Assembly: GCA_029907315.1 (NCBI GenBank)
Contig: JARYME010000001.1
Coordinates: 15,613 to 79,612, forward strand
Source: Armatimonadota bacterium
GTDB lineage: Bacteria; Armatimonadota; UBA5829
Length of the DNA stretch: 64,000 nt
Reading direction: 5' to 3'
Positions 1 through 64,000 of the stretch are shown here, piece by piece (the first letter of the stretch is position 1; every line of letters begins with the position of its first letter). Below the pieces are notes generated by a model. That model saw only the letters and a list, made by a program, of their open reading frames with translations. It was not told the DNA's origin and did not search any database. Both the position numbers and the translations under genes were made by a program.

Positions 1-1
1 A

Positions 2-1099
2 TATCACGCTGGATTACAAGCTGTAGAGGACACCCTGGATTTGTGCTCCGGCTGCGCAACGTGCACTGATGTGTGTCCGGTCGGTGTCGACGTGCCAGGA
101 ATGATCCTCGAACTTAGGCGGCGCGTCGGTGAAGACAAAGGCCTAGGTTTGGCTACGCGGGCAGGGGTTTCTCTTATTAAGCACCCTCACCTCTTATATG
201 AAACGGCGAGGCTCGCGCGTGCTTTACAGCGTCCTGTTCTTCGATCCGATGGCACACTGCGTAACCTCTCGCTTTTCTCAAAAATGTTTCTCGACAGACG
301 ATGGCCGGGTTTGGCAAGGACGTTTCTGCGGGAGACCCTGCCTGTAGTGCAGAACGAGACGGGTAGTCCGAGGGTCGGGTTTTTTGCAGGTTGCCTTATA
401 GATTTCGTGTATCCCGAAATTGGACTGGCGATTTCAAATGTGGTAACTAGAACTGGGGCAGCCTTGTTGTATCCGGCTGAGCAATCCTGTTGCGGTGCGC
501 CTGCTCTTTACTTGGGCGACTTTGCCACGGCTCGCAAGCTCGCCGTTGATACTATAGAAAACTTCCAGCAGTTTTCCGTTGACTACGTAGTGACCGCCTG
601 TCCGACGTGTGCAGTGATGCTTAAGTATCAATTCCCCAGGTTGCTAAAAGACACTGAGTGGTACGAGCGTGCTGTTGAGTTGTCTTGCAAGATTGCGGAT
701 TTCTGTCAGTTAGCTTCTGAGGTTGTGCCGAACGGTATTTTCTCGAAAGGTGCCCAGTCGAATGAGAAAGTGGCTTACCACAGCCCGTGTCATCAGAAGC
801 GCACTCTGAAGACGTCGGATTTCTCGATAAATCTGATAAGCGCAGCCGGGTTTTCACTTGTGGATATGCCGGACGCAGAGGAATGCTGTGGTTTTGCCGG
901 CACGTACGCCGTCAAGCAGCCTGATGTTTCGGCTGCTATATTGAGCAGAAAGCTGGACTCAATTTTGGCGTCCGAAGCCGATGTAGTGGTGGCCGATTGC
1001 CCCGGCTGCATTATGCAGATCCGAAGCGGTCTGGCCGCTAGAGGCAGCTCAGTAAACGTTGTTCATAGTGCGCAATTGTTGTCCGAACGCATCGGTTGA
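2..1099 (+). CDS. (Fe-S)-binding protein with two cysteine-rich CCG domains (GlcF / LutA / HdrD-like), 5' partial
   Basis: The frame is open from the window edge, and the listed M at 41 is really TTG, so the gene continues upstream. It has a CxxCxxCxxxCP ferredoxin-like motif (CSGCATCTDVCP) followed by two CCG motifs (AEQSCCGAP, AEECCGFAG), as in glycolate oxidase GlcF and heterodisulfide reductase D. Confidence 0.6.
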   Translation, partial: YHAGLQAVEDTLDLCSGCATCTDVCPVGVDVPGMILELRRRVGEDKGLGLATRAGVSLIKHPHLLYETARLARALQRPVLRSDGTLRNLSLFSKMFLDRRWPGLARTFLRETLPVVQNETGSPRVGFFAGCLIDFVYPEIGLAISNVVTRTGAALLYPAEQSCCGAPALYLGDFATARKLAVDTIENFQQFSVDYVVTACPTCAVMLKYQFPRLLKDTEWYERAVELSCKIADFCQLASEVVPNGIFSKGAQSNEKVAYHSPCHQKRTLKTSDFSINLISAAGFSLVDMPDAEECCGFAGTYAVKQPDVSAAILSRKLDSILASEADVVVADCPGCIMQIRSGLAARGSSVNVVHSAQLLSERIG

Positions 1100-1103
1100 A
1101 AAG

Positions 1104-2552
1104 ATGGCATACTCTGATTTGCGGGATTTCATTTCGAAGCTTGAAAGTGAGGGGGAGCTCGTCCGCATTCGCCACCCTGTCAGCCCAGAACTCGAAGTGA
1201 CCGAAATCACCGATAGGGTGGTGAAGTCCGGCGGTCCTGCTTTGCTGTTCGAAAACGTCGCCGGTTCAAGCGTTCCTATTCTGACCAACCAATTCGGAAC
1301 AATGCGCCGAATGGCTCTGGCCCTTGGAGTAGAGGAGATCGATACTGTTGCCAAGGAGATTGAATCGCTTCTTAAGACGGAGGCGCCGGGTAGTTTCCTA
1401 GAGAAGCTCAAAGCCTTACCGAAGCTAGCACGTTTGGCGGATGCATTTCCAAAGACGGTGCGGACCGCTCCATGCCAGGAGGTTGTAAAAGAAGGCAGTG
1501 ACGCAAGTCTAGATTGTTTCCCCATACTGAAGTGCTGGCCGGGTGATGGAGGCCGCTTCATTACGCTTCCGATGGTGTTTACCAAAGATCCTGAAACCGG
1601 ACGTAGAAACGTCGGTATGTACCGTATGCATGTGTACGACGAGCGAACCACGGGGATGCACTGGCACATTCACAAAGTTGGTGCTCGACACTACGCGGAG
1701 TACGAGAGACGCAATCAAAGGATGGAAGTAGCCGTTGCGCTCGGCGGTGATCCGGCTATCACTTACGCCGCTACTGCTCCGCTACCGGAAGATTTCGACG
1801 AAATGATCTTTGCGGGTTTCCTGAGGAAAGAACCGGTTCGGTTAGTGAAGTGCAAGACTGTTGACCAGGAGGTTCCTGCAGACGCAGAAATCGTTTTAGA
1901 AGGATATGTTGATCCTTACGAACGCCGGCTCGAAGGTCCGTTCGGAGATCACACGGGATACTACTCACCTGCAGATTATTACCCCGTCTTCCATATCACG
2001 TGTATAACTCACCGCCGCAATCCGATCTATCCTGCGACAGTTGTAGGCAAGCCTCCAATGGAGGACTGCTTCCTGGCAAAGGCTACAGAACGCATATTTC
2101 TTCCCCTGCTGCGAGCTCAGCTTCCTGAAATAGTCGATATCAACCTGCCGATCGAGGGTGTATTTCACAACTTAGCTTTCATTTCCATACGCAAGCGCTA
2201 TCCTATGCAAGCTCGCAAGGTTATGCATGCTCTGTGGGGATTGGGGCAGATGATGTTTACAAAGATCCTGGTGATTTTGGACCAAGATGTGGACGTGCAG
2301 AACACAGCGGACGTTTTGTGGCGTCTAGGAAACAACGTTGATCCCAAACGCGACGTAGTATTCGTAGAAGGTCCGGTCGACGTTCTTGACCACGCGTCTC
2401 CTCAACCACTTTACGGCTCGAAGATGGGTATAGACGCCACTAAGAAGCTTCCCGGAGAAGGGCACCCGCGCGAGTGGCCTGAGCAGATAGCGATGACTGC
2501 GGATGTCAAGGCTCGGATAGATGCTATTTGGGAGGAACTAGGTATTGGGTAG
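1104..2552 (+). CDS. UbiD-family (prFMN-dependent) decarboxylase, likely the menaquinone/futalosine late-step decarboxylase (MqnL-like)
   Basis: About 480 aa with the conserved UbiD core. The ATG at 1104 (MAYSDLRDFISKLE) lies 5 nt after the upstream stop. It sits in an operon with UbiX, UbiA and mqn genes. Confidence 0.7.
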   Translation: MAYSDLRDFISKLESEGELVRIRHPVSPELEVTEITDRVVKSGGPALLFENVAGSSVPILTNQFGTMRRMALALGVEEIDTVAKEIESLLKTEAPGSFLEKLKALPKLARLADAFPKTVRTAPCQEVVKEGSDASLDCFPILKCWPGDGGRFITLPMVFTKDPETGRRNVGMYRMHVYDERTTGMHWHIHKVGARHYAEYERRNQRMEVAVALGGDPAITYAATAPLPEDFDEMIFAGFLRKEPVRLVKCKTVDQEVPADAEIVLEGYVDPYERRLEGPFGDHTGYYSPADYYPVFHITCITHRRNPIYPATVVGKPPMEDCFLAKATERIFLPLLRAQLPEIVDINLPIEGVFHNLAFISIRKRYPMQARKVMHALWGLGQMMFTKILVILDQDVDVQNTADVLWRLGNNVDPKRDVVFVEGPVDVLDHASPQPLYGSKMGIDATKKLPGEGHPREWPEQIAMTADVKARIDAIWEELGIG

Positions 2553-3129
2553 AGAGAGACGCTTATTTGTTGCTATCACCGGTGCAAGCGGGATGGTGTA
2601 CGCTCAAAGGCTGCTGAGTGTGTTGCCTGAGGCATATCATCGCGTTTATGTAACGGCGTCGGATAATGCTCTAGATATTATGCGCGATGAACTTGGTGTG
2701 CACAGCTTGGAAGAGCTGATTCCAAAAGGAGTTGGATCAAGCTTCAGCGTGTTTTCCCCTGCGGATTTGTACGCACCGCCCGCGAGTGGTTCCCACGATT
2801 ATGAGGGCATGGTCATTGTGCCATGTTCGGTCGGAGTAGTGGGACGCGTAGCAGCCGGCGTGTCGAATGACCTCGTGACTCGGGCAGCCGACGTATGCCT
2901 GAAGGAGCGGCGGAAATTGGTTCTTGTCTTACGCGAAACGCCGCTGAACCTCGTTCACATTCGAAACTTGGCACTGCTTGCGGAAGCGGGTGCGATTGTT
3001 CTTCCAGCTTCACCTGCTTTCTATCACAAGCCTCAGAAACTAGATGATGTGGTCGACTACGTTGTTGATAAGATCCTCTGTGTACTGAATGCGGGAACGA
3101 GGTTGATGCCAGAGTGGTGCGAGCGATGA
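2545..3129 (+). CDS. ubiX: UbiX-family flavin prenyltransferase (prFMN synthase, MqnM-like)
   Basis: 194 aa. The N-terminal VAITGASG flavoprotein motif is typical of UbiX/Pad1. The TTG start overlaps the ubiD stop by 8 nt. Confidence 0.7.
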   Translation: MGRERRLFVAITGASGMVYAQRLLSVLPEAYHRVYVTASDNALDIMRDELGVHSLEELIPKGVGSSFSVFSPADLYAPPASGSHDYEGMVIVPCSVGVVGRVAAGVSNDLVTRAADVCLKERRKLVLVLRETPLNLVHIRNLALLAEAGAIVLPASPAFYHKPQKLDDVVDYVVDKILCVLNAGTRLMPEWCER

Positions 3130-3989
3130 CACGGCCCTGGGCAAAGCTCTTGGTCATCTTGGAAATGATCAAGTTCGAACACACAGTCTTCGCGCTGCCC
3201 TTTGCGTTGGCGTCTGCTTTAGTTGCTTCACATGGGTTACCAAGTGGGAGAACACTTGGTTTGATACTGATGGCGATGGTCGGAGCGCGAAGTGCGGCAA
3301 TGGCTTTCAACAGAATAGTTGATGTTCGTCTCGACGCACTAAACCCCAGAACGGCTAACAGAGCACTGCCCAGAAACTTGGTTTCGAGAGGTGCGGCTTG
3401 GGCTCTTGTTGTCGGGGGATCTGCGATGCTCTTAATTGCCGCGTGTTTATTGAATCCGCTTGCGTGTGCGTTGTCACCTGTGGCATTGGCAGTAGTGTTG
3501 GGCTATTCATACTCAAAGCGCTTCACGAGTCTTTCCCATCTTTGGTTGGGGCTCGCTCTGGGCATCGCGCCGGTTGGCGCCTGGGTCGCCGTTAAAGGGG
3601 AAATAGGGTTTCCGTCTATGGTTCTGAGCGCGGCGGTGATTTTGTGGACAGCCGGGTTCGACATAATATATGCACTTCAGGACTTGGAGTTTGACAGACG
3701 TTTCGGTCTCTTCTCGCTGCCTGCAAGAATGGGTCCGTCAAGAGCTCTTTTGGTCTCAAGGGCATTTCACGTAGGGGCAACGATTCTCCTTATTTTGTTT
3801 GGATTCCTGTGCAAGCTTGGCGTCTGGTACTATGTCGGTGTTGGCCTCGCTGCTGGGTCACTCCTATATGAACAAAGCATTGTTTCTCCGGACGACTTGA
3901 GTCGGGTGAACGCTGCTTTTTTCAACGCTAACGGCGTGGTGAGCATCGCAATATTGGCATTTGTGGCCTTGGACTTGTATGCACGATGA
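3126..3989 (+). CDS. UbiA-family polyprenyltransferase (MqnP / MenA-like, 1,4-dihydroxy-6-naphthoate prenyltransferase candidate)
   Basis: About 288 aa polytopic membrane protein with a UbiA-like hydrophobic profile. An ATGA start-stop overlap links it to ubiX and to the next gene. A GTG at 3114 is an alternative start. Confidence 0.6.
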   Translation: MTRPWAKLLVILEMIKFEHTVFALPFALASALVASHGLPSGRTLGLILMAMVGARSAAMAFNRIVDVRLDALNPRTANRALPRNLVSRGAAWALVVGGSAMLLIAACLLNPLACALSPVALAVVLGYSYSKRFTSLSHLWLGLALGIAPVGAWVAVKGEIGFPSMVLSAAVILWTAGFDIIYALQDLEFDRRFGLFSLPARMGPSRALLVSRAFHVGATILLILFGFLCKLGVWYYVGVGLAAGSLLYEQSIVSPDDLSRVNAAFFNANGVVSIAILAFVALDLYAR

Positions 3990-5122
3990 TGTTTGAAGAC
4001 ATATTTCAGAACAGTGACGTTGGAGATATTCTGCTGCGTGTGCTGGATGGCGAACGACTCAGTTTTGAGGACGGTGTAAGACTCTTCCGCTCCGCGGATT
4101 TGCCTGCTATTGGCGCTGCAGCCAACATCGTCCGACATAGGCTCAACGGCAACCGCACTTACTACGTGGTTAATAGGCACATCAACTACACTGATGTGTG
4201 CAAGAACGAATGCCGATTTTGTGCCTTCTACAAGTCGCCTAGCGATCCAAGTGCTGTAAGAATGACCATCTCAGAGGTGTTGGATCGTGCAGCAGAAATG
4301 TATGAGCACCTGAAGTTCACAGAGCTGCACATCGTGGGCGGCTGCAATCCTGATCTGCCCTTCGACTATTATACGAACCTGCTTTCGGCGCTTAGAGAGA
4401 GATTTCCCGGCGTTCACCTGCAGGCGTTTACAGCAGTGGAAATCGCTCACATTGCTGACGTGGGTCGCATGACTATTAGGGAGACGCTGAAGGCACTTCA
4501 GGAGGCTGGGTTGGGTTCTATTCCTGGCGGCGGTGCGGAAGTTTTCTCAAGTAGAGTGCGCGACGCGTTGTGTCCGAACAAACTTCCGGCAGAAAAATGG
4601 CTTGAAGTGATGAGGGAAGCCCATTTGCTGGGCATCAAGAGCAACGCAACAATGCTCTATGGGCACATAGAAACGGATGCTGAGAGGGTGGAGCACTTGA
4701 TCAAACTTCGCGAGCTTCAAGATGAAACGCACGGATTTATGGCATTCATACCGCTGAAGTTTCACGTGGATAACACACGCGTAGGAGAAGGATTGCGGAG
4801 ACAGAGCTCGACCGACGATCTCAAGTTATTCGCCATCTCGCGATTGATACTGGACAATTTTCCACACATAAAGGCTTTCTGGATAATGCTGGGAGTTAAG
4901 CTTGCCCAGGTCGCCCTAAGTTTTGGTGCTGACGACTTTGATGGCACGGTGGTTGAGGAGCACATAACGCATCGCGCTGGCGCGAAGACACCTGAGAGCC
5001 TTACGCCTCAGGAAATACGCAGACTGATCTCTGAAACCGGCACTGTGCCAGTCGAACGCGACACATTATACAACGAGGTAACACGTGATGAGACTGGGAT
5101 GCCTGCCATACTTAAATGTTAG
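3986..5122 (+). CDS. Radical SAM enzyme of the MqnC/MqnE family (aminofutalosine synthase or cyclic dehypoxanthinyl-futalosine synthase)
   Basis: 378 aa with a CxxxCxxC radical SAM motif (CKNECRFCAF) in the MqnC/MqnE arrangement. It is a paralog of the gene at 5876-6952 and overlaps ubiA by ATGA. Confidence 0.65.
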   Translation: MMFEDIFQNSDVGDILLRVLDGERLSFEDGVRLFRSADLPAIGAAANIVRHRLNGNRTYYVVNRHINYTDVCKNECRFCAFYKSPSDPSAVRMTISEVLDRAAEMYEHLKFTELHIVGGCNPDLPFDYYTNLLSALRERFPGVHLQAFTAVEIAHIADVGRMTIRETLKALQEAGLGSIPGGGAEVFSSRVRDALCPNKLPAEKWLEVMREAHLLGIKSNATMLYGHIETDAERVEHLIKLRELQDETHGFMAFIPLKFHVDNTRVGEGLRRQSSTDDLKLFAISRLILDNFPHIKAFWIMLGVKLAQVALSFGADDFDGTVVEEHITHRAGAKTPESLTPQEIRRLISETGTVPVERDTLYNEVTRDETGMPAILKC

Positions 5123-5879
5123 GCCGTTGGTGCATTATCTCGAACAAGGAGGGCTTCCACGGGGGTGGGAGTTGGTGTATGCACCGCCGTCCCAATTGGC
5201 AAGAATGCTCCTACTGGAAGAAATCGCCGCTGCGCCGGTTTCAAGCTATGCTGTGTTGGCAAATCCGCAGCTCAGCGTTTGTCCAGGTATTTGCATCAGT
5301 TCGGACGGCCCGGTCAAGAGTGTGCTGATGTTTTCTAAGGTGCCTATACCGGAAGTGAGAGTGGTTGCGCTTGACACGAGTAGTCTTTCGGGTGCGAACA
5401 TGTTGAAGATAATCCTTGCGGAGATGTATGACGTGCATCCCGACTTTCGGTTGACCGCGCCGGAAAAAGCTTCGGAAGCTCTTCAGTTATCCGACGCCGT
5501 GTTTTTGATTGGCGATACTGCAATGCTGCACCCAAAGGATGGGCTCATTGTTCTGGATGTTGGAGAGGAATGGAAAAGGCTTGCCGGTCTTCCTGCCGTG
5601 TTTGCGCTGTGGGCCGGGGTGGGGCTGTCGCCACAGCTGGTTGGCATTCTGCTGCACAGTCGCGATGAGGGTATGCGGAATATTGAAAGCATTGCCCGCG
5701 AAGAAGCAATTCGCCTCGAGTTGCCGTATGAAGTGTCCTACGACTACTTGGCACACACAATCAGATACAACCTTGGGGAGTCGGAGATGCTTAGCCTGAA
5801 TGTATTTCGGGAGAAGTGCATTGCACACGGGCTTTTGGACGAACGCACTTGCCGAAATACAGAGATTCTCGCGAGATGA
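5088..5879 (+). CDS. mqnA: MqnA/MqnD-family protein (chorismate dehydratase / 1,4-dihydroxy-6-naphthoate synthase family)
   Basis: About 263 aa in the periplasmic-binding-like MqnA/D fold family (N-terminus LGCLPYLNVRPL). It overlaps the upstream gene by about 35 nt and the downstream gene by ATGA. Confidence 0.55.
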   Translation: MRLGCLPYLNVRPLVHYLEQGGLPRGWELVYAPPSQLARMLLLEEIAAAPVSSYAVLANPQLSVCPGICISSDGPVKSVLMFSKVPIPEVRVVALDTSSLSGANMLKIILAEMYDVHPDFRLTAPEKASEALQLSDAVFLIGDTAMLHPKDGLIVLDVGEEWKRLAGLPAVFALWAGVGLSPQLVGILLHSRDEGMRNIESIAREEAIRLELPYEVSYDYLAHTIRYNLGESEMLSLNVFREKCIAHGLLDERTCRNTEILAR

Positions 5880-6952
5880 GTGCTCAAGTTTCTGAGATAC
5901 TTCGGAAGGCGACAAACGGAACTCGCATATCTTCGGAGGAAGCGCTTACGCTCTTTGCCGAAGCGGCATTGCCTGAGCTGGCGTGGGCTGCTGAGCAAAT
6001 ATGTCAGTCCAAACATCCGGAGAATGTGAGAACCTACGTTATCGATAGGAATATTAACTACACGAATGTCTGTATTTCAGGATGTGCTTTCTGCGCGTTC
6101 TTTAGACCTCCAGGGCATCCGGAAGGCTATGTCCTTTCGATCGATGAAATACTCCGCAAGGTCTCTGAGGCAGTGAATCTGGGCGCGACGCAAATCTTGA
6201 TGCAAGGTGGTTTGCATCCAGACCTGGACGTGGCCTACTTCGAATCTTTATTCCGGGAAATAAAGAAACAATTCAGCGTGCACCTGCACTCTCTTTCTGC
6301 TCCGGAAATCGTTCACATAGCACGCATATCGGGATTGTCGGTTCGCGAAACTCTCAAACGACTCCAGGCAGCCGGATTAGACTCTTTGCCTGGAGGGGGC
6401 GCTGAGATACTGGTCGACTCGGTTCGGCGAAGGCTCAGCCCGAGAAAATGCAGGGTTGACGAATGGGTGCAAGTTATGCGGATTGCTTCCGAACTGAATA
6501 TGAAAGGTACAGCCACAATGGTCTTCGGCATGGGGGAGTCGTTCGCCGATAGAGTTGCACACCTGACTGCAGTTCGAGACCTTCAGGATGAGACCGGCGT
6601 GTTCACTGCATTCATACCGTGGACATATCAGCCTGGTAATACTACGCTGGGAGGAGACAGTGTAGGCGGGCACGATTACCTTCGCACGCTAGCCGTATCC
6701 AGAATTTATTTGGACAACATCCATAACATCCAAGCGTCTTGGGTTACACAAGGGGCGCAGGTTGCCGAACTTGCTCTGCGTTTTGGAGCGAATGACGCGG
6801 GCAGCACGATGATAGAAGAGAACGTTGTGGCCGCAACCGGCGTGTCTTACAAAATGGACGAACGAGGGTTAGTAGATCTTATTCACAGAGCCGGTTATCG
6901 AGCCGCTCAGCGCACCACATTGTATGAGATTGTGAAACTGCACGAAGCTTGA
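5876..6952 (+). CDS. Radical SAM enzyme, MqnC/MqnE family (second paralog)
   Basis: CxxxCxxC motif (CISGCAFCAFF), with clear paralogy to 3986-5122 (shared NINYTNVC, GGGAE and FIP motifs). The start at 5876 overlaps the mqnA stop (ATGA). Confidence 0.65.
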   Translation: MSAQVSEILRKATNGTRISSEEALTLFAEAALPELAWAAEQICQSKHPENVRTYVIDRNINYTNVCISGCAFCAFFRPPGHPEGYVLSIDEILRKVSEAVNLGATQILMQGGLHPDLDVAYFESLFREIKKQFSVHLHSLSAPEIVHIARISGLSVRETLKRLQAAGLDSLPGGGAEILVDSVRRRLSPRKCRVDEWVQVMRIASELNMKGTATMVFGMGESFADRVAHLTAVRDLQDETGVFTAFIPWTYQPGNTTLGGDSVGGHDYLRTLAVSRIYLDNIHNIQASWVTQGAQVAELALRFGANDAGSTMIEENVVAATGVSYKMDERGLVDLIHRAGYRAAQRTTLYEIVKLHEA

Positions 6953-6973
6953 AAAGTGGAGAGCACAGCTGGA

Positions 6974-7840
6974 ATGCGTTTCGCTGTTATTGCTGGCAGC
7001 CAGGGGTTCAGGTGGTTAGAGAAGCTGCAAGGTCGAGCTGATCGGATCGGTCCGGTGGCAACTCCGTTCGGGAGTTCCGCTCCGGTGTACTCTTTTGTGG
7101 AGAACGGAATTGAGATCCTACTTCTGTCGCGCCATGGAGAGCGTGGTTATGAAGTGTCGGCGCCATTTGTAAACTACCGTGCCAATATTTGGGCGCTCAA
7201 AGAGCTGGGAGCAGAAAGGATCATTGCGTGGTCTGGTCCGGGAGCCATAGATCGTAGCATATCGGTTGGAGAGATTGTTGTTCCGGATGATGTTGTAGAC
7301 GAAACTAGGCGAAGACCCGGCACGTTCTATGAGGGACTAGGTATCGGGTTTATCCGCCAAAACCCTGTGTTCTGCCCTGAAATCGCTGCAGGCTTGAGGC
7401 AAGCGGTAATTCGTAAGCAAGGATACTGCCGCGAGCGCGACGTCTACGTGTGTACCGAGGGACCCAGACTCGAGACCGTCGCTGAGATTCGCAAGATGGC
7501 ATTATACGGTGGTACACTTGTTGGCATGACCGTTTGTCCTGAGGTTTTTCTTGCACGCGAGCTTGAGATTTGCTACTGTCCAGTGTGCTACGTGTCGAAT
7601 TATGCTGAAGGTACCGTGGATCGACCATACGTTGTCGGCGAGCTGTTCGAAGGCATGCTTACGGCGGAGGAGAGGGCAAGGGTGGATGAAGCAGTTGCGC
7701 TTCTTCCGGAGATCATCCTGGAAGCCTTTGCAGGATTGCCAAAAGCTCGATCCTGTCCGTGCGGTCGATCGATGGAACGTTATCGAAGGCGCGGCGACAT
7801 TGGAGACGATTGGCACACGTGGATCAGCAAATCAGTTTGA
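6974..7840 (+). CDS. mtnP: Purine nucleoside phosphorylase of the MTAP family (5'-methylthioadenosine / 5'-deoxyadenosine phosphorylase-like)
   Basis: A VNYRANIWALKELGAERIIAWSGPGAI block typical of MTAP/PNP family 2, with a GS-rich N-terminus (VIAGSQG). Size fits (about 288 aa). It is the last gene of the mqn operon. Confidence 0.6.
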   Translation: MRFAVIAGSQGFRWLEKLQGRADRIGPVATPFGSSAPVYSFVENGIEILLLSRHGERGYEVSAPFVNYRANIWALKELGAERIIAWSGPGAIDRSISVGEIVVPDDVVDETRRRPGTFYEGLGIGFIRQNPVFCPEIAAGLRQAVIRKQGYCRERDVYVCTEGPRLETVAEIRKMALYGGTLVGMTVCPEVFLARELEICYCPVCYVSNYAEGTVDRPYVVGELFEGMLTAEERARVDEAVALLPEIILEAFAGLPKARSCPCGRSMERYRRRGDIGDDWHTWISKSV

Positions 7841-7938
7841 GTGTTCTGGCTTTGTTGCTTCTGGTTTGGAGGGGATACCTGTTCGCAAGCTCAGGCAAAT
7901 ATTGAGCACAGGATGTAAAGGGAGTTTGGGTAGCATCT

Positions 7939-8733
7939 ATGAACATACTAGTCACAAACGACGACGGCATACATGCAGACGGACTTATTGCCTTGAAGAT
8001 TGCATTGGAGAAAGCGGGTCGCGTTTACGTTGTCGCACCTGACAGACCTCGAAGTGCTTGCGGTCATTCGATCACCCTCCACAAGCCTTTGCGTGCGGAC
8101 GAGGTGAGGCTGCGGGACGGAAGCTTAGCTTATGCCAGCAATGGTACGCCGTCTGACTGCGTCAGCCTGGCTCTGCTTGGTTTGATTAAAGAGCCCATAG
8201 ACCTTGTAGTGGCAGGAATCAACAGGGGTCCAAACCTCGGTTGGGACCTTACTTACTCGGGAACAGTATCGGCGGCAATGGAGGGTGCTATTATGGGAGT
8301 TCAGTCGTTCGCGATATCCGTGACCGCTGACAAAGCGGACGTCGACTATACCCCAACTGCAAACTTCGCAGCACGGTTGGCGGTTCTTCTCCAGGAACGA
8401 CGGCTGCCGGCCGATACTTTGTTGAACGTGAACGTGCCGGCGCTGCCTGCTGAGAAGATCAAAGGTGTTCGGATCACAAGGCAGGGCCAGCGGAGATACA
8501 CCGGAAGCGTTGTCAAGCGACTGGACCCTTCTGGTCGAGCGTACTACTGGTTGGGCGGCGACACTGTGGTAGACAAGATGGATGAGGGGACTGACGTCAA
8601 AGCGATAGCAGACGGATACATTTCGGTAAGCCCGATCCATCTTGACCTCACGGATTATAACACTCTCAGGGAAATGTTTTCTTGGGGTATTCAGGATATC
8701 GATGTCGGAGGTTTGGGCCGAGAGAATAGCTAG
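7939..8733 (+). CDS. surE: 5'/3'-nucleotidase SurE
   Basis: N-terminal MNILVTNDDGIHADGL signature of SurE; 264 aa. Confidence 0.8.
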   Translation: MNILVTNDDGIHADGLIALKIALEKAGRVYVVAPDRPRSACGHSITLHKPLRADEVRLRDGSLAYASNGTPSDCVSLALLGLIKEPIDLVVAGINRGPNLGWDLTYSGTVSAAMEGAIMGVQSFAISVTADKADVDYTPTANFAARLAVLLQERRLPADTLLNVNVPALPAEKIKGVRITRQGQRRYTGSVVKRLDPSGRAYYWLGGDTVVDKMDEGTDVKAIADGYISVSPIHLDLTDYNTLREMFSWGIQDIDVGGLGRENS

Positions 8734-9601
8734 CCTGTATGATATGATGCAGCGCTGCACCCTCTGTCCGCGCCGATGTGGCGTAGACAGACTGAAGGGC
8801 GAATCGGGCGTGTGCGGAATAGGCGCTGATGCGGTTGTATCAAGTTACGGCCCGCATTTTGGCGAGGAGTCTGTGCTGGTCGGCCGCTGTGGATCGGGTA
8901 CGATATTCTTTGCCGGTTGCAACCTCAAATGCGTCTTTTGTCAGAACTACGATATCAGTCACCTGCGCCGCGGTGGTGTTGTTACAACGGGTGAGTTGGC
9001 TGGTATGATGCTGCGGTTGGCAGAGCGAGGTTGCCACAACATAAACTTAGTTACACCCACCCATCAAGTTGCGCGCATAGCTGAAGCACTCTCTATTGCT
9101 CGTGGAATGGGCTTAGAAGTGCCGGTAGTATACAACTGCGGTGGGTATGAGTCGGTGGATGTGCTGAAGCTGCTTGAAGGTTTTGTGGACATTTACATGC
9201 CCGATATCAAGTACGGCGACAATGAACCCGGCAAAAAGTATTCCGGCGTCTCGGACTATTGGGACAGGTGCCGCGAGGCAGTTCGCGAGATGCATCGACA
9301 AGTCGGAGACTTGCAGGTTTCAAGCCAGCCAATTGGTGCGGGCCAAACCGTCTCTCTCGCAACCAAGGGTTTACTCGTGCGCCATTTGGTGATGCCAAAC
9401 AACATCGCCCGCACGGACAAGGTCCTCGAGTTTCTAGCCAACGAGATCAGCAAAGACACTTACGTCAACATAATGTCTCAGTACAGACCAGAGTGGCAAG
9501 CTTCTAGGTTTCCCGAGCTTAACCGTCGGATTACGCATGCGGAGTACGTGGAGGCTTTCCGTAAAGCCGAACAATTGGGTCTTCATCGGTTTGCGGATTA
9601 A
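8702..9601 (+). CDS. Radical SAM protein, PflX-like (COG1313, pyruvate formate-lyase activase homolog)
   Basis: A CNLKCVFCQN radical SAM motif preceded by an N-terminal CxxC (CTLCPRRCGV) as in PflX. The start at 8702 (MSEVWAERI...) overlaps surE by 32 nt. Confidence 0.6.
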   Translation: MSEVWAERIASLYDMMQRCTLCPRRCGVDRLKGESGVCGIGADAVVSSYGPHFGEESVLVGRCGSGTIFFAGCNLKCVFCQNYDISHLRRGGVVTTGELAGMMLRLAERGCHNINLVTPTHQVARIAEALSIARGMGLEVPVVYNCGGYESVDVLKLLEGFVDIYMPDIKYGDNEPGKKYSGVSDYWDRCREAVREMHRQVGDLQVSSQPIGAGQTVSLATKGLLVRHLVMPNNIARTDKVLEFLANEISKDTYVNIMSQYRPEWQASRFPELNRRITHAEYVEAFRKAEQLGLHRFAD

Positions 9602-9619
9602 CTGTTATGCACGCAGGAA

Positions 9620-10918
9620 ATGCGTCAATCTTCGCCGAAACCAAGAGACAAACACACAGGTTCCGGTGAATTGATAGGCCTGCACAAGCGCACGTCCAGG
9701 GGTTTGAACCCGCTTCTAGGTGGACTCAGCGGTGCCGTAGTTGCACTTGTCCTAGCTTATGTGGGGTCCTACCTGCAGACGCGTTTCGGTTTCGGCGTGG
9801 TGGGAACTCGTGGCAGCCGCGTTACAGGGGCCGAGGTTTTTGTTCGGTCTGCGTTGAACTTATATGCCTTGCACCACGTGCCCTTAGAGGGTACAGGGCA
9901 GATTCACGACTCATTTGGCAGTGTAGTCCGCGTCAGTGCTTCAATTGTGCTGCCTTTGACAGTTTGGAGTGTTATTCCGCTTGCTGCACTTCTGGTTGGT
10001 GGGTTTGCTGTCGGTTCGGGAAGACCAGACGCGGGCTACAAAAGAACTATTCTTTGCGGTGTTTTTTGCGGCATCCTGTATGGCGCCGCTCTTGGCTGTT
10101 TGACGCCGTTGGTTCGCGGCAAACTGGACTTCTTTCTATTACCGCAAGTGGGCGGACTGGCGCCGAATCCTCCACCAATTGAGTTCTATCCCTCTGCATC
10201 AGGTGCTCTGCTTAACGGATGTAGCTTCGGTGCTGCGTTTTCGATGCTTGGTGCACTTTTTGCGGCGAGTCGGCTGCACCGCAAGCGGGGCCGTTCGAGC
10301 AAGTGGTGGGCGTGCGGCAAGGCTGTATTCGTGTGCGCATTGATTGTCCAAACACTCTTCGCTCTGGCTCTTCTTGGCTATGTTCTATTCGAATCTGAGA
10401 GCGCGGAGGCATCAAATCAGCGCATCGTTGAAATGCTGCCGACGGCTGCAGGGTTGGGTTACTCAATGATACATGGCGCAGCCCTGATAAGTAGCGTGGA
10501 ATCACAGCTTAAGGGAGGGCCCGTACAGAAGGCTTTTTACGCTCGGGTCGATTTGTACGGTGTTATCCAGAAGGGGAATGAGACCAGACGTGTAGATACT
10601 GCTTTACGCATCGTCGCATTGTTCGTTGTTGCCGCAGTCGGGGTAGTTGGCGGTCGTTTGGCCGTGCGATGGGGTTCGGTCGACGGTTCGCTCCCCACAG
10701 GATTCCGTTGTGCATTACTGCACAGCGCTTACCTAAGTTTGCTACCCAAATTATGCAGTATGTTCTTGCGCCAATCGGATCCCATCTCGTCGGTGAGCAT
10801 ATCCATTGGCGCATTGTTCGGATGGCGCCTGTTGGTGTCGTTCGGCTGCGTGTTGGTCTGCGCCATAATAGGCGCACAGTCTTATCGCAGGAGCCGCTTA
10901 TTCGTTCAGCCGTCATGA
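9620..10918 (+). CDS. Hypothetical polytopic membrane protein
   Basis: 432-aa ORF with many hydrophobic segments and no recognisable motif. It is translationally coupled (ATGA) to the downstream HExxH gene. Confidence 0.4.
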   Translation: MRQSSPKPRDKHTGSGELIGLHKRTSRGLNPLLGGLSGAVVALVLAYVGSYLQTRFGFGVVGTRGSRVTGAEVFVRSALNLYALHHVPLEGTGQIHDSFGSVVRVSASIVLPLTVWSVIPLAALLVGGFAVGSGRPDAGYKRTILCGVFCGILYGAALGCLTPLVRGKLDFFLLPQVGGLAPNPPPIEFYPSASGALLNGCSFGAAFSMLGALFAASRLHRKRGRSSKWWACGKAVFVCALIVQTLFALALLGYVLFESESAEASNQRIVEMLPTAAGLGYSMIHGAALISSVESQLKGGPVQKAFYARVDLYGVIQKGNETRRVDTALRIVALFVVAAVGVVGGRLAVRWGSVDGSLPTGFRCALLHSAYLSLLPKLCSMFLRQSDPISSVSISIGALFGWRLLVSFGCVLVCAIIGAQSYRRSRLFVQPS

Positions 10919-11373
10919 TAATTCGCAACCTCACAAACTACGACGTAGAGGATCTAATCCAAACGGCGGTTCAGGAGTTTCCCGCACACGACTTGCGCGA
11001 GTTGGCTGTAGAGATTAAGTATTGCCCTAGGACGTCGCGTCAGTTTGCGTCGGGAACCTATTACCGGTGTGCAAAAGGTCGACCTGATGGACGATTGATC
11101 AGAGTTCGCATCAACCGTGCCAACGTATACCCAGTTGTTGTCCACTTTCGAACATCTCAGTACTATAGGGAAAAGAATTCTCGTGGTCAGGAGATGGTGT
11201 ACCAGAAGCTGGAGACTGTTTCTCTTCGCTCGCCTGAGCATCTCGTGTTGGCTATCTTCCTGCATGAGTTTTCTCACTTTCTCGACCATTTGGCGGGTAG
11301 AAACGGCAGGTACAAGCAGACAAAGGCAGACAAGTTTGCATTTCAGAAGCTGAAGGCCCTGGGGGTACTGTGA
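10915..11373 (+). CDS. Small HExxH-motif protein (putative zinc-metallopeptidase-like, family not recognised)
   Basis: 152 aa with LHEFSHFLDH near the C-terminus. The ATG at 10915 overlaps the upstream stop. The longer ORF-track start at 10669 lies inside the preceding gene and looks like an artifact. Confidence 0.45.
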   Translation: MIIRNLTNYDVEDLIQTAVQEFPAHDLRELAVEIKYCPRTSRQFASGTYYRCAKGRPDGRLIRVRINRANVYPVVVHFRTSQYYREKNSRGQEMVYQKLETVSLRSPEHLVLAIFLHEFSHFLDHLAGRNGRYKQTKADKFAFQKLKALGVL

Positions 11374-11438
11374 TAACAGATTGATTGTTCAGCTCGATAT
11401 TGTCAGCGCTTCAAGGAAACTGCTTCGGGGGTGAATGT

Positions 11439-11645
11439 ATGGATTACCGTCAAGGCGATGAAATCGAAGTCGTTATTGACAGGGAAGGACTAGGTGTCGA
11501 TCAAGGCGTTGGACACCTGCCTGACAATACTCTGGTAGTCATTGTCGGTGCTGCTGGTAAAGTAGGGCAGTCTGTTCAAGCGACCATCGTTGCTGTGGAG
11601 AGAACACCTCTAGGAGCATCTATACTGGCAAACGCCAAGAGCTAA
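11439..11645 (+). CDS. TRAM-domain protein (small nucleic-acid-binding beta-barrel)
   Basis: About 68 aa, MDYRQGDEIEVVIDREGLGVDQGVGHLPDNTLVVIVGAAGKVGQSV..., resembling stand-alone TRAM domains. A GGGGG RBS lies 8 nt upstream of the ATG. Confidence 0.5.
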   Translation: MDYRQGDEIEVVIDREGLGVDQGVGHLPDNTLVVIVGAAGKVGQSVQATIVAVERTPLGASILANAKS

Positions 11646-11722
11646 TCCTTTTCTTCAAACGCCCTTTACAAAGAATCTCGCGCTCGCGCAGTTTCTGTTC
11701 AATACAGAGTGCTCACAGTCGA

Positions 11723-12389
11723 CTAGATCTTTCTGCCGGCAAATATCTCCCGAAGTTCTTTTTCCCTTTCTGCCTTTATCATTGCGATCACGCTGTCGCC
11801 CGGGCGTAGCTTGGTGTCGGAATGAGGAATCAAGGCGTGGTCGTCGCGAATCACCGATATAATAAGCGTGTTGGGCGGCAATTCCAGTTGGCCGATGCGC
11901 ATTCCGGCTACTGGGGAGTCGGGCGTTATGTCAGCTTCGACTACCTCTATCTCGCCTCTTTTGAGTGCAGCTAGAGGTATGATTTGACTTGTCTCAATCT
12001 GTTGTTCGATTAGGTTGAAGATTATTCTCGTACTGGAAACCGTTTGGTCAATTCCCAGTTCTTGGAATAGAGCTTCGTTCTTGGGGTCATTTACGCGAGC
12101 AATCGTCCGTGGAACGCCGAACTTTCGTTTTGCCATCTGGCAGATTACCAGGTTGTCCTCGTCGTCACCGGTAACTGCTACTACGACATTGGCTCTACCC
12201 ATCCCGGCCTCGGCCATCGAGCGAACTTCGCAGCCATCCGCGTGCATTACTATGTCGCCAAGCTCTTCCGCGAGGGCCTCAGCAGTCTTTCGGTCCTTTT
12301 CCATCACGAGAACCTCGTGCCCTTCTTGTAGCAACTGCTTGGCGAGGTAATATCCGACCTTTCCCGCGCCCACTACAATCACATACATT
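11723..12389 (-). CDS. trkA: TrkA/KtrA-type potassium uptake regulatory protein (RCK N + C domains)
   Basis: MYVIVVGAGKVGYYLAKQLLQEGHEVLVMEKD Rossmann motif followed by a TrkA-C-like domain. It lies immediately downstream of the first RCK gene. Confidence 0.7.
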
Positions 12390-12392
12390 GCG

Positions 12393-12869
12393 CTAGCGCC
12401 GCTCATGCTCGCCCTCCATAGAAGCATTGGTGATGCCCAGCCGCAGGTATTCCTCAAACGTGCTGAACTCTCTGCCTAGGACCTTGTCGCGAATAAGCCC
12501 TGCACCGACACAAGTCGTACACACGGTCTCTATACCCAGCTCAGCATAAGCTGCTGCGCGTATGGGGTCGTAAATGCGGGCTACAACTTTGGGAACCTTG
12601 AAGCGCACCTTCGCCAGCTGGACCGACATAATGTTTCGGTTGTCGCCGTTGGTCACAGCCACGAACGCGTCGGCGCGGTCAAGCTCTGCGCGGCGCAGAG
12701 TATCTTCGTCGATACCGTTGCCAACAATTGTCTTGCCCGAAAAGTCAGACGACAAACGTCTGAAAGCATCCGCGTTTTGATCTATTATAGTGACGTCGTG
12801 TCCTTCGCGGGACATTACGCTCGCAATGGTGGAGCCGACTCGCCCACACCCGAGGATTACAATCTTCAT
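12393..12869 (-). CDS. TrkA-N (RCK N-terminal, NAD-binding) domain protein, potassium-transport regulatory subunit-like
   Basis: MKIVILGCGRVGSTIASVMSREGHDVTIID Rossmann motif; 158 aa, N domain only. Confidence 0.65.
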   Translation of the reverse strand: MKIVILGCGRVGSTIASVMSREGHDVTIIDQNADAFRRLSSDFSGKTIVGNGIDEDTLRRAELDRADAFVAVTNGDNRNIMSVQLAKVRFKVPKVVARIYDPIRAAAYAELGIETVCTTCVGAGLIRDKVLGREFSTFEEYLRLGITNASMEGEHERR

Positions 12870-13037
12870 GGTGGCTAATTGCCTCCGTTACTTCGAAATC
12901 CGGTGGCCAGGCACCACAGGTGGTCAAAGGGGTCTGACAAAACAAGTGTACACCTGCACCGCCATAGTGTCAACAAGCGACCTCAGCCAATCATCTATGC
13001 CAACTTTGAATCTGATGCCGTGGACATCGCTGGCTTT

Positions 13038-16000
13038 TTATCTTGCCAAGGTTACCTCAGCTGCAACCTGAGAACCAAGCTTGCGTAGTTGGGTAGGGGC
13101 TGCAATGATTCGAAGATCAAAAGCCGATTCGTTCGACGCTTTCAGTCTCGGTAGCTCTTCTTTGCGAAGAGCAAGCCAGCGCCCGTCTGAGATCTCGCCA
13201 GCCTCGACTGCAAGCTCTTTGCTGGCGAACTCGAGAACAAGCTCCGAGGGTCCGAACGGCAACCATATCATTTCTCGGGATTTGGCGAGCGGCTTTCCAT
13301 CAGCCGACAGCAGCGCCCAATGGCCCTTACCGCGCAAAGCAGTATCACCGAAACAGGCGTCCCCGTTAGACTCTATTCCAACCACGCGGCCGTGCATATC
13401 AAAGCGGACCATTCCAGTGCCGTTGGGTTCCAGGCTGACCTTCGCCAGTTCGCAGCCGGGCTCTGATATACTCACTTGTAGGGGTTTGGAGCCAGGGTTG
13501 ACCAGTAGAATCGTTCGGGCTCCACTATCCTCAAATATGCGGAATGCGTGCCCACCAGTCGCACCGATGCGCGCCTCACCAAAAGCGGTGGCTCTAAAAG
13601 TTTTACCAACGCTGAACCAAGGTTGAGGGCTGAAATAGACTGAGCCTTTCCCCACGAAGTTTCGGTACCCTGCTCCGGTTGGTATGGCCGTAACGGGTTC
13701 GACGTTGATACAAAGTTCTTGCCCATTTGACCAGCCGACATCGCTGTAGTTTTCGGAAACGAACCGCACTCCGCACAGTTCCGTAAGCCGCTTCAATCTG
13801 TCTCGTTTACGCAGCGGACCGTAACTAACATCTCCCGTGATCATTAACGTTCCGCCAGATTCGACGAACGACTTGAGTCGAGCGTACATAGAGTCCGGAA
13901 TTGCGTAGGGGATCGGATAGACGAGCACTCTTGCCGATGAAGGCAGCTTGTCCAGGTTGCGGTCGTCGATCGTTCCAAAATCGATGCGTGCGTCGAGCAA
14001 GGCGTTGACCGCGTTGTAGATCATTCGGATTGCCTCACCTTGTCTGCCTCCTAGCATTTGGTCGACAGGTACCACCAAATAGACACTGGGTTCTTTGTAT
14101 ACCGGTCGAACGCTGCGGAGCATAATGCTTTGGTTGCGATAGGCGAGAAGAATGTCCTTCGGAGGTCCGCCGCAGCTGTAGTTAACGCCCCACGGAAACA
14201 CCACATCATCCATGTCCTTCCAACACCAATTGGAGATGAATGAACCGCCTTCTCCAAAGATGTAATGACCAGTGATCAGGTAGCGGCTGAAGTCTTGGTT
14301 AGGGTTGTCTGCGCCGTGGGTGCGCTTGTCGTGATCAACAACGGAGCCGAACTCTCCCAGGCTGATCGACTTACCTTCGAAGCGGCGGTCAAACATTTTG
14401 AAGTCGCAACGAAGCACATCAGGCGTATTGTAGCTGTGCATGTTTGCGAAATCCAATCCACCTGTGCACAGGAGTTTATTCATAGCCCAGTACTCTTGCA
14501 GATAGCCGCAGGTGAGCGGCATATTGGGAGCGGCTTCCTTTATTCCTATTCGTGTGGCTTCTACCCAGCGGTTAATGAGGTAGTTTCTGAATTCGTCGGC
14601 GTCGCGGGTCCGAATATCGTTCCACGCACGTGTGCCTGCAGCGTATGGAATGAAACCAATGGGTCCTTCGGGCGCGGACACATACCATGCTGCGCGAAGT
14701 GCTTCATCACTGACGTATCTATGGCGGAGCCAATCATTCCAAAGTTTTTCTATGTGCTGGGCGTGTCCTGACTTCCTCTCCCACGGCATTGGTACAATTG
14801 GTTCGTTCCTGACATCTACCCATATGCCTGGTACGTCCCGATAGCGTTTGGCTATGATATTGGCAACACGGCGCTGTATCTCCAGTTCGGCATCACTCGC
14901 CTCAACTTGTGCCCAGTCTTGGACGTCCAAGTGAAGTATCACATGGTGTTTTTGACAAGCCTGAACGAGAGCGTCTAGAGAACGCTCCAAACGCAGCGGT
15001 AGGTTGCAGATGCTCGGATCTGGATCTTTCCATCTGAGCTTTTCATCCGCGAAGGGCGAAATGTGCAAGATACGTAGAATATTCAGTCCACTGTCGCGCA
15101 TGCGCTGAAGGTCGCGGTCCCACGTGAGTGGGTTCTCGTTTTCAGACATCAGCATTGCGCCAGTAACATTGGTACCCGAGAGCAGTACAGGTCTCTCGCC
15201 ATCACAGACGTAGTTGTCTCGCCATCGAACCTTAAACCCAGTGGTGATCGCGCTCATGCTTCGCGCTGCGAAGCCGGTTTCGATTTCATCTATCTTTCTC
15301 TCGTTGACGATCAGTTCGGCCGTTGCGCGGTACAAATCTCTTGAAAACCTACTCGGTTTCCATTCGGTGCTTACGGATTGAGTGGAACCGGCTGCCAGCG
15401 CTACTCTGATAGGCGAACATACATACACCTGATTGCTTGCACGATCGAGTATTCGGAAAACTACTTTGCCGCGGACGTCGCAGCGGCCGAAATTAGCAGC
15501 GGTGCAGCTGAGCCTGACGGTTTCACCGTTCTCATAGAGCGGAAGGTTGGTTGCAAACGAGTGCAAGAAAACTCTTGCGACAAGGGCGTCCACTATGGCT
15601 CCGAGAAACGGAAGCAGCGGACCGCCAGGACTAAACAAATCTCTGTTTGTCACGCCGAAGAATGCCCACGCGGAGCCCGCGTACGGTCCCGCGTAGATGT
15701 AAGCAATCGAACCCACATCGCCGCGCAGTCGGCCGAATGAGTCGCAAGCCTGCACGATAGAGACGTGGCGGCCCCACTTGTCAGCCCAAATCGGGTGGTT
15801 GCTACCCAGCATGGAACAAGCTGAATAGCCTTGAAGTTCACCATTCCACTTAAATGGCGGAATAATGCTTTGTCCTGGGGTTGCGCGCAGACCTGATGCA
15901 TACTTCAGATGATAGCTCGGGTCGAACACCCCGATTTGATCGGGGTCGAGTCCCATAGTGTCTCCTGGGCGACCGAAACGTGTATTAAGTGGACGAGTGA

Positions 16001-16976
16001 TTGGTGTTTCCGCAGAAAGGTCTGCAAGGGTAGTTGCTGCTGATCGAGGTACGAGCCTGCCGTCGGCATCAACGTCACAGGGTTCGTCGAACGCATAACC
16101 GCCCAATGAGAGGAATGTCCCGCCAGACTTGAGATAGGCCTTGATTGATTCGTAAGCTGCGTACGGGTAACTCGGTCCGTACGGAAGCACCAGGCAATCG
16201 AAGTTGTCGCGTTTCAGTATGTTAGGATCTGCCAGGTCGCCGGATTTCAAGTAGGTCACACCGTAGCCGTGCTTTTCCAGCATCGAGCCGAGCGTATTTG
16301 GATCAGCATTTCCCGGTCTTGGTGGAAACGAGTCTCTGAGCACAGCTACACATCCTTTTGGTCCGCGGTTACTCGTCAGGTTGGAAGTGCGAGCCAGTTC
16401 AAATGCCGTGCTGACCTCAACCGTTTGAAAGAAAATATCAGCAATGGAGACGTCGGCATTTCCGCCGCTGAAACCAATGAGAATCTTGTTTACGGTAAGC
16501 GGTTCACGCCTGCCGTTACCGCGGGCTTCGTACGAAAAGCTCGAGATTGGTACAGAAACATGGTGCCAACCAGTGGGGATGTCGCCTATAGGTCGGTCAC
16601 CGATCCTCGCGGCGGCAACATAACCGTCGCCGTCGCTCTCGAACAGCCAGATCCAGAGTTGTGCACCTGGCGAGACACTGTTCACATGCAAGTCTATTTC
16701 GATGGTCGCCGTGTTAGCAGGCAAGGTTATATTTCTAAACGCGTTGCCCCAATTAGCCTGTTCGGTCCTATAGATCAGGCGCAGCGAAGGTTTGTTCTCT
16801 CGGGCGTGTTCATAGTCGGCAGAGATTGCAATCCTTCCACCATCCGGATGCTCGCTCCACTGGTCGGCGCTGTGGAAATCGCTCGGCTTTGCTATTGCGA
16901 AGAATGCCGTCACTGCGAGTGCTACCGTACCCAACTCGTTTCCTCCACCCATTCGATTTGCGCTAGAGCATAACAT
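13038..16976 (-). CDS. Large (1312 aa) secreted glycoside hydrolase, clan GH-A TIM barrel (GH5/GH42-like) with two GH42-trimerisation-like domains and N-terminal beta-sandwich modules
   Basis: An NEP motif (VRNEPIV) as candidate acid/base and GEFG (SLGEFGSV) as candidate nucleophile. Two segments resemble the beta-galactosidase trimerisation (class I GATase-like) domain. The N-terminus is hydrophobic. Confidence 0.55.
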   Translation of the reverse strand: MLCSSANRMGGGNELGTVALAVTAFFAIAKPSDFHSADQWSEHPDGGRIAISADYEHARENKPSLRLIYRTEQANWGNAFRNITLPANTATIEIDLHVNSVSPGAQLWIWLFESDGDGYVAAARIGDRPIGDIPTGWHHVSVPISSFSYEARGNGRREPLTVNKILIGFSGGNADVSIADIFFQTVEVSTAFELARTSNLTSNRGPKGCVAVLRDSFPPRPGNADPNTLGSMLEKHGYGVTYLKSGDLADPNILKRDNFDCLVLPYGPSYPYAAYESIKAYLKSGGTFLSLGGYAFDEPCDVDADGRLVPRSAATTLADLSAETPITRPLNTRFGRPGDTMGLDPDQIGVFDPSYHLKYASGLRATPGQSIIPPFKWNGELQGYSACSMLGSNHPIWADKWGRHVSIVQACDSFGRLRGDVGSIAYIYAGPYAGSAWAFFGVTNRDLFSPGGPLLPFLGAIVDALVARVFLHSFATNLPLYENGETVRLSCTAANFGRCDVRGKVVFRILDRASNQVYVCSPIRVALAAGSTQSVSTEWKPSRFSRDLYRATAELIVNERKIDEIETGFAARSMSAITTGFKVRWRDNYVCDGERPVLLSGTNVTGAMLMSENENPLTWDRDLQRMRDSGLNILRILHISPFADEKLRWKDPDPSICNLPLRLERSLDALVQACQKHHVILHLDVQDWAQVEASDAELEIQRRVANIIAKRYRDVPGIWVDVRNEPIVPMPWERKSGHAQHIEKLWNDWLRHRYVSDEALRAAWYVSAPEGPIGFIPYAAGTRAWNDIRTRDADEFRNYLINRWVEATRIGIKEAAPNMPLTCGYLQEYWAMNKLLCTGGLDFANMHSYNTPDVLRCDFKMFDRRFEGKSISLGEFGSVVDHDKRTHGADNPNQDFSRYLITGHYIFGEGGSFISNWCWKDMDDVVFPWGVNYSCGGPPKDILLAYRNQSIMLRSVRPVYKEPSVYLVVPVDQMLGGRQGEAIRMIYNAVNALLDARIDFGTIDDRNLDKLPSSARVLVYPIPYAIPDSMYARLKSFVESGGTLMITGDVSYGPLRKRDRLKRLTELCGVRFVSENYSDVGWSNGQELCINVEPVTAIPTGAGYRNFVGKGSVYFSPQPWFSVGKTFRATAFGEARIGATGGHAFRIFEDSGARTILLVNPGSKPLQVSISEPGCELAKVSLEPNGTGMVRFDMHGRVVGIESNGDACFGDTALRGKGHWALLSADGKPLAKSREMIWLPFGPSELVLEFASKELAVEAGEISDGRWLALRKEELPRLKASNESAFDLRIIAAPTQLRKLGSQVAAEVTLAR

Positions 16977-17207
16977 AACAACTGACCCCGCGCAATAAAA
17001 GCGACTTGGAATATGCGTGATTGCGGGTTAATCGTGCTAGGTGCAAGGCGTAGGGTGCAAGGAAGGGATTCGGGCGGGACATCTCACTACACAATCATTC
17101 TCTTGCCGAGCCACTTCAAGTATTTCCCACAGCTTGGTAGTCATACTGGAGATGGCACAAATAACAGGAGCAAATATATAGTTGCCTGCGAGGAGGGTAA
17201 AAGCAGG

Positions 17208-19013
17208 ATGCGCTTCCCTAGAAAGTTTGTCGGTTTTCTGGTGTTAACTCTGGTAATGTTTGCTGCAAATTCTGCTGGTGCCGTATACGTAAAGGAGTTT
17301 GCGGCGAAGAATGATTTCACAGTCGGCAGCCATGAACGAACTGGGTTTGACGAGAGATTGGGCGGTCTTGCCATTCTGGACACGATTGACTGCGTGCCGA
17401 TACTTTGGGTTCCCAGTCCTACTGCAAACGCTGTTCTCAAATTAGACGGAAGGACCGGCCGCCAACTAGCTGTCTACCGGCTTGGCCCGCGAGGCGCTGA
17501 ATGGAGGCCATGCGCGGTGACTTCTGACCCGTTCGGCAATGCCTACGTGGCTTGTGCCTGTCCGGGGCGATCCGGTAAAGTCGTTCGTATCCGAGCGGTG
17601 CCCTCGGGCGACACCAACGGCGACAGTATCGTCACGACGAGTTCTGATAGAGATCAGAATGGCCTGATCGGGCTAAACGAAGTTCTCGACTGGGGTCAGG
17701 ACGATTGTGTAGACGTCCTGGCTGATACAGGTCCTGAAACACAGCCCTCAGCGCTGACGTTTGACTCAGACGGCGCGTTGTGGGTTGCACTTGAAGGGAC
17801 GTCTGCCGTAGCGCGGGTGGACCTGGTATCCGGCGTGCTTACCGCTGTGATCGAGCTTCCGGGGAAGCCGAGCAGTATTTGGGCTGATGCAGGCGGGTCA
17901 ATTTGGGTGCTCAGTCGACGTGATCATGCGTTATACCGCGTTTCGACTCGCGACCGAACAGTAGCAGCTGTGCATGACCTGGGCGATTCAAGTCCGGTTG
18001 CGATGTGCTTCGATACGTACGGCAGGATTTGGGTGGCGGACGAATACGGTACCCTTATCGTAGTTCACCCTGAGCATGGGATGCTGTTCAGGTATGCAAC
18101 CGACTACTGCGGCGGATTCGCTGGTATAGCTGTCGATGACGATGGGAATATCTGGGCTTCGTGTCCGGTGAAAGGGCTCGTCACGTGCTTCTCAGCCGTC
18201 GACGGCGCCGTAATGGACGAAATACCTGTGGGTGGCTCACCACAGCAGCTTTGTTTTGACTCTGATGGCACGCTGTGGGTGCTCAATGGGGAGAACAAAA
18301 CTGTGAGCGGGATAGATGTCGGCGACCGCAGAGTTGTCAGAACCGCACCCTCTCTGCCTGCTTCTTGTAGCAGCACACCTTTCTCCTCCGCAGTGTACGT
18401 GCGCGGTATTCCGTCCAACGGCACCTGGACGGTGCTCATCGACGCCGGCACGCCGGATGCTGCTTGGGGAACGGTAGTCTGGAAAGCGGAAGAGAACGGG
18501 GGACAGGTTCAAGTTGAGGCTCGGGCTGCTAATACGCCTGCCGAGCTTCCACTTTGCGCGTATGTGTCGGTTCGCAGTGGAGAAGCTCTCTCGGTCGGCG
18601 AAGGAAGGTATCTTGCCCTTCGGATTAGCCTTACTCGCGGTCCAAAATGGTCGCCGGTGGTCAGATGGGTGCGAGTCGAGGGCAAGAACCGACCGCCCGA
18701 CACAAGTGGGGCTGTTGCTCTTATCGATACCTCAAAACCAGGAACGGCAGGTTACTTGCCAATCATTATTGGCGGAATCGTTGATCCAGATGGGGACAGC
18801 TTCACAGTCAGAATAACCAGTGTCACGTTCGACGAAAGTGCTAGCCACTGTGCGACGCCTGGCGACGATGCACAACTGCTTGGGATCGGTAGTCCGACGT
18901 TGTGGATTCCGGACAAGCTTCTGAAAGGCCAAGGCGGCTGCAGTATATCATTCCAGGCCATAGACTCTGAAGGTGGAGTGTCTGAGGGTGTTGTGCAGCT
19001 TGCTCCGAAATAA
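17208..19013 (+). CDS. Secreted beta-propeller repeat protein (Vgb / streptogramin-lyase-like or NHL-like repeats)
   Basis: A signal peptide (MRFPRKFVGFLVLTLVMFAANSAGA) after an AGGAGG RBS. It has repeated D(S/T)(D/Y)GxhW(V/A) motifs (DSDGALWVA, DTYGRIWVA, DDDGNIWAS, DSDGTLWVL). Confidence 0.55.
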   Translation: MRFPRKFVGFLVLTLVMFAANSAGAVYVKEFAAKNDFTVGSHERTGFDERLGGLAILDTIDCVPILWVPSPTANAVLKLDGRTGRQLAVYRLGPRGAEWRPCAVTSDPFGNAYVACACPGRSGKVVRIRAVPSGDTNGDSIVTTSSDRDQNGLIGLNEVLDWGQDDCVDVLADTGPETQPSALTFDSDGALWVALEGTSAVARVDLVSGVLTAVIELPGKPSSIWADAGGSIWVLSRRDHALYRVSTRDRTVAAVHDLGDSSPVAMCFDTYGRIWVADEYGTLIVVHPEHGMLFRYATDYCGGFAGIAVDDDGNIWASCPVKGLVTCFSAVDGAVMDEIPVGGSPQQLCFDSDGTLWVLNGENKTVSGIDVGDRRVVRTAPSLPASCSSTPFSSAVYVRGIPSNGTWTVLIDAGTPDAAWGTVVWKAEENGGQVQVEARAANTPAELPLCAYVSVRSGEALSVGEGRYLALRISLTRGPKWSPVVRWVRVEGKNRPPDTSGAVALIDTSKPGTAGYLPIIIGGIVDPDGDSFTVRITSVTFDESASHCATPGDDAQLLGIGSPTLWIPDKLLKGQGGCSISFQAIDSEGGVSEGVVQLAPK

Positions 19014-19310
19014 GATTATTGCCTAGAACAACCTTGTAGGCAGGCAACGGTCATCAAACGATATTTTTTCGATACTATACCAGGCTTGGCTCGGCATTCT
19101 CTCGAAATTGCTGCGCGTGGATACCGAACCTAGCCTGGTCTTAACGTTTAAGATTGGGTTACCGTGCAAACGCAGTAATTTTTGACTATGTTTTCTGTTA
19201 CGCAGCGCCGTAGCCCTAAGCAGATGTGTATAACCAAACGCGCTGCAGTTTTTCCACTTCATAGCCGCAAGCTCTGTCCCATCTAACTTTTCCACGTGCA
19301 ACTTCTCCTA

Positions 19311-19339
19311 TTGACGCACGTTTGTGTTGGTGTAATACT
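19311..19339 (+). promoter_or_regulatory. Sigma70-like promoter candidate upstream of yggS (TTGACG - 17 nt - TGtAATACT)
   Basis: TTGACG at 19311-19316 and an extended -10-like tgtaatact at 19331-19339, about 60 nt upstream of the ATG at 19401. Confidence 0.35.
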
Positions 19340-19343
19340 ATTT

Positions 19344-19392
19344 CCCGTCAACCTTGTAACGGGTAAGCATCGCGTGCAAATGGGTTGACGGG
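19344..19392 (+). promoter_or_regulatory. Perfect 10-bp inverted repeat (CCCGTCAACC ... GGTTGACGGG) in the yggS leader; predicted stem-loop abutting the RBS
   Basis: Arms at 19344-19353 and 19383-19392 with a 29-nt loop. The 3' arm ends 8 nt before the start codon and overlaps the G-rich SD-like stretch. Confidence 0.4.
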
Positions 19393-19400
19393 GTAGGGCG

Positions 19401-20075
19401 ATGTCACTTATTGGTGAAAATCTCCAATCTGTTCGTGAACGCATAGAAGCGGCAGCTCACAGGGTAGGCCGCAACCCTGACGACATCATTCTGGTTGCGG
19501 TTACTAAGACTAGATCGGTCGATGAGATTAAAGAAGCCATTGCACACGGCATTTGCCATATTGGAGAGAATTATGTACAAGAGGCTGAGAAGAAATTCCC
19601 TGAGATAGGGAGTTCTGTCCGCTGGCATATGATAGGACATCTACAGCGAAACAAAGCCAAGCACGCGGTGGAAATATTCGACGTCGTTCACAGCGTAGAC
19701 AGCGAACAACTAGCTCGCGAGCTTGGACGAAGGGCACAGGCAGCGAACAAGTGTGTTGATGTCCTGGTGGAGGTCAATATTTCAGGCGAGCAGACCAAAT
19801 TTGGGGTCGGACCGGACGATGCGCTTGAGCTCGTGGAAACAATCCGAGAGATATCAGGGATTCGGTTGTGCGGGTTAATGGGGATGGCGCCGATTGTAGA
19901 AGATCCGGAGGAAACTCGCCCATACTTCGCTAAACTAAAAGAGCTCTGGGATAAACTACCAGAGGAGAACCGTATCTATCTATCAATGGGGATGACTCAG
20001 GATTTCGAGGTAGCAATCGAAGAAGGTTCCAACATGGTTCGCATAGGAACGGCCATCTTCGGGCCGAGGGCCTGA
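19401..20075 (+). CDS. yggS: YggS-family pyridoxal-phosphate homeostasis protein
   Basis: 224 aa alanine-racemase-N-like PLP barrel with a VAVTKTRSVDEIKEAIAHGICHIGENYVQE motif. Confidence 0.8.
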   Translation: MSLIGENLQSVRERIEAAAHRVGRNPDDIILVAVTKTRSVDEIKEAIAHGICHIGENYVQEAEKKFPEIGSSVRWHMIGHLQRNKAKHAVEIFDVVHSVDSEQLARELGRRAQAANKCVDVLVEVNISGEQTKFGVGPDDALELVETIREISGIRLCGLMGMAPIVEDPEETRPYFAKLKELWDKLPEENRIYLSMGMTQDFEVAIEEGSNMVRIGTAIFGPRA

Positions 20076-20190
20076 TGCGCCCTGCCGGGTTTGCGGTCGG
20101 CAAGAAAGGGAATAACTAGTGATATGTTGTTTGTTGCAGCATAGGCGGATGGTATGCTGCGACGTTGTCATATAGTAATCGGACGGGAGG

Positions 20191-20652
20191 ATGAGGACTT
20201 TGAGAGCTGCTCCGCTTGAGGATCACGATGATCAACCGAAGGGTTTCTGGACACGGTTCAAGGAGAAACTTGGGTTTGGGGACTACTACGACGAGGACGA
20301 AATAGAGTTTGTCGAGGATGCCGGTGGGAGACGCCGAGGTTCGCCGGTAAAGCTGGGTCCATCTCGGTTGAACCATGTGTCTGTCTGGTTGACGGTGCAG
20401 TCCTTTGACAACGCTCAGCAGGCAGCAGATGGGCTCAAGCTGGGACACCAGCAAATCGTCAACCTTGAAAAAGCAACGCCTGACATGTGCACGCGCGTTA
20501 TCGATTTTCTCAGCGGTGTAACCTACGCGTTGGATGGATATGTGGAAAAGGTGGGCGAGAGAGTTTATATGTTTACGCCTGCAAACTACGTTATCGAAGT
20601 CGAAAACGGTGAGAAAGGACGCCGCGTTCAGGGACCGTTCCGCGAGAACTGA
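20191..20652 (+). CDS. sepF: Cell division protein SepF
   Basis: The C-terminal domain carries QQIVNLEKATPDMCTRVIDFLSGVTYALDGYVEKVGERVYMFTP, the SepF signature. The N-terminal linker is acidic. Confidence 0.8.
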   Translation: MRTLRAAPLEDHDDQPKGFWTRFKEKLGFGDYYDEDEIEFVEDAGGRRRGSPVKLGPSRLNHVSVWLTVQSFDNAQQAADGLKLGHQQIVNLEKATPDMCTRVIDFLSGVTYALDGYVEKVGERVYMFTPANYVIEVENGEKGRRVQGPFREN

Positions 20653-20706
20653 TTGCTACCGCCTGATGCGCGTCCGTTGCCTCGCTGCAGCTGGGACAGA
20701 CTTGCG

Positions 20707-21519
20707 ATGAATAATCACTGTGGAAAGCTTACGGTAATCGGTGCAGGTGCAATGGGTTACGCTTTTGCGGAAGGCGTAATCCGACAAGGTTTGTGTGAAC
20801 CTAAATCCGTAACCGTATCGGACATCGATGCGAGCAAGTTGTCTTTCGCCTCGACCCGTCTCGGTGTGTCTACAACGCACGACAATAAGGAAGCCGTTAA
20901 AGGGGCTCGTGTTATTCTCATCGCCGTCAAACCTTCGGTGGTCCCCATTGTTCTGAATGAGATCCGGGATGCGTTGCAGTCGGACCAACTGCTGATATCG
21001 ATTGCTGCAGGGGTGCGCCTGGCTGCAATTGAGTCGCGTCTGCCGCCCCAGTCAAAAGTCATACGCGCCATGCCGAATATAGCGTGCAAAGTGGGTCGAG
21101 GTGCGATTGCGTATGCACGCGGCAGCGTCGTTGAAGAAGAGGACGTAAAGACGGCAAGGACTGTTCTCGAAGCTGTGGGCTTGTGCGTGGAGGTCCCGGA
21201 GAACCTGATGAACGCGGTTACAGGTCTCAGCGGAAGCGGACCGGCCTATGTGTTTGTGCTGATAGAGTCGTTGGCAGATGCGGGTGTTCGCCTCGGATTG
21301 CCTCGGGATACTGCTCTGACTTTGGCTGCTCAGACAGTGTTGGGAAGCGCACATATGGTTATTGGCACTGCTGAGCATCCAGCAAAGCTGAAGGATCTCG
21401 TAGCCAGTCCAGGGGGTACAACTATTGCTGGTTTGGATGCGCTTGAGCACGCGGGTTTTCGAAGCGCCATTATTGATGCCGTAAAAGCGGCTGCCGCGCG
21501 AGCTGATGAGTTGGGGTAG
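20707..21519 (+). CDS. proC: Pyrroline-5-carboxylate reductase
   Basis: VIGAGAMGYAF Rossmann motif and a C-terminal SPGGTTIAGLDALE dimerisation motif. The start at 20707 is chosen to avoid a long N-terminal extension. Confidence 0.8.
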   Translation: MNNHCGKLTVIGAGAMGYAFAEGVIRQGLCEPKSVTVSDIDASKLSFASTRLGVSTTHDNKEAVKGARVILIAVKPSVVPIVLNEIRDALQSDQLLISIAAGVRLAAIESRLPPQSKVIRAMPNIACKVGRGAIAYARGSVVEEEDVKTARTVLEAVGLCVEVPENLMNAVTGLSGSGPAYVFVLIESLADAGVRLGLPRDTALTLAAQTVLGSAHMVIGTAEHPAKLKDLVASPGGTTIAGLDALEHAGFRSAIIDAVKAAAARADELG

Positions 21520-21523
21520 CACT

Positions 21524-22141
21524 ATGGCGATAACTCCAGTGGATATAACACATATTCGCTTCAAAACATCGTTCAGAGGGTACAACAGGCAAGAGGTAGA
21601 TGCGTTTGTCCAATCCGTCAAGGAGGCGCTAGAACAGGCGCTGACGGAGAAGTCAGAGCTTCAGAGAAGGCTGGAGACCGTACAAGAAGAACTGGATAGA
21701 ATTAGAAAGATTGAGGCGACGATGTCCAGCGCATTGACCATTGCACAGAGAACCGCTGACGAAGTCCGAACAAATGCGCGGCGGCAGGCAGAGATGATAC
21801 TACAGGAGGCGGAACAGTCTAGAGTCCGCATGACTATTGAGGCTCAGAAAGAAGTGGAACGGTTGCAGGTAGAGATAGCCAAATTGCAGGGCGTGCGAGA
21901 CCGTTTAATCGCCGAACTGTCTTCTACACTGGATGCATTCAAAGACTTGCTCGAGAGGCGCGTTGTTGCTTTCCGAGCAGAAGAAGGCGTCGATGCAGGA
22001 TCCAACAAAGAAGAGACTCCTGATTCCTCTTCGTGTGCTAATCTAAAACCCCAGGCGCCTGACTCACCGGATGCACCGGCTCCCGGCGACCTTGCTAACG
22101 AGATGCCTCAGGGTGGTTCGAACGCTGCGGAGGTCGCGTAG
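21524..22141 (+). CDS. divIVA: DivIVA-domain protein
   Basis: MAITPVDITHIRFKTSFRGYNRQEVDAFV is the canonical DivIVA N-terminus, followed by coiled coil. It closes the cell-division cluster yggS-sepF-proC-divIVA. Confidence 0.8.
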   Translation: MAITPVDITHIRFKTSFRGYNRQEVDAFVQSVKEALEQALTEKSELQRRLETVQEELDRIRKIEATMSSALTIAQRTADEVRTNARRQAEMILQEAEQSRVRMTIEAQKEVERLQVEIAKLQGVRDRLIAELSSTLDAFKDLLERRVVAFRAEEGVDAGSNKEETPDSSSCANLKPQAPDSPDAPAPGDLANEMPQGGSNAAEVA

Positions 22142-22149
22142 ATCCACAT

Positions 22150-23142
22150 ATGGTTACAAATATTCCAAACGCTTGCTGTCGCGTGCCGCGTTGGTATTTC
22201 TTCGCGCTGGGAATTCTCGTCGGTGCGATTGTCGGTGTCAATGCTGCTGGCAGCTTATTGGTTGGCGGCGTTCAAACCAAGGGCACGGAGTTAGTTCACG
22301 TGGGTCCGCTGAGTCCGGCCGCGAGGGTGTTTGCGTTGTTTCTGGCGCTTGCGAGTCTGCTTGGGATCGTCGTTGCTGCGTGGTTTATTTCTAGACGGCG
22401 TTATTATCTGAACAGACCTCGTCCTCGGATACAACCTCAGGTTCTGCTCCTAGGCTTTCTTGCCGGTGTTCTGGCGAATATTCTGTTCGGCGGGATTTTG
22501 GCGGGTAGTCTGCTCATATGTGGCGTTGAGCCGGTGCGAGATGTCTATACCGCAATCCATATCGTCGCCCAGAGTGTGGCTGCGGTTTTGGGATTGCTGG
22601 CTGCGTTTGCGGTTCTTCGGTTTCTGACGTCATACACCCGCGAGGACGTGCGAGAAATAGGTTGGCGTTCCGGAAATTTTCTCCGCGAAGTGATTTGGGG
22701 CGTTGCGGGATATTGTGGTGCGATGCCGTTCGTGGGTTTGTCTGTTGCAATTGCGCAGTATTTGAGCAGGATCTTGTTCAGAGAAGCTGTTTTTCCTGAA
22801 CACCCCATAGTAGGTCAGTTGCTGGAGGGTAGGGCGGCGTTCGCAGCCGCAGTGTTTCTTGCGGCGATCGTCGCTCCGATAGTGGAGGAAGTGTTTTTTC
22901 GTGGGTATTTGCACACTGCGCTGCGCTCGGTTATGGGTTTCTGGGGCGCTGGGGCGACGTCCGCTGCGATATTCGCGGCGATCCATCCTACTATGCCAGT
23001 TGGTTTTCTGCCGCTATTTGCCCTCGGGTTCGTACTCGCTGTATTGCGGGAGTCCACAGGCTCGTTGGTTCCCTCAATGGTGTGTCACTGTGTCAATAAC
23101 TCCGTAGCACTGGCGCTCGTGCGAATTATCTATGGTGGGTAG
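22150..23142 (+). CDS. CPBP-family (CAAX) intramembrane metalloprotease
   Basis: EEVFFRGYLH (motif 1), FAAIHP (motif 2) and HCVNNS (motif 3) in a polytopic membrane protein. Confidence 0.75.
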   Translation: MVTNIPNACCRVPRWYFFALGILVGAIVGVNAAGSLLVGGVQTKGTELVHVGPLSPAARVFALFLALASLLGIVVAAWFISRRRYYLNRPRPRIQPQVLLLGFLAGVLANILFGGILAGSLLICGVEPVRDVYTAIHIVAQSVAAVLGLLAAFAVLRFLTSYTREDVREIGWRSGNFLREVIWGVAGYCGAMPFVGLSVAIAQYLSRILFREAVFPEHPIVGQLLEGRAAFAAAVFLAAIVAPIVEEVFFRGYLHTALRSVMGFWGAGATSAAIFAAIHPTMPVGFLPLFALGFVLAVLRESTGSLVPSMVCHCVNNSVALALVRIIYGG

Positions 23143-23181
23143 GTTGCAGCGAATAGCTGGTTCTAGCAGAGGGATAGTTCT

Positions 23182-25548
23182 ATGGCCGCGTCTCGCCTTT
23201 TGAGCACTACTGTCTTGTCGACGACACTTCTTTCAGCACATCTGCTCTTTGTGGAAGTAGGAAATGCCAGTTCGCCTGTGCCTCTTTCGTGGACGAAGTG
23301 GCGGGTCAGCAACATGCGGTACTGCGGCGGCAAGCCGCCCCAAGTCGTTTTCGATGGTACAAAGTCGATAGTTCAACTGACCGGAAACCATCCATGTACT
23401 CTGTCGCACGTCGTATCGTACGCAGATTTAGGGCGGGACACCTTCGTTCTGCGATTCGGTAGAGTATCTCCTGGCGTCCGATGGCAGGTGTCCTTGCTCA
23501 CCCGTGGTAAAAAGCCCCAAAGATACATACTGGTTTCAGGCACAGGGGGTGGCACTCACTGGGTTCCATTTGCGACGGCAGGACTCCCGCGATGGCTGAA
23601 TGCCGTGGTCGAAGTGAAACTTTGGTCTGACGCCCCGGCTACGGCTGAGATTGTCTCGTGGGAAATCCGTTCTCCTGGGAGTAACCCAAACCTTTCACAG
23701 CAAACTGCTGCTTACTCGAGGCTAGTGAAGGCGAATCCCTTAGAACGTGGACTGGTCCCGCATTGGAGCGTTTCTCAGGGTGCGTTTGTGTGTGCTTACA
23801 ATGCAACTCACCCAGAGCACTACAATTTCTGGCTGGAGGACGAAGGGGAAGCGCTGTGGTCGTTCGGCAATTACCCAGAAATGATGAGGCTGTACGGTAA
23901 ATCGCTCCGAGACTTCATTGTTCGGAGGTGTCGTTACGGTGCTCCGGTGCGCCGCGTTAACGATCAGCCGTTACTAGCTGAGGAGCCTCCCGCCGACGGA
24001 AAATTCGCTGTGGACACTGGTCTTCTTTTCGTTGAAGGTAACTTGTCTACTAATCCGCAAATAAGCCTGCACCACAGTACCTACGAAACTTTTGGGCTTT
24101 TAGCGCGGATTGCCGATTTCGGATTTCAGTACACTGACGAGCACGGGTTGCTGCGATCGCTTTCGTTTAATAGACCGAGTGCGTATCGAATACAGCTCGA
24201 TTCGCCGAGAAGAGATGCTGTTGAATTGATGATTTGCTCGCGTGACGATAGGGTTGAGGGTAAATTTAGAATTGTCGTGTATCGGGGTTGTGTTCGTATC
24301 TATGCTAGTCTTATTGGTCGCAAGCGCTGGACACGAATCAGTAAAACGAAGGCCATGTTTCGTCTTGTGAACTGCGATCAGTACTATCGTTCCCCGCTGA
24401 ACTCAGTTAAGAACTACGGAGACGTAACGCTGCTTTGGTCTGAGCAACCGCGCCTGGAATTCTGCAACCTGGTGCGCGTTTCAGGTCGGGCAGCGCGCGA
24501 CTGCGCAGTGGAGCGAACAGGCGCCAACATCTCGCGTGTAACATTTGCAGCGCACTTGTTGAGTTCTTCTGCTTTCTCTGAGATTGCGCTGCTGCATGCT
24601 GCCTCGAGGTCCTTTGCTGCCCATTTAGAGATCTACAAGCACATCGATTTCGACGACGCAGATATCAGTATGTCGTTTGTCAACAGCTATCCGCTGCTTG
24701 GGCTTGCCACGTACTGCTACAGATTCCCAGAGGACAAAGAAGCTCGTCAAGTGGCAGATCTGCTGATGAGTAACTACGTTAGCGCGCGGGAGCGTCTTCG
24801 AAGCCGCGAGCTTGCTTATCTGGCGTGGGCTCTTGATCTGTTGGGCCGGTCGAAAGAGGCGCAGTTGGTGGGGGATTTAATAGAACACCGCGCGGCGACA
24901 GAAAGCTACACACCGCATGACATGGCCGGTATGGCCATTGCTCTTCGCAGACTTGGACGATGGGAAGCGGCGGACAGGATATGTGCCGCCTTGGACAAGG
25001 CGTGGACAGGAGTAGCACAGCCTGCCGACTTTCTGGCGTTGGGTGCTGGGCGTTCGCCGTCTTTAGCTGAACGGTGCTTCAAGCAGCTCAGTGCTGGGCT
25101 GCGCAACATGGTGTGGGATTCTCCAGAAAGGCTAACTTTTCACTCACACACATTTGTTGAAGAAGCAGCCTCGGAAGCCCAGTCGTACATGCTTGTAGTC
25201 TTCGATCTCATTTCTCAAACGTGTGGCGGTATCGTTCCTGTGAGACTAGGCTTGGAGCCCGCAACGGAGATTACTGGACTGGACTTCGACCAAACCTCTC
25301 GCACTTGCACAATCTGGCTGTCAAACGCCGGAGAGATCGATGTGTTTACTCGCTATAGGGTTCCCTCCAGGATAGAATGGAACGATTGTCTTTTGGATCG
25401 GAGTAAGTGGTATTATCACTCGGCATCGGGTACAGTTCGGATATCTGGTTTGAACGGCAGTGGTAGGTTGGTAATCCGGGTTGAGGACGATCAAAAAGCC
25501 AATGAATGGGAACCGATTGACTACATAGGTTTACACAAACTACACTAG
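23182..25548 (+). CDS. Hypothetical 788-aa protein with an N-terminal hydrophobic (signal-like) segment; no recognisable catalytic motif
   Basis: Long ORF with coding-like composition. The N-terminus LLSTTVLSTTLLSAHLL is hydrophobic, and helical repeats in the C-terminal half might be an (alpha/alpha)6-type fold. Confidence 0.4.
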   Translation: MAASRLLSTTVLSTTLLSAHLLFVEVGNASSPVPLSWTKWRVSNMRYCGGKPPQVVFDGTKSIVQLTGNHPCTLSHVVSYADLGRDTFVLRFGRVSPGVRWQVSLLTRGKKPQRYILVSGTGGGTHWVPFATAGLPRWLNAVVEVKLWSDAPATAEIVSWEIRSPGSNPNLSQQTAAYSRLVKANPLERGLVPHWSVSQGAFVCAYNATHPEHYNFWLEDEGEALWSFGNYPEMMRLYGKSLRDFIVRRCRYGAPVRRVNDQPLLAEEPPADGKFAVDTGLLFVEGNLSTNPQISLHHSTYETFGLLARIADFGFQYTDEHGLLRSLSFNRPSAYRIQLDSPRRDAVELMICSRDDRVEGKFRIVVYRGCVRIYASLIGRKRWTRISKTKAMFRLVNCDQYYRSPLNSVKNYGDVTLLWSEQPRLEFCNLVRVSGRAARDCAVERTGANISRVTFAAHLLSSSAFSEIALLHAASRSFAAHLEIYKHIDFDDADISMSFVNSYPLLGLATYCYRFPEDKEARQVADLLMSNYVSARERLRSRELAYLAWALDLLGRSKEAQLVGDLIEHRAATESYTPHDMAGMAIALRRLGRWEAADRICAALDKAWTGVAQPADFLALGAGRSPSLAERCFKQLSAGLRNMVWDSPERLTFHSHTFVEEAASEAQSYMLVVFDLISQTCGGIVPVRLGLEPATEITGLDFDQTSRTCTIWLSNAGEIDVFTRYRVPSRIEWNDCLLDRSKWYYHSASGTVRISGLNGSGRLVIRVEDDQKANEWEPIDYIGLHKLH

Positions 25549-25577
25549 GTTCTGGACCGGATGAGGAGGTTAATCAG

Positions 25578-26495
25578 TTGTCGACGCCTAGGATTACGGT
25601 CGTAGGAAGCTCGAACGTGGACATCGTCGTGAAGGCTGATCACATTCCTCGGCCCGGCGAGACAGTAATAGGCGGCGACTTCGTTATGGTGCCGGGTGGC
25701 AAGGGCGCGAATCAAGCTGTGTGCGCTGCGAAACTCGGAGCTGACGTCACTTTGGTCGCCAGGGTCGGGGACGACGCTTTTGGGCGGATGTCGCTTGAGA
25801 ACTTCGAGAAATCGGGAGTGCGAACCGATTATGTGATAGTGGATAGAGAACATCCAAGTGGCATAGCCTTGATCGCAGTGGATTCCAGGGGCGAAAACGC
25901 TATCGTAGTAGCGCCGGGGGCAAACCACGCGCTTAGTCCGGCGGATGTCGATAAAGCGAAGTCAGCTATCGCAGAGTCGAGTGTTCTGGTGGTACAGCTC
26001 GAGATTCCTGCTGAAACAGTGCAGAGAGCAATAGAACTCGCCAAATCTCTCGGCATTAGAGTGATATTGAACCCTGCGCCTATTCGACCTTTGTCCAGAG
26101 AGCTCCTGGCACAGGTGGATGTGTTGGTTCCCAATGAGCACGAGGCGGCGTACCTGGTGGGGGAGGACAGCAGCGAACATCTCGATCCGAAACGGGCAGC
26201 GCGTCAGCTTCGCGAGTTAGGAGTTGCGAACGTTATTATCACACTTGGTTCGGCTGGCGTGCTGGTGGCAACCGACTCTGCCGAGTCGCTAATTGAAGCA
26301 TTCAAGGTGGAAGCCGTCGATACCACAGCAGCCGGTGACGCGTTTACAGGCGCGCTTGCTTGCGCGATAGCCGAAGGTTCAGCCATAATGGAGGCTGCGA
26401 AATTTGCTGCAAAGGTCGCCGCCATTTCTGTGACTCGAATGGGAGCTCAGACTTCAATGCCGTCAAGGGAGGAGGTGAACAACTGGAGCTTTTGA
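25578..26495 (+). CDS. rbsK: Ribokinase (PfkB family)
   Basis: VVGSSNVDIVVKADHIPRPGETV N-terminus, GGKGANQAV motif and a C-terminal DTTAAGDAFTGALA motif. TTG start with an AGGAGG RBS 8 nt upstream. Confidence 0.8.
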   Translation: MSTPRITVVGSSNVDIVVKADHIPRPGETVIGGDFVMVPGGKGANQAVCAAKLGADVTLVARVGDDAFGRMSLENFEKSGVRTDYVIVDREHPSGIALIAVDSRGENAIVVAPGANHALSPADVDKAKSAIAESSVLVVQLEIPAETVQRAIELAKSLGIRVILNPAPIRPLSRELLAQVDVLVPNEHEAAYLVGEDSSEHLDPKRAARQLRELGVANVIITLGSAGVLVATDSAESLIEAFKVEAVDTTAAGDAFTGALACAIAEGSAIMEAAKFAAKVAAISVTRMGAQTSMPSREEVNNWSF

Positions 26496-26608
26496 ATAGC
26501 ATCTTCGAATCAAATGCCGCGTTTCGCGGCCAAGAAGGAAGTTCCCTGCAGCGAGGGAGTAATATAAGCTGTCAGATACGATAAAACCTAAGAAAGGAGC
26601 ATCTCTAT

Positions 26609-27775
26609 ATGCGGAACAGTGTGTTCGTGCTTGTATTGACGGCCATTGTGGCTGCTGCGCTTGGTTCAAGCGCTTTTGCCCAGGCTAAATCACCGGCTAA
26701 GCCATCTTCTGCGGCGGTGTCGGCGAAGGCCGACGCAAAATTCGACCAGCAGAAGGTGCTCGCGGAGCTTTGGAAGGCCCCCGACAGCACCGTAGTGGGG
26801 ACTGTCAACGGGGTTAAAGTTACAAAGGGCGAGCTCCTCAAAACGCTTTGGTTCTGGCAGGCACCGTCCACCCTGCAAGACATCTTGAATCAGAAAATGA
26901 TTGAGCAAGCGGCCAAGAATGCGGGGGTTACTCTTAGTTGGCAGGAACTGCAGGAGAAAATTAATGAATCCGTGAAGCGGATGGGAATGTCCAGCGTGGA
27001 CGAGCTTCTGAACCAGTTTCGCATCACGCGAGATCGCTTCTTGGCAGGCACGAAGATGTCCGCGCTTGCTGAGAAGACAGTACAGAAGCAGGTGAAAATC
27101 TCCGATGCTGAGTATGCCGAGTGGATAAAAGCAAGGCATATTCTAGTCAGATTCCCGGCTGAAGAGAAAGACCAAGCCAAAAAAGAAGAGATAGCAAAGA
27201 AGAAAGCAGACGAGATCTACCAAAGGATCAAGAACGGCGAGGACTTCGCCAAGCTCGCGGACGAGTATTCCGAGGACCCGAGCAATACAGACCCTAAGAC
27301 CGGTAAGAAAAAGGGCGGCGATCTGGGTTGGTTCAGCCGTGGCCGCATGGTTCAAGAGTTTGAAAAGGCAGCTTTCGAACTCAAAGCTGGGGAAGTAAGC
27401 GAGCCGGTCAAAACGTTCTACGGGTACCACATAATTAAAGTGGACAAGTTGGGTAGGGATGCCACGCCGGAGGAAAAAGCGGAACTCAACAAGCTCATAC
27501 TCGAGCGCAAGCTTCCAATGGAGATGGGCAAGTGGTTCCAAGACTTACAGGCAAAGAGCAAGATCGAGAACAAGTTGATGCCGCCTCAGAAGCCTACTGC
27601 GGCTACACAGCCTTCAAAGCCTGCTCCGGCGCCGAAGACACAGACGCCAAAGACGCAAGCTCCTAAGACGGAAGCTCCGAAGTCTGCTCCGACTCAACCT
27701 GCGAAGACGGACAAGGCGGCAGAGCCGCCGGCGAGTGAGAAGCCAGAGACTCCTCCTCCGCCTCCTGCGCCGTAG
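26609..27775 (+). CDS. Secreted parvulin-type peptidyl-prolyl cis-trans isomerase (PrsA/SurA-like) with C-terminal Pro/Lys/Thr-rich low-complexity tail
   Basis: A signal peptide, a PpiC domain (ARHILV ... [20 protein letters not shown] ... GYHIIKV) and a tail of PKTQ(A/T)PK-type repeats. A GGAG RBS precedes the start. Confidence 0.75.
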
Positions 27776-27796
27776 CCTTGTCAGTGTAAGATGATG

Positions 27797-27838
27797 AAAG
27801 CCGCGAGCTTATAGTTCCGCTCGCGGCTTTTTTCTTTG
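27797..27838. terminator. Rho-independent terminator between convergent ppiC-like gene and cheB
   Basis: GCCGCGAGC (27800-27808), a 10-nt loop, GCUCGCGGC (27819-27827), then UUUUUUCUUU. An A-tract on the 5' side allows bidirectional function. Confidence 0.7.
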
Positions 27839-27905
27839 TTCTAACAGGCGATAAGGTTTTCTCGAACTGAGGCGACGAAGAGTGCAGTTGATAGTTGGCT
27901 TGCTT

Positions 27906-29419
<1,514 letters not shown>

Positions 29420-29830
29420 CGGTCCTAACTCCTGTCATTCTGATCACTGCCTCGCGCAGTACTTCAGGCGCGAATGGCTTGTGGACAAATTCTACGCCTT
29501 TCGCCCAGAGTTCGTTTATTGTAGTCTCGCTGCTCTCAGTCGATACCACAAGTATTGGCAGTTCCGCCGTATCCTCGCTTTTCCGTACGGCCTCAATCAT
29601 CTCGATACCATTCATTTCAGGCATGTTGATGTCAACTAGTGCTATGTCGATCCAATGATCTTTGAGCACATCTAGGCCTTCTCGGCCGTTGGATGCCTGG
29701 TAAATGTGACCTATGGGCAGACCGCTGATTCTTAAAGTCTTTACTATGATCGAGCGCATCACGGAGCTGTCGTCTACAACAAGCACATTCACTGACATAG
29801 TTCCTCTCCAGACCGCAGCAACGAGTGTAG

Positions 29831-30319
29831 TCACAAGATTTTCTCTAGGCCGTTAGTTCTGACAACTACTGTTCCAGTGGCTATGCTGAGCGACATGGTT
29901 CTCGATTGGTGACCGCCCACATCGCACGCCGTAATCATGATGTTGTTTTTCCAAAGCAGCTTTCTTAGCATTATTACGTTTCGCTTCCCAATCTGAAAGA
30001 AATCATCTTCCGAGTCTGTTTTGATGCTGGCTCCTCCTGCTACCTTAACTTGTATATTGTGCTTTATTGCTCCTAGGGCGTAACAGGCTCTAAACAGCAA
30101 CGGTACACCCGTGTCTACAAACATCAAAGGTTTTTCCTTGGCTTTGTGAGGATCTACAGCGGACTCTGGGAGCATAGTGTGAAGTAGTCCACCTACCTGG
30201 GTGAGTGGATCATACACAGCTATGCCTAGGCAACTGCCCAGTGCGTAGGTGATAATCGTGTCATCCGTGTTATCGGAGACAAACATATCTGCGACGCCTA
30301 CGATTCGTTTCATTGGCAA
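29831..30319 (-). CDS. cheD: Chemoreceptor glutamine deamidase CheD
   Basis: ITYALGSCLGIAVYDP ... GGLLHTMLP are CheD hallmark motifs; 162 aa. Confidence 0.8.
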   Translation of the reverse strand: MPMKRIVGVADMFVSDNTDDTIITYALGSCLGIAVYDPLTQVGGLLHTMLPESAVDPHKAKEKPLMFVDTGVPLLFRACYALGAIKHNIQVKVAGGASIKTDSEDDFFQIGKRNVIMLRKLLWKNNIMITACDVGGHQSRTMSLSIATGTVVVRTNGLEKIL

Positions 30320-30347
30320 CTCTCTACACCAAACGCTTCATGCATTT

Positions 30348-31289
30348 TTACGGTTTCCGGTAGATACCTGGCCTGACATAATCCAAAATTCTGGTCGACA
30401 CTGACAATCCTTCAGAATGTCCCACGATTAGATATCCCCCTGTGGACAGATAATCGCAGAACCGACTTACCAAAGTTTGACGCGTGGCTTTGTCAAAGTA
30501 AATCATCACGTTTCGGCAAAAGATAACGTCAAAGGGTCCTTTCATGGGCCACTCGTCCAACAGATTTAGTCTGGCGAAACGGACGAGCTCGCGAACATCC
30601 TTAGAAACGGACCAGACCGTCCCGTTTTCTCTTCGAACTTCAACAAAGTATCGCTTTGCAATAGACTCAGGAACGCCTTCCATTTTGTCTTGAGTGTATT
30701 CGGCTTTACGGGCATATGCGAGGACGCGATTGGAAATGTCCGTGGCTAGAATCTTGACATCCAAAAGGTCTACGTTTGAAAGGTTTTCCCGCAAAGTTAT
30801 TGCAAGACTGTAGGGTTCTTCGCCAGTAGAGCAGCCTGCACTCCAAAACCGCATTTTTGTAGAGCGTGTTCGCAGGGCCGGGACTATCGTTTCTGCTACA
30901 AAGTCGAAGTGATCGGGTTCACGAAAGAAAGAAGTTTTGTTGGTCGTAATGACATCTATAAGCTCACGAAGCTCTTGTCCCGTGCGATCTTCCTTCAAAT
31001 ATGCGACATAGTCCTTAACATTGTTCAGACCCAATACTCTTATTCGCTTTGCCAGTCGAGCCTTCACCAGTTCTTGCTTACCTTTGCCTAGGACAATGCC
31101 AGCCTTCTCGTGGACTATCCTGCTTATAAACGCGTGAGAGTTCTCATCGAGTTCTACGCTAGGGATAGGTAGCGGTTGGGCAGGCATCGTTGTTCTCACC
31201 TTTCCTGATGAGATTTGCACTCGTACTTTCAGCTTGCGGCTTGGGTGGTTGTGTCCATCTGCGATCGACCTTAGGTTGGATCGGGGCAC
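30348..31289 (-). CDS. cheR: Chemotaxis protein methyltransferase CheR
   Basis: N-terminal CheR helical domain (TSFFREPDHFDF) and a SAM-MTase domain (IWSAGCSTGEEPYSLAI). The true start may be an internal M, which would give about 280 aa. Confidence 0.8.
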   Translation of the reverse strand: MPRSNLRSIADGHNHPSRKLKVRVQISSGKVRTTMPAQPLPIPSVELDENSHAFISRIVHEKAGIVLGKGKQELVKARLAKRIRVLGLNNVKDYVAYLKEDRTGQELRELIDVITTNKTSFFREPDHFDFVAETIVPALRTRSTKMRFWSAGCSTGEEPYSLAITLRENLSNVDLLDVKILATDISNRVLAYARKAEYTQDKMEGVPESIAKRYFVEVRRENGTVWSVSKDVRELVRFARLNLLDEWPMKGPFDVIFCRNVMIYFDKATRQTLVSRFCDYLSTGGYLIVGHSEGLSVSTRILDYVRPGIYRKP

Positions 31290-31347
31290 CGGTGCCCCGA
31301 TCCGTATACCGTCCCCGCAGAAACGCTTAGCGCTGTACTCAAACCGA

Positions 31348-33162
31348 TCAGAATTCCGCTAATGCTGCCGCGTCGTCGTCCAGCGGGATGACCGTTGATG
31401 GGTCGGAACCGTGGGGTTTCTTACCAGTGCTCACCCCAACCTTTTCTTTTTCTTTCTTAGGTTTCGCCGGCTGAGCTTTGTCTGTGCTGTGCAAGCTCGC
31501 CTTCGTTGTGGCGTGGTGAGCACCGGCGACTAATTTCGATTGGCCGTCGTTACCGTTGTTATCGACCTTGAAGTTTCGCACGATGCTTCTGAGCTCTTCA
31601 GCTTGACTGCTAAGCTCTTGCGCTGCGCTTGCCATCTCTTCGGATGTTGCTGCGTTCTGCTGAGTCACCTGCTCGAGTTGGCTGACAGCCTGGTTGATCT
31701 CTTCAACGCCTTGGGCTTGCTGTCTCGAAGCTGCAGCGATTTCTGCCACAACTTCATTAACCTTCGTTATCTGGTTGTAGATCTCGTTCAGGTTGTTCGT
31801 GACGTCTTGGTTGACAATCACGCCCTCCTCTGAGTTTTTGACTGATCCAGCGATGAGCTCGGCGGTTTGTTTTGCGGCTTCCGCGCTTCTCATAGCAAGG
31901 TTGCGCACCTCTTCGGCGACCACAGCGAAGCCTTTGCCTGCGTCCCCAGCTCTAGCAGCCTCTACCGCAGCATTAAGAGCGAGCAGGTTAGTTTGGAACG
32001 CGATTTCGTCGATCGTCTTTACTATGTTTGCTTGTTGGTCTGATGATGCCTTGATCTTATTGATGGTTTCCGACATCCGCTCCATGCTCTTTAGACCGGA
32101 TTGTGCCACTTCCAAGGCCGCATCAGCCAGCTTCTTCGCTTCCTCGGTGCTGCCAGCGTTCTGCTTCGTCATTGATGCTATCTCCTGAATACTGCTGGCT
32201 AGTTGTTCGAGCGAGCTCGTCTGCTCAGACGCGCCCTGGGCTACGGCTTGACTGGATGCGGCGATTTGGTCCGACGCCGATGCTACTTGTTCGGAAGACA
32301 CTGTAACATCTTGTATGGCTTTCTGTAAGTTGTCCGTCGCGAGATTCACAAAATCCTTGATCTTTGCATGGTCACCTTTGTAATCACCCATTACTCTAGC
32401 TGTCAAGTCACGTGCGGAGACCTTTTGCAAAGTGGCAGTTGCTTCATCGATCGGTTTCATAATCTCGTCGAACAGTTCATTTATGCCAGCAAGTAGCACT
32501 TTGTAACCACCCTCGTACTTGCTGACATCGGCACGCACGGAGAGCTGGCCCTCCTTTGCGGCTTCGATGAGCGTTCGGCCGTCGGTGATCAGATCTCGCA
32601 CTACATTGACCAAACGCATGATGGATCGCGAAATTTCGTCTTTGTCTGATCTTGGCTTGATGTCAAGCTCGGTGTTGCCACGGCTGATTTGCTCGACACC
32701 GTCAGTGAGTGCTGACATCAGCTCAGCGGTCTGACGAACACCTTCTGCTAAGGCCCCTATCTCGTTTCGAGAACTGTACTCGACGTGAACATTGGGGTTG
32801 CCCAGAGCTATGTCTTTTGCAGCGGCAGTTAGGTCCGCTAGCGGTCGGGTGATTGAGAGGGATACCCAGTAAGCGAAGACCAGACCGGCGATTGCCGCAA
32901 AGACGCAGAACAACAGCATCTGATTGCGGACGCGCTGTGCCAAAGCCGTTGCATCTTTAGACGTGGTTGGGCGATGGACTTCTTGTATCGTGCTGCCGGC
33001 TTTCGCCCTTGTTTCGATCGCGGTCTGTGAGGAAACTCCTGATATTTCGTTTCCAAGACGAGATGTTACCCACAGCGCTTGACATACGAAGATCAACACG
33101 ACGGCCGCAGCCACTATTTGGATTTTCTTTGAGATGGACATGTCCTTCCACAACGTAGCCAT
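31348..33162 (-). CDS. mcp: Methyl-accepting chemotaxis protein with N-terminal TM segment and HAMP domain(s)
   Basis: A C-terminal MCP signalling domain with a highly conserved hairpin ([29 protein letters not shown]); 604 aa. Confidence 0.85.
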
Positions 33163-33351
33163 CTGTATCGCACCTCCAGATCATCTGAATCTGCTATTTT
33201 CGTTTGGAGCTGCTCGGTTGTCCCGCCACATAAATGTGCTTGTCTGCACCAAGCCAGCCTTGAGTTTGTCACCACCTTCCTAGTCCATAGGGATTCACCT
33301 CCTTGATCTTCTCGGATTTCATGTTGAACGCATGACCGTTATCTGTAATCT

Positions 33352-33966
33352 TCAAGCAGCCTGTCCTAGACCTTGCGTCGCTGCGTCTTCATTTTCTTGA
33401 AAACCAGTTCCCGCGGAGGCTTGCTCACGTTGCTCCTCGGCAGCACTGGCGATCGATGCATAGCTGAGGCCGTTCATCTCAAGGGCCTTGTCGATATCAA
33501 GAAGAAGCTTTACCTTCCCTTCTGATTTACCAATTCCGAGAATGTACTGTGAACTGGTACCTTCGCCGAGCGACGGTGGATCTTCTATGTCTTCATCTGG
33601 GATATCAAGTACTTCCGATACTCTGTCTACGATAATGGCCAATTGGCCGTAGCTTGGACCTTGCACAACTATCATGCAGGTCTCATCTGTCTGGTCTTGA
33701 GCCTCCATTTCCAGTTTGAGTCTGAGGTCTACGACGGGAATAATCTTGCCTCTTAGGTTGATCACCCCTTTTACAAACTTTGGAGCCCGTGGTACAAACG
33801 TTATGGGCAACATGCCAATTATTTCTTGCACTTTCAAGATTTCTAAGCCATATTCTTCCCCTCCAAGGAAGAACGTCACGTATTTGCCGCCCTTTTTTGT
33901 TGTTCTTTGCGTCGTAGGCTGATCCATTGTGCTAGCTGTGGCTGGCTTCATCATCCCATCTGACAT
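33352..33966 (-). CDS. cheW: Chemotaxis coupling protein CheW
   Basis: YVTFFLGGEEYGLEILKVQEIIGM ... GVINLRGKIIPVVDLR are CheW domain motifs. Confidence 0.8.
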   Translation of the reverse strand: MSDGMMKPATASTMDQPTTQRTTKKGGKYVTFFLGGEEYGLEILKVQEIIGMLPITFVPRAPKFVKGVINLRGKIIPVVDLRLKLEMEAQDQTDETCMIVVQGPSYGQLAIIVDRVSEVLDIPDEDIEDPPSLGEGTSSQYILGIGKSEGKVKLLLDIDKALEMNGLSYASIASAAEEQREQASAGTGFQENEDAATQGLGQAA

Positions 33967-34058
33967 TCCTGCAACCTCCTGTGAATAGAGTGATCTGTTA
34001 GGAAACTCTCTCTTTCAATCACCTCCCCTGTCGCTTAGTGTAGTGCTTGCTTTTTCGG

Positions 34059-36650
34059 TTAAGCTGCGTTTTCTACTGTGGTTTGCAACTCAAGCCGGCT
34101 ATACTGCATCTGCTTTGCAGCAACAGCGATTTCCTGGGGGTCCAGAATCAGACCAACTCGTCCGTCGCCCAAAATTGCACCGCCTGAGATGCCTTTTATG
34201 TGTCGTATGCCATAACCCAGGGATTTCGCCACAACACTTTGTTGACCAAGTATCTCATCGACCAACAACGCGTAGCCTCGATCACCGTCGTCGACAACTA
34301 TCAACAATCCCTGAGTCGGATCCTCAATCGCACCCGTTATTTCGAACAGTTCGTACAGTCTGAACATCGGTATGGACTTCCCTTGCACCAACACCATTTC
34401 TCCCTTGCCGGCCACTGTGGTTATGGCTTGCGCGTTAGGTCGAAAGCTTAGACGAATGTTGACTGTTGGCATTATGAATTGCTCTGGGCCGACTTTGACG
34501 AGCATTCCTTCCGTGACGGCCATAGTCAGCGGCAGCCGCAGCACGAAGGTAGTTCCCTCGCCAAGCTGCGATGATACTTCTATACGGCCGTGCATTGCTT
34601 CGATATTGCGCTTGACAACATCCAAGCCTACTCCTCGGCCGGAAACATCCGTCACCTTGTCTGCGGTGGAAAAGCCGGGCTCAAAAATCAAACTGAACAC
34701 GTCGGCGTCTGCAAGGTTTTTGTCCGCGGAAACCAAACCCTTGGCGATTGCTTTTTCGAGTATTTTCTCCCGGTTTAAGCCCTTGCCATCATCCTGCATC
34801 TCGATAACTACGTTTCCGCTAGCGTGATATGCCGCCAGGCGCACAGTTCCTTTCCTGGGTTTGCCGTTGGCAGCTCGAACGTCCGGAGGCTCTATGCCGT
34901 GGTCTACAGCATTACGCACCATGTGAATCAGAGGATCGTTTATCAGCTCGACCATGTAGCGGTCCAGTTCCGTATCCTCGCCTTCTGTAATGAAATCGAC
35001 AAGCTTTCCGCTTTTGTGCGCTAGATCTCGGACTACCCGCGCCATTTTTTGAAACGTAGATTTGAGCGGCACCATTCGCATAGACATGCTCTGCTGCTGC
35101 AGGTCCCGAACGATCTTGCCCAGATGGGCGACCTTCTTGGAGAGCTCATGGTGTCTGCCGAGGACCACTGTTTCATCCTGGGCGACCATGGAGTGAGCGA
35201 TAACGATTTCGCCGACCGTGTCGATGAGTTTGTCCAATCGGTCTGTGCGGACGCGTATGAAAGATTCCTTTGTTTGAGCATCGGGAGAAAGTTGCTTCTG
35301 AGTGCGTATGGCTTTGGCGACATCCGCAACGGAGGCCACCTGGCGTTTGATTAGTGCTTCGCCGATTGGTAGGCTTCCTTTTTCTGCTGCTGCAGCTTCT
35401 ACTTCCTCGCGAGTAGCAGCACCTTCCGCTACGATAAGGTCGCCGACTCTGGGCGGCGTAACCTCGCCGATAGAATCAGCCAACGCGCCTGCCGAATCGG
35501 GGTCGGCGAGAAGTCTGCACAGCTCGGCGTAACCCTCCGGCAACTGCGCTTCCTGACCAGATAACGCTGCTTGTACACCCTGTATAAGTGCCTTGAGCAT
35601 GTCGGCGGCACGAAGTGTGAGGTCGGCAAATACACCGCCGTATTGAATTTCTCCGTCACGGACGCGGCTGAGTAGGTTTTCCGCCTTGTGAGCCAGTTCG
35701 GATACTGCATTCAGTCCCAGAAATGCAGACGTACCCTTTATCGTGTGAAACGCGCGGAATACCTTGTTTACCGCTTCAGCGTCGCTTGGATCTGTTTCCA
35801 GTGCTAGGAGACCTGCCTCAGCTTCTTCGATGTATTCGCTGCATTCGGTTACGAAGTCCGCTACTAGGGAAGCATCAAAGTCTTCCGGTAGCAGAGAAGA
35901 TTCTGCGGAAGATGATGCTTCTGTTTCCTGTGGGTTTGATTCCTCACCGGTTCCGCATTGCGGTTCCTGTGTATCTTCCGCGGCGATCGGACCCTCAACG
36001 CTTTGGTCCGCCTCAATCTCCATTGCTGCCTCTAGGATACCTGCTATCTCCGTCAGCAAGTCTTCCGATACGCCGGCGGACTGGGAAGCGTGGTCCAGCT
36101 TGTGAATCGCACTGGCAACAAGCTCACGTGCATTTGAAGAAAGCTCAACTTCGGAGAAAACCTTCTTTAGTGCCGCGGAAATGCGGCGAAGTTCGTCTTC
36201 GTCTTGCGGATCCGCCTGAACCAACAATGCTGCAACATCGTCCAGGCAATCGGCCTTTACATCACAGTCTTCTGAGTTTGGCGTCGGTTCGGTTACACTC
36301 TCCCCTTCGCTAGTCAGAATTTGCTGCAACGTCTGTGCTGTATCTAAAAGATTTGCTTCCACGTCGGCGTTTCCGGCGAGTAATTGCTCTGTGGAAGCCA
36401 GAATCTCTATCGTTTTGGAAAGAACGGTTCCGATGTCGGGGATTGATTCTTGATATATGGCCTGGAGCGCGTTGAGGCAAGCCTGAAGTGGTTCCGCCAA
36501 GGTGTTTAGTTCTTCGGGCAGCGATGCGACCAGCTTTTCTAGCGCTGCCCCTGCTTGTACTATTGCCGGCTTAATATCATCCTGCGCGCTGCTCAGGCAC
36601 GCGCGAGCAGTAGAGATTACAGCATTTACCTCTCTCTTATCCAACTCCAT
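34059..36650 (-). CDS. cheA: Chemotaxis histidine kinase CheA (with about 270-aa acidic N-terminal extension)
   Basis: Hpt P1 (HTIKGTSAFLGL), an H-box, ATPase N/G1/F/G2 boxes (DDGKGL, GRGVGLD, GEGTTF) and a CheW-like P5 domain. The ORF is open about 270 codons upstream of the Hpt domain. Confidence 0.85.
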   Translation of the reverse strand: MELDKREVNAVISTARACLSSAQDDIKPAIVQAGAALEKLVASLPEELNTLAEPLQACLNALQAIYQESIPDIGTVLSKTIEILASTEQLLAGNADVEANLLDTAQTLQQILTSEGESVTEPTPNSEDCDVKADCLDDVAALLVQADPQDEDELRRISAALKKVFSEVELSSNARELVASAIHKLDHASQSAGVSEDLLTEIAGILEAAMEIEADQSVEGPIAAEDTQEPQCGTGEESNPQETEASSSAESSLLPEDFDASLVADFVTECSEYIEEAEAGLLALETDPSDAEAVNKVFRAFHTIKGTSAFLGLNAVSELAHKAENLLSRVRDGEIQYGGVFADLTLRAADMLKALIQGVQAALSGQEAQLPEGYAELCRLLADPDSAGALADSIGEVTPPRVGDLIVAEGAATREEVEAAAAEKGSLPIGEALIKRQVASVADVAKAIRTQKQLSPDAQTKESFIRVRTDRLDKLIDTVGEIVIAHSMVAQDETVVLGRHHELSKKVAHLGKIVRDLQQQSMSMRMVPLKSTFQKMARVVRDLAHKSGKLVDFITEGEDTELDRYMVELINDPLIHMVRNAVDHGIEPPDVRAANGKPRKGTVRLAAYHASGNVVIEMQDDGKGLNREKILEKAIAKGLVSADKNLADADVFSLIFEPGFSTADKVTDVSGRGVGLDVVKRNIEAMHGRIEVSSQLGEGTTFVLRLPLTMAVTEGMLVKVGPEQFIMPTVNIRLSFRPNAQAITTVAGKGEMVLVQGKSIPMFRLYELFEITGAIEDPTQGLLIVVDDGDRGYALLVDEILGQQSVVAKSLGYGIRHIKGISGGAILGDGRVGLILDPQEIAVAAKQMQYSRLELQTTVENAA

Positions 36651-36693
36651 AGCTGCCTACCCGGTACTTCCAGAACGATTGTGAGTAATACAC

Positions 36694-37179
36694 TTACGAT
36701 TTTCCGATTGCCAACCCCACAACGATATCGCCGAACGAAGTCGTGTATCTTCTGCGTAGCGACTGCACGGCGCCTGGCTGCGTCAATTGCAGATTTGACG
36801 CGCGCGCCACGGACGGCAGGGACATTTGGACCTTGATTCCTAATTCATCAAGAGCTGCCACTACGTCTCCTGCCAACACGTTGGCCAATTCGCCAATTAC
36901 GTCGCACATATCCTCACTCTCATAGTCAAATTCACAGCCCGCGAATTGTTCGGCTATCTTAGTTGCGGACTCCGGGGAGAAGCCGACACTCAGCGACCAA
37001 GATACATCACCGACAACAGCAATTATGCCCACCACCCCGGAGTGATCAGAGCTTGCAGCGCCATCATCGCAGTACTGCGGTGATTCACCTAATATCATGC
37101 CGAAAGTTGACTCTACCGCTTTATCAAGGCAATCCGTAAGCGTGTGATCTGCGTCCAGTGAACGTGTCGCTCCGTCCAA
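36694..37179 (-). CDS. CheC/CheX-like chemotaxis phosphatase (second copy)
   Basis: 161 aa with a DVIGELANVLAGD motif (E..N signature). Confidence 0.5.
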   Translation of the reverse strand: MDGATRSLDADHTLTDCLDKAVESTFGMILGESPQYCDDGAASSDHSGVVGIIAVVGDVSWSLSVGFSPESATKIAEQFAGCEFDYESEDMCDVIGELANVLAGDVVAALDELGIKVQMSLPSVARASNLQLTQPGAVQSLRRRYTTSFGDIVVGLAIGKS

Positions 37180-37201
37180 CGTGACCCTCCTGCTTGCTGC
37201 T

Positions 37202-37699
37202 TCAGCGCATCAGTTTGGAGAAAAAACCTCCTCCTGATCGCGAAGCCTGGTTTTCTTCTATCTGCTTCATAAGGGGAGCCAGTTTGCGCTGTAGCGTTTC
37301 TGCTGTGAAAGGTTTACTTATATACGCGTTTGCTCCCGCATGATCGAGAGCCTCTTCGATCTTGCCAACTGTTTTTTCTGATGTCACCATGACCAGGGGT
37401 ATGTTCTTTGCCTGGTCCATTTTTCGCACTTTGCGCACGAAATCTATTCCGCTCATCTTCGGCATGTTCCAGTCGACAAACGCGATATCTATTTTTGAGG
37501 GATTAAACTTCTTGAGGGCATCTGCTCCGTCTTCGGCTTCGATAAACTCAAACTCGGCAAGTCCCGAGGCGCGGAGCTCTTTCATAACGATGTTGCGCAT
37601 GACGCGTGAGTCGTCGACGACCAGCGCTACTGCTTTCAACTGCGCACCTCCCTGAAAGAATTGCTCATACCTAAAAATCGGGATTGAGGCGCCATTCAT
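37202..37699 (-). CDS. cheY: CheY-like response regulator (first gene of che operon)
   Basis: VALVVDDSRVMRNIV ... FVDWNMPKMSGIDF ... PLVMVTSE are receiver motifs. Confidence 0.75.
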   Translation of the reverse strand: MNGASIPIFRYEQFFQGGAQLKAVALVVDDSRVMRNIVMKELRASGLAEFEFIEAEDGADALKKFNPSKIDIAFVDWNMPKMSGIDFVRKVRKMDQAKNIPLVMVTSEKTVGKIEEALDHAGANAYISKPFTAETLQRKLAPLMKQIEENQASRSGGGFFSKLMR

Positions 37700-37751
37700 T
37701 TAGAGTTTTCGGTGAAACTTATAAATACGATACTGGCTTGGAAGCCGCCTC

Positions 37752-37790
37752 GGTATCGCGGGAGATGCGGGTATCTTCCAGGTATCTTCA
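37752..37790. promoter_or_regulatory. Three GGTATC boxes (two as direct repeat GGTATCTTC) in che/crp divergent intergenic region
   Basis: GGTATC at 37752, 37770 and 37781, and GGTATCTTC(C/A) at 37770-37779 and 37781-37790. Confidence 0.3.
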
Positions 37791-37819
37791 TTGACTGCCG
37801 TTCGGCGCAAGGGTAGAAT
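37791..37819 (+). promoter_or_regulatory. Sigma70-like promoter for crp/fnr-family gene (TTGACT - 17 nt - TAGAAT)
   Basis: TTGACT at 37791-37796 and TAGAAT at 37814-37819. The ORF's first start codon (GTG 37827) is 8 nt downstream, which implies a near-leaderless transcript or a later start. Confidence 0.4.
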
Positions 37820-37826
37820 CTAATGC

Positions 37827-38561
37827 GTGGACAGACGACAACATGGCAGTCTAATTTCTGCTCTTCGACGGTGTGGTTTTCTTGCCTCTTTGAAGGAAGA
37901 TGATCTGACCTTCTTGCTGCCGTCGGCAAAACGCGTGTTTTATCCAAAGAACTCGATTGTTTTTCACGAGAACGAGCAGTGCCGCGGGTTTTACATTGTC
38001 GAAGAAGGCGCCGTGAAGGTGTATAAGGAGTCAGGCGACGCAAGACAGCACGTGCTGCACATTGCAGTACCCGGAGACTGCTTTGGTGAGGCCGCTCTGT
38101 TTCTGGATACTGGCTATCCGGCGTCCGCCGCAGCTGTGAAGGATTCATCGCTTGTGCTGCTGAGGAAGCAAGAATTCCTGGATGTGCTGAACCGAAATCC
38201 TGCAGTAGCTCTGGCGTTGATGGGTTCTATGGCGCTTTGGGCTCGCAGACTCGTAACGAGTATAGAACGGCTGACGCTTAAAGATGCCGGACAACGCCTT
38301 GCTGATTACTTGCTCTCAATGTGTTCTGGAAACAGCTCGCACTCACAAGTGGTACAGCTCGACGTTACAAAGCAGATGCTTGCGTCGCATCTTGGGATAG
38401 CCGGCGAAACGCTTTCTCGCTTGCTTGCAAGGTTTGAAGCTGAGGGCATCATTGAAGTTTCAGGGAGAGTGGTCAAACTGCTGTCAATCCCCCAATTGCG
38501 GAAGATTGCTGCCGGAATCGAAGAACCGGCGGAACAGCCTTTAAGCGGTACAGGTCTATGA
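37827..38561 (+). CDS. Crp/Fnr-family transcriptional regulator (cNMP-binding + HTH)
   Basis: A cNMP-binding beta-roll (IVFHENEQCRGFYIVEEGAVKVY) and a C-terminal HTH (QMLASHLGIAGETLSRLL). The start codon is uncertain, and 37827 is GTG. Confidence 0.75.
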   Translation: MDRRQHGSLISALRRCGFLASLKEDDLTFLLPSAKRVFYPKNSIVFHENEQCRGFYIVEEGAVKVYKESGDARQHVLHIAVPGDCFGEAALFLDTGYPASAAAVKDSSLVLLRKQEFLDVLNRNPAVALALMGSMALWARRLVTSIERLTLKDAGQRLADYLLSMCSGNSSHSQVVQLDVTKQMLASHLGIAGETLSRLLARFEAEGIIEVSGRVVKLLSIPQLRKIAAGIEEPAEQPLSGTGL

Positions 38562-38619
38562 ATTGGCTCTGGCTGCAAAACGTGTCAGAATGCAAGCACG
38601 TCGTCAATATTAATCCCCC

Positions 38620-40563
38620 ATGCGTTCCATCGTCATAACGGCTATTCTCTGCATTTGCAATAGTGTTTGTGTCAGTGGTGCCGGCGGCTATGCGGTCTGG
38701 TTGTCATCGCATCCTCGGGCCATTGTTGCCAATGGAAACAGCTATGCAACAATCACCGCTGAAGCTCGCGATCCATATGGGAGAGTCGTTCCGGACGGCA
38801 CCATCATAGAGTTTACCACCACTCTTGGCGTTATTGAGACACACGCGCGCACAGCCGCAGGAGTGGCACGGGTCAAACTTGAAAGCGGCACCACCCCCGG
38901 CACAGCTGTAGTCTCTGCAGTGTTGGTGGATGGAGGCGCTGTAGCCCAGACTCGCGTCGACTTTCTGGAACCTGGAACTGAAGTTTTGGAGGAATCCTTC
39001 ATCACGGTATCTTCTTCGAGTTTTCTCGGTTATGATGTGGACCGCCGACTTGTCGACGGCGCGGGCGGAGTGCTGATTTACCACCGCGGACTCAAAATTC
39101 AGGCAGAAGATGCCCAGATCGACCTTAAAAACAACACCATACGTGCCAGGGCTCGCGTCGGCGGAGATCCTATAAAGGTCGAACGTGGCAGCAAGAGTCT
39201 CTCTGCGATGGCGCTGTGTTACGACGTTGATTCGATGTCCGGGTTGTTCATCGCTTTGCCAGATGAAGGATCAAGGCGCTTCCGCTTCCGCGGTCGAGAT
39301 TTGTTCACTGAGCCTGAGACGCCCAGCGTTCAAGAGCATCAGTCGATCGAGAAGCTGAGTTTTGACTTCCAACCTGTTGTCGAGAGCAAACTGTTTATTC
39401 GTTGCCGGAGCATGGTCATCAGGCCGGGTGTGGAGATTAAGTTTAAGCGGGCGAGCTACTATATAGACGGTGACAGGTTGGTAAGCGTGCCTTTGCACGT
39501 TGTATCCCTGCGAGACGATACGTCCGGTCTGGACCAAATGTTTGCCTGCGGTACTGACGGGGTGCGCTTGAACCTGCCTATATATTATCTACTTACGCCT
39601 ACCTCGACTGGCGCAATTAGGATCAAGCACTCAGAATCCGCAGGCTGGGGATATTATTCGGACAGGCAAGGTTGGGAAGTGGACGTAGACCACGACTACA
39701 ATTGGGCAAATTCGACGGACGGGCGTTTCTCGATTAACAGGGTGACATCCGGAGACTGGGGCATTCGGTGGAACCAACGCGCTGAGTTGGGGACAGACGC
39801 TCAGCTTTACACCTACCTGGATTTTCCTGCTCGCCGGAACCTGTACAGCACGGTTGATTACACACGCCGGATGCGGGATTACACATGGACGACAAGCGTG
39901 CGCGGCAGTAAGCTTCAAGGCATGGGCGCTAGGTATTCGACGTACACATATTTGCAGTCGCGCTGCAAGCCGCTAGTCGGTGATGCGGTTACGTACTCGG
40001 TGACGACCAGGCTTTCTTACGACAGTGGGCTCAGCGGCGGAGAGGAGAAGTTCGGTCAAGGCATCGGACTTCAGCTGTACGGGAAACCAATAATCCTTGG
40101 CCGGCGCGGATTCATCAATACCTCGGCCAACGTTTTCAGGGAGTGGGGCGGATCCAATCCTGGGGCAACACTGTTTGCAAACGTATCCATGTTCAGCAAT
40201 CTAGCAACCCGCGGTTCGTTTGTGCTCAACTACAGCTACTCTTGGGCGGACACTCACTACGCGTACAACTCGCAGCGTTTGAGCGCGCAAATCTCATTCA
40301 CGCCGGGGCGTCGCTGGACAGCAAGTGTGTATGCCGTTATCGGACTCGATGACGACACGGTAAGTGTGTTCAGTAAAATCGGCTGTTCGCTCGGAAAAGA
40401 CTGGCGGCTTAGTCTTTTGACCACCAGACAAGAACTTCTGTACGGAGTATTCTCAGACTTCGAAATCGCACTCAGCAGAACCCTCGGTCGCCAGGAAGCT
40501 GTGCTAGCATGGTCGCAATCACGGAGGCGTTTCAGATTCGAGGTAGCAGCTGCGACGTTCTAG
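38620..40563 (+). CDS. Secreted/outer-membrane protein: N-terminal Big_1-like Ig domain followed by LptD/OstA-like region and putative beta-barrel
   Basis: A signal peptide. An invasin/intimin-type Ig-like segment (NGNSYATITAEARDPYGRVVPDGTIIEFTTTLGVI). A C-terminal half rich in alternating aromatic and hydrophilic residues and ending in F, which is consistent with an OM beta-barrel. Confidence 0.4.
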   Translation: MRSIVITAILCICNSVCVSGAGGYAVWLSSHPRAIVANGNSYATITAEARDPYGRVVPDGTIIEFTTTLGVIETHARTAAGVARVKLESGTTPGTAVVSAVLVDGGAVAQTRVDFLEPGTEVLEESFITVSSSSFLGYDVDRRLVDGAGGVLIYHRGLKIQAEDAQIDLKNNTIRARARVGGDPIKVERGSKSLSAMALCYDVDSMSGLFIALPDEGSRRFRFRGRDLFTEPETPSVQEHQSIEKLSFDFQPVVESKLFIRCRSMVIRPGVEIKFKRASYYIDGDRLVSVPLHVVSLRDDTSGLDQMFACGTDGVRLNLPIYYLLTPTSTGAIRIKHSESAGWGYYSDRQGWEVDVDHDYNWANSTDGRFSINRVTSGDWGIRWNQRAELGTDAQLYTYLDFPARRNLYSTVDYTRRMRDYTWTTSVRGSKLQGMGARYSTYTYLQSRCKPLVGDAVTYSVTTRLSYDSGLSGGEEKFGQGIGLQLYGKPIILGRRGFINTSANVFREWGGSNPGATLFANVSMFSNLATRGSFVLNYSYSWADTHYAYNSQRLSAQISFTPGRRWTASVYAVIGLDDDTVSVFSKIGCSLGKDWRLSLLTTRQELLYGVFSDFEIALSRTLGRQEAVLAWSQSRRRFRFEVAAATF

Positions 40564-40618
40564 TCCGCAGGCATTGCACCGCTGGTCAGCAAGATATACA
40601 CGCCAATACTGGTGGCTG

Positions 40619-41362
40619 CTATTTTATACTCGCTTCGAGGCCTTCCGGGTCCAATATGACATTGACACTAGCGCGAAAGCGTACAGGATCTCGAACATAC
40701 GCAAGATAATCTTCAAGCCTTCTTCTCGCATTGACGCTGTTGTGTGCTAACACTATTCCGCCACTTGGTATCCGGTTATAACCAGCTTCCAGGATCTCCA
40801 AGTATATTCCCTTTCCCTTCTCGGGTGTTCCGTCGGCGTCGAGGTAAAGAAGGGATACCTCGTTGGGATAGGTGCGAAGAAAATCTACCGCGTCCGCTGC
40901 GACAACTCGCGCTTTACCTTCAGGGTCAATTTGTCTGATGTTTTGTTCCGCACGCGCCGCTTCAGCCGGCTTTATTTCTATACCCACGAGGTCATTCGCT
41001 TGATAGCAGGCTCCCGGACCCGCTGCAGCTCCTATGTTCAGCGCGAATGTAAAGCCGCAAAATATTCCGGCCGCCAGCACGGTGCGCGGCTGAGCAATAG
41101 CATTGATTGCCCACAATAGCCTTTGCACTCGTGGCGAGATTGCCGTCCAGGGGATGTCAAATGTTTGCTGTACCGCTTGGCGAAAGCGTAGGAATTGATC
41201 TGGATCGTAGTTTTTATGAGGTAGTATATTAGCATCCACCAAGACCGCTAGTGCTTCATCAACCACCCTGATTTCGTTCTCGATTGACTCCAGTTGAGCA
41301 AATGGCCGTCTGTAATCCATTCTATACTGCGCCCAGTCAGGCGCTCGATACTCAAAAACCAA
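40619..41362 (-). CDS. Class I SAM-dependent O-methyltransferase (O-MT family 3-like)
   Basis: A glycine-rich SAM motif region (VLAAGIFCGFTFALNIG) and LLYLDADG, which resembles the FIDADK motif of catechol-O-MT-like enzymes. Confidence 0.45.
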   Translation of the reverse strand: MVFEYRAPDWAQYRMDYRRPFAQLESIENEIRVVDEALAVLVDANILPHKNYDPDQFLRFRQAVQQTFDIPWTAISPRVQRLLWAINAIAQPRTVLAAGIFCGFTFALNIGAAAGPGACYQANDLVGIEIKPAEAARAEQNIRQIDPEGKARVVAADAVDFLRTYPNEVSLLYLDADGTPEKGKGIYLEILEAGYNRIPSGGIVLAHNSVNARRRLEDYLAYVRDPVRFRASVNVILDPEGLEASIK

Positions 41363-41389
41363 AGCAAAGCCTCCTGTAAGCTTGAGAAC

Positions 41390-44300
41390 CTAGTAGAGAA
41401 CCCTGACGGTGAGCGAATCACTACCCAGATCCGCGATTCTGACCGTCTCGCCGACGACGTCAAAATCGTTGTGCTCAATGCCGTTCACAAAGATTGACCG
41501 CATAGGCTTTCCTTCGGGGTGTCGTATACGAAGAACTATGGCTCGCGGTGTCATTCGCTTCGGCGGATAAATCGTAGCTTCTATGCAGTTGTCTTCCACC
41601 CGCGACACTATTTGGTAACTTACAGTGCCAAATTTTGTCGGGGCGTCTGTTACAGCGACAGTCATACCGTGCTTCATCCAATTGTTGGTTACCAGCGGTG
41701 CCAACCAAAGCTCGTCACCGTGTTCCATAACAAGCATAAACCTGGTCTGCTGCAGGAAGTAACCGGTTTCGTGCGTTTTGTTCCAGGCGCCGACGTTGTT
41801 GAAGTGCTCCCAGAACCACATGGTCTCAGTGTTTACCAAGCTGGCTAGGGTATTGAAGTACGATCTCACGAACGGCTTGACGTCGTTGCGCAGTGCATAA
41901 ATCTCAGCATTGCGGCAATAATAGGGCTGCATCTTCGCAAAACCGCCAAGGTTGAACCAATCTGCCTCCGACTTTTCAGCCGGATAATCATGCCAGCCGT
42001 CTTTTAGAAACTGAACATCCTCCATATGGTTTATCATGTCTTCCACTTCGCGGCTCGCGGGGTCGAGCAATCCCTGTGGGACCAACTGGTGGGCTCCGAG
42101 TTCGACGTCATAGGCCCAAGATCGGTTTGCGTCTTGCCCCGGGTAGTAATCAGCTGTCGGACCAAATGTGTAGACTTGTGCCGGATAACTTGGTACCCAA
42201 GTGCCGTCACGTAGTGGAACAACAGGCGCCGCGGACTGCGTCCAGTAATACGCCCGGCGAATCTCCTTACGAAATTCTTCGGCGTTCGCTGCTAAGCGTA
42301 CACCGTCAGGATGGCCCACCTCTGCAAGTGCCTGAGAAGCCCACTTGAGTCCCGCGTAGTAGTAACCTTCGAGACAGTAGTGATATGCATAAAGGCCCCA
42401 GTCAGCGAGCACACCGGGAGGCACAAGACCATATTCTGGAACCTTTTGGCCGCATGGGTCCAGCCGCTTAGTTTTTTCACGCTGTGCCGTGATCCAGTTG
42501 CATACCTTTGCAACTTCCGGGGCAACATTTCTCATCCAACCCTCATCGCGATAAAGCTCGTAGAACTTTCCCAATGACCAAAGATGCCAGCCGGTGCCTA
42601 CCAGGGTGTACCCTGTTGTTAAGTAGCCTTCGGGACTATAGCGATGAATGAAAAAGTCGAGCGAACGCCTAGTAAATTCTTCGAAACCCATCAAACACAT
42701 GCCCATGATTATGGAATTTGCCTCGCTTTCTAAAGGACCGTAGGCCATCGAAGCAATCCAAGGGGCAATCCTTAAACCATTTTCTTCGTTCCGAGCTGCG
42801 ACTAGGCAGTACACAATCGATGCTCGAATCAGGTTTCTGAGAAACTCGTCCGGAACCTCGAAACGCATACCAGATGAAAGCAGACGGTTCCAGTAACTTT
42901 CTACGCGTTCTATCAAGTCCTGCTCTTTAGCGAACTGAGTCCAATCGTCCGGTTCCATTTTCCAACCAGGAATAAACAGCCTACATGTCGCCTTCGATTT
43001 GCCGGCTATTTTTCCCATCAAATTTACTGCAGAGCCGTTTATTTGAAGCTGCAGATACTCAGCGGATGGCTTCTCCAGGAATGCCACAAGTCTTCCGTCT
43101 ACCACTGCTGCCACACCACCCGATTTCTCTGCCAATCCCATGGGTTTATGTTCCAATCGATCAGCGAGGAACTCAAAAGCAACAAGCACGTCGGCTGGTT
43201 CCGTTGTAGGGTTCTCAATGGTGAGTTCGCTTACACACAACGGGTTTTGGGAGAGCCACTCGATGTGTACTGGTTGACCCCTTTTGCCGAACGGGGTCAC
43301 GAAACTGCGCTGAGTGTACTTGATATTGCCGTCTCCAAATTCGATTACCGGAGCAGGCAGCCAACCGTTGTGGAGGTACCTCCTCAGAACGTTACTGCCG
43401 CTTCTGCCGAATGCAGGTGCGACCTGAGCCCTGTATGCTGCTCCACTTGGAGGACGGTCTGCCGGTTGATCGAGTTCAAGAGGGAACTGGATCGCGCCAT
43501 CTCTCGTTACGACGAATTTGAGATTGTCGCACGCCAGGGATACCATTGCCGGGCCCATACTCTGGACAGGATTACGGGTCTTTGCCAGCGCTTGTGAGAG
43601 GGTTTGGTCCGGCATTTGGCGTACGCGCTGTAGAATGGTTTTTCGACCCTCGATACTTTTCTTGTATTCCTCAAGGGTAGGCGCATCGGCTCCGCACGAG
43701 ACGAAAACACCTGCCTCTCGAACGTACACACAACCGTTTAGCATCAAGTCGTCGACGGCAACCCCGAACGAGCGATCGGGCATATTGAACCTTAGAACTG
43801 TTCGATCTGATTTCCACGGTCGCGGCTTAGAGTAACGCACTTGCGTCTGCAGAGGGCTATCCGTGTTCCATGTGAGTTCGGTCGTTAGTGTGCCGTCAGA
43901 CACAAAAGCTCCGTTATAGACCTTGATACCAACAGGCTTTACCTGTCGAGATATTTCGCTCACAAAAACGATGTTTGTGTCTCCCCATCGAGAATTTGTG
44001 AACGCCCACAATCGTCTTACAATTGGTGCACCAGGTTTCCCGGTTATCAGCCACCTGATCTTCCGCGTTCCTTCTCGAAGTGCGGGGTCAAGGCGGTAGT
44101 CAATCCTTATACGAAAAGAGCTATCACTCTCCGGCACGACCTTACTCGTGAGTGGTTTCCACTCGCCTTGCCACCACGACTGTCCAACCCAGTACTCCGC
44201 AGATACGTTTTCTGAAGAAGTCGGTTCAGACAGTTCCACGCCGATTTCTTTGAGTCTTCGATCTTCAACCCAGACCAAGCCGATGCATGCCGTGCCGGAA

Positions 44301-45040
44301 TAATACGGCGCAGTCCAGGTTCCATCCGGATTGCTGTTCAATTGCTGCTCAAGAAAAACGTCTTCTGCCGGAAACTCCTGTATGCGGGATGCGAGAGTTC
44401 CACACTTCCGATTGGGATCAGATGTAACCACTGTGCCGAACTGTGCCACATCAAGAGGCCGAGTGGGCGGTTCGAGCGATTTGCTGCTCTTGGTCGATAT
44501 CAACTTAGCATCGGCCCAGTTGGCACAGTCGCAAGTTATGCCGTCGCCCCCGTCAGTCACGACCAGGCGCAGTTCGGACGCTCCTGAGGTTGGTATCCTG
44601 ATGTGTTTCGGTTCGTCCGTTTCGCGAATCAGACCTGAGTCATATCGCACCTCATCGTCAACGAAAACCTGGAATACCACTGAGCCGATGTTGCTGCCTT
44701 GCCACTGCACTCCAATTTCTGCTTCGAAGTAATCATATTCACCGTTCAGGTCGACGATTATTTCGCCCGGGGCGTGATGCCCAATACCCTTGTCGTATTC
44801 TTTGTTCGCGATTCGCAGCTTCGCTGGAGCTTGACCTGCTACACTAGCCGCCTTGTCGATACCAAGCTCACCCCATCCTTGCCTTACATACAAAAACCTA
44901 TGTTGAATATCGCTGAGGTAATCTGCACGTGAATCACTGGTCGAGCCTTGTACAGAGTTCATTGCTGATACTATGCCTCCGAATGCGGCAATTGTCGCGG
45001 CGACTTTACGCCACCGAGCAGCGGTTTTCATCGCGTGCAA
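41390..45040 (-). CDS. Large (1216 aa) secreted glycoside hydrolase with N-terminal NPCBM (NEW2) carbohydrate-binding domain and (alpha/alpha)6-like catalytic region
   Basis: A signal peptide. An NPCBM-like block (KGIGHHAPGEIIVDLNGEYDYFEAEIGVQW ... GSVVFQVFVDDEV). The long C-terminal region has six-hairpin-glycosidase-like helical repeats. Confidence 0.5.
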   Translation of the reverse strand: MHAMKTAARWRKVAATIAAFGGIVSAMNSVQGSTSDSRADYLSDIQHRFLYVRQGWGELGIDKAASVAGQAPAKLRIANKEYDKGIGHHAPGEIIVDLNGEYDYFEAEIGVQWQGSNIGSVVFQVFVDDEVRYDSGLIRETDEPKHIRIPTSGASELRLVVTDGGDGITCDCANWADAKLISTKSSKSLEPPTRPLDVAQFGTVVTSDPNRKCGTLASRIQEFPAEDVFLEQQLNSNPDGTWTAPYYSGTACIGLVWVEDRRLKEIGVELSEPTSSENVSAEYWVGQSWWQGEWKPLTSKVVPESDSSFRIRIDYRLDPALREGTRKIRWLITGKPGAPIVRRLWAFTNSRWGDTNIVFVSEISRQVKPVGIKVYNGAFVSDGTLTTELTWNTDSPLQTQVRYSKPRPWKSDRTVLRFNMPDRSFGVAVDDLMLNGCVYVREAGVFVSCGADAPTLEEYKKSIEGRKTILQRVRQMPDQTLSQALAKTRNPVQSMGPAMVSLACDNLKFVVTRDGAIQFPLELDQPADRPPSGAAYRAQVAPAFGRSGSNVLRRYLHNGWLPAPVIEFGDGNIKYTQRSFVTPFGKRGQPVHIEWLSQNPLCVSELTIENPTTEPADVLVAFEFLADRLEHKPMGLAEKSGGVAAVVDGRLVAFLEKPSAEYLQLQINGSAVNLMGKIAGKSKATCRLFIPGWKMEPDDWTQFAKEQDLIERVESYWNRLLSSGMRFEVPDEFLRNLIRASIVYCLVAARNEENGLRIAPWIASMAYGPLESEANSIIMGMCLMGFEEFTRRSLDFFIHRYSPEGYLTTGYTLVGTGWHLWSLGKFYELYRDEGWMRNVAPEVAKVCNWITAQREKTKRLDPCGQKVPEYGLVPPGVLADWGLYAYHYCLEGYYYAGLKWASQALAEVGHPDGVRLAANAEEFRKEIRRAYYWTQSAAPVVPLRDGTWVPSYPAQVYTFGPTADYYPGQDANRSWAYDVELGAHQLVPQGLLDPASREVEDMINHMEDVQFLKDGWHDYPAEKSEADWFNLGGFAKMQPYYCRNAEIYALRNDVKPFVRSYFNTLASLVNTETMWFWEHFNNVGAWNKTHETGYFLQQTRFMLVMEHGDELWLAPLVTNNWMKHGMTVAVTDAPTKFGTVSYQIVSRVEDNCIEATIYPPKRMTPRAIVLRIRHPEGKPMRSIFVNGIEHNDFDVVGETVRIADLGSDSLTVRVLY

Positions 45041-45125
45041 TTATGAACCATAGCATTCGGCGAGTCAAGCTGAAGGACCCGTTGCTACTCAGGAATAATC
45101 CTAACCTTGAGAGGAGGCCGCGCAC

Positions 45126-47219
45126 TTGATTGTATTACGGGTGACATTGGTGATCTTGCTACTAGCGAGCACTGCGCGGAATGTTGAGGCTATGGATCTA
45201 GAGGTAGGCCCCGTTGCAGATCAGCGATTCTCCCTGGTTAGGCATCTCAACATGGAGTACGATGTCTCAAAGATGGCTTCACAGTACAAAACCCGCGAGG
45301 AGTGGGAAAAGCGCGCTAGAGAGATTCGCGAGCAGATACTGGGTGCTGCAGGGTTGTTGCCGATGCCGAGGAGATGCCTGCTGAATGCTCGCATTTTCGG
45401 CAGGATCGATCATGGAGATTACACAGTCGAGAAGGCGTATTTCGAAAGCTACCCCGGCTTCTACTGTACAGGGAATCTCTATCGTCCTAAAGGCAAAGGT
45501 CCCTTCCCCGGAGTCTTAAATACGCACGGCCACTGGGCTGAAGGACGCTTTGTGGATAATGAGAGTAGCTCCATACCAACCCGTGCTGCCAACTTGGCTA
45601 AACAGGGTTACGTCGTCTTCTCATACGATATGATAGGCTTCAACGACAGCAAGCAAGTTACTATCCCGGAAAAGCACGACGCTTTGGGCGATCGCCGCAA
45701 TCGTCTCTGGGGGATCAGTCTTGGCGGGTTGCAGACCTGGAACTCTATCAGGGCCATCGATTTTTTGCAATCTTTACCTGATGTAGATCCAGCTCGAATA
45801 GCGGTTACGGGAGCTTCCGGCGGCGGTACACAGACATTTCTGGTTACGGCGGTTGATGATCGAGTAACCGTGTCAGCGCCTGTATGCATGGTTTCAGCCC
45901 ATATGCAAGGCGGCTGTCGGTGCGAGAATCTCCCGAACTTGCGTATCGATACAAACAACGTGGAGATTACGGCTACTGCTGCTCCAAGACCGTTGTTTCT
46001 AGTTGCTGCCACCGGTGATTGGACAAAGAATACGCTGGAAATCGAGTGCCCTGCAATTAGGTCGATTTATAAGTTGTTCGGAGCCGAAGACAAACTTGCC
46101 TGCGTACGGTTCGAAGCGGGGCATAACTACAACAAGAATAGCCGCGAAGCTGTCTACACGTTCTTTGCAAAATGGCTGAAGAACTCTGATTTAACTTATG
46201 TTAAAGAAGAGGCAGTAAAGTTAGACAGTAAAACGGATTTGCTTTGCTTCCCCGATGGAAAACTGCCAGAGGGTTCGCTTGCTCCGGACGAAATAACCAA
46301 TCAACTAATGAAAGAGTCTGAAAAGCAGCTTGTGGAAAACCTTCCGAAAGACGAAGATACTCTCGCTCGTTTTCGCAAGTTATATGAGCCTGCTTTAAGA
46401 ACCGCGTTGGCGATTCCTTCTCGGTTTGCACCGACTGTTGAGCTACGCGGCGAACTCCTCTTAGATGGTATTACGGTACGAAAGATAGTAATCCGAGACA
46501 GCATACGAGAAGCTCAAATACCAGCTCTAGTTTTCCTACCACAGCATTACGCCGGCGACGGAACACCTCTACAAGTAGCACTCTTGGTGCACGAACACGG
46601 CAAGGTCGCCTTCTTGTCTGCCGACGGTAGGGCTCCGGGTGAGCTTGTTAAGGGTTTGATTGAGAAAGGTTGGTGCGTGATCGCTGTCGACGTATTCAAT
46701 ACGGGAGAACACACTGCCCCGGAAGGATCGCCGGAGCGCAACTTTGATAAAGATTTCTTCGACACATATAACCGCACCGATACTGCTGAGCGAGTCTACG
46801 ATATCGTGCTTACTTTGAAGTTGGTTCGTTCAAACGCTTTCTGTGCGGTCAGCGGCCGCCGAGAGCCTGGAAAGGTGGCGATCGCCGGCTTGGGCAAAGC
46901 TGGTTTGTGGTGTTTGTTGGCAGCACCATTTTCGGAGGTTGACAGACTTGCCGTGGACGTGGTCGGTATCGACGTCTCCAACGATAAGGTTCTACTGGAC
47001 GATTACTATGTTCCGTGTCTGCGCCGAGCCGGGGACTTTCGAACGGCGGTTGCTTTAACTGCTCCAACGAATCTTCTTATTTACAATACGCAGGGCAGGT
47101 TCGACACTTCTTGGGCTGTAGCGGCATATAGCGCGGCAGCTTCCCAAGAGAGGCTGCAGATATTACAGGACAAACCTGCTGAGAAAGAGATCGCTGCGTG
47201 GTTGTGTGGCAACTGGTAG
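45126..47219 (+). CDS. Secreted tandem alpha/beta-hydrolase (carbohydrate-esterase-like); first domain with GxSxG nucleophile, second domain degenerate
   Basis: A signal peptide. Domain 1 has RIAVTGASGGGTQTFLV, a nucleophile elbow. The aligned segment of domain 2, KVAIAGLGKAGLWCLLA, lacks the Ser. Confidence 0.55.
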   Translation: MIVLRVTLVILLLASTARNVEAMDLEVGPVADQRFSLVRHLNMEYDVSKMASQYKTREEWEKRAREIREQILGAAGLLPMPRRCLLNARIFGRIDHGDYTVEKAYFESYPGFYCTGNLYRPKGKGPFPGVLNTHGHWAEGRFVDNESSSIPTRAANLAKQGYVVFSYDMIGFNDSKQVTIPEKHDALGDRRNRLWGISLGGLQTWNSIRAIDFLQSLPDVDPARIAVTGASGGGTQTFLVTAVDDRVTVSAPVCMVSAHMQGGCRCENLPNLRIDTNNVEITATAAPRPLFLVAATGDWTKNTLEIECPAIRSIYKLFGAEDKLACVRFEAGHNYNKNSREAVYTFFAKWLKNSDLTYVKEEAVKLDSKTDLLCFPDGKLPEGSLAPDEITNQLMKESEKQLVENLPKDEDTLARFRKLYEPALRTALAIPSRFAPTVELRGELLLDGITVRKIVIRDSIREAQIPALVFLPQHYAGDGTPLQVALLVHEHGKVAFLSADGRAPGELVKGLIEKGWCVIAVDVFNTGEHTAPEGSPERNFDKDFFDTYNRTDTAERVYDIVLTLKLVRSNAFCAVSGRREPGKVAIAGLGKAGLWCLLAAPFSEVDRLAVDVVGIDVSNDKVLLDDYYVPCLRRAGDFRTAVALTAPTNLLIYNTQGRFDTSWAVAAYSAAASQERLQILQDKPAEKEIAAWLCGNW

Positions 47220-47278
47220 GTGCGGTGACAGAGCTTAAGAGAGACCTGGATCGATCAAGGTGAACGAGGTGTTGGTTT

Positions 47279-48745
47279 ATGATTCAAGCAGTCGGCAGTC
47301 TAATCGTTGGTGCTATGCCTGCTGGAGCTGATCCGAGCATTCCGCGAATGGTAGAACTCGATCCAGTGCTCGTGGCGGGTCCTCCATTCCGGAGGTTGTT
47401 CTTAGATGCGATGGTCGTTGAAGAATCGCAAGGTTTGGAGCGCGTCTTTCACACGGCGGAGAAATATGAGGGTAACCCTGTCTTCGTAAAGGAGCGGCCC
47501 TGGGAAGGGTGGGGGCCATTGTGCGGCGGTACAGTGATAAGGGATGGGGACAAGCTTCGGATGTATTATTACTGCATTTCCGACCATGAGCCGACAAAGT
47601 GCTGTGTTGCAGAGTCTGAAGATGGCCTGCACTGGACCCGTCCCGTTGTTGGCGACGTTGAATGGCACGGTTCAAAAGAGAACAACATCATCACCGGTGG
47701 CACACAGGTTATCAAGCTGGCGCATCCCAAATCACCTGAGCGCACTTGGGTGAGTCTTCACAACACCGGACTACGGTTCTCCGCGGACGGACTGCATTGG
47801 TCTGAAAAGGAGCCGCGGGATGGTCCTGAGCTTTTCTCATCATCGGACGTGCAGAACTACTTCTATGATCCTTACAACAACCGGATAGCCTGTACTTGGA
47901 AGTGTTCTAGTCGCCGTCACAGGTCCTGCGGCATCGTTTGGACGGAGGATCTCAAAACGTGGGTTAAGCCGGTCGATGGCCCGGTTTTTACCGCGGACGA
48001 CCTCGATCCAGACGCGACCCAGATTTATGGCATGCCTGTTTTTGCTTATCAAGGAATGTACATCGGTATACCCGCCATTTATCACGCACGGTGGATAAAA
48101 TACGGAAGGTATACATCGCCGCAGGTGATGTACGAAGCGCAGGAAGGCAGCCCCCGCACGATAGACGCACAACTTGCTTGGACGTGGGACTTTATCAACT
48201 GGACTCGAACACCGAAGCGCGAACCCTTTATTGCCAACTCGCCGTACCACGCATACGACAGCGGTATGCTATTGGTCTCGCGGGCGCCGGTTGTTATGGG
48301 CGACGAGCTGTGGTTCTACTACAGCGCAGCCGATCAAATACACGAAGACTATAAGGGTATAACATGCTCAGTCGCTTTGGCGAAACTGCGATTGGATGGG
48401 TTCTGTTCGATGCGAGGCGGCGACGAAGAAGGGTGGCTCATATCGAGACGCGAGGTGTTCAATACCCCCAAAGTTTACATCAATGCAAAATGCAAACCTG
48501 GTGGATATGTTGCGGCGGAGCTACTGGATAGGCACAACAACGTGATTCCTGGGTTCGAGTGGTACTACTCGAATGCATTCACAGGCGACTCAATCTGTGC
48601 CGAATTGACATGGAAGACAACAGCATTCCCTCCAGATCTCATAGACAAAGATAAGAAAATCAGGTTTCGTATCCGGAATGCTGATCTCTACTCGTATTTG
48701 CCCGCTGACATCAATACAACCATTGACGATGGGTGGCCGGATTAA
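47279..48745 (+). CDS. Hypothetical beta-propeller glycosidase-like protein (GH43/GH32/GH130-superfamily-like), low confidence
   Basis: 488 aa with repeated W/Y-rich blade-like segments (GNPVFVKERPWEGWGP, HWTRPVVGD, GLHWSEKEP, TWVKPVDGPVF). Confidence 0.3.
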   Translation: MIQAVGSLIVGAMPAGADPSIPRMVELDPVLVAGPPFRRLFLDAMVVEESQGLERVFHTAEKYEGNPVFVKERPWEGWGPLCGGTVIRDGDKLRMYYYCISDHEPTKCCVAESEDGLHWTRPVVGDVEWHGSKENNIITGGTQVIKLAHPKSPERTWVSLHNTGLRFSADGLHWSEKEPRDGPELFSSSDVQNYFYDPYNNRIACTWKCSSRRHRSCGIVWTEDLKTWVKPVDGPVFTADDLDPDATQIYGMPVFAYQGMYIGIPAIYHARWIKYGRYTSPQVMYEAQEGSPRTIDAQLAWTWDFINWTRTPKREPFIANSPYHAYDSGMLLVSRAPVVMGDELWFYYSAADQIHEDYKGITCSVALAKLRLDGFCSMRGGDEEGWLISRREVFNTPKVYINAKCKPGGYVAAELLDRHNNVIPGFEWYYSNAFTGDSICAELTWKTTAFPPDLIDKDKKIRFRIRNADLYSYLPADINTTIDDGWPD

Positions 48746-48754
48746 CCTAAGGCT

Positions 48755-50608
48755 TTACTGGTTAATTATCTGAATATCGGTTTGACGTCTTACGCGAAGC
48801 ACAGGGAGCGTGTAGTCAGGCCCAAAAGGCTGTTCGACGCTCGAGATCCCTGTCACTGTGACAAAAGAGTTCCGAGGAGGCTTCATTAGGTTTCTGCAGT
48901 TGACCTTCAGACCGATCAGTCCTGTGCCGTCATCTCGGTTGGAGCCATCGTCCACATAGAAGTAATCGAAGGCTGAGGTCGACACCACGCGTCCGCACAC
49001 GGTTACCAAAAGCCCAACATTGTTAGCTCCCAGCCCGTTTGTTATGCCAGGCATATATTGGTTTGCCGAACCTCCGATCCACTTTTGGGCAAGCGCCAAT
49101 GGCTTTACCGGACTAGTGCTGCCGACGTTTACTATGGTGGGTCCTGAGATTACTCGTTCACCGCTAATCGTTTCGACCATACCCGTAACTTCCAGTCTGT
49201 CCCCTTCCCTCAAATTTGGGGGATTGCCGGAGAAAAGCAATGCAATCCCGCGTGCTCTATCGGGTTGTTCAACGTACACGCGCCCCGGAATCTCACCTGT
49301 GTTACTTGTGGCAACCAAATTACCAATGCGCACCCGCGTTCCATCTGGGATCTGGCTCAGCTCAGATAGAGCGATTGTACGGATGGGTGCGCTTGTCAGT
49401 GCTCGATATGCGTTAGCGATTCCCCAGCCTGTATAGTAATCCCAGCCAGCCGGCGGGATGTCTGTGCACGTGCTCTTGATCTGTTCTGCTACTTGGTTGT
49501 TTGTCCAATGGGGATAATAGCTCCATACCAATGCTGCAATACCTGAGACAAAAGGAGCTGCTGCGGATGTGCCGCTGGAGAAGTTGTAAGATCCGTCATT
49601 CCACGTTCCGAGAATGAAATTGCCCGGTGCCACCACGTCGAGGTAGCTGCCATAGTTGGAACCGCCTTCGCCCCAATCGTAGGCCGTACAGCGCTGGCCG
49701 TATTCGTTCGAGGCACCTACAGCAATGACCTCCTCATAGGCGGCAGGAAAGAAAGGTTCTTCTGAGTCGTCATTGCCGCTGGCGGCAACAAGCACGCAGC
49801 CTTTGGATGCAGCATATCTAATTGCATCGTGCTCGGCAGGCACGTCATCATATCCTCCAAAGCTCATGTTAATAATCTTCGCACCGTTGTCCGCAGCCCA
49901 TACAATGCCTGCTGCAGCATCCGCTTCTGTGCCGTAACCGTTCGCGTCGAGTACTTTTATGGGCATGATTTTCGATCCCCACGTGACTCCTGCTATGCCG
50001 AACACGTTATTGGTGATGGCGGCAGCCACGCCGGCCACAAAAGTCCCGTGGCCGTGGTCATCATATACGTCGGAGGGATCGGCTCCGGTAATAAGATTCC
50101 TACCAGGAACTATTTTTGCCCAGAGGTCTTCGTGATCTGTCATTACCCCGGTGTCGACTATTCCAATCACTAAATCGGGGCTGCCGGTCGTAAGGTCCCA
50201 AGCTCTCTCCGCATCAATACCTACGTTCGGGTTATCCGGGTCATATAGACCCCACTGAAGGTAGATGCCCATAAACTGATACCAATCGTCATTTGGTGTC
50301 TTACAAATTGAAACGATATGGTTCGGCCCTGCATATTCCACGCTCGGGTTTTGTTTGATTGCTTGGATGGCTTCAGGGAGCGAAGCGCTGCTTGGCAGCT
50401 TGAGAACGTGATATCTTATCTGATCAAGGGACCGAACGCACTTTGCGCCCAACGCACCGGCAACAGACATTACGCGAGCTCGGTGCCCGGGTTTATACTT
50501 TATAAGTATCTCGTCCGGCTTGTGCGCCGCCTTCGCCAAGCCGGCAAGCAGCCCAATGAGAGCGGCTGTGAGTAGGACGGTGCGACGTAGTGGGTAGTGA
50601 TTGGCCAT
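48755..50608 (-). CDS. S8-family serine peptidase (subtilase) with signal peptide and C-terminal extension
   Basis: The catalytic triad motifs are GIVDTGV (Asp), HGTFVAG (His) and GTSAAAPFVSG (Ser). Confidence 0.8.
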   Translation of the reverse strand: MANHYPLRRTVLLTAALIGLLAGLAKAAHKPDEILIKYKPGHRARVMSVAGALGAKCVRSLDQIRYHVLKLPSSASLPEAIQAIKQNPSVEYAGPNHIVSICKTPNDDWYQFMGIYLQWGLYDPDNPNVGIDAERAWDLTTGSPDLVIGIVDTGVMTDHEDLWAKIVPGRNLITGADPSDVYDDHGHGTFVAGVAAAITNNVFGIAGVTWGSKIMPIKVLDANGYGTEADAAAGIVWAADNGAKIINMSFGGYDDVPAEHDAIRYAASKGCVLVAASGNDDSEEPFFPAAYEEVIAVGASNEYGQRCTAYDWGEGGSNYGSYLDVVAPGNFILGTWNDGSYNFSSGTSAAAPFVSGIAALVWSYYPHWTNNQVAEQIKSTCTDIPPAGWDYYTGWGIANAYRALTSAPIRTIALSELSQIPDGTRVRIGNLVATSNTGEIPGRVYVEQPDRARGIALLFSGNPPNLREGDRLEVTGMVETISGERVISGPTIVNVGSTSPVKPLALAQKWIGGSANQYMPGITNGLGANNVGLLVTVCGRVVSTSAFDYFYVDDGSNRDDGTGLIGLKVNCRNLMKPPRNSFVTVTGISSVEQPFGPDYTLPVLRVRRQTDIQIINQ

Positions 50609-50654
50609 ACGCGTTTCTCCTTTACACTTTCATTATAGCGCAGGAATCCACACA

Positions 50655-50705
50655 CAGTCAGAATGGTCCCCGAGTAGGGTATAATCTTGAGGGAGCGTAA
50701 CAGGT
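50655..50705 (+). promoter_or_regulatory. Promoter/RBS candidate for sir2 gene: perfect TATAAT (50680-50685), weak -35, GAGGGAG SD
   Basis: gggTATAATcttGAGGGAGcgtaacaggtATG. The -35 (gtcaga) is poor. Confidence 0.35.
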
Positions 50706-51479
50706 ATGGGTAACAACGAACTGCCTAGAGATCTCATTGAAGCTATGCGCAGCGCCAAGTGCGTCTTTGTATTCACGGGTGCTGGAGCAAGCAAAGAATC
50801 TGGACTACCAACATTCCGCGAAATCGATGGCGAGTGGACCAGGCACGACCCGATGACCTTTGCCACTTTTGAAGGGTTCATTTCCAATCCGGTGAAGGTT
50901 TGGAACCTATACCGCCTCAGACAACGCCAGATAGCGTCAGCGCAACCGAACCCAGCCCACACTACGATTGCTGAGATGGAGCAATACTACCCGGAGTTTC
51001 TGCTCTGCACGCAAAACGTCGACGACCTGCATGAACGGGCTGGCAGTCGCAAGATTGTCAAGCTGCACGGCGATGCTTGGCAAATGCGGTGTTTGGACTG
51101 CGGGAAAATCTTCGACACGCGAGACTTTGATCTTCCGGATGAATTTACTGAAGAGACCCTTCCTAAATGTCCGAAGTGTGGCGGTCTGTGTAGACCCAAT
51201 ATAGTCTGGTTTGGGGAATACGTTCCACACGAGGCAATGGCTGCCGCGCTGGATATGGTGTCCAGGTGCGATCTGATGCTCATTGTGGGGACGTCGGGAG
51301 AGGTCTCCGGCGGTTACGGTTTTGCCCAGCAAGCTAGAGCAAATGGGGCAACGGTGGTGGAGATTAATCCGTCGGAAGGTGTGTTGACTCGTTACGCTCA
51401 CTTTTGGGTTCCTGAGCCGGCCGGTTTGGCACTGCCGCGGATATGGAAATCCGTAACCGACAGATGCCGAGCGCAATAA
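50706..51479 (+). CDS. cobB: NAD-dependent protein deacylase, Sir2 family (CobB-like)
   Basis: GAGASKESGLPTFR Rossmann motif, a catalytic His (KLHGD), a Zn ribbon CLDCG ... CPKCGG and IVWFGE; 257 aa. Confidence 0.8.
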   Translation: MGNNELPRDLIEAMRSAKCVFVFTGAGASKESGLPTFREIDGEWTRHDPMTFATFEGFISNPVKVWNLYRLRQRQIASAQPNPAHTTIAEMEQYYPEFLLCTQNVDDLHERAGSRKIVKLHGDAWQMRCLDCGKIFDTRDFDLPDEFTEETLPKCPKCGGLCRPNIVWFGEYVPHEAMAAALDMVSRCDLMLIVGTSGEVSGGYGFAQQARANGATVVEINPSEGVLTRYAHFWVPEPAGLALPRIWKSVTDRCRAQ

Positions 51480-51582
51480 AATGGAACGTCAATTTACCTT
51501 GCTCCTATGGTGTGCTGCTACAGTTAGGCTCGAATTGATCAACAGGGGAAACGTTTATCGTAGCTAGCTGTAGTCACCTCGT

Positions 51583-51624
51583 TTGACATTGACATTCCTG
51601 GTTAGTGCTGGTACATTTTACATT
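51583..51624 (+). promoter_or_regulatory. Promoter candidate with tandemly duplicated -35 (TTGACATTGACA) and duplicated -10-like (TACATTtTACATT) upstream of nurA-like/herA/sbcDC operon
   Basis: TTGACA at 51583-88 and 51589-94; TACATT at 51612-17 and 51619-24. The second -35 and first -10 are 17 nt apart. Confidence 0.4.
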
Positions 51625-52651
51625 GGCTGACATGAGCAAGCTCCTGCGCAAATTGGCCTCTTCTATTGCACACCAGGCGGACCCGCAAATTCACGTTGTA
51701 ATTGGCAGCGAGTTCTCCGACGAAGAGTCGCCTAGTCTTGTGCCTGCCGTGCCCCAGACGGCATCAGCTGAAATTGTGGAACCTTCCGGTAAAATAGACC
51801 CGGTGCCCGTAGGTACGCCGAACACCAGCGGATTTTCATACTTTATGGACGGCATGGAGCGCCGTCGGTTGGTTATGTACATTTCGGGGATACCCGTTGT
51901 CTATGGTTATGCGGCGGCAGGGATTCGCTGGCGCGGTGCAGATAAGCGGATGTACGCGCACGGCGATCCAAGCGAACGAGAGGCATTGTTTTGTCCAAGG
52001 AGACTGCTCGAACAGCTCTTCTTCGATTTGGATATTGACGTCGTCGATATTGAGGACGCGGGCAGCGCACTGGAAGACCATCCAATGATTTTCTTGGAAG
52101 CTGCCAAAAAGAAGGTGTCCGACATTCGGTCCAAACTCGAGGCAGAGGTGACCTCTAGGTGGCTTGCAGAGTTTGACGGATCGAACGAATGGCTGTTGGT
52201 TGATGGATCTATCTCTGGCAACTACGACCAATACCCGGCGCCAAATATCGTTGGTGTTGTGAAGAGCCACCAAACACAATATTTCCCGATCGAGGATCAG
52301 CGGAAAATACAGGCTCTGCGCGTAGGTGAGAGGAGTGGCCTGTTCATACCTAAGGGCAGGAATCGACCCGACGTTTACAGTTGGTACCTGAGGCTCTGGC
52401 CGAATGAAGGCCAAGACTTACATTTCGGACTCGTCAGGGTGGAAGCGCCGAAGTGCGATCGAACCGTCAGAATGGTAGATGAGATATCTCGGTGGCTGCT
52501 CGCTGAGCGGGCACCGCTCAGTATGCCCGATTCGCGCTGGGATAGGATGCTCTATCCGATACGTGACTGCGAGCAGTTTCTCAGGTCGCGTGCACCGAGC
52601 AAGACGGTCCTTGACGCAATTCTTATGCGATTTGCGGCAGGGAGGGGATAG
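51605..52651 (+). CDS. Hypothetical protein, candidate NurA-like nuclease partner of HerA (inference)
   Basis: 348 aa, ending 4 nt before the HerA-like gene. It carries hhhDG-type motifs (YFMDGME about residue 80, LLVDGSISG about residue 200) and later E/D clusters (SEREALF, DLDIDVVDIED) that are spaced roughly like NurA catalytic D-E-D. The start is GTG 51605 or ATG 51632. Confidence 0.4.
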   Translation: MLVHFTLADMSKLLRKLASSIAHQADPQIHVVIGSEFSDEESPSLVPAVPQTASAEIVEPSGKIDPVPVGTPNTSGFSYFMDGMERRRLVMYISGIPVVYGYAAAGIRWRGADKRMYAHGDPSEREALFCPRRLLEQLFFDLDIDVVDIEDAGSALEDHPMIFLEAAKKKVSDIRSKLEAEVTSRWLAEFDGSNEWLLVDGSISGNYDQYPAPNIVGVVKSHQTQYFPIEDQRKIQALRVGERSGLFIPKGRNRPDVYSWYLRLWPNEGQDLHFGLVRVEAPKCDRTVRMVDEISRWLLAERAPLSMPDSRWDRMLYPIRDCEQFLRSRAPSKTVLDAILMRFAAGRG

Positions 52652-52654
52652 CCG

Positions 52655-54643
52655 ATGATCAATGAACCACACACATCTGCAAGCAACGAGTCGACTTTTT
52701 TCGCCAAGACGACTGAGATTACCGACCGACAGATCGGTCGAGTTATAGCAACCAAAGATAAACCGAATACCGCGTATGAGTTCTATTTCTGGACGAGCTG
52801 CGATGACGCCAGTGTCGGCATAGGGACGCTTGTTGTCGCTGCAAGTCCAAAGACTCGAGCGTACGGGGTTGTGGTTGAAGGCTTCAGCTTTACCGATCTC
52901 GAGTCACCGCTACATGAGTATATTGGCCTAAATGGCGATCCTCGTATGGAAGCTCAAACGTCGCGGCCGGAGGTCAGATGTTACAAGGCAGCAGTGTTGC
53001 GTGTAGAACCGGAGGAGCCCCTTCAGCCAGTGCCGGTTGCGCCAGTCTATCTGGCTGACGATGTTGGCGTAGCAAAAGCGCTGAGAATGGATTCGTTCCA
53101 ATATACGACAGGTATTCCGGTCGGTCTTTATCAGAACGGAGATGAGCTATCGCCGGTGTATATTGACAGCGAGTTCCTACTTGGTCCTGAAGCTGCTCAC
53201 TTGAACGTAACTGGCGTTTCTGGTTTGGCGACCAAAACAAGCGCGATCGAGTTCATCCTATTATCCATATTTGAGCATTTCAAGGAAGACATTGCTGTTG
53301 TGTGTTTCAATGTCAAGGGCTCCGACCTTCTCTTCTTGGATTATCCGGCTGAAGAGAACATGCTTGACGAGCGCGATAGAAAGATGCACAGCCTTCTAGG
53401 AGTTCCATGCGAGCCTTTTCGAAACGTCAAATACTTTGCGCCGTTCAAACCTGATCGTGTGAACTTGAATACGCTGCGAACGAATCCTGAGTTGGTTCAG
53501 TCCGTAACTCCTCTATCTTGGGGTCTGAACGAAGTACTTGAGTTTACCGAAGTCGTTCTCAACAGGGACGACATTGACGCAAAGGCAGATGCGCTTATCG
53601 AATTCATCAGACAGCGCGTGATTAACCAAACCACCGAAGTCAATGGTCAACAGATAACCGTGCGCAATTTCCAAGACCTGAACCGGTGGTTTGACCTGGT
53701 TATGCGTGACATGGAGGAAAACAACAAATCGGAATGGAAAACGCATCACTATGCGACCATACGAAAGGTCCACAACCGCCTGTCGAATCTGAGTACGAGG
53801 TATAAAGGCCTTATTAGCCCGGACGAATTCGTATCCGACCTTCCGTGGGGTCGGTTCGAGGATCGTACCGTATATGTCGTCGATGTCGCAAATTTAGAGC
53901 CACAGGCACAAGACCTAGTTTTTACAAGAATTGTTTCTGAACTTAGACATCACCTCGAGACAGGCAAGCTCGGCGTGAAACACGTGATTGTTGTGGTTGA
54001 CGAGTTGAACAAGTATGCTCCTGCAGACGGTCCCGACACGTATCTTCGACAGACGCTTTTAGATATTTCCGAGCGTGGTAGATATCTGGGATTGGTCTTG
54101 TTCTCAGCGCAGCAGTTTCGCAGCCAAGTTCACAAGCGTATTGTCGGAAATTCAGGTACGTGCATCTATGGGCGCATGGACATGGATGAGCTGGCAACTC
54201 CTGGTTACCAAGTGCTCACCTCCGCTACTAAAGAGAAACTGGCGACTCTTCCGAAAGGCCAGTTGATGATTCGGCACCCCCATTTCACGCAGCCTATATT
54301 CGTTAAGTTTCCGCGTCCCAACATTATGCGCGGTCCTGATGGAATCAGAAGGTACCCGCCGGCAGAAGATTTGCCATTGGATGAGGCTGTTTGGTTAAAT
54401 CTTTCCCGCTTGGATCCGTCGATAAGTCGGAACGAAGTAAGAGACATCGTGGCAGAGACGTCTGACCAGGACGAGATTATTCGCGCAATGAACCTCACGC
54501 TGCAGCGCGTTCCACAGGACCCTGTTGCCGCGTTCAGAAGCGCAATCCGCAAGAAGGCCGGCGTGCTGAGTCCGGAGGAAAAACCTTCTATAGCAATCAA
54601 GGATGCTGGAAGCGACGGGTCCGATCCATTTGAGACGATCTAG
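52655..54643 (+). CDS. herA: HerA-like FtsK/HerA-superfamily ATPase (N-terminal HAS-barrel-like domain + RecA-like ATPase)
   Basis: An N-terminal HAS-barrel-like segment (IGRVIATKDKPNTAYEFYFWTS ... GTLVVAAS ... AYGVVVEGFSF). A Walker-A-like NVTGVSGLATKTSAIEF. A Walker B HVIVVVDELNKYAP; 662 aa. Confidence 0.6.
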   Translation: MINEPHTSASNESTFFAKTTEITDRQIGRVIATKDKPNTAYEFYFWTSCDDASVGIGTLVVAASPKTRAYGVVVEGFSFTDLESPLHEYIGLNGDPRMEAQTSRPEVRCYKAAVLRVEPEEPLQPVPVAPVYLADDVGVAKALRMDSFQYTTGIPVGLYQNGDELSPVYIDSEFLLGPEAAHLNVTGVSGLATKTSAIEFILLSIFEHFKEDIAVVCFNVKGSDLLFLDYPAEENMLDERDRKMHSLLGVPCEPFRNVKYFAPFKPDRVNLNTLRTNPELVQSVTPLSWGLNEVLEFTEVVLNRDDIDAKADALIEFIRQRVINQTTEVNGQQITVRNFQDLNRWFDLVMRDMEENNKSEWKTHHYATIRKVHNRLSNLSTRYKGLISPDEFVSDLPWGRFEDRTVYVVDVANLEPQAQDLVFTRIVSELRHHLETGKLGVKHVIVVVDELNKYAPADGPDTYLRQTLLDISERGRYLGLVLFSAQQFRSQVHKRIVGNSGTCIYGRMDMDELATPGYQVLTSATKEKLATLPKGQLMIRHPHFTQPIFVKFPRPNIMRGPDGIRRYPPAEDLPLDEAVWLNLSRLDPSISRNEVRDIVAETSDQDEIIRAMNLTLQRVPQDPVAAFRSAIRKKAGVLSPEEKPSIAIKDAGSDGSDPFETI

Positions 54644-54678
54644 GCTTTGCTTGATTAAGTGCGAAAAGACGTCCGACA

Positions 54679-55818
54679 ATGCGAGTAGTACACATTTCCG
54701 ATCCACATCTAGGCTACCGGGCTTACAATCGCGTGACTCCGGCTGGCATAAACGTGCGGGAAGCTGACGTGTTCAATGCATTTCGCGCTGCGTTGAGACG
54801 AACCGCCGAGATCGCACCTGATCTCATCGTTATCGCGGGTGATCTCTTCCACGTTGTTCGTCCCAGCAATTTGACCATTCAACACACATTTAGAGAGTTT
54901 CTTTCCCTTAGGCAGAAGTCAAACGCTCCAATTGTCATCATCGGGGGCAACCACGATTCGCCTAGGTCGGTTGACACCGGGTGCATACTCGATTTGTACG
55001 CACACTTGCCCGGCGTGTATGTAGCGCATACAGAGTACGTTCAAATCCCTCTGAAGGACTTGGACACATCGGTGTTCTGTCTGTGCCATCGAGCTCTGCC
55101 GCAGCTGTCCTCATTGAAGATCGAGCCTGATCCGTCGAGTAAGTACAACGTACTCGTCGCGCATGGAACCGTTGAAGGAATCGTGCGCAATGCTTACGAC
55201 CTTGTCGAAATTAGCCGCTCCCAAGTTCTTTCGGATGGCTGGGACTACATTGCTTTCGGGCATTACCACGTGTTTGAGAAACTAGCTGACAACGCCTACT
55301 ATTCTGGTTCCTTGGAGTACACGAGCACTTCCATCTGGGGCGAGGCCTCGCAGCCGAAGGGTTTTGTTGAGTACGATCTTGACCAACGCAGCCTTTTGCA
55401 GTTCCACGAGATAGAGACTCGGGAAGTTATCGATCTGCGCCCAATTGACGCGTCCGGAATTACTGCCGCGGAACTCGACCGCGCTATCGAGCAGCGCATA
55501 ATGGCAATTAAGGGCGGCTGGAAAAACAAGATCATCCGGCTTGTGGTTCAAAACGTGCCGCGTTCGGTGCAGGCCGACTTGGACTACGCAGCGATTCGAC
55601 GGATTCGCTCGGAAGCTTTGCATTTTGAATTGCAGCTTAGACCACCACAGGTTGTTCGAAGAGATGACCACTTGTTGCGAGATGCCGGTCCTGCCAGACC
55701 ACTTGAGGCTGAGTGGGAGGAATTTGCTAAAACCTGTCAGATTGCACCTGGTATCGACCGAGAACACCTTGCAGCACTGGGACGGGAATACCTCTTGAAG
55801 CAAGCTGCGGCCGAGTGA
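54679..55818 (+). CDS. sbcD: Mre11/SbcD-family DNA double-strand-break repair nuclease
   Basis: Calcineurin-like phosphoesterase motifs: HISDPHLG (I), IAGDLFH (II), GNHD (III), and later H motifs (AHGTVEG, GHYH). Confidence 0.8.
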   Translation: MRVVHISDPHLGYRAYNRVTPAGINVREADVFNAFRAALRRTAEIAPDLIVIAGDLFHVVRPSNLTIQHTFREFLSLRQKSNAPIVIIGGNHDSPRSVDTGCILDLYAHLPGVYVAHTEYVQIPLKDLDTSVFCLCHRALPQLSSLKIEPDPSSKYNVLVAHGTVEGIVRNAYDLVEISRSQVLSDGWDYIAFGHYHVFEKLADNAYYSGSLEYTSTSIWGEASQPKGFVEYDLDQRSLLQFHEIETREVIDLRPIDASGITAAELDRAIEQRIMAIKGGWKNKIIRLVVQNVPRSVQADLDYAAIRRIRSEALHFELQLRPPQVVRRDDHLLRDAGPARPLEAEWEEFAKTCQIAPGIDREHLAALGREYLLKQAAAE

Positions 55819-55846
55819 AGGTATTGATTAGGAGTGCAGAAGCGCC

Positions 55847-58285
55847 GTGAAGCTGATAAGTCTTGAGCTCAAAAACTTTCGACAGTACAGAAGCGCGTCG
55901 ATCTCATTTCCCGACGGCGTTACAGGAATCATAGGTCCCAACGGTGCGGGCAAGACTACCATTCTAGAAGCTATTGCCTGGACGCTGTATGGCGCCCCTG
56001 CTGTTCGGGGCAAGAACGAGACGATCAGGTCAAATTCTTCTGAGCCCAACGCTCGGCCGAGCGCCTCTCTCACATTCGAGCTCGGCGGACAAATCTACAG
56101 CATAACCAGATCTCTCGACCCTTCAGGCAGGGTGGGGCAGGCTGTACTGGAGATTGATGGCAAGCCTGTTCGCTCAGGGATGTCGGAGGTAACAGAGGCA
56201 ATAACAAGCCTTCTGGGTATGGATTACCGAGCATTCTTTACCAGTTTTTTCACTGGCCAGAAGCAGCTGGAGTTCATGGCAGCGCTTGACGGGCGCGCGC
56301 GTGAGGCTGCGATAAGCCGAATGCTTGGCTACGACCGTCTTACCAAGGCGCGCGAGCAAGTAAATCAAGACAGGCTGGGACTCGAGCGCGAGATCCAAGG
56401 CTTGGAGAAGGGCCTGCCGGATCCTGAAGACCTGGCTCGACGTCTCAACGATGCTCAGGAGCGTCTCAATACCGCTTTTACGGCACTGCGTGAAGCCGAA
56501 ATTCGCCACCGCCAAGCAGCGGATACGCTGAGCAAATTGGTTCCTGTTAAGGACGAGTCTGACAAGAAAGCCAAGGCATACGAAAACCTCAGTAGACAAT
56601 TGGAGCTACACAAAGCCGAACTGCAGCGTGCCGAGGAGCGCTTGCTGCAGGTTCGTGCGGAGTTGGCTGATCTGGCATCCAGGCGCGCCGAGCTTGACTC
56701 GCTGCAGCTTGATCTCAAGCGATATGAAGAAGCAGGCGCGGAGTACAAGAGACTGAAAGCCCTCCAGGTACACGAGGCTGAGCGGCAGCAGCTTGCGGGA
56801 CAGATAAGGACACTGGAAGCAGAGGTGGAGCGGCTTGAGTCTAGGGTTGTAAAACTGCGTTCGGCGCGCAATGAGCAAGAAAAACTCGCTGCTGCCGTGT
56901 CTGAAACTCAAACCTTGCTTTCTTCAGCAGAAGCGGAGTTGCAGCGTCTGCGAGAGGAGCTTGTAGCGAAGAGACACTCATTGGAGGTGCAGATAAAACA
57001 GCTGACAAAGCAACGATCAGATGTCCAGGCAAAGCGCAACCAGATTGCGCAGGCGGGCCGCGAGGGTGCTTGTCCAACTTGTGAGAGGCCGCTGGGCGAA
57101 GAATTGGATGTTGTGCTTGCCCGGTTTGACTCACAGGTAAGCGATATTGACAGGACTCTGGGTGATCTCAATGCACAGCTTTCCGGTCTGTCGCGTTATG
57201 AAACGCTGATTGGCGATGTAGCTGCACAAAGAAACAAACTTGCCGATCAACTTGAGTCTCTGCGAAAAGAGAAATCGGATGCTGATGCGAGAGTCAAAGA
57301 GTACGAGACACTCCTCAAAGATATCGAGCAGAGAAAAGCAGAACTGACGAAGTGTCGAGAACGCCTAGATTTGCTTCCGAAGGGTTTCGACCAGTTCAGG
57401 TTTCAAGAGCTTCAAAGGATAGGAGAAGAACTCCGACCCGTGCGGGAACGAGCGGTTGCGCTAAAGGCGGCTTTGGACAGGGAACCGACGCTGCGCACTG
57501 AAGAAGCGGATCTAGACTCGCGCGTACGGGATTTAAGAAGTCATGTCACCTCACTGGGCCAGGCTATCGAAGATCTACAGTTTTCGAATGAGCAGCACGA
57601 GTCAATATCGCAGGAGTTTCAGAAGGCCAGCCAAGCTGTAGCAGATGCGGCAGTGGAATTGGAGCGGTGCAAGGGGGATGTGAGGAGCGCAAGACTCCTT
57701 TTAGACGCTGTCGAACGAGAGCAGCGCGATTATGAAGAAAGGATGCGTGAGCTTCAATCGAAGCGCTTCCAACACGCACACCTGCGCGCCTTGGCTGAGG
57801 CTTTCGACAAGCTCAGAGCTGATCTGAATGACCGTATCAGGCCGGAATTGGAGTATACTGCGAGCCAGCTGCTTTCGGTGATGACTGATGGGCGGTACAA
57901 CGTGCTGCGCATCGACGATGACTACAAGCCGGTTATTGTTGACGACGGAGAGGAAAAACCGGTTATATCCGGCGGTGAGGACGATATAGTTAACCTTGCC
58001 TTGAGACTTGCGATATCCCAGATGATTGCAGACCGAGCAGGACAGTCATTCTCGCTGCTGATATTAGATGAAGTCTTCGGCTCACTCGATGAGACACGGC
58101 GCCAAAATGTGGTGAGTTTACTTCAGAATCTCAAGAACAGATTTGAGCAAATAATATTGATCACGCATATCGAATCTATACATGATGCCGTGGATAACTG
58201 CCTTTGGGTAGAGTTTGATGAAAACAGTAAAACTAGCCGGATCGCCGAGCGTCGTGCCGAAGACTTCGTGGAAATGGCGGTTTAG
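55847..58285 (+). CDS. sbcC: Rad50/SbcC-family SMC-like ATPase with central CxxC zinc hook
   Basis: N-terminal Walker A (GPNGAGKTT). A long coiled coil with CPTC at mid-length. C-terminal signature SGGE and Walker B (LLILDEVFGSLD); 812 aa. GTG start. Confidence 0.8.
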   Translation: MKLISLELKNFRQYRSASISFPDGVTGIIGPNGAGKTTILEAIAWTLYGAPAVRGKNETIRSNSSEPNARPSASLTFELGGQIYSITRSLDPSGRVGQAVLEIDGKPVRSGMSEVTEAITSLLGMDYRAFFTSFFTGQKQLEFMAALDGRAREAAISRMLGYDRLTKAREQVNQDRLGLEREIQGLEKGLPDPEDLARRLNDAQERLNTAFTALREAEIRHRQAADTLSKLVPVKDESDKKAKAYENLSRQLELHKAELQRAEERLLQVRAELADLASRRAELDSLQLDLKRYEEAGAEYKRLKALQVHEAERQQLAGQIRTLEAEVERLESRVVKLRSARNEQEKLAAAVSETQTLLSSAEAELQRLREELVAKRHSLEVQIKQLTKQRSDVQAKRNQIAQAGREGACPTCERPLGEELDVVLARFDSQVSDIDRTLGDLNAQLSGLSRYETLIGDVAAQRNKLADQLESLRKEKSDADARVKEYETLLKDIEQRKAELTKCRERLDLLPKGFDQFRFQELQRIGEELRPVRERAVALKAALDREPTLRTEEADLDSRVRDLRSHVTSLGQAIEDLQFSNEQHESISQEFQKASQAVADAAVELERCKGDVRSARLLLDAVEREQRDYEERMRELQSKRFQHAHLRALAEAFDKLRADLNDRIRPELEYTASQLLSVMTDGRYNVLRIDDDYKPVIVDDGEEKPVISGGEDDIVNLALRLAISQMIADRAGQSFSLLILDEVFGSLDETRRQNVVSLLQNLKNRFEQIILITHIESIHDAVDNCLWVEFDENSKTSRIAERRAEDFVEMAV

Positions 58286-58536
58286 TTTCCTGTCCCGTTA
58301 CTTCTTTTTCTGCTCTCGCTCTTCGCGCAAGCGCTGCTTATAACGTTTCTCAGCCCTCTTTCTGCGCTGCCGTAGTTCTTTTGCGCGTATTCTCAGCTTG
58401 CTTCACCTCCCATCGTGTCTGTTTCAAACTGGATTATATTGTCGACGTGCGTCAGTGTCAAGATTTGGGGGTAGACCCGCCGCGCCTGCGTGGAAGCTTA
58501 TTTATCTCCGCGCCATGAATCAGGCGGTCGAGTTGC

Positions 58537-58566
58537 TTGAATACATGTAACTGCTCCTCGTATAAT
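58537..58566 (+). promoter_or_regulatory. Sigma70-like promoter TTGAAT - 18 nt - TATAAT immediately upstream of sulfotransferase-like gene (near-leaderless)
   Basis: TTGAAT at 58537-42 and TATAAT at 58561-66. An ATG follows at 58576, only 9 nt after the -10. Confidence 0.4.
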
Positions 58567-58575
58567 GCTCTTGTT

Positions 58576-59289
58576 ATGCTGATTACGATCATTGGTAGGG
58601 GACACGGAGGCACCCGCGCGATCTCCAAGACGCTGGTTGAAAGCGGCGTATACATGGGTGAGCCCTTGAACGCTTCGTACGACTTGATTCCGGCTGAGGA
58701 TATGTACGAAGCGTGCCGCGTCATGGCCAAGTATGTCCATTATAAGGGCGGTCTCGAATGGGACTTCTCACGCGTGCTCTCAGGTTCCATAGACCCTGAG
58801 TTCAAGCGTCTGGTTGAATCTTACCTTAGTAAGGTGCTCGCAAGCGATGCTCCCAACAAGGGTTGGAAGCTTCCAGAGACCACGCTCGTGTATCCCTGGA
58901 TCGCTAGAATGTTTCCGGAGGCGTACTACATCCACTGGGTCCGCGACCCGCGTGACTCCATACTCGGCAGGCACCTGACTGACGACCTAGCTGATTTCGG
59001 CATACCATGTGACCGGTCGAACGATGAGCGCCTTCGTAGAGCTATAAGCTGGAAATATCAAAGAGAGATTGTGAAATCGACTCCTGCACCTAAGCATTGG
59101 ACACTTGTACGTTTTGAGGACTTTGTGCTGAGGCAGGAAGAGACTCTGGCACGTCTAGAGAAGTTCCTAGGAATACGCTTAGCGCGGATCCCTGTGAACC
59201 CGGAAGCCGTCGGGCGGTGGCGAAACGACGAGGGGGTTCACGATTTTGACTTCCTTCACGACGATATGCGGGAGCTGGGCTATTTGTAG
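58576..59289 (+). CDS. Sulfotransferase-family protein (PAPS-dependent, P-loop-like 5'-PSB and RDPRD 3'-PB motifs)
   Basis: LITIIGRGHGGTRAI resembles the 5'-phosphosulfate-binding loop (PKSGTTW-type), and WVRDPRDSILG resembles the 3'-phosphate-binding motif. The alternative ATG at 58537 falls inside the promoter-like element. Confidence 0.45.
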   Translation: MLITIIGRGHGGTRAISKTLVESGVYMGEPLNASYDLIPAEDMYEACRVMAKYVHYKGGLEWDFSRVLSGSIDPEFKRLVESYLSKVLASDAPNKGWKLPETTLVYPWIARMFPEAYYIHWVRDPRDSILGRHLTDDLADFGIPCDRSNDERLRRAISWKYQREIVKSTPAPKHWTLVRFEDFVLRQEETLARLEKFLGIRLARIPVNPEAVGRWRNDEGVHDFDFLHDDMRELGYL

Positions 59290-59298
59290 TAGACCTGG

Positions 59299-60120
59299 TT
59301 ACTGAGACTGCGGTTGGGCCAGCAGCAGAACTGATTCCGGTATTGCTCCCTCGTTGCTAAGCAGCTTCGATAGCTCGGGGCTTTTCAGCAGCTCAAAAAT
59401 ATCGCGGGTTTTCCCGTCTAAGAGGACGGTTCTGTAGACCAGGCGCAGCCCGTGACTATAATCCACATAGTTTGCGTGGTGTACCGTACTCAGGGGCTGT
59501 ATGGGCTCACCGGTCGGTATGTGCCACCCGTATATAGCAACTCTGTCGGGCTTACAAGCTAGGGCCCTCGTTATGACTATGTCCTTCTTTGCCCCGGCTA
59601 TTAGGGCAGAGCGTTCCGTGTTCAATAACTGCTGTTGAATCAAACCATTGTGTCGGAGAAAGGTTTCTACAGCCTGGCGCGGTTCTCCGAGCGGGATCGG
59701 CTCTACTTTCACATAAGCTTGTTTAAAGATTTCGTCAACGATTCGCGTTGTTGGAAGCGAACACCGGAGAAGACGGCATACCTCCAGCGCGGCTTGAAGC
59801 GTTAACGGCGTTCGAACATAATCCTCGTCGCAGCCTATCGCAAGGTAATCAGGCGAAACCCATATGATCAGTTTATGCTCCACGCAGGAGCTGTCTTTAC
59901 CATCGAGCCGCACAGGAACGAGTCTGCGCAGGAAATCTGGAATATTGCCACTGGAGATTTGGGCCAGGAAATACTTTTCTCGATCGGCAAGAGTCAGTTT
60001 CGTAGCGTTCCTCATTACAGCAGAGCCTCCAAGCGCGCAACAAGGCCGCCTTGGCAGGTCCAACTGGCAGCTTCCTGCATCGGAGAGAATAGCTGTTAGC
60101 AACACAGTGATGATGATCAA
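59299..60120 (-). CDS. Hypothetical protein (273-aa ORF; N-terminal hydrophobic segment), function unknown
   Basis: Coding-like ORF between the sulfotransferase and cysNC. No motif recognised, and the start is uncertain. Confidence 0.35.
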   Translation of the reverse strand: MIIITVLLTAILSDAGSCQLDLPRRPCCALGGSAVMRNATKLTLADREKYFLAQISSGNIPDFLRRLVPVRLDGKDSSCVEHKLIIWVSPDYLAIGCDEDYVRTPLTLQAALEVCRLLRCSLPTTRIVDEIFKQAYVKVEPIPLGEPRQAVETFLRHNGLIQQQLLNTERSALIAGAKKDIVITRALACKPDRVAIYGWHIPTGEPIQPLSTVHHANYVDYSHGLRLVYRTVLLDGKTRDIFELLKSPELSKLLSNEGAIPESVLLLAQPQSQ

Positions 60121-60166
60121 TTCCTACTGTTGGTATGTGGGTAATAGCTTTTGCGGCTGCTGTCCA

Positions 60167-62059
60167 CTATTCCAATATCCGCTTCTCTCGCAACAAGCCG
60201 ATTATTGCTTCAACACACGCATCCACCGAAAGCTGCGTAGTGTCTAACTTTAGGTCTGGTTGGTCGGGCTCTTCGTAAGGTGACGAGACGCCCGTGAACT
60301 CAGGTATCAGACCTTGCCGTGCCTTGGCGTAAAGTCCTTTAGGGTCTCTTTCCTCGCAGGTTTCAATGGGTGCATGCACAAAGATTTCCAAGAACCGGTC
60401 GCCTCCAATAATGGAACGAGCGTTCTCTCGGTCCTTGCGGAACGGTGAGATAAGCGACACCAACACCACGAGGCCTGCCTCATTCATCAGGCGCGCAACT
60501 TCCGCAACGCGCCGAATGTTCTCCGAACGATCACTCGGTGAGAAACCCAAGTCTTTGTTCAAACCTTGCCGCACCTTGTCTCCGTCCAAAACAAAACAGG
60601 CTCGGCCGTCTGCCAAGAGCCTTTTCTCGACAGCATAAGCAATGGTGGACTTACCCGATCCACTCAACCCTGTCATCCAAATTGTCACCGGCTTTTGGCC
60701 GAGAACCAGGCTCCTGTCCTCAACTGTGATTTGCTCCTGATGAAGTGCAACCCGCTGGGCTGCAGTCGAACCAGTGTAAGGGTGGGAGCGGTCGATTATC
60801 ATTCCGCAACCGACCGTGAAATTCGTGATTGGATCTATGACAATGAACGCCCCAGTGGAACGGTTCCGCGCATACTCGTCGCACATTATGGGTCTGAACA
60901 AATGCATGCATACTCGCCCCATCTCGTTAAGGGCAAGCGCCTTGGCTTCTTGTCGGTGAAGAGTGTCTGGATCGATTCTGTACATAACGTCGGTGAACCG
61001 CCCGCGCACAACCGATGTGGTGTGTTTCACAAGGTAATACCTGTCCAACCGCATCGGTTCTTCGTGCAACCATATCAGCATGGCCTCTATGTCTCTTGCA
61101 ATCCAGGGAACATTGGCTGGATGAGCGATCATGTCGCCGCGGCTGATGTCCAGGTCGTCCGCGACACACAGTGTAACCGATTGAGGGGCAAAGGCGTAAT
61201 CGACTTCCTCAAAACCTTTCTGTATACGGGTGATCGTGGTCAGACGACGTGACGGAAGGACGACTACTTCTTCCCCTAGGCGAACCACGCCGGAAGCAAT
61301 CGTGCCTGCATATCCTCTGAAGTCACTGCTGGGTCTCAGAACATACTGCACAGGAAACCTGAAGTCTATCAGGTTTTGATCGCTGGCTATGTGTACCGTC
61401 TCCAGATAACTCAGAAGAGGCGGTCCCTGATACCATGGCATGTTTTCACTGCGGTGAACGACGTTGTCGCCTTTGAGGGCGCTTATGGGAATGAATTCCA
61501 AGTCTGCTATTCGTAGTTTGGTGCAGAACTGCCCGAATTCGTGACGTATAGCTTCGAATGCGTTCTGTGACCAGCCGACAAGATCCATCTTGTTCACCGC
61601 GACGACGATTCGCGGAATGCCCAGAAGCGAAGCTATAAACGCGTGGCGCCTGGACTGGGTTGTGACGCCGTTCCTAGCATCGACAAGTATCAAAGCGAGG
61701 TCTGCTGTTGACGCTCCAGTGGCCATGTTTCGCGTGTACTGTTCGTGGCCCGGAGTGTCAGCGATTATGAAACGCCGACGCGGCGTAGCAAAATGGCGGT
61801 ATGCAACGTCGATAGTGATGCCCTGTTCCCGCTCAGCCTTTAGCCCATCAGTGAGTAGCGCGAAGTCAATGTATTCCCTTCCGGCTTTGCGAGAGTCGCG
61901 GTCGAGCGACGCAAGGTGGTCCTCATATATGGCTTTTGCATCGTGCAGTAGTCGACCGATCAAGGTAGACTTGCCGTCGTCTACGCTGCCTGCAGTTACA
62001 AATCGCAGCAGTTCGGATTCGGAGACCTGTTCAATCAACTGCTCAATGCTTACAGCCAT
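60167..62059 (-). CDS. cysNC: Bifunctional sulfate adenylyltransferase subunit 1 / adenylylsulfate kinase (CysN-CysC fusion)
   Basis: An N-terminal GTPase (AGSVDDGKSTLIGRLL, DTPGH, NKMD) and a C-terminal APS kinase P-loop (WMTGLSGSGKSTIA); 630 aa. Confidence 0.85.
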   Translation of the reverse strand: MAVSIEQLIEQVSESELLRFVTAGSVDDGKSTLIGRLLHDAKAIYEDHLASLDRDSRKAGREYIDFALLTDGLKAEREQGITIDVAYRHFATPRRRFIIADTPGHEQYTRNMATGASTADLALILVDARNGVTTQSRRHAFIASLLGIPRIVVAVNKMDLVGWSQNAFEAIRHEFGQFCTKLRIADLEFIPISALKGDNVVHRSENMPWYQGPPLLSYLETVHIASDQNLIDFRFPVQYVLRPSSDFRGYAGTIASGVVRLGEEVVVLPSRRLTTITRIQKGFEEVDYAFAPQSVTLCVADDLDISRGDMIAHPANVPWIARDIEAMLIWLHEEPMRLDRYYLVKHTTSVVRGRFTDVMYRIDPDTLHRQEAKALALNEMGRVCMHLFRPIMCDEYARNRSTGAFIVIDPITNFTVGCGMIIDRSHPYTGSTAAQRVALHQEQITVEDRSLVLGQKPVTIWMTGLSGSGKSTIAYAVEKRLLADGRACFVLDGDKVRQGLNKDLGFSPSDRSENIRRVAEVARLMNEAGLVVLVSLISPFRKDRENARSIIGGDRFLEIFVHAPIETCEERDPKGLYAKARQGLIPEFTGVSSPYEEPDQPDLKLDTTQLSVDACVEAIIGLLREKRILE

Positions 62060-62114
62060 AAGGCACCTACTGACTCTTGTTCATTCAGTTGTGGGCACGT
62101 GTCGGTGCGCAGTA

Positions 62115-63020
62115 CTAGAAATACCCTTCACGCTTCTTCTGCTCCATAGAGCTGTCCTGATCGTGATCGATTAAGCGGGTAACTCTCTCAGAATGCTTTA
62201 CCGTTATCATCTCCTGAACTATCTCAGCAACGCTTCGAGCCGACGATACAACTGCTCCCGTGCAAGGGTAGCATCCTAGGGTCCTGAACCTACACATCAC
62301 CGTCTGTGGCTCTTCGCCTGGCTGCAATCGCATGCCTTCATAAACGGGTATGAGTCTGCCATCGCGAACTACCATTGGTCTTTCCTTTGCGAAGTACATG
62401 GGGACTACTGGAATCTGCTCGCGGTATATGTACAACCACACATCCAGCTCAGTCCAGTTCGAAAGAGGAAAAACCCGAATGCATTCGCCCTTCTTAATTC
62501 GGCCGTTGTACAAGTTCCATAGCTCCGGCCTCTGGTTTTTGGGGTCCCACTGTCCGTAAGAATCGCGGAATGAATACACGCGCTCCTTAGCCCTGGATTT
62601 CTCCTCATCGCGGCGCGCTCCGCCGAGAGCTGCGTCATAACCGCCTTCCTGCAAAGCATTAAGAAGTGCTTGTGTTTTCAGGATGGCGCAGCACTTGACT
62701 GTACCCATGTCCCACGGATTGACGCCCTGGGCAATGGCTTCATCGTGGCGATATATCCTCAGGTCAGCTCCGATCTCGCGGCAGAACCTATCGCGAAACT
62801 CATACATTTCGGGGAATTTCATCCCGGTGTCTACGTGGAGGAGGGGAAACGGTATTTTTCCGGGATAAAACGCCTTTTGCGCGAGCCTCACCATCACGGA
62901 AGAGTCTTTCCCGACTGAGTAGAGCATAACCGGGCGTTCAAACTCCGCTGCGACCTCTCGAATTATGTGGATGCTTTCAGCTTCGAGGGCTTCCAGGTGA
63001 GAAAGATGAAGCTTTTCCAT
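62115..63020 (-). CDS. cysD: Sulfate adenylyltransferase subunit 2
   Basis: PAPS-reductase-like ATP-PPase with a [12 protein letters not shown]-loop; 301 aa, directly upstream of cysNC. Confidence 0.85.
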
Positions 63021-63029
63021 AGTTGGAGG

Positions 63030-64000
63030 CTACTTCACTCCCGCCGGTTCTTCGAAGACGAACTTGCTCAGCTTTGCCGAGCGTGGAACTTCAACGGGGT
63101 ACTTGCCGTCCAGGCAAGCGCAGCACAATTTGTCTCTTCTTACGCCTATGGCGCGAATCAAACCCGGCAAACTTAGGTAACCTAGACTGTCGGCTCCGAT
63201 GTATTGTCTGATTTCTTCAACCGAGAGTTTCGCGGCAATAAGCTCGTTCTGATTCGCTGTGTCGATGCCGTAGAAGCAGGGGTGCTTGTAGGGTGGGGAC
63301 GCTATGCGAACGTGAACCTCAACTGCGCCCGCTTCTCGGATCATTTTGATTGTCGGACCAATGGTGGTTCCCCTGACAATCGAGTCCTCCACCATTACAA
63401 CCTTTCTTCCCGCCAGACTTTCTTTCAAGGGAGTAAGCTTCATTCGAACGCCCAATTCGCGCATTCGCTGATCCGGCTGAATGAAAGTTCGGTGGATATA
63501 TCGGTTCTTAATGACGCCTTCAGCATAAGGAATGCGGGAGGCTTCAGCAAATCCTATGGCGTGAGGTGTTCCCGTGTCGGGGATAGGAAATACAATGTGT
63601 GCCCCAGGAGCTGGATGTTCCTTTGCCAGCTCATGGCCCATCCGTCGCCTCACGTCGTGCATGGTTCTGCCATACATTTGGCTGTCCGGTCGCGCGAAGT
63701 ACACGTATTCAAAAACACATAGGGCGCTACCCTCGCGCGGTATTGCTTGTACCTCGCGCATCCCGTGTTCGTCTATCACGATCATCTCGCCAGGCTCAAC
63801 TTCTCTTACAAACTGCGCACCAATGGTGTTTAGAGCGCATGTCTCAGATGCAAGAACGTACTCAGTTCCGTTGAGCCTGCCAATGCAAAGCGGACGTATG
63901 CCGAACGGGTCGCGGATTCCGATTAGCTTGTCACAGGTTAAGATAACAACGGCATACGCTCCGCGAATCTTTTTCATTGTTTCTACGACTGCATCCTCGA
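63030..64000 (-). CDS. purF: Amidophosphoribosyltransferase PurF, C-terminal ~320 aa (5' end outside window)
   Basis: A PRTase-domain region (KLIGIRDPFGIRPLCIGR, VVMVEDSIVRGTT) with C-terminal Cys residues. The frame is open to the window edge upstream of the listed M. Confidence 0.75.
   Translation of the reverse strand, partial: EDAVVETMKKIRGAYAVVILTCDKLIGIRDPFGIRPLCIGRLNGTEYVLASETCALNTIGAQFVREVEPGEMIVIDEHGMREVQAIPREGSALCVFEYVYFARPDSQMYGRTMHDVRRRMGHELAKEHPAPGAHIVFPIPDTGTPHAIGFAEASRIPYAEGVIKNRYIHRTFIQPDQRMRELGVRMKLTPLKESLAGRKVVMVEDSIVRGTTIGPTIKMIREAGAVEVHVRIASPPYKHPCFYGIDTANQNELIAAKLSVEEIRQYIGADSLGYLSLPGLIRAIGVRRDKLCCACLDGKYPVEVPRSAKLSKFVFEEPAGVK

What the first reader, a model, noticed from the sequence alone, without database searches (positions are those of the whole stretch)
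51583..58285. Archaeal-style four-gene DSB end-resection operon (NurA-like? - HerA - Mre11/SbcD - Rad50/SbcC) in a bacterium
Four genes on one strand, with 4- to 35-nt spacers, follow a promoter that has tandem TTGACA boxes:
- a 348-aa unknown gene
- a HerA-like FtsK/HerA-superfamily ATPase
- Mre11/SbcD with all phosphoesterase motifs
- Rad50/SbcC with a CxxC zinc hook

Bacterial sbcDC is normally a two-gene unit. HerA plus NurA linked to mre11-rad50 is the hallmark of the archaeal end-resection operon, and bacterial herA/nurA (Deinococcus/Thermus) are usually separate from sbcDC. The 348-aa gene sits exactly where a NurA partner is expected. It carries DG motifs and acidic clusters that could form an RNase-H-like nuclease site. 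It could instead be a different, uncharacterised HerA partner. In that case the locus would be an undescribed HerA-centred module, possibly defensive, that recruits SbcCD.
Basis: partly seen in the sequence, partly recalled or inferred. Interest (0 to 1): 0.75.

Follow-up and report, generated by a model that had tools for sequence, protein, structure and literature searches.

The report
Bacterial nurA-herA-mre11-rad50 DNA-break repair operon
An uncultured Armatimonadota bacterium carries, as one conserved operon, the four genes that archaea use to trim broken DNA ends; its unnamed first gene is a divergent NurA nuclease, so this extends a known system to new bacterial phyla and is not a new kind of system.

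Summary
Four co-oriented ORFs (51605/51632-52651, 52655-54643, 54679-55818, 55847-58285) are separated by 3, 35 and 28 nt and follow a TTGACA-17-TACATT promoter.

The "unknown" 348-aa protein is a NurA nuclease of the bacterial type:
- A family profile hits the two bacterial NurA structures at E 9e-9 and 6e-7.
- The RNase-H-like triad D82/E179/D200 is invariant.
- Pfam's NurA model misses it, and databases call it hypothetical.

The 662-aa protein is a bacterial-type HerA (E 5e-48 to D. radiodurans HerA; Walker A and B conserved). Mre11 has all five phosphoesterase motifs. Rad50 has a central CPTC zinc hook.

The order nurA-herA-mre11-rad50 recurs in 13 of 21 assessable Armatimonadota-like loci and 17 of 18 Gemmatimonadota-like loci. 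The surroundings are housekeeping genes, with no defence signatures.

The same bacterial arrangement was already noted in Oceanithermus profundus (PMC5448004). This is therefore a new member of a known kind. It extends bacterial NurA-HerA well beyond Deinococcus-Thermus and gives genomic-context evidence that it works with Mre11-Rad50. Interest is moderate to low.

The parts
51583..51617 (+). Promoter of the operon. It has tandem TTGACA boxes (51583-51588 and 51589-51594). The second box lies 17 nt upstream of the extended -10 element TGgTACATT (-10 hexamer 51612-51617).
   Evidence: 10 of 12 consensus positions, TG present. A TTGACA-17/18-TA(C/G)NNT element at the same position was found by the pattern search upstream of nurA in about 25 related Armatimonadota loci.
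51632..52651 (+). nurA, a divergent bacterial-type NurA nuclease. The likely start is the ATG at 51632 (339 aa); the mechanical ORF starts at the GTG at 51605 (348 aa). The proposed catalytic residues, in 348-aa numbering, are D82 (51848-51850), E179 (52139-52141) and D200 (52202-52204).
52655..54643 (+). herA, a bacterial-type HerA hexameric translocase ATPase. Walker A GVSGLATKT is at 53213-53239 and Walker B VVVDE at 53990-54004. The protein has a C-terminal extension of about 100 aa that ends in a conserved acidic DPF tip (54623-54631).
   Evidence: E 4.9e-48 to D. radiodurans HerA 7f6d_B, aligning residues 26-293 and 338-556 and including K/T of Walker A and D/E of Walker B. The C-terminal motif is conserved across nearly all of the ~60 loci with a readable HerA C-terminus.
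54679..55818 (+). mre11/sbcD nuclease. Phosphoesterase motifs: I DPH 54700-54708, II GDLFH 54838-54852, III GNHD 54946-54957, IV AHG 55159-55167, V GHYH 55258-55269.
   Evidence: Pfam Metallophos 55.5 bits against a cut-off of 21.5. NCBIfam Mre11_Sulfo 2e-20 and sbcd 4.7e-20. The best PDB match is M. jannaschii Mre11 at 1e-16.
55847..58285 (+). rad50/sbcC ABC-type ATPase with a coiled coil. Walker A is at 55934-55957, the zinc hook CPTC at 57071-57082, the signature SGG at 57968-57976 and Walker B LLILDE at 58055-58072.
   Evidence: Pfam SMC_N 90.2 bits and SbcC_Walker_B 34 bits, both above cut-off. NCBIfam archaeal Rad50 PRK03918 1.2e-74 against sbcc 6.5e-37. The best PDB matches are M. jannaschii and P. 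furiosus Rad50 at about 3e-27.

Best explanation
This is a chromosomal, housekeeping operon for processing DNA double-strand-break ends in an Armatimonadota bacterium. It encodes NurA, HerA, Mre11 and Rad50, transcribed from one sigma-70-type promoter.

Proposed mechanism, by analogy with the characterised archaeal and Deinococcus systems:
1. The Mre11(2)-Rad50(2) complex (zinc-hook coiled coils, ABC ATPase heads, Mn-dependent phosphoesterase) recognises and tethers the DNA end and performs the initial clean-up.
2. A HerA hexamer with a NurA dimer docked on its N-terminal barrel face loads on the end.
3. ATP-driven translocation by HerA pushes the duplex into the NurA dimer.
4. There the strands are separated and the 5' strand is digested at the RNase-H-like site (D82/E179/D200), leaving a long 3' tail for RecA.

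Shown here: the identity and fold of all four proteins, intact catalytic motifs, tight co-orientation, a conserved promoter upstream of nurA, and conservation of the four-gene order in two phyla.

Inferred, not shown: physical complexes, nuclease polarity, co-transcription, and cooperation of the two modules in vivo.
For: - NurA identity.
- HerA identity, with Walker A and B aligned to the residues shown to be essential in D. radiodurans HerA (K175/T176 and D487/E488, per PMC9960219).
- Mre11 and Rad50 identity and motifs.
- Operon structure: gaps of 3, 35 and 28 nt. A promoter is conserved upstream of nurA in about 25 loci.
- Conserved order: nurA-herA-mre11-rad50 on one strand in 13 of 21 assessable Armatimonadota-like loci and 17 of 18 assessable Gemmatimonadota-like loci. 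Identities of all four proteins fall together with distance, consistent with inheritance as a block.
- Housekeeping setting: flanking genes are a CobB-type sirtuin, an S8 protease, sulfate-assimilation genes and a sulfotransferase. G+C is even across the window. Upstream synteny is shared with relatives.
- No defence or viral signal: no PADLOC hit for NurA or for the neighbours, and no relative found in 2.9 million viral contigs.
- Literature: archaeal HerA-NurA cooperates with Mre11-Rad50, and the D. radiodurans NurA-HerA complex resects 5' strands (PMC3326311, PMC9960219). The same bacterial gene architecture was read as DSB repair in Oceanithermus (PMC5448004).
Against: - There is no experimental or expression data for this organism.
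- In D. radiodurans and Thermus, nurA/herA mutants have only modest or even improved damage resistance, and the authors doubt that Deinococcus NurA-HerA is an efficient resection machine in vivo (PMC9960219).
- Seven Armatimonadota loci carry nurA-herA without mre11-rad50 downstream, and cyanobacterial homologues of this NurA have no herA nearby. The four-gene link is therefore frequent but not obligatory.
- In Gemmatimonadota an unrelated secreted DUF6263 protein sits between herA and mre11.
- Curated HMMs for NurA, HerA and sbcd are not passed.
- A distant member of the same NurA subfamily, paired with herA, occurs in a Marinitoga temperate phage.
Confidence: 0.8

Rival explanations
1. The cluster is an anti-phage or anti-foreign-DNA defence module. 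A HerA-NurA-type translocase-nuclease (as in the TdpAB complex) would act with an SMC/SbcCD-like sensor to degrade invading DNA instead of repairing the chromosome.
Against: NurA has no PADLOC hit. The mad8, LmuB and PbeC hits are generic P-loop/SMC similarity: mad8 also hits Rad50, and the true NurA, HerA and Rad50 structures score far better. The upstream Sir2 is a canonical CobB protein deacylase above NCBIfam's curated cut-off (263 against 243 bits) and has no PADLOC hit. The neighbours are housekeeping genes, G+C is uniform, and synteny is shared among relatives. The cluster is near-universal within a Gemmatimonadota clade, unlike patchy defence islands. No homologue was found in viral contigs.
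Confidence: 0.08
2. Two independent two-gene units (nurA-herA and sbcD-sbcC) merely lie next to each other, with no functional coupling between them.
For: Seven Armatimonadota loci have nurA-herA alone. In several loci unrelated genes are inserted between herA and mre11: DUF6263 in Gemmatimonadota, and heterogeneous ORFs of 175-206 aa in L003, L004 and L011. In Deinococcus and Thermus the two pairs are unlinked (PMC5448004, PMC4663267).
Against: The same order and strand are kept in two phyla at 35-57% protein identity, in 13 of 21 and 17 of 18 assessable loci, while other flanking genes are not kept. In the window the herA-mre11 gap is only 35 nt, and there is no strong promoter or terminator match between the genes. 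The same four functions are clustered independently in thermophilic archaea, where physical and functional interactions are documented (PMC2288612, PMC3326311).
Confidence: 0.08
3. The HerA-NurA pair acts in DNA transfer, as the HerA-like TdtA and a NurA-like protein do in Thermus transjugation, or in chromosome pumping at cell division, and not in repair.
For: In T. thermophilus, hepA and a second NurA homologue affect transjugation (PMC5448004). The FtsK-HerA superfamily consists of DNA pumps.
Against: There is no integrative or conjugative element context, integrase or transfer gene within about 10 kb. The conserved linkage is to the DSB-repair genes mre11 and rad50.
Confidence: 0.03

Closest known systems
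nurA-hepA(herA)-sbcD-sbcC cluster of Oceanithermus profundus (Thermales), noted by Blesa et al. 2017, PMC5448004
   Same: It is a bacterial locus with a nurA homologue preceding herA, followed downstream by the Mre11/Rad50 homologues. The authors interpreted it as an archaeal-like DSB-repair architecture.
   Different: It comes from a different phylum (a thermophile of Deinococcota, against Armatimonadota and Gemmatimonadota MAGs here). It was mentioned only in passing for one genus. I could not fetch that locus, so sequence relatedness was not measured. The family here has a NurA that Pfam does not recognise and a HerA with a long C-terminal extension.
Deinococcus radiodurans NurA-HerA complex (PDB 7F6D; PMC9960219)
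   Different: NurA shares only about 15% identity in the structural alignment. NurA here has about 75 extra N-terminal residues. HerA here carries a C-terminal module of about 100 aa ending in D-P-F/Y, whereas Deinococcus HerA has a "short C-terminal protrusion". In Deinococcus the pair is not linked to sbcCD, and any connection was described as still to be uncovered (PMC4663267).
Archaeal herA-mre11-rad50-nurA operon of thermophilic archaea (Constantinesco et al. 2004; Sulfolobus and Pyrococcus systems)
   Same: The same four functions are encoded in one co-oriented cluster. Mre11 and Rad50 here score best against archaeal proteins (M. jannaschii, P. furiosus; NCBIfam archaeal Rad50 at 252 bits against sbcc at 127 bits).
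Escherichia coli SbcCD
   Same: It has the same Mre11/Rad50 family nuclease-ATPase pair and adjacent genes.
   Different: It is a two-gene unit without HerA/NurA. E. coli SbcD matches only at about 1e-5, and E. coli SbcC is not among hits at 1e-8. Rad50 here is 812 aa, which is shorter.
TdpAB complex (PDB 8WET)
   Different: Structural similarity is lower than to bona fide NurA. There is no modification gene or defence context here, and the cluster is linked to mre11-rad50 instead.

Membership tests
NurA nuclease (bacterial type) | RNase-H-like/PIWI-like catalytic fold with NurA topology | tested here: met
NurA nuclease (bacterial type) | Conserved acidic catalytic residues (D on beta1, E on alpha1, D on beta4; Sso D58/E116/D133) | tested here: met
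   D82, E179 and D200 are invariant in 46 diverse family members. They lie on the predicted beta1, alpha1 and the end of beta4. FxDG and xDG align with FVDG and KDG of TM1739, and with the phage NurA-like protein. The Sso residues are from PMC3326311.
NurA nuclease (bacterial type) | Match to the Pfam NurA model PF09376 above the gathering threshold | tested here: not met
   The window protein gives no hit even at E <= 1. Only 4 of 21 homologues give weak hits, the best at E 6.4e-4. Homology becomes significant only with a family profile against NurA structures (E 8.6e-9 and 5.6e-7). It is a divergent subfamily outside the curated model.
NurA nuclease (bacterial type) | Encoded next to herA | tested here: met
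   The gap to herA in the window is 3 nt. herA is adjacent in 28 of 31 Armatimonadota-like and 23 of 33 Gemmatimonadota-like loci, but in 0 of 11 cyanobacterial loci.
NurA nuclease (bacterial type) | Dimer that binds the HerA HAS-barrel; Mn-dependent 5'-3' exo/endonuclease activity | not testable with these tools
   This needs multimer modelling or biochemistry.
HerA (FtsK-HerA superfamily translocase, bacterial type) | Full-length homology to a characterised HerA (HAS-barrel plus RecA-like domain) | tested here: met
   E 4.9e-48 to D. radiodurans HerA 7f6d_B. Residues 26-293 and 338-556 align to 14-297 and 371-593 of that protein.
HerA (FtsK-HerA superfamily translocase, bacterial type) | Walker A lysine/threonine and Walker B D-E | tested here: met
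   GVSGLATKT (residues 187-195) aligns with GISGVATKT of Deinococcus HerA (K175/T176). VVVDE (446-450) aligns with VVLDE (D487/E488).
HerA (FtsK-HerA superfamily translocase, bacterial type) | Curated HMM thresholds (Pfam DUF87/HerA central domain; NCBIfam HerA_Thermprot) | tested here: not met
   DUF87 scores 17.9 bits against a 23.2 cut-off. HerA_Thermprot scores 25.4 bits against 800. That model is an archaeal equivalog, so failing it says the protein is not the archaeal orthologue.
Mre11/SbcD | Calcineurin-like phosphoesterase domain with the five Mre11 motifs | tested here: met
   Metallophos scores 55.5 bits against 21.5. DPH, GDLFH, GNHD, AHG and GHYH are all present. The best PDB hits are Mre11 proteins.
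Mre11/SbcD | NCBIfam sbcd subfamily (TIGR00619) cut-off | tested here: not met
   72.5 bits against a 77.65 cut-off, so it is narrowly missed. The archaeal Mre11 equivalogs score far below their cut-offs.
Rad50/SbcC | Split ABC ATPase head (Walker A, signature, Walker B) flanking a long coiled coil | tested here: met
   SMC_N spans residues 3-795 at 90.2 bits against 40. SbcC_Walker_B scores 34 against 27. GPNGAGKT, SGG and LLILDE are present.
Rad50/SbcC | CxxC zinc hook at the apex of the coiled coil | tested here: met
   CPTC lies at residues 409-412 of 812, the midpoint of the protein. The Pfam Rad50_zn_hook model places a match there but below threshold (14.1 against 24.3).
Archaeal herA-mre11-rad50-nurA operon | All four genes adjacent and co-oriented, conserved across genomes | tested here: met
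Archaeal herA-mre11-rad50-nurA operon | Archaeal-type HerA and NurA orthologues | tested here: not met
Known anti-phage systems with HerA or SMC components (Sir2-HerA, DUF4297-HerA, TdpAB, Lamassu, MADS) | System-specific partner proteins and a defence-island context | tested here: not met
   No PADLOC hit for NurA, for the upstream sirtuin or for the neighbours. The sirtuin is a CobB-type deacylase. The flanks are housekeeping genes. There is no relative in viral contigs.

The most novel reading that the evidence does not exclude
In Armatimonadota and Gemmatimonadota, many of which are not thermophiles, NurA-HerA-Mre11-Rad50 may be one co-regulated machine that serves as the main route of DSB end resection. 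It would take the place of RecBCD/AddAB, making these bacterial lineages that run the "archaeal" pathway. The universally conserved C-terminal module of HerA, ending in an acidic D-P-F/Y tip that resembles the SSB C-terminal peptide, would be the tether that couples HerA-NurA to Mre11-Rad50, RecJ or SSB partners. Deinococcus HerA lacks this feature.
Probability: 0.2. Interest if true: 0.55.

Novelty: new member of a known kind. Interest (0 to 1): 0.33.

Why it matters
[quoted passage not shown] It also treats any connection to SbcCD as an open question (PMC9960219, PMC4663267).

This locus and its relatives add three things:
- **A missed NurA subfamily.** A sizeable NurA subfamily is annotated everywhere as "hypothetical" and is missed by Pfam. 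A scan of one genome per species found 336 relatives, and 1156 representatives at 50% identity match the family profile. It is spread over Armatimonadota, Gemmatimonadota and Cyanobacteria.
- **A conserved link to Mre11-Rad50.** In two of these phyla nurA-herA is stably fused into one operon with mre11-rad50. This is comparative-genomic evidence that the bacterial HerA-NurA module works with Mre11-Rad50, as it does in archaea.
- **Practical value.** It allows better annotation and gives candidate systems, outside extremophiles, in which to test HerA-NurA/MR cooperation.

It does not reveal a new mechanism.

Tried and rejected
- **Single-sequence HMM scans of the 348-aa protein** (Pfam, NCBIfam, PADLOC) found nothing. 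Single-sequence phmmer against PDB gave only a marginal hit to TM1739 at E 0.24. Family profiles and a structure prediction were needed.
- **Sir2-HerA defence idea.** It was prompted by the Sir2-family gene directly upstream. I rejected it because that gene is a canonical CobB deacylase above the curated cut-off and has no PADLOC hit.
- **A conserved fifth gene between herA and mre11.** The inserted ORFs in Armatimonadota loci L003, L004 and L011 are unrelated to each other. The Gemmatimonadota insert is a secreted DUF6263 protein. It is not a system component.
- **Viral origin.** The viral-contig scan with profile A2 failed because it had no conserved stretch to search with. With A1 it found no relatives. 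The phage-record search gave one distant hit, Marinitoga camini virus 1.
- **Plasmids.** Only three partial, distant hits.
- **Conserved neighbours of the cyanobacterial orphan NurA-like genes.** None found.
- **Small RNA or small ORF** behind the perfect minus-strand promoter downstream of rad50. Nothing was found by Rfam or the ORF listing.
- **RDRM-like or LexA-box reading of the TTGACATTGACA repeat.** Rejected by inspection of the sequence: it is a direct repeat, not a palindrome, and the duplication is not conserved.
- **Literature searches** for nurA/herA in Armatimonadota or Gemmatimonadota, or for a systematic bacterial survey, found nothing.

Full report
**Observation**

The window carries four + strand ORFs at 51605-52651 (348 aa, GTG start), 52655-54643 (662 aa), 54679-55818 (379 aa) and 55847-58285 (812 aa). 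The gaps between them are 3, 35 and 28 nt.

Upstream, TTGACATTGACA occupies 51583-51594. The consensus scan pairs the second TTGACA with TACATT (51612-51617) at a 17-nt spacing, preceded by TG. A pattern search for this promoter, run on every related locus with at least 200 nt upstream of nurA (77 sequences including the window), found TTGACA-17/18-TA(C/G)NNT at the same place upstream of nurA in about 25 Armatimonadota loci. The promoter is therefore real and conserved. The tandem duplication of the -35 box is peculiar to this genome and to L004.

The GTG at 51605 lies inside the promoter spacer, and homologues begin at MSxLL. The start is therefore most likely the ATG at 51632 (339 aa), only 14 nt after the -10 element. 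That implies a nearly leaderless message; this last point is inference.

The exact protein is on record as a hypothetical protein of an Armatimonadota MAG. The organism is therefore a bacterium.

**The first gene**

On its own the 348-aa protein matches nothing in Pfam, NCBIfam or PADLOC. Against PDB it gives only E 0.24 to TM1739. It has 1390 homologues in the large protein collection, all unnamed.

- A 21-sequence profile puts D. radiodurans NurA (7f6d_H) and T. maritima TM1739 (1zup, a bacterial NurA according to PMC9960219) at the top of the PDB list, at E 0.003 and 0.02. Four of the 21 members touch Pfam NurA weakly.
- A broader 46-sequence profile raises these hits to E 8.6e-9 and 5.6e-7.
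- The secondary-structure order fits the bacterial NurA topology described in PMC9960219: beta1-3, an insertion, the long helix alpha1, beta4, beta5 with no large insert, then three C-terminal helices.
- D82 (FxDG, beta1), E179 (alpha1) and D200 (xDG, end of beta4) are invariant across the 46 sequences. They align with the corresponding motifs of TM1739 and of a phage-borne NurA-like protein. This parallels Sso D58/E116/D133 (PMC3326311).

The protein belongs to a divergent subfamily that the curated Pfam model misses. An exhaustive profile search finds 1156 representatives at 50% identity.

**The other three genes**

- *HerA.* The 662-aa protein aligns with D. radiodurans HerA over nearly its full length at E 4.9e-48. 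Its Walker A (GVSGLATKT) and Walker B (VVVDE) match the functionally tested Deinococcus residues. Archaeal HerA is not detected at E <= 1. The Pfam and NCBIfam HerA models are sub-threshold.
- *Mre11.* It has the five phosphoesterase motifs and scores best against M. jannaschii and P. furiosus Mre11, then T. maritima, then E. coli SbcD.
- *Rad50.* It has the ABC head motifs and a CPTC hook at its exact midpoint. It resembles archaeal Rad50 (NCBIfam PRK03918 252 bits) more than SbcC (127 bits).

**Conservation of the linkage**

A scan of one genome per species found 336 relatives of the NurA-like protein, and the best 80 loci were kept. tblastn of the four window proteins against those loci gave the following, counting only loci with enough downstream sequence to judge.

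| Group | nurA-herA-mre11-rad50, same strand and order |
|---|---|
| Armatimonadota-like | 13 of 21 |
| Gemmatimonadota-like | 17 of 18 |
| Cyanobacterial | 0 of 5 (no herA nearby at all) |

- Identities of all four proteins fall together with distance. In Gemmatimonadota they are about 57% for HerA, 40% for Mre11, 35% for Rad50 and 38% for NurA. This is consistent with inheritance or transfer as a block.
- Seven Armatimonadota loci have only nurA-herA.
- Gemmatimonadota carry a conserved secreted DUF6263 gene between herA and mre11.
- Inserts in a few Armatimonadota loci are unrelated to one another.

**Context and the defence rival**

- The neighbours are a CobB-type sirtuin, an S8 protease, an esterase, a sulfotransferase and CysN/C- and CysD-type sulfate-activation genes.
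- G+C is flat across the window.
- No neighbour has a PADLOC hit.
- The PADLOC hits of HerA (mad8) and Rad50 (LmuB, PbeC, mad3) are generic P-loop/SMC similarity.
- No relative was found in IMG/VR viral contigs.
- A distant member of the same NurA subfamily, paired with herA, is present in Marinitoga camini virus 1 (hhalign probability 98.8%).

Taken together, this is a core-genome repair operon and not a defence island.

**Mechanism**

By analogy with the archaeal and Deinococcus systems (PMC3326311, PMC9960219), the steps would be:
1. Mre11-Rad50 recognises and pre-processes the DNA end.
2. The HerA hexamer, with a NurA dimer docked on it, translocates on the duplex.
3. NurA digests the 5' strand, leaving a 3' tail.

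Protein identities, intact motifs and operon conservation are shown here. Complex formation, polarity and in vivo role are inferred.

**Comparison with what is known, and novelty**

The four-gene cluster is classical for thermophilic archaea. In bacteria, nurA-herA is characterised in Deinococcus and Thermus, where it is unlinked to sbcCD. A connection to SbcCD was explicitly described as still to be uncovered (PMC4663267).

However, Blesa et al. 2017 already noted sbcD-sbcC downstream of nurA-hepA in Oceanithermus profundus and read it as an archaeal-like architecture (PMC5448004). I found no paper on this cluster in Armatimonadota or Gemmatimonadota, and no systematic survey. A 2023 paper still states that bacterial NurA-HerA is restricted to a few bacteria.

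The finding is therefore a new member of a known kind. It broadens the taxonomic range, identifies an unannotated NurA subfamily, and adds comparative evidence for HerA-NurA/MR coupling in bacteria.

**Verdict**

The novelty is modest.

Noticed in passing
window 54330-54640 (HerA residues ~560-662); same region of HerA in L001-L080: HerA carries a C-terminal extension of about 100 aa that D. radiodurans HerA lacks. It consists of a conserved helical module (EE-I/V-x-RAMNxTLQRxPxDPxxFFRxxIRKKA), a variable linker, and an acidic D-(D/N)-P-(F/Y) tip lying 0-4 residues (usually 2-3) from the end (window ...SDPFETI; Gemmatimonadota ...NDPYGF). The tip is present in nearly all of the ~60 loci with a readable HerA C-terminus, with or without mre11-rad50. 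It resembles the SSB C-terminal partner-binding peptide.
   Followed up: partly
window 50706-51479 (+); L001-L004, L008, L011-L014, L016, L023, L024: A canonical CobB-type NAD-dependent protein deacylase (Pfam SIR2 6e-49; NCBIfam NF001753 at 263 bits against a 243 cut-off) lies directly upstream of nurA. In 11 of 12 related Armatimonadota loci that carry it, it lies within about 2 kb upstream of nurA; in L008 it is about 4.7 kb away. It occurs on either strand, even where other flanking genes are not conserved. It has no PADLOC hit, so it is not a defence-type Sir2. Whether the linkage has a function is unknown.
   Followed up: partly
L031, L033, L034, L036, L037, L040, L041, L044, L046-L049 (cyanobacterial loci, mostly Pseudanabaenales): Cyanobacterial members of this NurA subfamily (38-42% identity) have no herA, mre11 or rad50 within the flanks that were fetched, and they share no conserved neighbours. 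These are orphan NurA-like genes.
   Followed up: partly
L056 10791-11705 and the equivalent position in L043, L053, L079 and other Gemmatimonadota loci: A gene of 264-304 aa with a signal peptide and a DUF6263 match is conserved between herA and mre11 throughout the Gemmatimonadota loci. Its predicted secretion makes a role in DNA repair unlikely.
   Followed up: partly
L081 5455-8163 (Marinitoga camini virus 1, KP836355.1 38501-41209): A temperate Thermotogae phage record carries a nurA-herA pair. Its NurA belongs to the same Pfam-invisible subfamily (hhalign probability 98.8%, E 1e-16, shared C-terminal PDxRW...YP motif). The pair lies next to LexA-like repressor and antirepressor genes.
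   Followed up: partly
window 58433-58461 (- strand): A perfect consensus promoter (TTGACA-17-TATAAT, 12 of 12) on the minus strand points into the rad50 3' end across the 58286-58432 spacer. No ORF with a canonical start of 26 aa or more, and no Rfam family, was found there. It could drive an antisense or small transcript.
   Followed up: partly
window 51612-51634; L001, L002, L003: In the window and its closest relatives the nurA ATG lies only 11-14 nt after the -10 hexamer, with no Shine-Dalgarno sequence. This implies a leaderless or near-leaderless first gene. More distant relatives have 30-40-nt leaders with GGAAGG-like sites.
   Followed up: no
L005 9232-11500: herA in this MAG locus is split over several frames. 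This is either an apparent frameshift or assembly error, or a pseudogene.
   Followed up: no

Follow-up and report, generated by a model that had tools for sequence, protein, structure and literature searches.

A candidate PAPS-supply and sulfotransferase cassette within a purine operon of an Armatimonadota bacterium

Near one end of the window, by which we mean the whole 64,000-nucleotide stretch of Armatimonadota DNA analysed here, genes for PAPS synthesis lie close to a sulfotransferase (ST) gene, in the following order:

58537-58566, + strand: sigma-70-type promoter TTGAAT-18-TATAAT, 10 of 12 consensus matches
58576-59289, + strand: ST gene, encoding a cytoplasmic protein of 237 aa (Pfam Sulfotransfer_3)
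58594-58617, + strand: GRGHGGTR, the 5'-phosphosulfate-binding (PSB) loop of ST (GRGHGGT at 58594-58614)
58942-58959, + strand: RDPRDS, the 3'-phosphate-binding motif of ST (RDPRD at 58942-58956)
59299-60120, - strand: U273 gene, encoding a 273-aa protein of a large uncharacterised family
60167-62059, - strand: cysN-cysC fusion (cysNC), 630 aa, ATP sulfurylase GTPase subunit and APS kinase
62115-63020, - strand: cysD, 301 aa, ATP sulfurylase small subunit
63030-64000, - strand: 3' part of purF, which leaves the window (TIGR01134, E 1e-103)

All four genes named in the original prediction (cysD, the cysN-cysC fusion, a 273-aa ORF and an ST-like ORF) are present where it had placed them. The ST and U273 genes converge, with their stop codons 9 bp apart, and cysD starts 9 nt past the purF stop codon in the same orientation. 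The U273 gene is probably the final gene of a purF-cysD-cysNC unit, co-oriented and co-transcribed with cysD-cysNC; purF provides context and stands outside the sulfation function. The ST gene had been described as convergent with the PAPS genes and directly beside them. The convergent orientation is correct, but the 273-aa gene separates ST from cysNC in this genome; in the closest relatives with context (L001 and L089), ST adjoins cysNC directly. Scans of the window for tRNAs and Rfam families returned no matches.

The ST reading frame had been drawn as a 250-aa ORF (58537-59289) starting at TTG, which is 39 nt too early. More than 100 orthologue clusters have a length of 236-238 aa and the N-terminus MLITIIGRGHGGT; hence, the start codon is ATG 58576, and TTG 58537 belongs to a -35 hexamer. 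The proposed near-leaderless promoter, TTGAAT-18-TATAAT, was found at this position. As only 9 nt separate the end of the -10 hexamer from the start codon, with no Shine-Dalgarno sequence in between, the ST transcript is expected to be leaderless or nearly so. Promoter-like sites in the region (six observed versus 3.4 +/- 2.0 expected) are alone not significant. A TATAAT ending 9 nt before the ST ATG is kept in L001, L088 and L008 despite divergence of the surrounding sequence, with a -35 element that is TTGAGT-like in L001 and L088 and TTTGTC in L008.

Family, motifs and predicted fold all agree that the protein is a sulfotransferase. A search against the Sulfotransfer families, which had been proposed as a check, matched PF13469 (Sulfotransfer_3) at E 8e-13, scoring 49.5 bits where the curated cutoff is 27, in an alignment that covers only residues 90-215 of the 250-aa ORF. 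Both of the motifs that had suggested a sulfotransferase, GRGHGGT and RDPRD, were located at the positions listed above. In the predicted structure, a strand (residues 2-7) and a helix (residues 10-22) flank an invariant I-G-R-G-H-[GS]-G-T-R, the putative PSB loop, while W-x-R-D-P-R-D-S-I is invariant or almost so among 27 ST orthologues, and the RDPRDS region aligns with VRDGRASV of TPST1. The overall fold of the model matches solved sulfotransferases, as the suggested structure prediction was meant to reveal, and TPSTs head the list of structural matches. At the equivalent place in the PSB loop, ST has a His where TPSTs such as animal TPST1/2 have an Arg and cytosolic SULTs a Lys, so catalytic details may differ. 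Orthologues of ST share 61-86% identity across at least seven phyla and form an orthogroup present in at least 558 species-level genomes. Literature searches found no characterised member of this orthogroup or of its module, and no plasmid homologues of ST or of the 273-aa protein were found.

The assignment of the PAPS genes is equally direct. CysD matches NF003587 (472 bits), NF009214 (470 bits), TIGR02039 (466 bits) and the Pfam family PAPS_reduct. CysNC matches NF004035 (946 bits), NF003478 (612 bits) and TIGR00455 (244 bits), contains the Pfam domains GTP_EFTU, GTP-eEF1A_C and APS_kinase and, as read in the translation, retains intact nucleotide-binding motifs (G1 GSVDDGKST, G3 DTPGH, G4 NKMD and kinase P-loop GLSGSGKST). 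The original prediction also held that no cysH lay in the window, and indeed Pfam scans of approximately 54 ORFs and a CysD-profile HMM run on all six-frame ORFs detected no second PAPS_reduct-type gene. Sulfite reductase genes were likewise absent from the Pfam scans, and no sulfate-transporter gene was found in the window; thus, in these 64 kb, cysDN is not adjoined by the cysH and/or sulfite reductase genes that mark an assimilatory cys operon. A cysH immediately outside the window, which had been named as an observation that would make cysDNC simply assimilatory, is not predicted by synteny: the purF-cysD junction is the same in L001, L088 and L089, and these loci predict that the rest of purF and then purL follow. 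A cysH gene may lie elsewhere in the genome, in the approximately 32 kb of contig beyond the window or in the rest of the MAG. In the other genomes, a search reaching 10 kb from every ST locus, including all 30 that are linked to cys genes (see below), yielded no CysH-like gene, and no sulfite-reductase or PAPS-reductase family recurred within 4 kb of the ST-linked cysDN genes.

The 273-aa protein had been put forward as a possible substrate-related partner of ST. This suggestion was not supported, and U273 is better read as a passenger of particular lineages that sulfation does not require. It is missing from L001, L089 and L002, and its gene adjoins ST in only four Armatimonadota genomes. 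In other phyla, the family occurs in unrelated contexts (no ST or cys linkage in those examined, L085, L086, L087, L091 and L092) with recurrent fusions to peptidoglycan-binding, i.e., cell-wall-binding, modules. The protein, whose start lies upstream of the NCBI-annotated start, has no Pfam or NCBIfam match and consists of a hydrophobic N-terminus followed by a conserved domain starting LPRRPxxAxGG; it is probably exported and associated with the cell envelope. The match to a C-type-lectin/FGE-like fold is moderate, Foldseek against the PDB gave nothing significant, and a PDB sequence/profile search with the family returned no match even at an E of <=1. The idea of a random recent insertion was rejected, because L088, L005 and L009 carry the gene at the equivalent site with an identity of only 47-52%. 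A role as an FGE, a sulfatase-maturing enzyme, was also rejected. In contrast to FGE-sulfatase/C-type-lectin-like proteins (SUMF2, the C-terminal domains of EgtB/OvoA and DGR variable proteins), the family has no PF03781 match, no invariant cysteine pair, a probable export signal and peptidoglycan-binding fusions. Moreover, the sulfatase-like neighbours of ST described below lack the motif that an FGE modifies, and comparison of the family with an FGE-like neighbour in L092 gave an hhalign probability of 0.05.

The pairing of ST with PAPS genes, which the original prediction had compared to NodPQ-NodH, is not a coincidence of this window. At 30 of 86 ST loci, cysD/cysN lie no more than 8 kb from the ST orthologue; by chance, we estimate, this would be expected in about 0.4% of cases if the locus is single-copy and the genome measures a few Mb. 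These loci come from Armatimonadota, Chthonomonadales, Lentisphaerota/Victivallales and Clostridia and vary in arrangement (convergent or co-directional, with a separate cysC or a cysC-cysQ fusion) and in their flanks. At least 12 Armatimonadota genomes share the internal order of ST, cysNC and cysD, and their flanks are of at least four kinds, among them the pur operon, a Mu-like prophage carrying an SNF2 helicase and a heparinase-like gene with GFO. In Chthonomonadales, cysD, cysNC and ST run co-directionally and diverge from an AraC gene; in Clostridia, ST is adjoined by a TauE permease gene, cysN, cysD and cysC, the last either on its own or fused to cysQ, whose product clears the PAP that sulfotransfer leaves behind. 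In L013, CysN(C) is present in a second copy close to the ST locus. Because numerous genomes from several phyla repeat the pairing, ST and the PAPS genes appear to form a real sulfation unit, one that belongs to a general kind already known. Counting against this, 21 of the 86 loci, mostly on short contigs, have neither cys genes nor the sugar-module context described next.

At 44 of the 86 loci, ST is found near a cytoplasmic, Thr-type "sulfatase-like" protein, together with Gfo/Idh/MocA genes (45 of 85 loci) and xylose-isomerase-like TIM-barrel genes (34 of 86). Further neighbours are rhaM, MFS, GH38 and FGGY-kinase genes, and nine of the 86 loci combine the cys and sugar-module contexts. 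The sulfatase-like neighbours do not carry the C/S-x-P-x-R formylglycine motif of S1 sulfatases; 26 of 29 motif-bearing sequences have T-T-P-[GA]-Y. They presumably lack a signal peptide, since the N-terminus leads directly into the catalytic domain.

We consider it likely that the locus is a PAPS-supply and ST cassette whose acceptor is carbohydrate-like and cytoplasmic. Sulfate would be adenylylated to APS by CysD and the GTPase domain of CysNC, and APS would be phosphorylated to PAPS by the C-terminal APS-kinase domain of CysNC. The 237-aa cytoplasmic ST, expressed on the strand opposite to cysD-cysNC under a leaderless-type promoter of its own, would then use PAPS as donor of a sulfo group for a hydroxyl (or an amine) of an acceptor that is not encoded in the window. 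By analogy, a soluble carbohydrate-like metabolite is the most likely acceptor because, in other phyla, the ST orthologue lies within conserved AraC-regulated clusters of cytoplasmic sugar-converting enzymes. The analogy is drawn with other phyla since all of the sugar-module partners are absent from the window; acceptor-biosynthesis or uptake genes were not found there either.

A more speculative extension, possible rather than probable, is that transient O-sulfation of a sugar or cyclitol is the task of a metabolic module not described before, which has spread laterally across phyla and has ST as its signature enzyme. Such a module would comprise ST, the sulfatase-family enzyme with its Thr-Thr-Pro-Gly/Ala-Tyr motif, two to three Gfo/Idh/MocA oxidoreductases and a xylose-isomerase-like TIM-barrel enzyme, often AraC-regulated and sometimes joined to cysD, cysN, cysC(-cysQ) and a TauE permease. 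PAPS would be spent on O-sulfating the sugar or cyclitol, for example to install a leaving group of the kind used by CurM/olefin synthase, and the sulfate ester would then be removed or displaced by the Thr-type enzyme of the alkaline-phosphatase superfamily. On this view, the part of the pathway present in the window would be its PAPS/ST half.

We give limited credence to the view that cysD-cysNC serve plain assimilatory sulfate activation, with cysH, sulfite reductase and transporter genes elsewhere and ST as an opportunistic neighbour that taps the shared pool of PAPS. In many bacteria, CysDNC are the usual enzymes of assimilation, and the position of cysD, 9 nt after purF in a housekeeping purine operon, fits a constitutive PAPS supply that is equally usable for assimilation. 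The second CysN(C) of L013 also hints at separate pools in some genomes. Another member of the Armatimonadota, Fimbriimonas, has been reported to have genes for the conversion of sulfate to sulfite (PMC4072686), so the present cysDNC may serve assimilation too. However, the absence of cysH, sir and sulfate-transporter genes from these 64 kb and of CysH-like genes from the surroundings of the 30 cys-linked loci argues against a purely assimilatory role, while linkage that recurs across phyla and orientations, with cysQ in Clostridia, is hard to square with a casual neighbour. Assimilation and a sulfation cassette are not mutually exclusive.

It is unlikely that ST sulfates the precursor of an envelope or secreted polymer (a glycan, EPS or glycolipid) that exported proteins then bind or process outside the cell. 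Some Armatimonadota do encode exported proteins together with cysDNC, namely U273, a GH99-like protein, a serine-hydrolase-U273 fusion and a heparinase II/III-like protein. However, no glycosyltransferase, flippase or polymerase gene adjoins ST in the window, U273 is dispensed with by the closest relatives and has no ST or cys linkage in the five contexts examined outside Armatimonadota, and the partners of ST across phyla are cytoplasmic small-molecule enzymes. Very unlikely, in our view, is a bacterial protein or peptide tyrosine sulfotransferase like Xanthomonas RaxST, which is fed by RaxP/RaxQ. TPSTs top the structural list, yet structural similarity alone is no proof of acceptor specificity, and the PSB-loop Arg of TPSTs is replaced by His. 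Furthermore, the 86 loci show no recurrent gene beside ST for a conserved small precursor peptide, a peptidase-containing ABC exporter or another RiPP-type function; their recurrent neighbours are sugar-converting enzymes. A conserved basic microprotein encoded near ST was considered as a substrate for tyrosine sulfation and rejected: its gene stays with rad50, 5 kb from ST, in L001 and L089, and its single Tyr sits in a basic context. Operation of ST in reverse, making PAPS from sulfate esters, was rejected as energetically unfavourable; in addition, CysDN ties GTP hydrolysis to the forward reaction.

Cassettes of this general kind have precedents. In Sinorhizobium, NodP and NodQ are paralogues of cysD and cysN-cysC dedicated to PAPS supply for the carbohydrate sulfotransferase NodH in Nod-factor sulfation. 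NodQ shares the CysN-CysC fusion, but the nod genes are part of a symbiosis region that also encodes synthesis of the acceptor, a lipo-chitooligosaccharide, whereas no genes for making an acceptor are present here. Mycobacterium tuberculosis has CysD-CysNC and the sulfotransferases Stf0, Stf1 and Stf9, but its stf genes are not known to neighbour cysDNC; ST is much smaller than Stf1 and Stf9 and closer to TPST. The sulfotransferase domains of CurM/olefin synthase (PDB 4gox) belong to polyketide synthases and act on carrier-protein-bound intermediates, while ST is free-standing and has no PKS context. In Bacteroides thetaiotaomicron, the PAPS-synthesis genes BT_0411-BT_0415 adjoin BT_0416, a PAPS-dependent cholesterol sulfotransferase gene, in an arrangement that is conserved in related species and was interpreted as a dedicated sulfation cluster (PMC9417993). 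That cluster belongs to a different phylum; in the present locus, cysN and cysC are fused, there is no transporter gene in the window, and ST falls in its own tightly conserved 237-aa orthogroup; the resemblance to the BT_0411-BT_0416 cluster is one of gene arrangement. The RaxST tyrosine sulfotransferase of Xanthomonas (PMC4646787, PMC6637879) is encoded with its substrate gene raxX and an exporter rather than with raxPQ, whereas peptide and exporter genes are lacking beside ST.

In summary, the annotation of this locus should be corrected to an ST start at ATG 58576, a 273-aa gene that starts upstream of the NCBI start and a cysD-cysNC/ST cassette inside a pur operon, in which the intervening 273-aa gene is not to be counted as sulfation machinery. 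Few bacterial sulfotransferases, to our knowledge, have a known acceptor. With its wide distribution, high sequence identity and two recurrent genomic contexts, the ST orthogroup is a well-defined and tractable target in the search for a new sulfated metabolite or pathway.

The window is part of an Armatimonadota metagenome-assembled genome (MAG); in NCBI, two of its proteins, QHI38_00310 and one annotated as 'sulfotransferase', are placed on a contig of 96,268 bp. Translation of the window yielded all four of the reading frames named in the original prediction, two of which have since been given corrected starts. With the neighboring purine gene, the locus reads as follows:

58576-59289, forward strand: sulfotransferase gene (ST), 237 aa
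59299-60120, reverse strand: gene for a 273-aa protein (U273)
60167-62059, reverse strand: cysN-cysC fusion (cysNC)
62115-63020, reverse strand: cysD
63030-64000, reverse strand: 3' part of purF, which extends past the window end

The predicted PAPS-synthesis genes were borne out by matches of CysD to NF003587 (472 bits) and of the CysN-CysC fusion to NF004035 (946 bits), the latter with GTP_EFTU and APS_kinase domains and with the nucleotide-binding motifs of both GTPase and kinase intact in the translation. The cysD start lies 9 nt downstream of the purF stop.

The plus-strand reading frame, originally described as a 250-aa sulfotransferase-family protein, does belong to that family, scoring 49.5 bits in Sulfotransfer_3 (PF13469), whose cutoff is 27. 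Of the 3767 relatives that homologue searches returned, the best 120 show 69-100% identity, are nearly all 236-238 aa long and share the N-terminus M-L/M-I/V-T-I/V-I-G-R-G-H. Because of these lengths and this common N-terminus, we place the true start at ATG 58576; the TTG at 58537 that opens the 250-aa frame is too early and coincides with the opening of the -35 hexamer of the promoter put forward in the same prediction. That promoter, TTGAAT-18-TATAAT (58537-58566, forward strand), was recovered by a consensus scan, and its -10 hexamer ends 9 nt upstream of the ATG without a Shine-Dalgarno sequence between them. The identical -10/ATG geometry precedes ST in three of the homologous loci fetched from other genomes (L001, L088 and L008) despite diverged surrounding sequence, and it is therefore plausible that the transcript is leaderless or near-leaderless in the window's lineage. 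Ordinary ribosome-binding sites precede more distant orthologues.

The sole sequence-level PDB match of ST is TPST1 (E 0.012), in an alignment that pairs W-V-R-D-P-R-D-S-I with V-R-D-G-R-A-S-V and G-W-K with C-N-K. On the strength of this alignment, the two motifs picked out originally as P-loop-like GRGHGGT and RDPRD can be assigned predicted roles: G-R-G-H-G-G-T-R, with strand 2-7 and helix 10-22 around it, would form the 5'-phosphosulfate-binding loop, and R-D-P-R-D the 3'-phosphate-binding motif. Both are invariant or nearly so across the orthologue alignment. Unusually, the loop has a histidine at a position that is arginine in TPST and lysine in cytosolic sulfotransferases. As the polypeptide opens straight with the first beta strand, we infer that ST is cytoplasmic and has no signal peptide. 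Its predicted structural features are those of a PAPS-dependent sulfotransferase. Literature searches found no characterized member of the orthogroup.

A genome-collection scan with the ST family found a relative encoded in at least 558 species-level genomes. The best 80 loci were kept; the window and further loci, obtained by other look-ups, brought the set to 86, of which 30 have cysD and/or cysN within 8 kb of ST (tblastn). The arrangement is convergent in many Armatimonadota (ST> <cysNC <cysD) and co-directional, behind a divergent AraC regulator, in Chthonomonadales (cysD> cysNC> ST>); cysD> cysNC> lies near ST in Lentisphaerota/Victivallales. Clostridia have a divergent order, <cysN <cysD <cysC (or a cysC-cysQ fusion) ST>, with a TauE-family permease in some. 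Five clostridial loci carry a fusion of CysC to an inositol-monophosphatase-family domain between cysD and ST (L059 3118-4494; also L057, L058, L069 and L082). This domain is a predicted CysQ-like PAP phosphatase, so that PAPS synthesis and PAP removal would be joined in one polypeptide beside ST.

Within Armatimonadota, the internal order of the three-gene unit is constant and its flanks are variable. L001, L088, L089 and the window have it in the pur operon, L002 next to a Mu-like prophage with an SNF2 helicase, and L010, L011 and L018 next to a heparinase II/III-like gene and an oxidoreductase. In L001 (8204-15075), L088 (3535-10802) and L089 (8151-15113), cysD-cysNC(-U273)/ST lies exactly between purF and purM and looks like a cassette inserted in the purine-biosynthesis operon. 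A stretch from queC to purM (queC, exbB, exbD, tonB, purN, purM) separates rad50 from ST in L001 and L089; it is missing from the window.

Several loci show local peculiarities. A nucleotidyltransferase/HepT-like toxin-antitoxin pair is inserted between ST and cysNC in L019 (10755-11439), and the same pair is found again near ST in L020. CysD is broken into several reading-frame fragments in two MAGs (L006, 13428-14682; L009, 17384-18510), which may reflect assembly frameshift errors rather than pseudogenes. In two Oscillospiraceae MAGs (L027, 10835 to ~13000; L063, ~10800 to 13947), the genes after ST are neither cys nor sulfatase-like but encode two radical-SAM proteins of 309 and 425 aa.

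Elsewhere in the window are the following:

41-8733: futalosine-route menaquinone cluster (UbiD, UbiX-like flavoprotein, UbiA, two MqnC/E-type radical-SAM enzymes, VitK2_biosynth, PNP_UDP_1 phosphorylase-family protein)
27906-38148: complete chemotaxis operon (CheB, two CheX, two CheY-like receivers, CheD, CheR, MCP, CheW, CheA)
38620-50608: large proteins, apparently extracellular by their domains (Big_1/invasin-like protein, 1216-aa NPCBM-domain protein, glucuronyl/acetyl-xylan esterase-like protein, S8 protease)
50706-58285, forward strand: Sir2-family gene, then a four-gene operon (348-aa protein without Pfam match, 662-aa HerA-like ATPase with a weak DUF87 match, Mre11/SbcD-like phosphoesterase, 812-aa Rad50/SbcC-like ATPase)
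58298-58461, reverse strand: conserved microgene, convergent with rad50

The Sir2-linked operon resembles the archaeal-type NurA-HerA-Mre11-Rad50 arrangement, and L001 and L089 share the synteny of its final three genes. In the microgene, a perfect TTGACA-17-TATAAT promoter (58461-58433) is followed by a Shine-Dalgarno sequence GGGAGGTG at 58411-58404 and a CTG at 58396, from which the frame runs open to TAA 58298 for a 32-aa peptide rich in Arg and Lys, (M)RIRAKELRQRRKRAEKRYKQRLREEREQKKK; it contains no in-frame ATG, GTG or TTG start. Identity is 97% for the peptide and 82% for the DNA against L089, and 87% and 79% against L001; the promoter hexamers, most of the Shine-Dalgarno sequence (AGGTGA) and the CTG are invariant among the three.

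An unfiltered CysD-profile HMM search of six-frame ORFs in all fetched loci and the window found no second CysD-like (cysH-type) ORF besides CysD, and no PAPS-reductase or sulfite-reductase family recurred in the Pfam assignments of 105 other ORFs lying up to 4 kb from ST-linked cysDN. Pfam scans of approximately 54 window ORFs likewise found no cysH, sulfite reductase or sulfate transporter, in agreement with the predicted absence of cysH from the window. Because linkage is recurrent and no assimilatory genes were found nearby, the data support a functional cassette of ST and PAPS genes. The same cysDNC-made PAPS may feed assimilation as well, as sulfate-to-sulfite conversion has been reported for another Armatimonadota genome (PMC4072686). 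Of the originally proposed sulfation module, then, the pairing of sulfotransferase and PAPS genes is supported by recurrent linkage, while the role given to the 273-aa protein, that of a substrate-related partner, is not.

U273 has no match in Pfam, NCBIfam or PDB sequence searches. Its homologues number 4837, in many phyla, and an exhaustive profile search gave 3746 clusters when grouped at 50% identity. Aligned family members have a hydrophobic N-terminus and, after it, a conserved I-P-x-R-P-x-x-A-x-x-G segment with R25 and G32 invariant. The NCBI version, begun at M36 (238 aa), loses this segment and is too short; the invariance of these residues favors a start near 60120, with the exact codon uncertain because AGGA lies just 1 nt ahead of the TTG. 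A putative binding or catalytic site is suggested by further invariant His, Asp, Lys, Tyr and Trp residues (H157, K179-D180, Y-G-W-H 197-200, H214 and D-Y-S-H-G 220-224). Of 73 long members of the family, nine have a PG_binding_1 domain and others SH3_3, SH3_4, CHAP or CBM domains; most of their N-terminal extensions are proline-rich. In L005 and L009, the position between cysNC and ST is taken by secreted proteins of 574 and 623 aa that have U273 as their C-terminal domain. U273 is probably exported and associated with the cell envelope.

The gene separates cysNC from ST in the window and likewise in L088, its start there being 4 bp past the cysNC stop, and the copies in L088, L005 and L009 are just 47-52% identical. 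It is absent from L001, L089 and L002, and homologues in Myxococcota, Thermoanaerobaculia, L086, L087 and L091 occur in unrelated contexts without ST or cys genes, which argues against the proposed partnership. We conclude that one Armatimonadota sublineage has U273 as the last gene of its cysD-cysNC transcription unit, and that the sulfation unit does not generally include or require it. A tie to sulfation within that lineage, for example through a sulfated envelope polymer, is possible. In a Thermoanaerobaculia MAG (L092, 3744-5578), a 320-aa gene with a weak FGE-sulfatase Pfam match directly precedes a U273 homologue, the stop of one and the start of the other sharing position 4706; profile comparison detected no sequence relationship between the two proteins.

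Clustering of ST neighbors without prior labels, with identities taken from Pfam, brought out a second association. A Gfo/Idh/MocA oxidoreductase (GFO; GFO_IDH_MocA) occurs within 7 kb at 45 of 85 ST loci (ORF clustering). Within 8 kb (tblastn), a ~470-aa protein with 'Sulfatase' and SGSH_C matches is found at 44 of 86 loci, usually directly upstream on the same strand, and a xylose-isomerase-like TIM barrel (AP_endonuc_2) at 34 of 86. The usual order, GFO> TIM-barrel> GFO> sulfatase-like> ST> GFO, is seen in Chloroflexota, Planctomycetota, Verrucomicrobiota, Lentisphaerota, Spirochaetota, some Armatimonadota and Clostridia; the module is present at L003 (6621-11724) and about 40 other loci (e.g., L015, L023, L044, L047 and L055). 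Both cys genes and the sugar-enzyme set occur in 9 of the 86 loci, among them L055, L060 and L071 with TauE< cysN< cysD< cysC< ST> NPP-like< TIM-barrel> sulfatase-like> GFO> GFO>, an order repeated in L068 up to the contig end at cysD. Accessory neighbors include an AraC regulator (14 loci), an L-rhamnose mutarotase immediately 3' of ST (3 loci), MFS transporters, a GH38 mannosidase and FGGY kinases.

True sulfatases carry a C/S-x-P-x-R formylglycine motif. The sulfatase-like neighbor, whose sequence opens directly with the catalytic domain, has T-T-P-G/A-Y at this site in 26 of 29 motif-bearing sequences, which makes it a predicted Thr-type enzyme of the alkaline-phosphatase superfamily rather than a classical sulfatase. 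Between phyla, the median identity is 62% (ST), 60% (sulfatase-like protein), 58% (oxidoreductase) and 55% (TIM barrel), values that point to a conserved module spread by lateral transfer. None of the three partners was found in the 64-kb window by tblastn.

The window unit, with its PAPS genes and sulfotransferase, is like NodPQ-NodH as generally known; its likeness to mycobacterial CysDNC/Stf enzymes is looser. PAPS genes and a sulfotransferase are clustered in the same way in Bacteroides BT_0411-0416 (PMC9417993), and RaxPQ/RaxST again shows a looser likeness (PMC4646787, PMC6637879). The conserved linkage of ST to PAPS genes is what would be expected of a dedicated sulfation cluster, and the window's ST/cysDNC locus contains no acceptor-pathway genes. 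Judged by sequence, the unit would be a further 'PAPS genes plus sulfotransferase' cluster, one with an unusually conserved ST. The most likely acceptor would be a soluble, carbohydrate-like compound. Tentatively, and with the odds against it, ST may mark an undescribed cross-phylum pathway in which transient sugar sulfation is coupled to Thr-type sulfatase-like and oxidoreductase/TIM-barrel chemistry.
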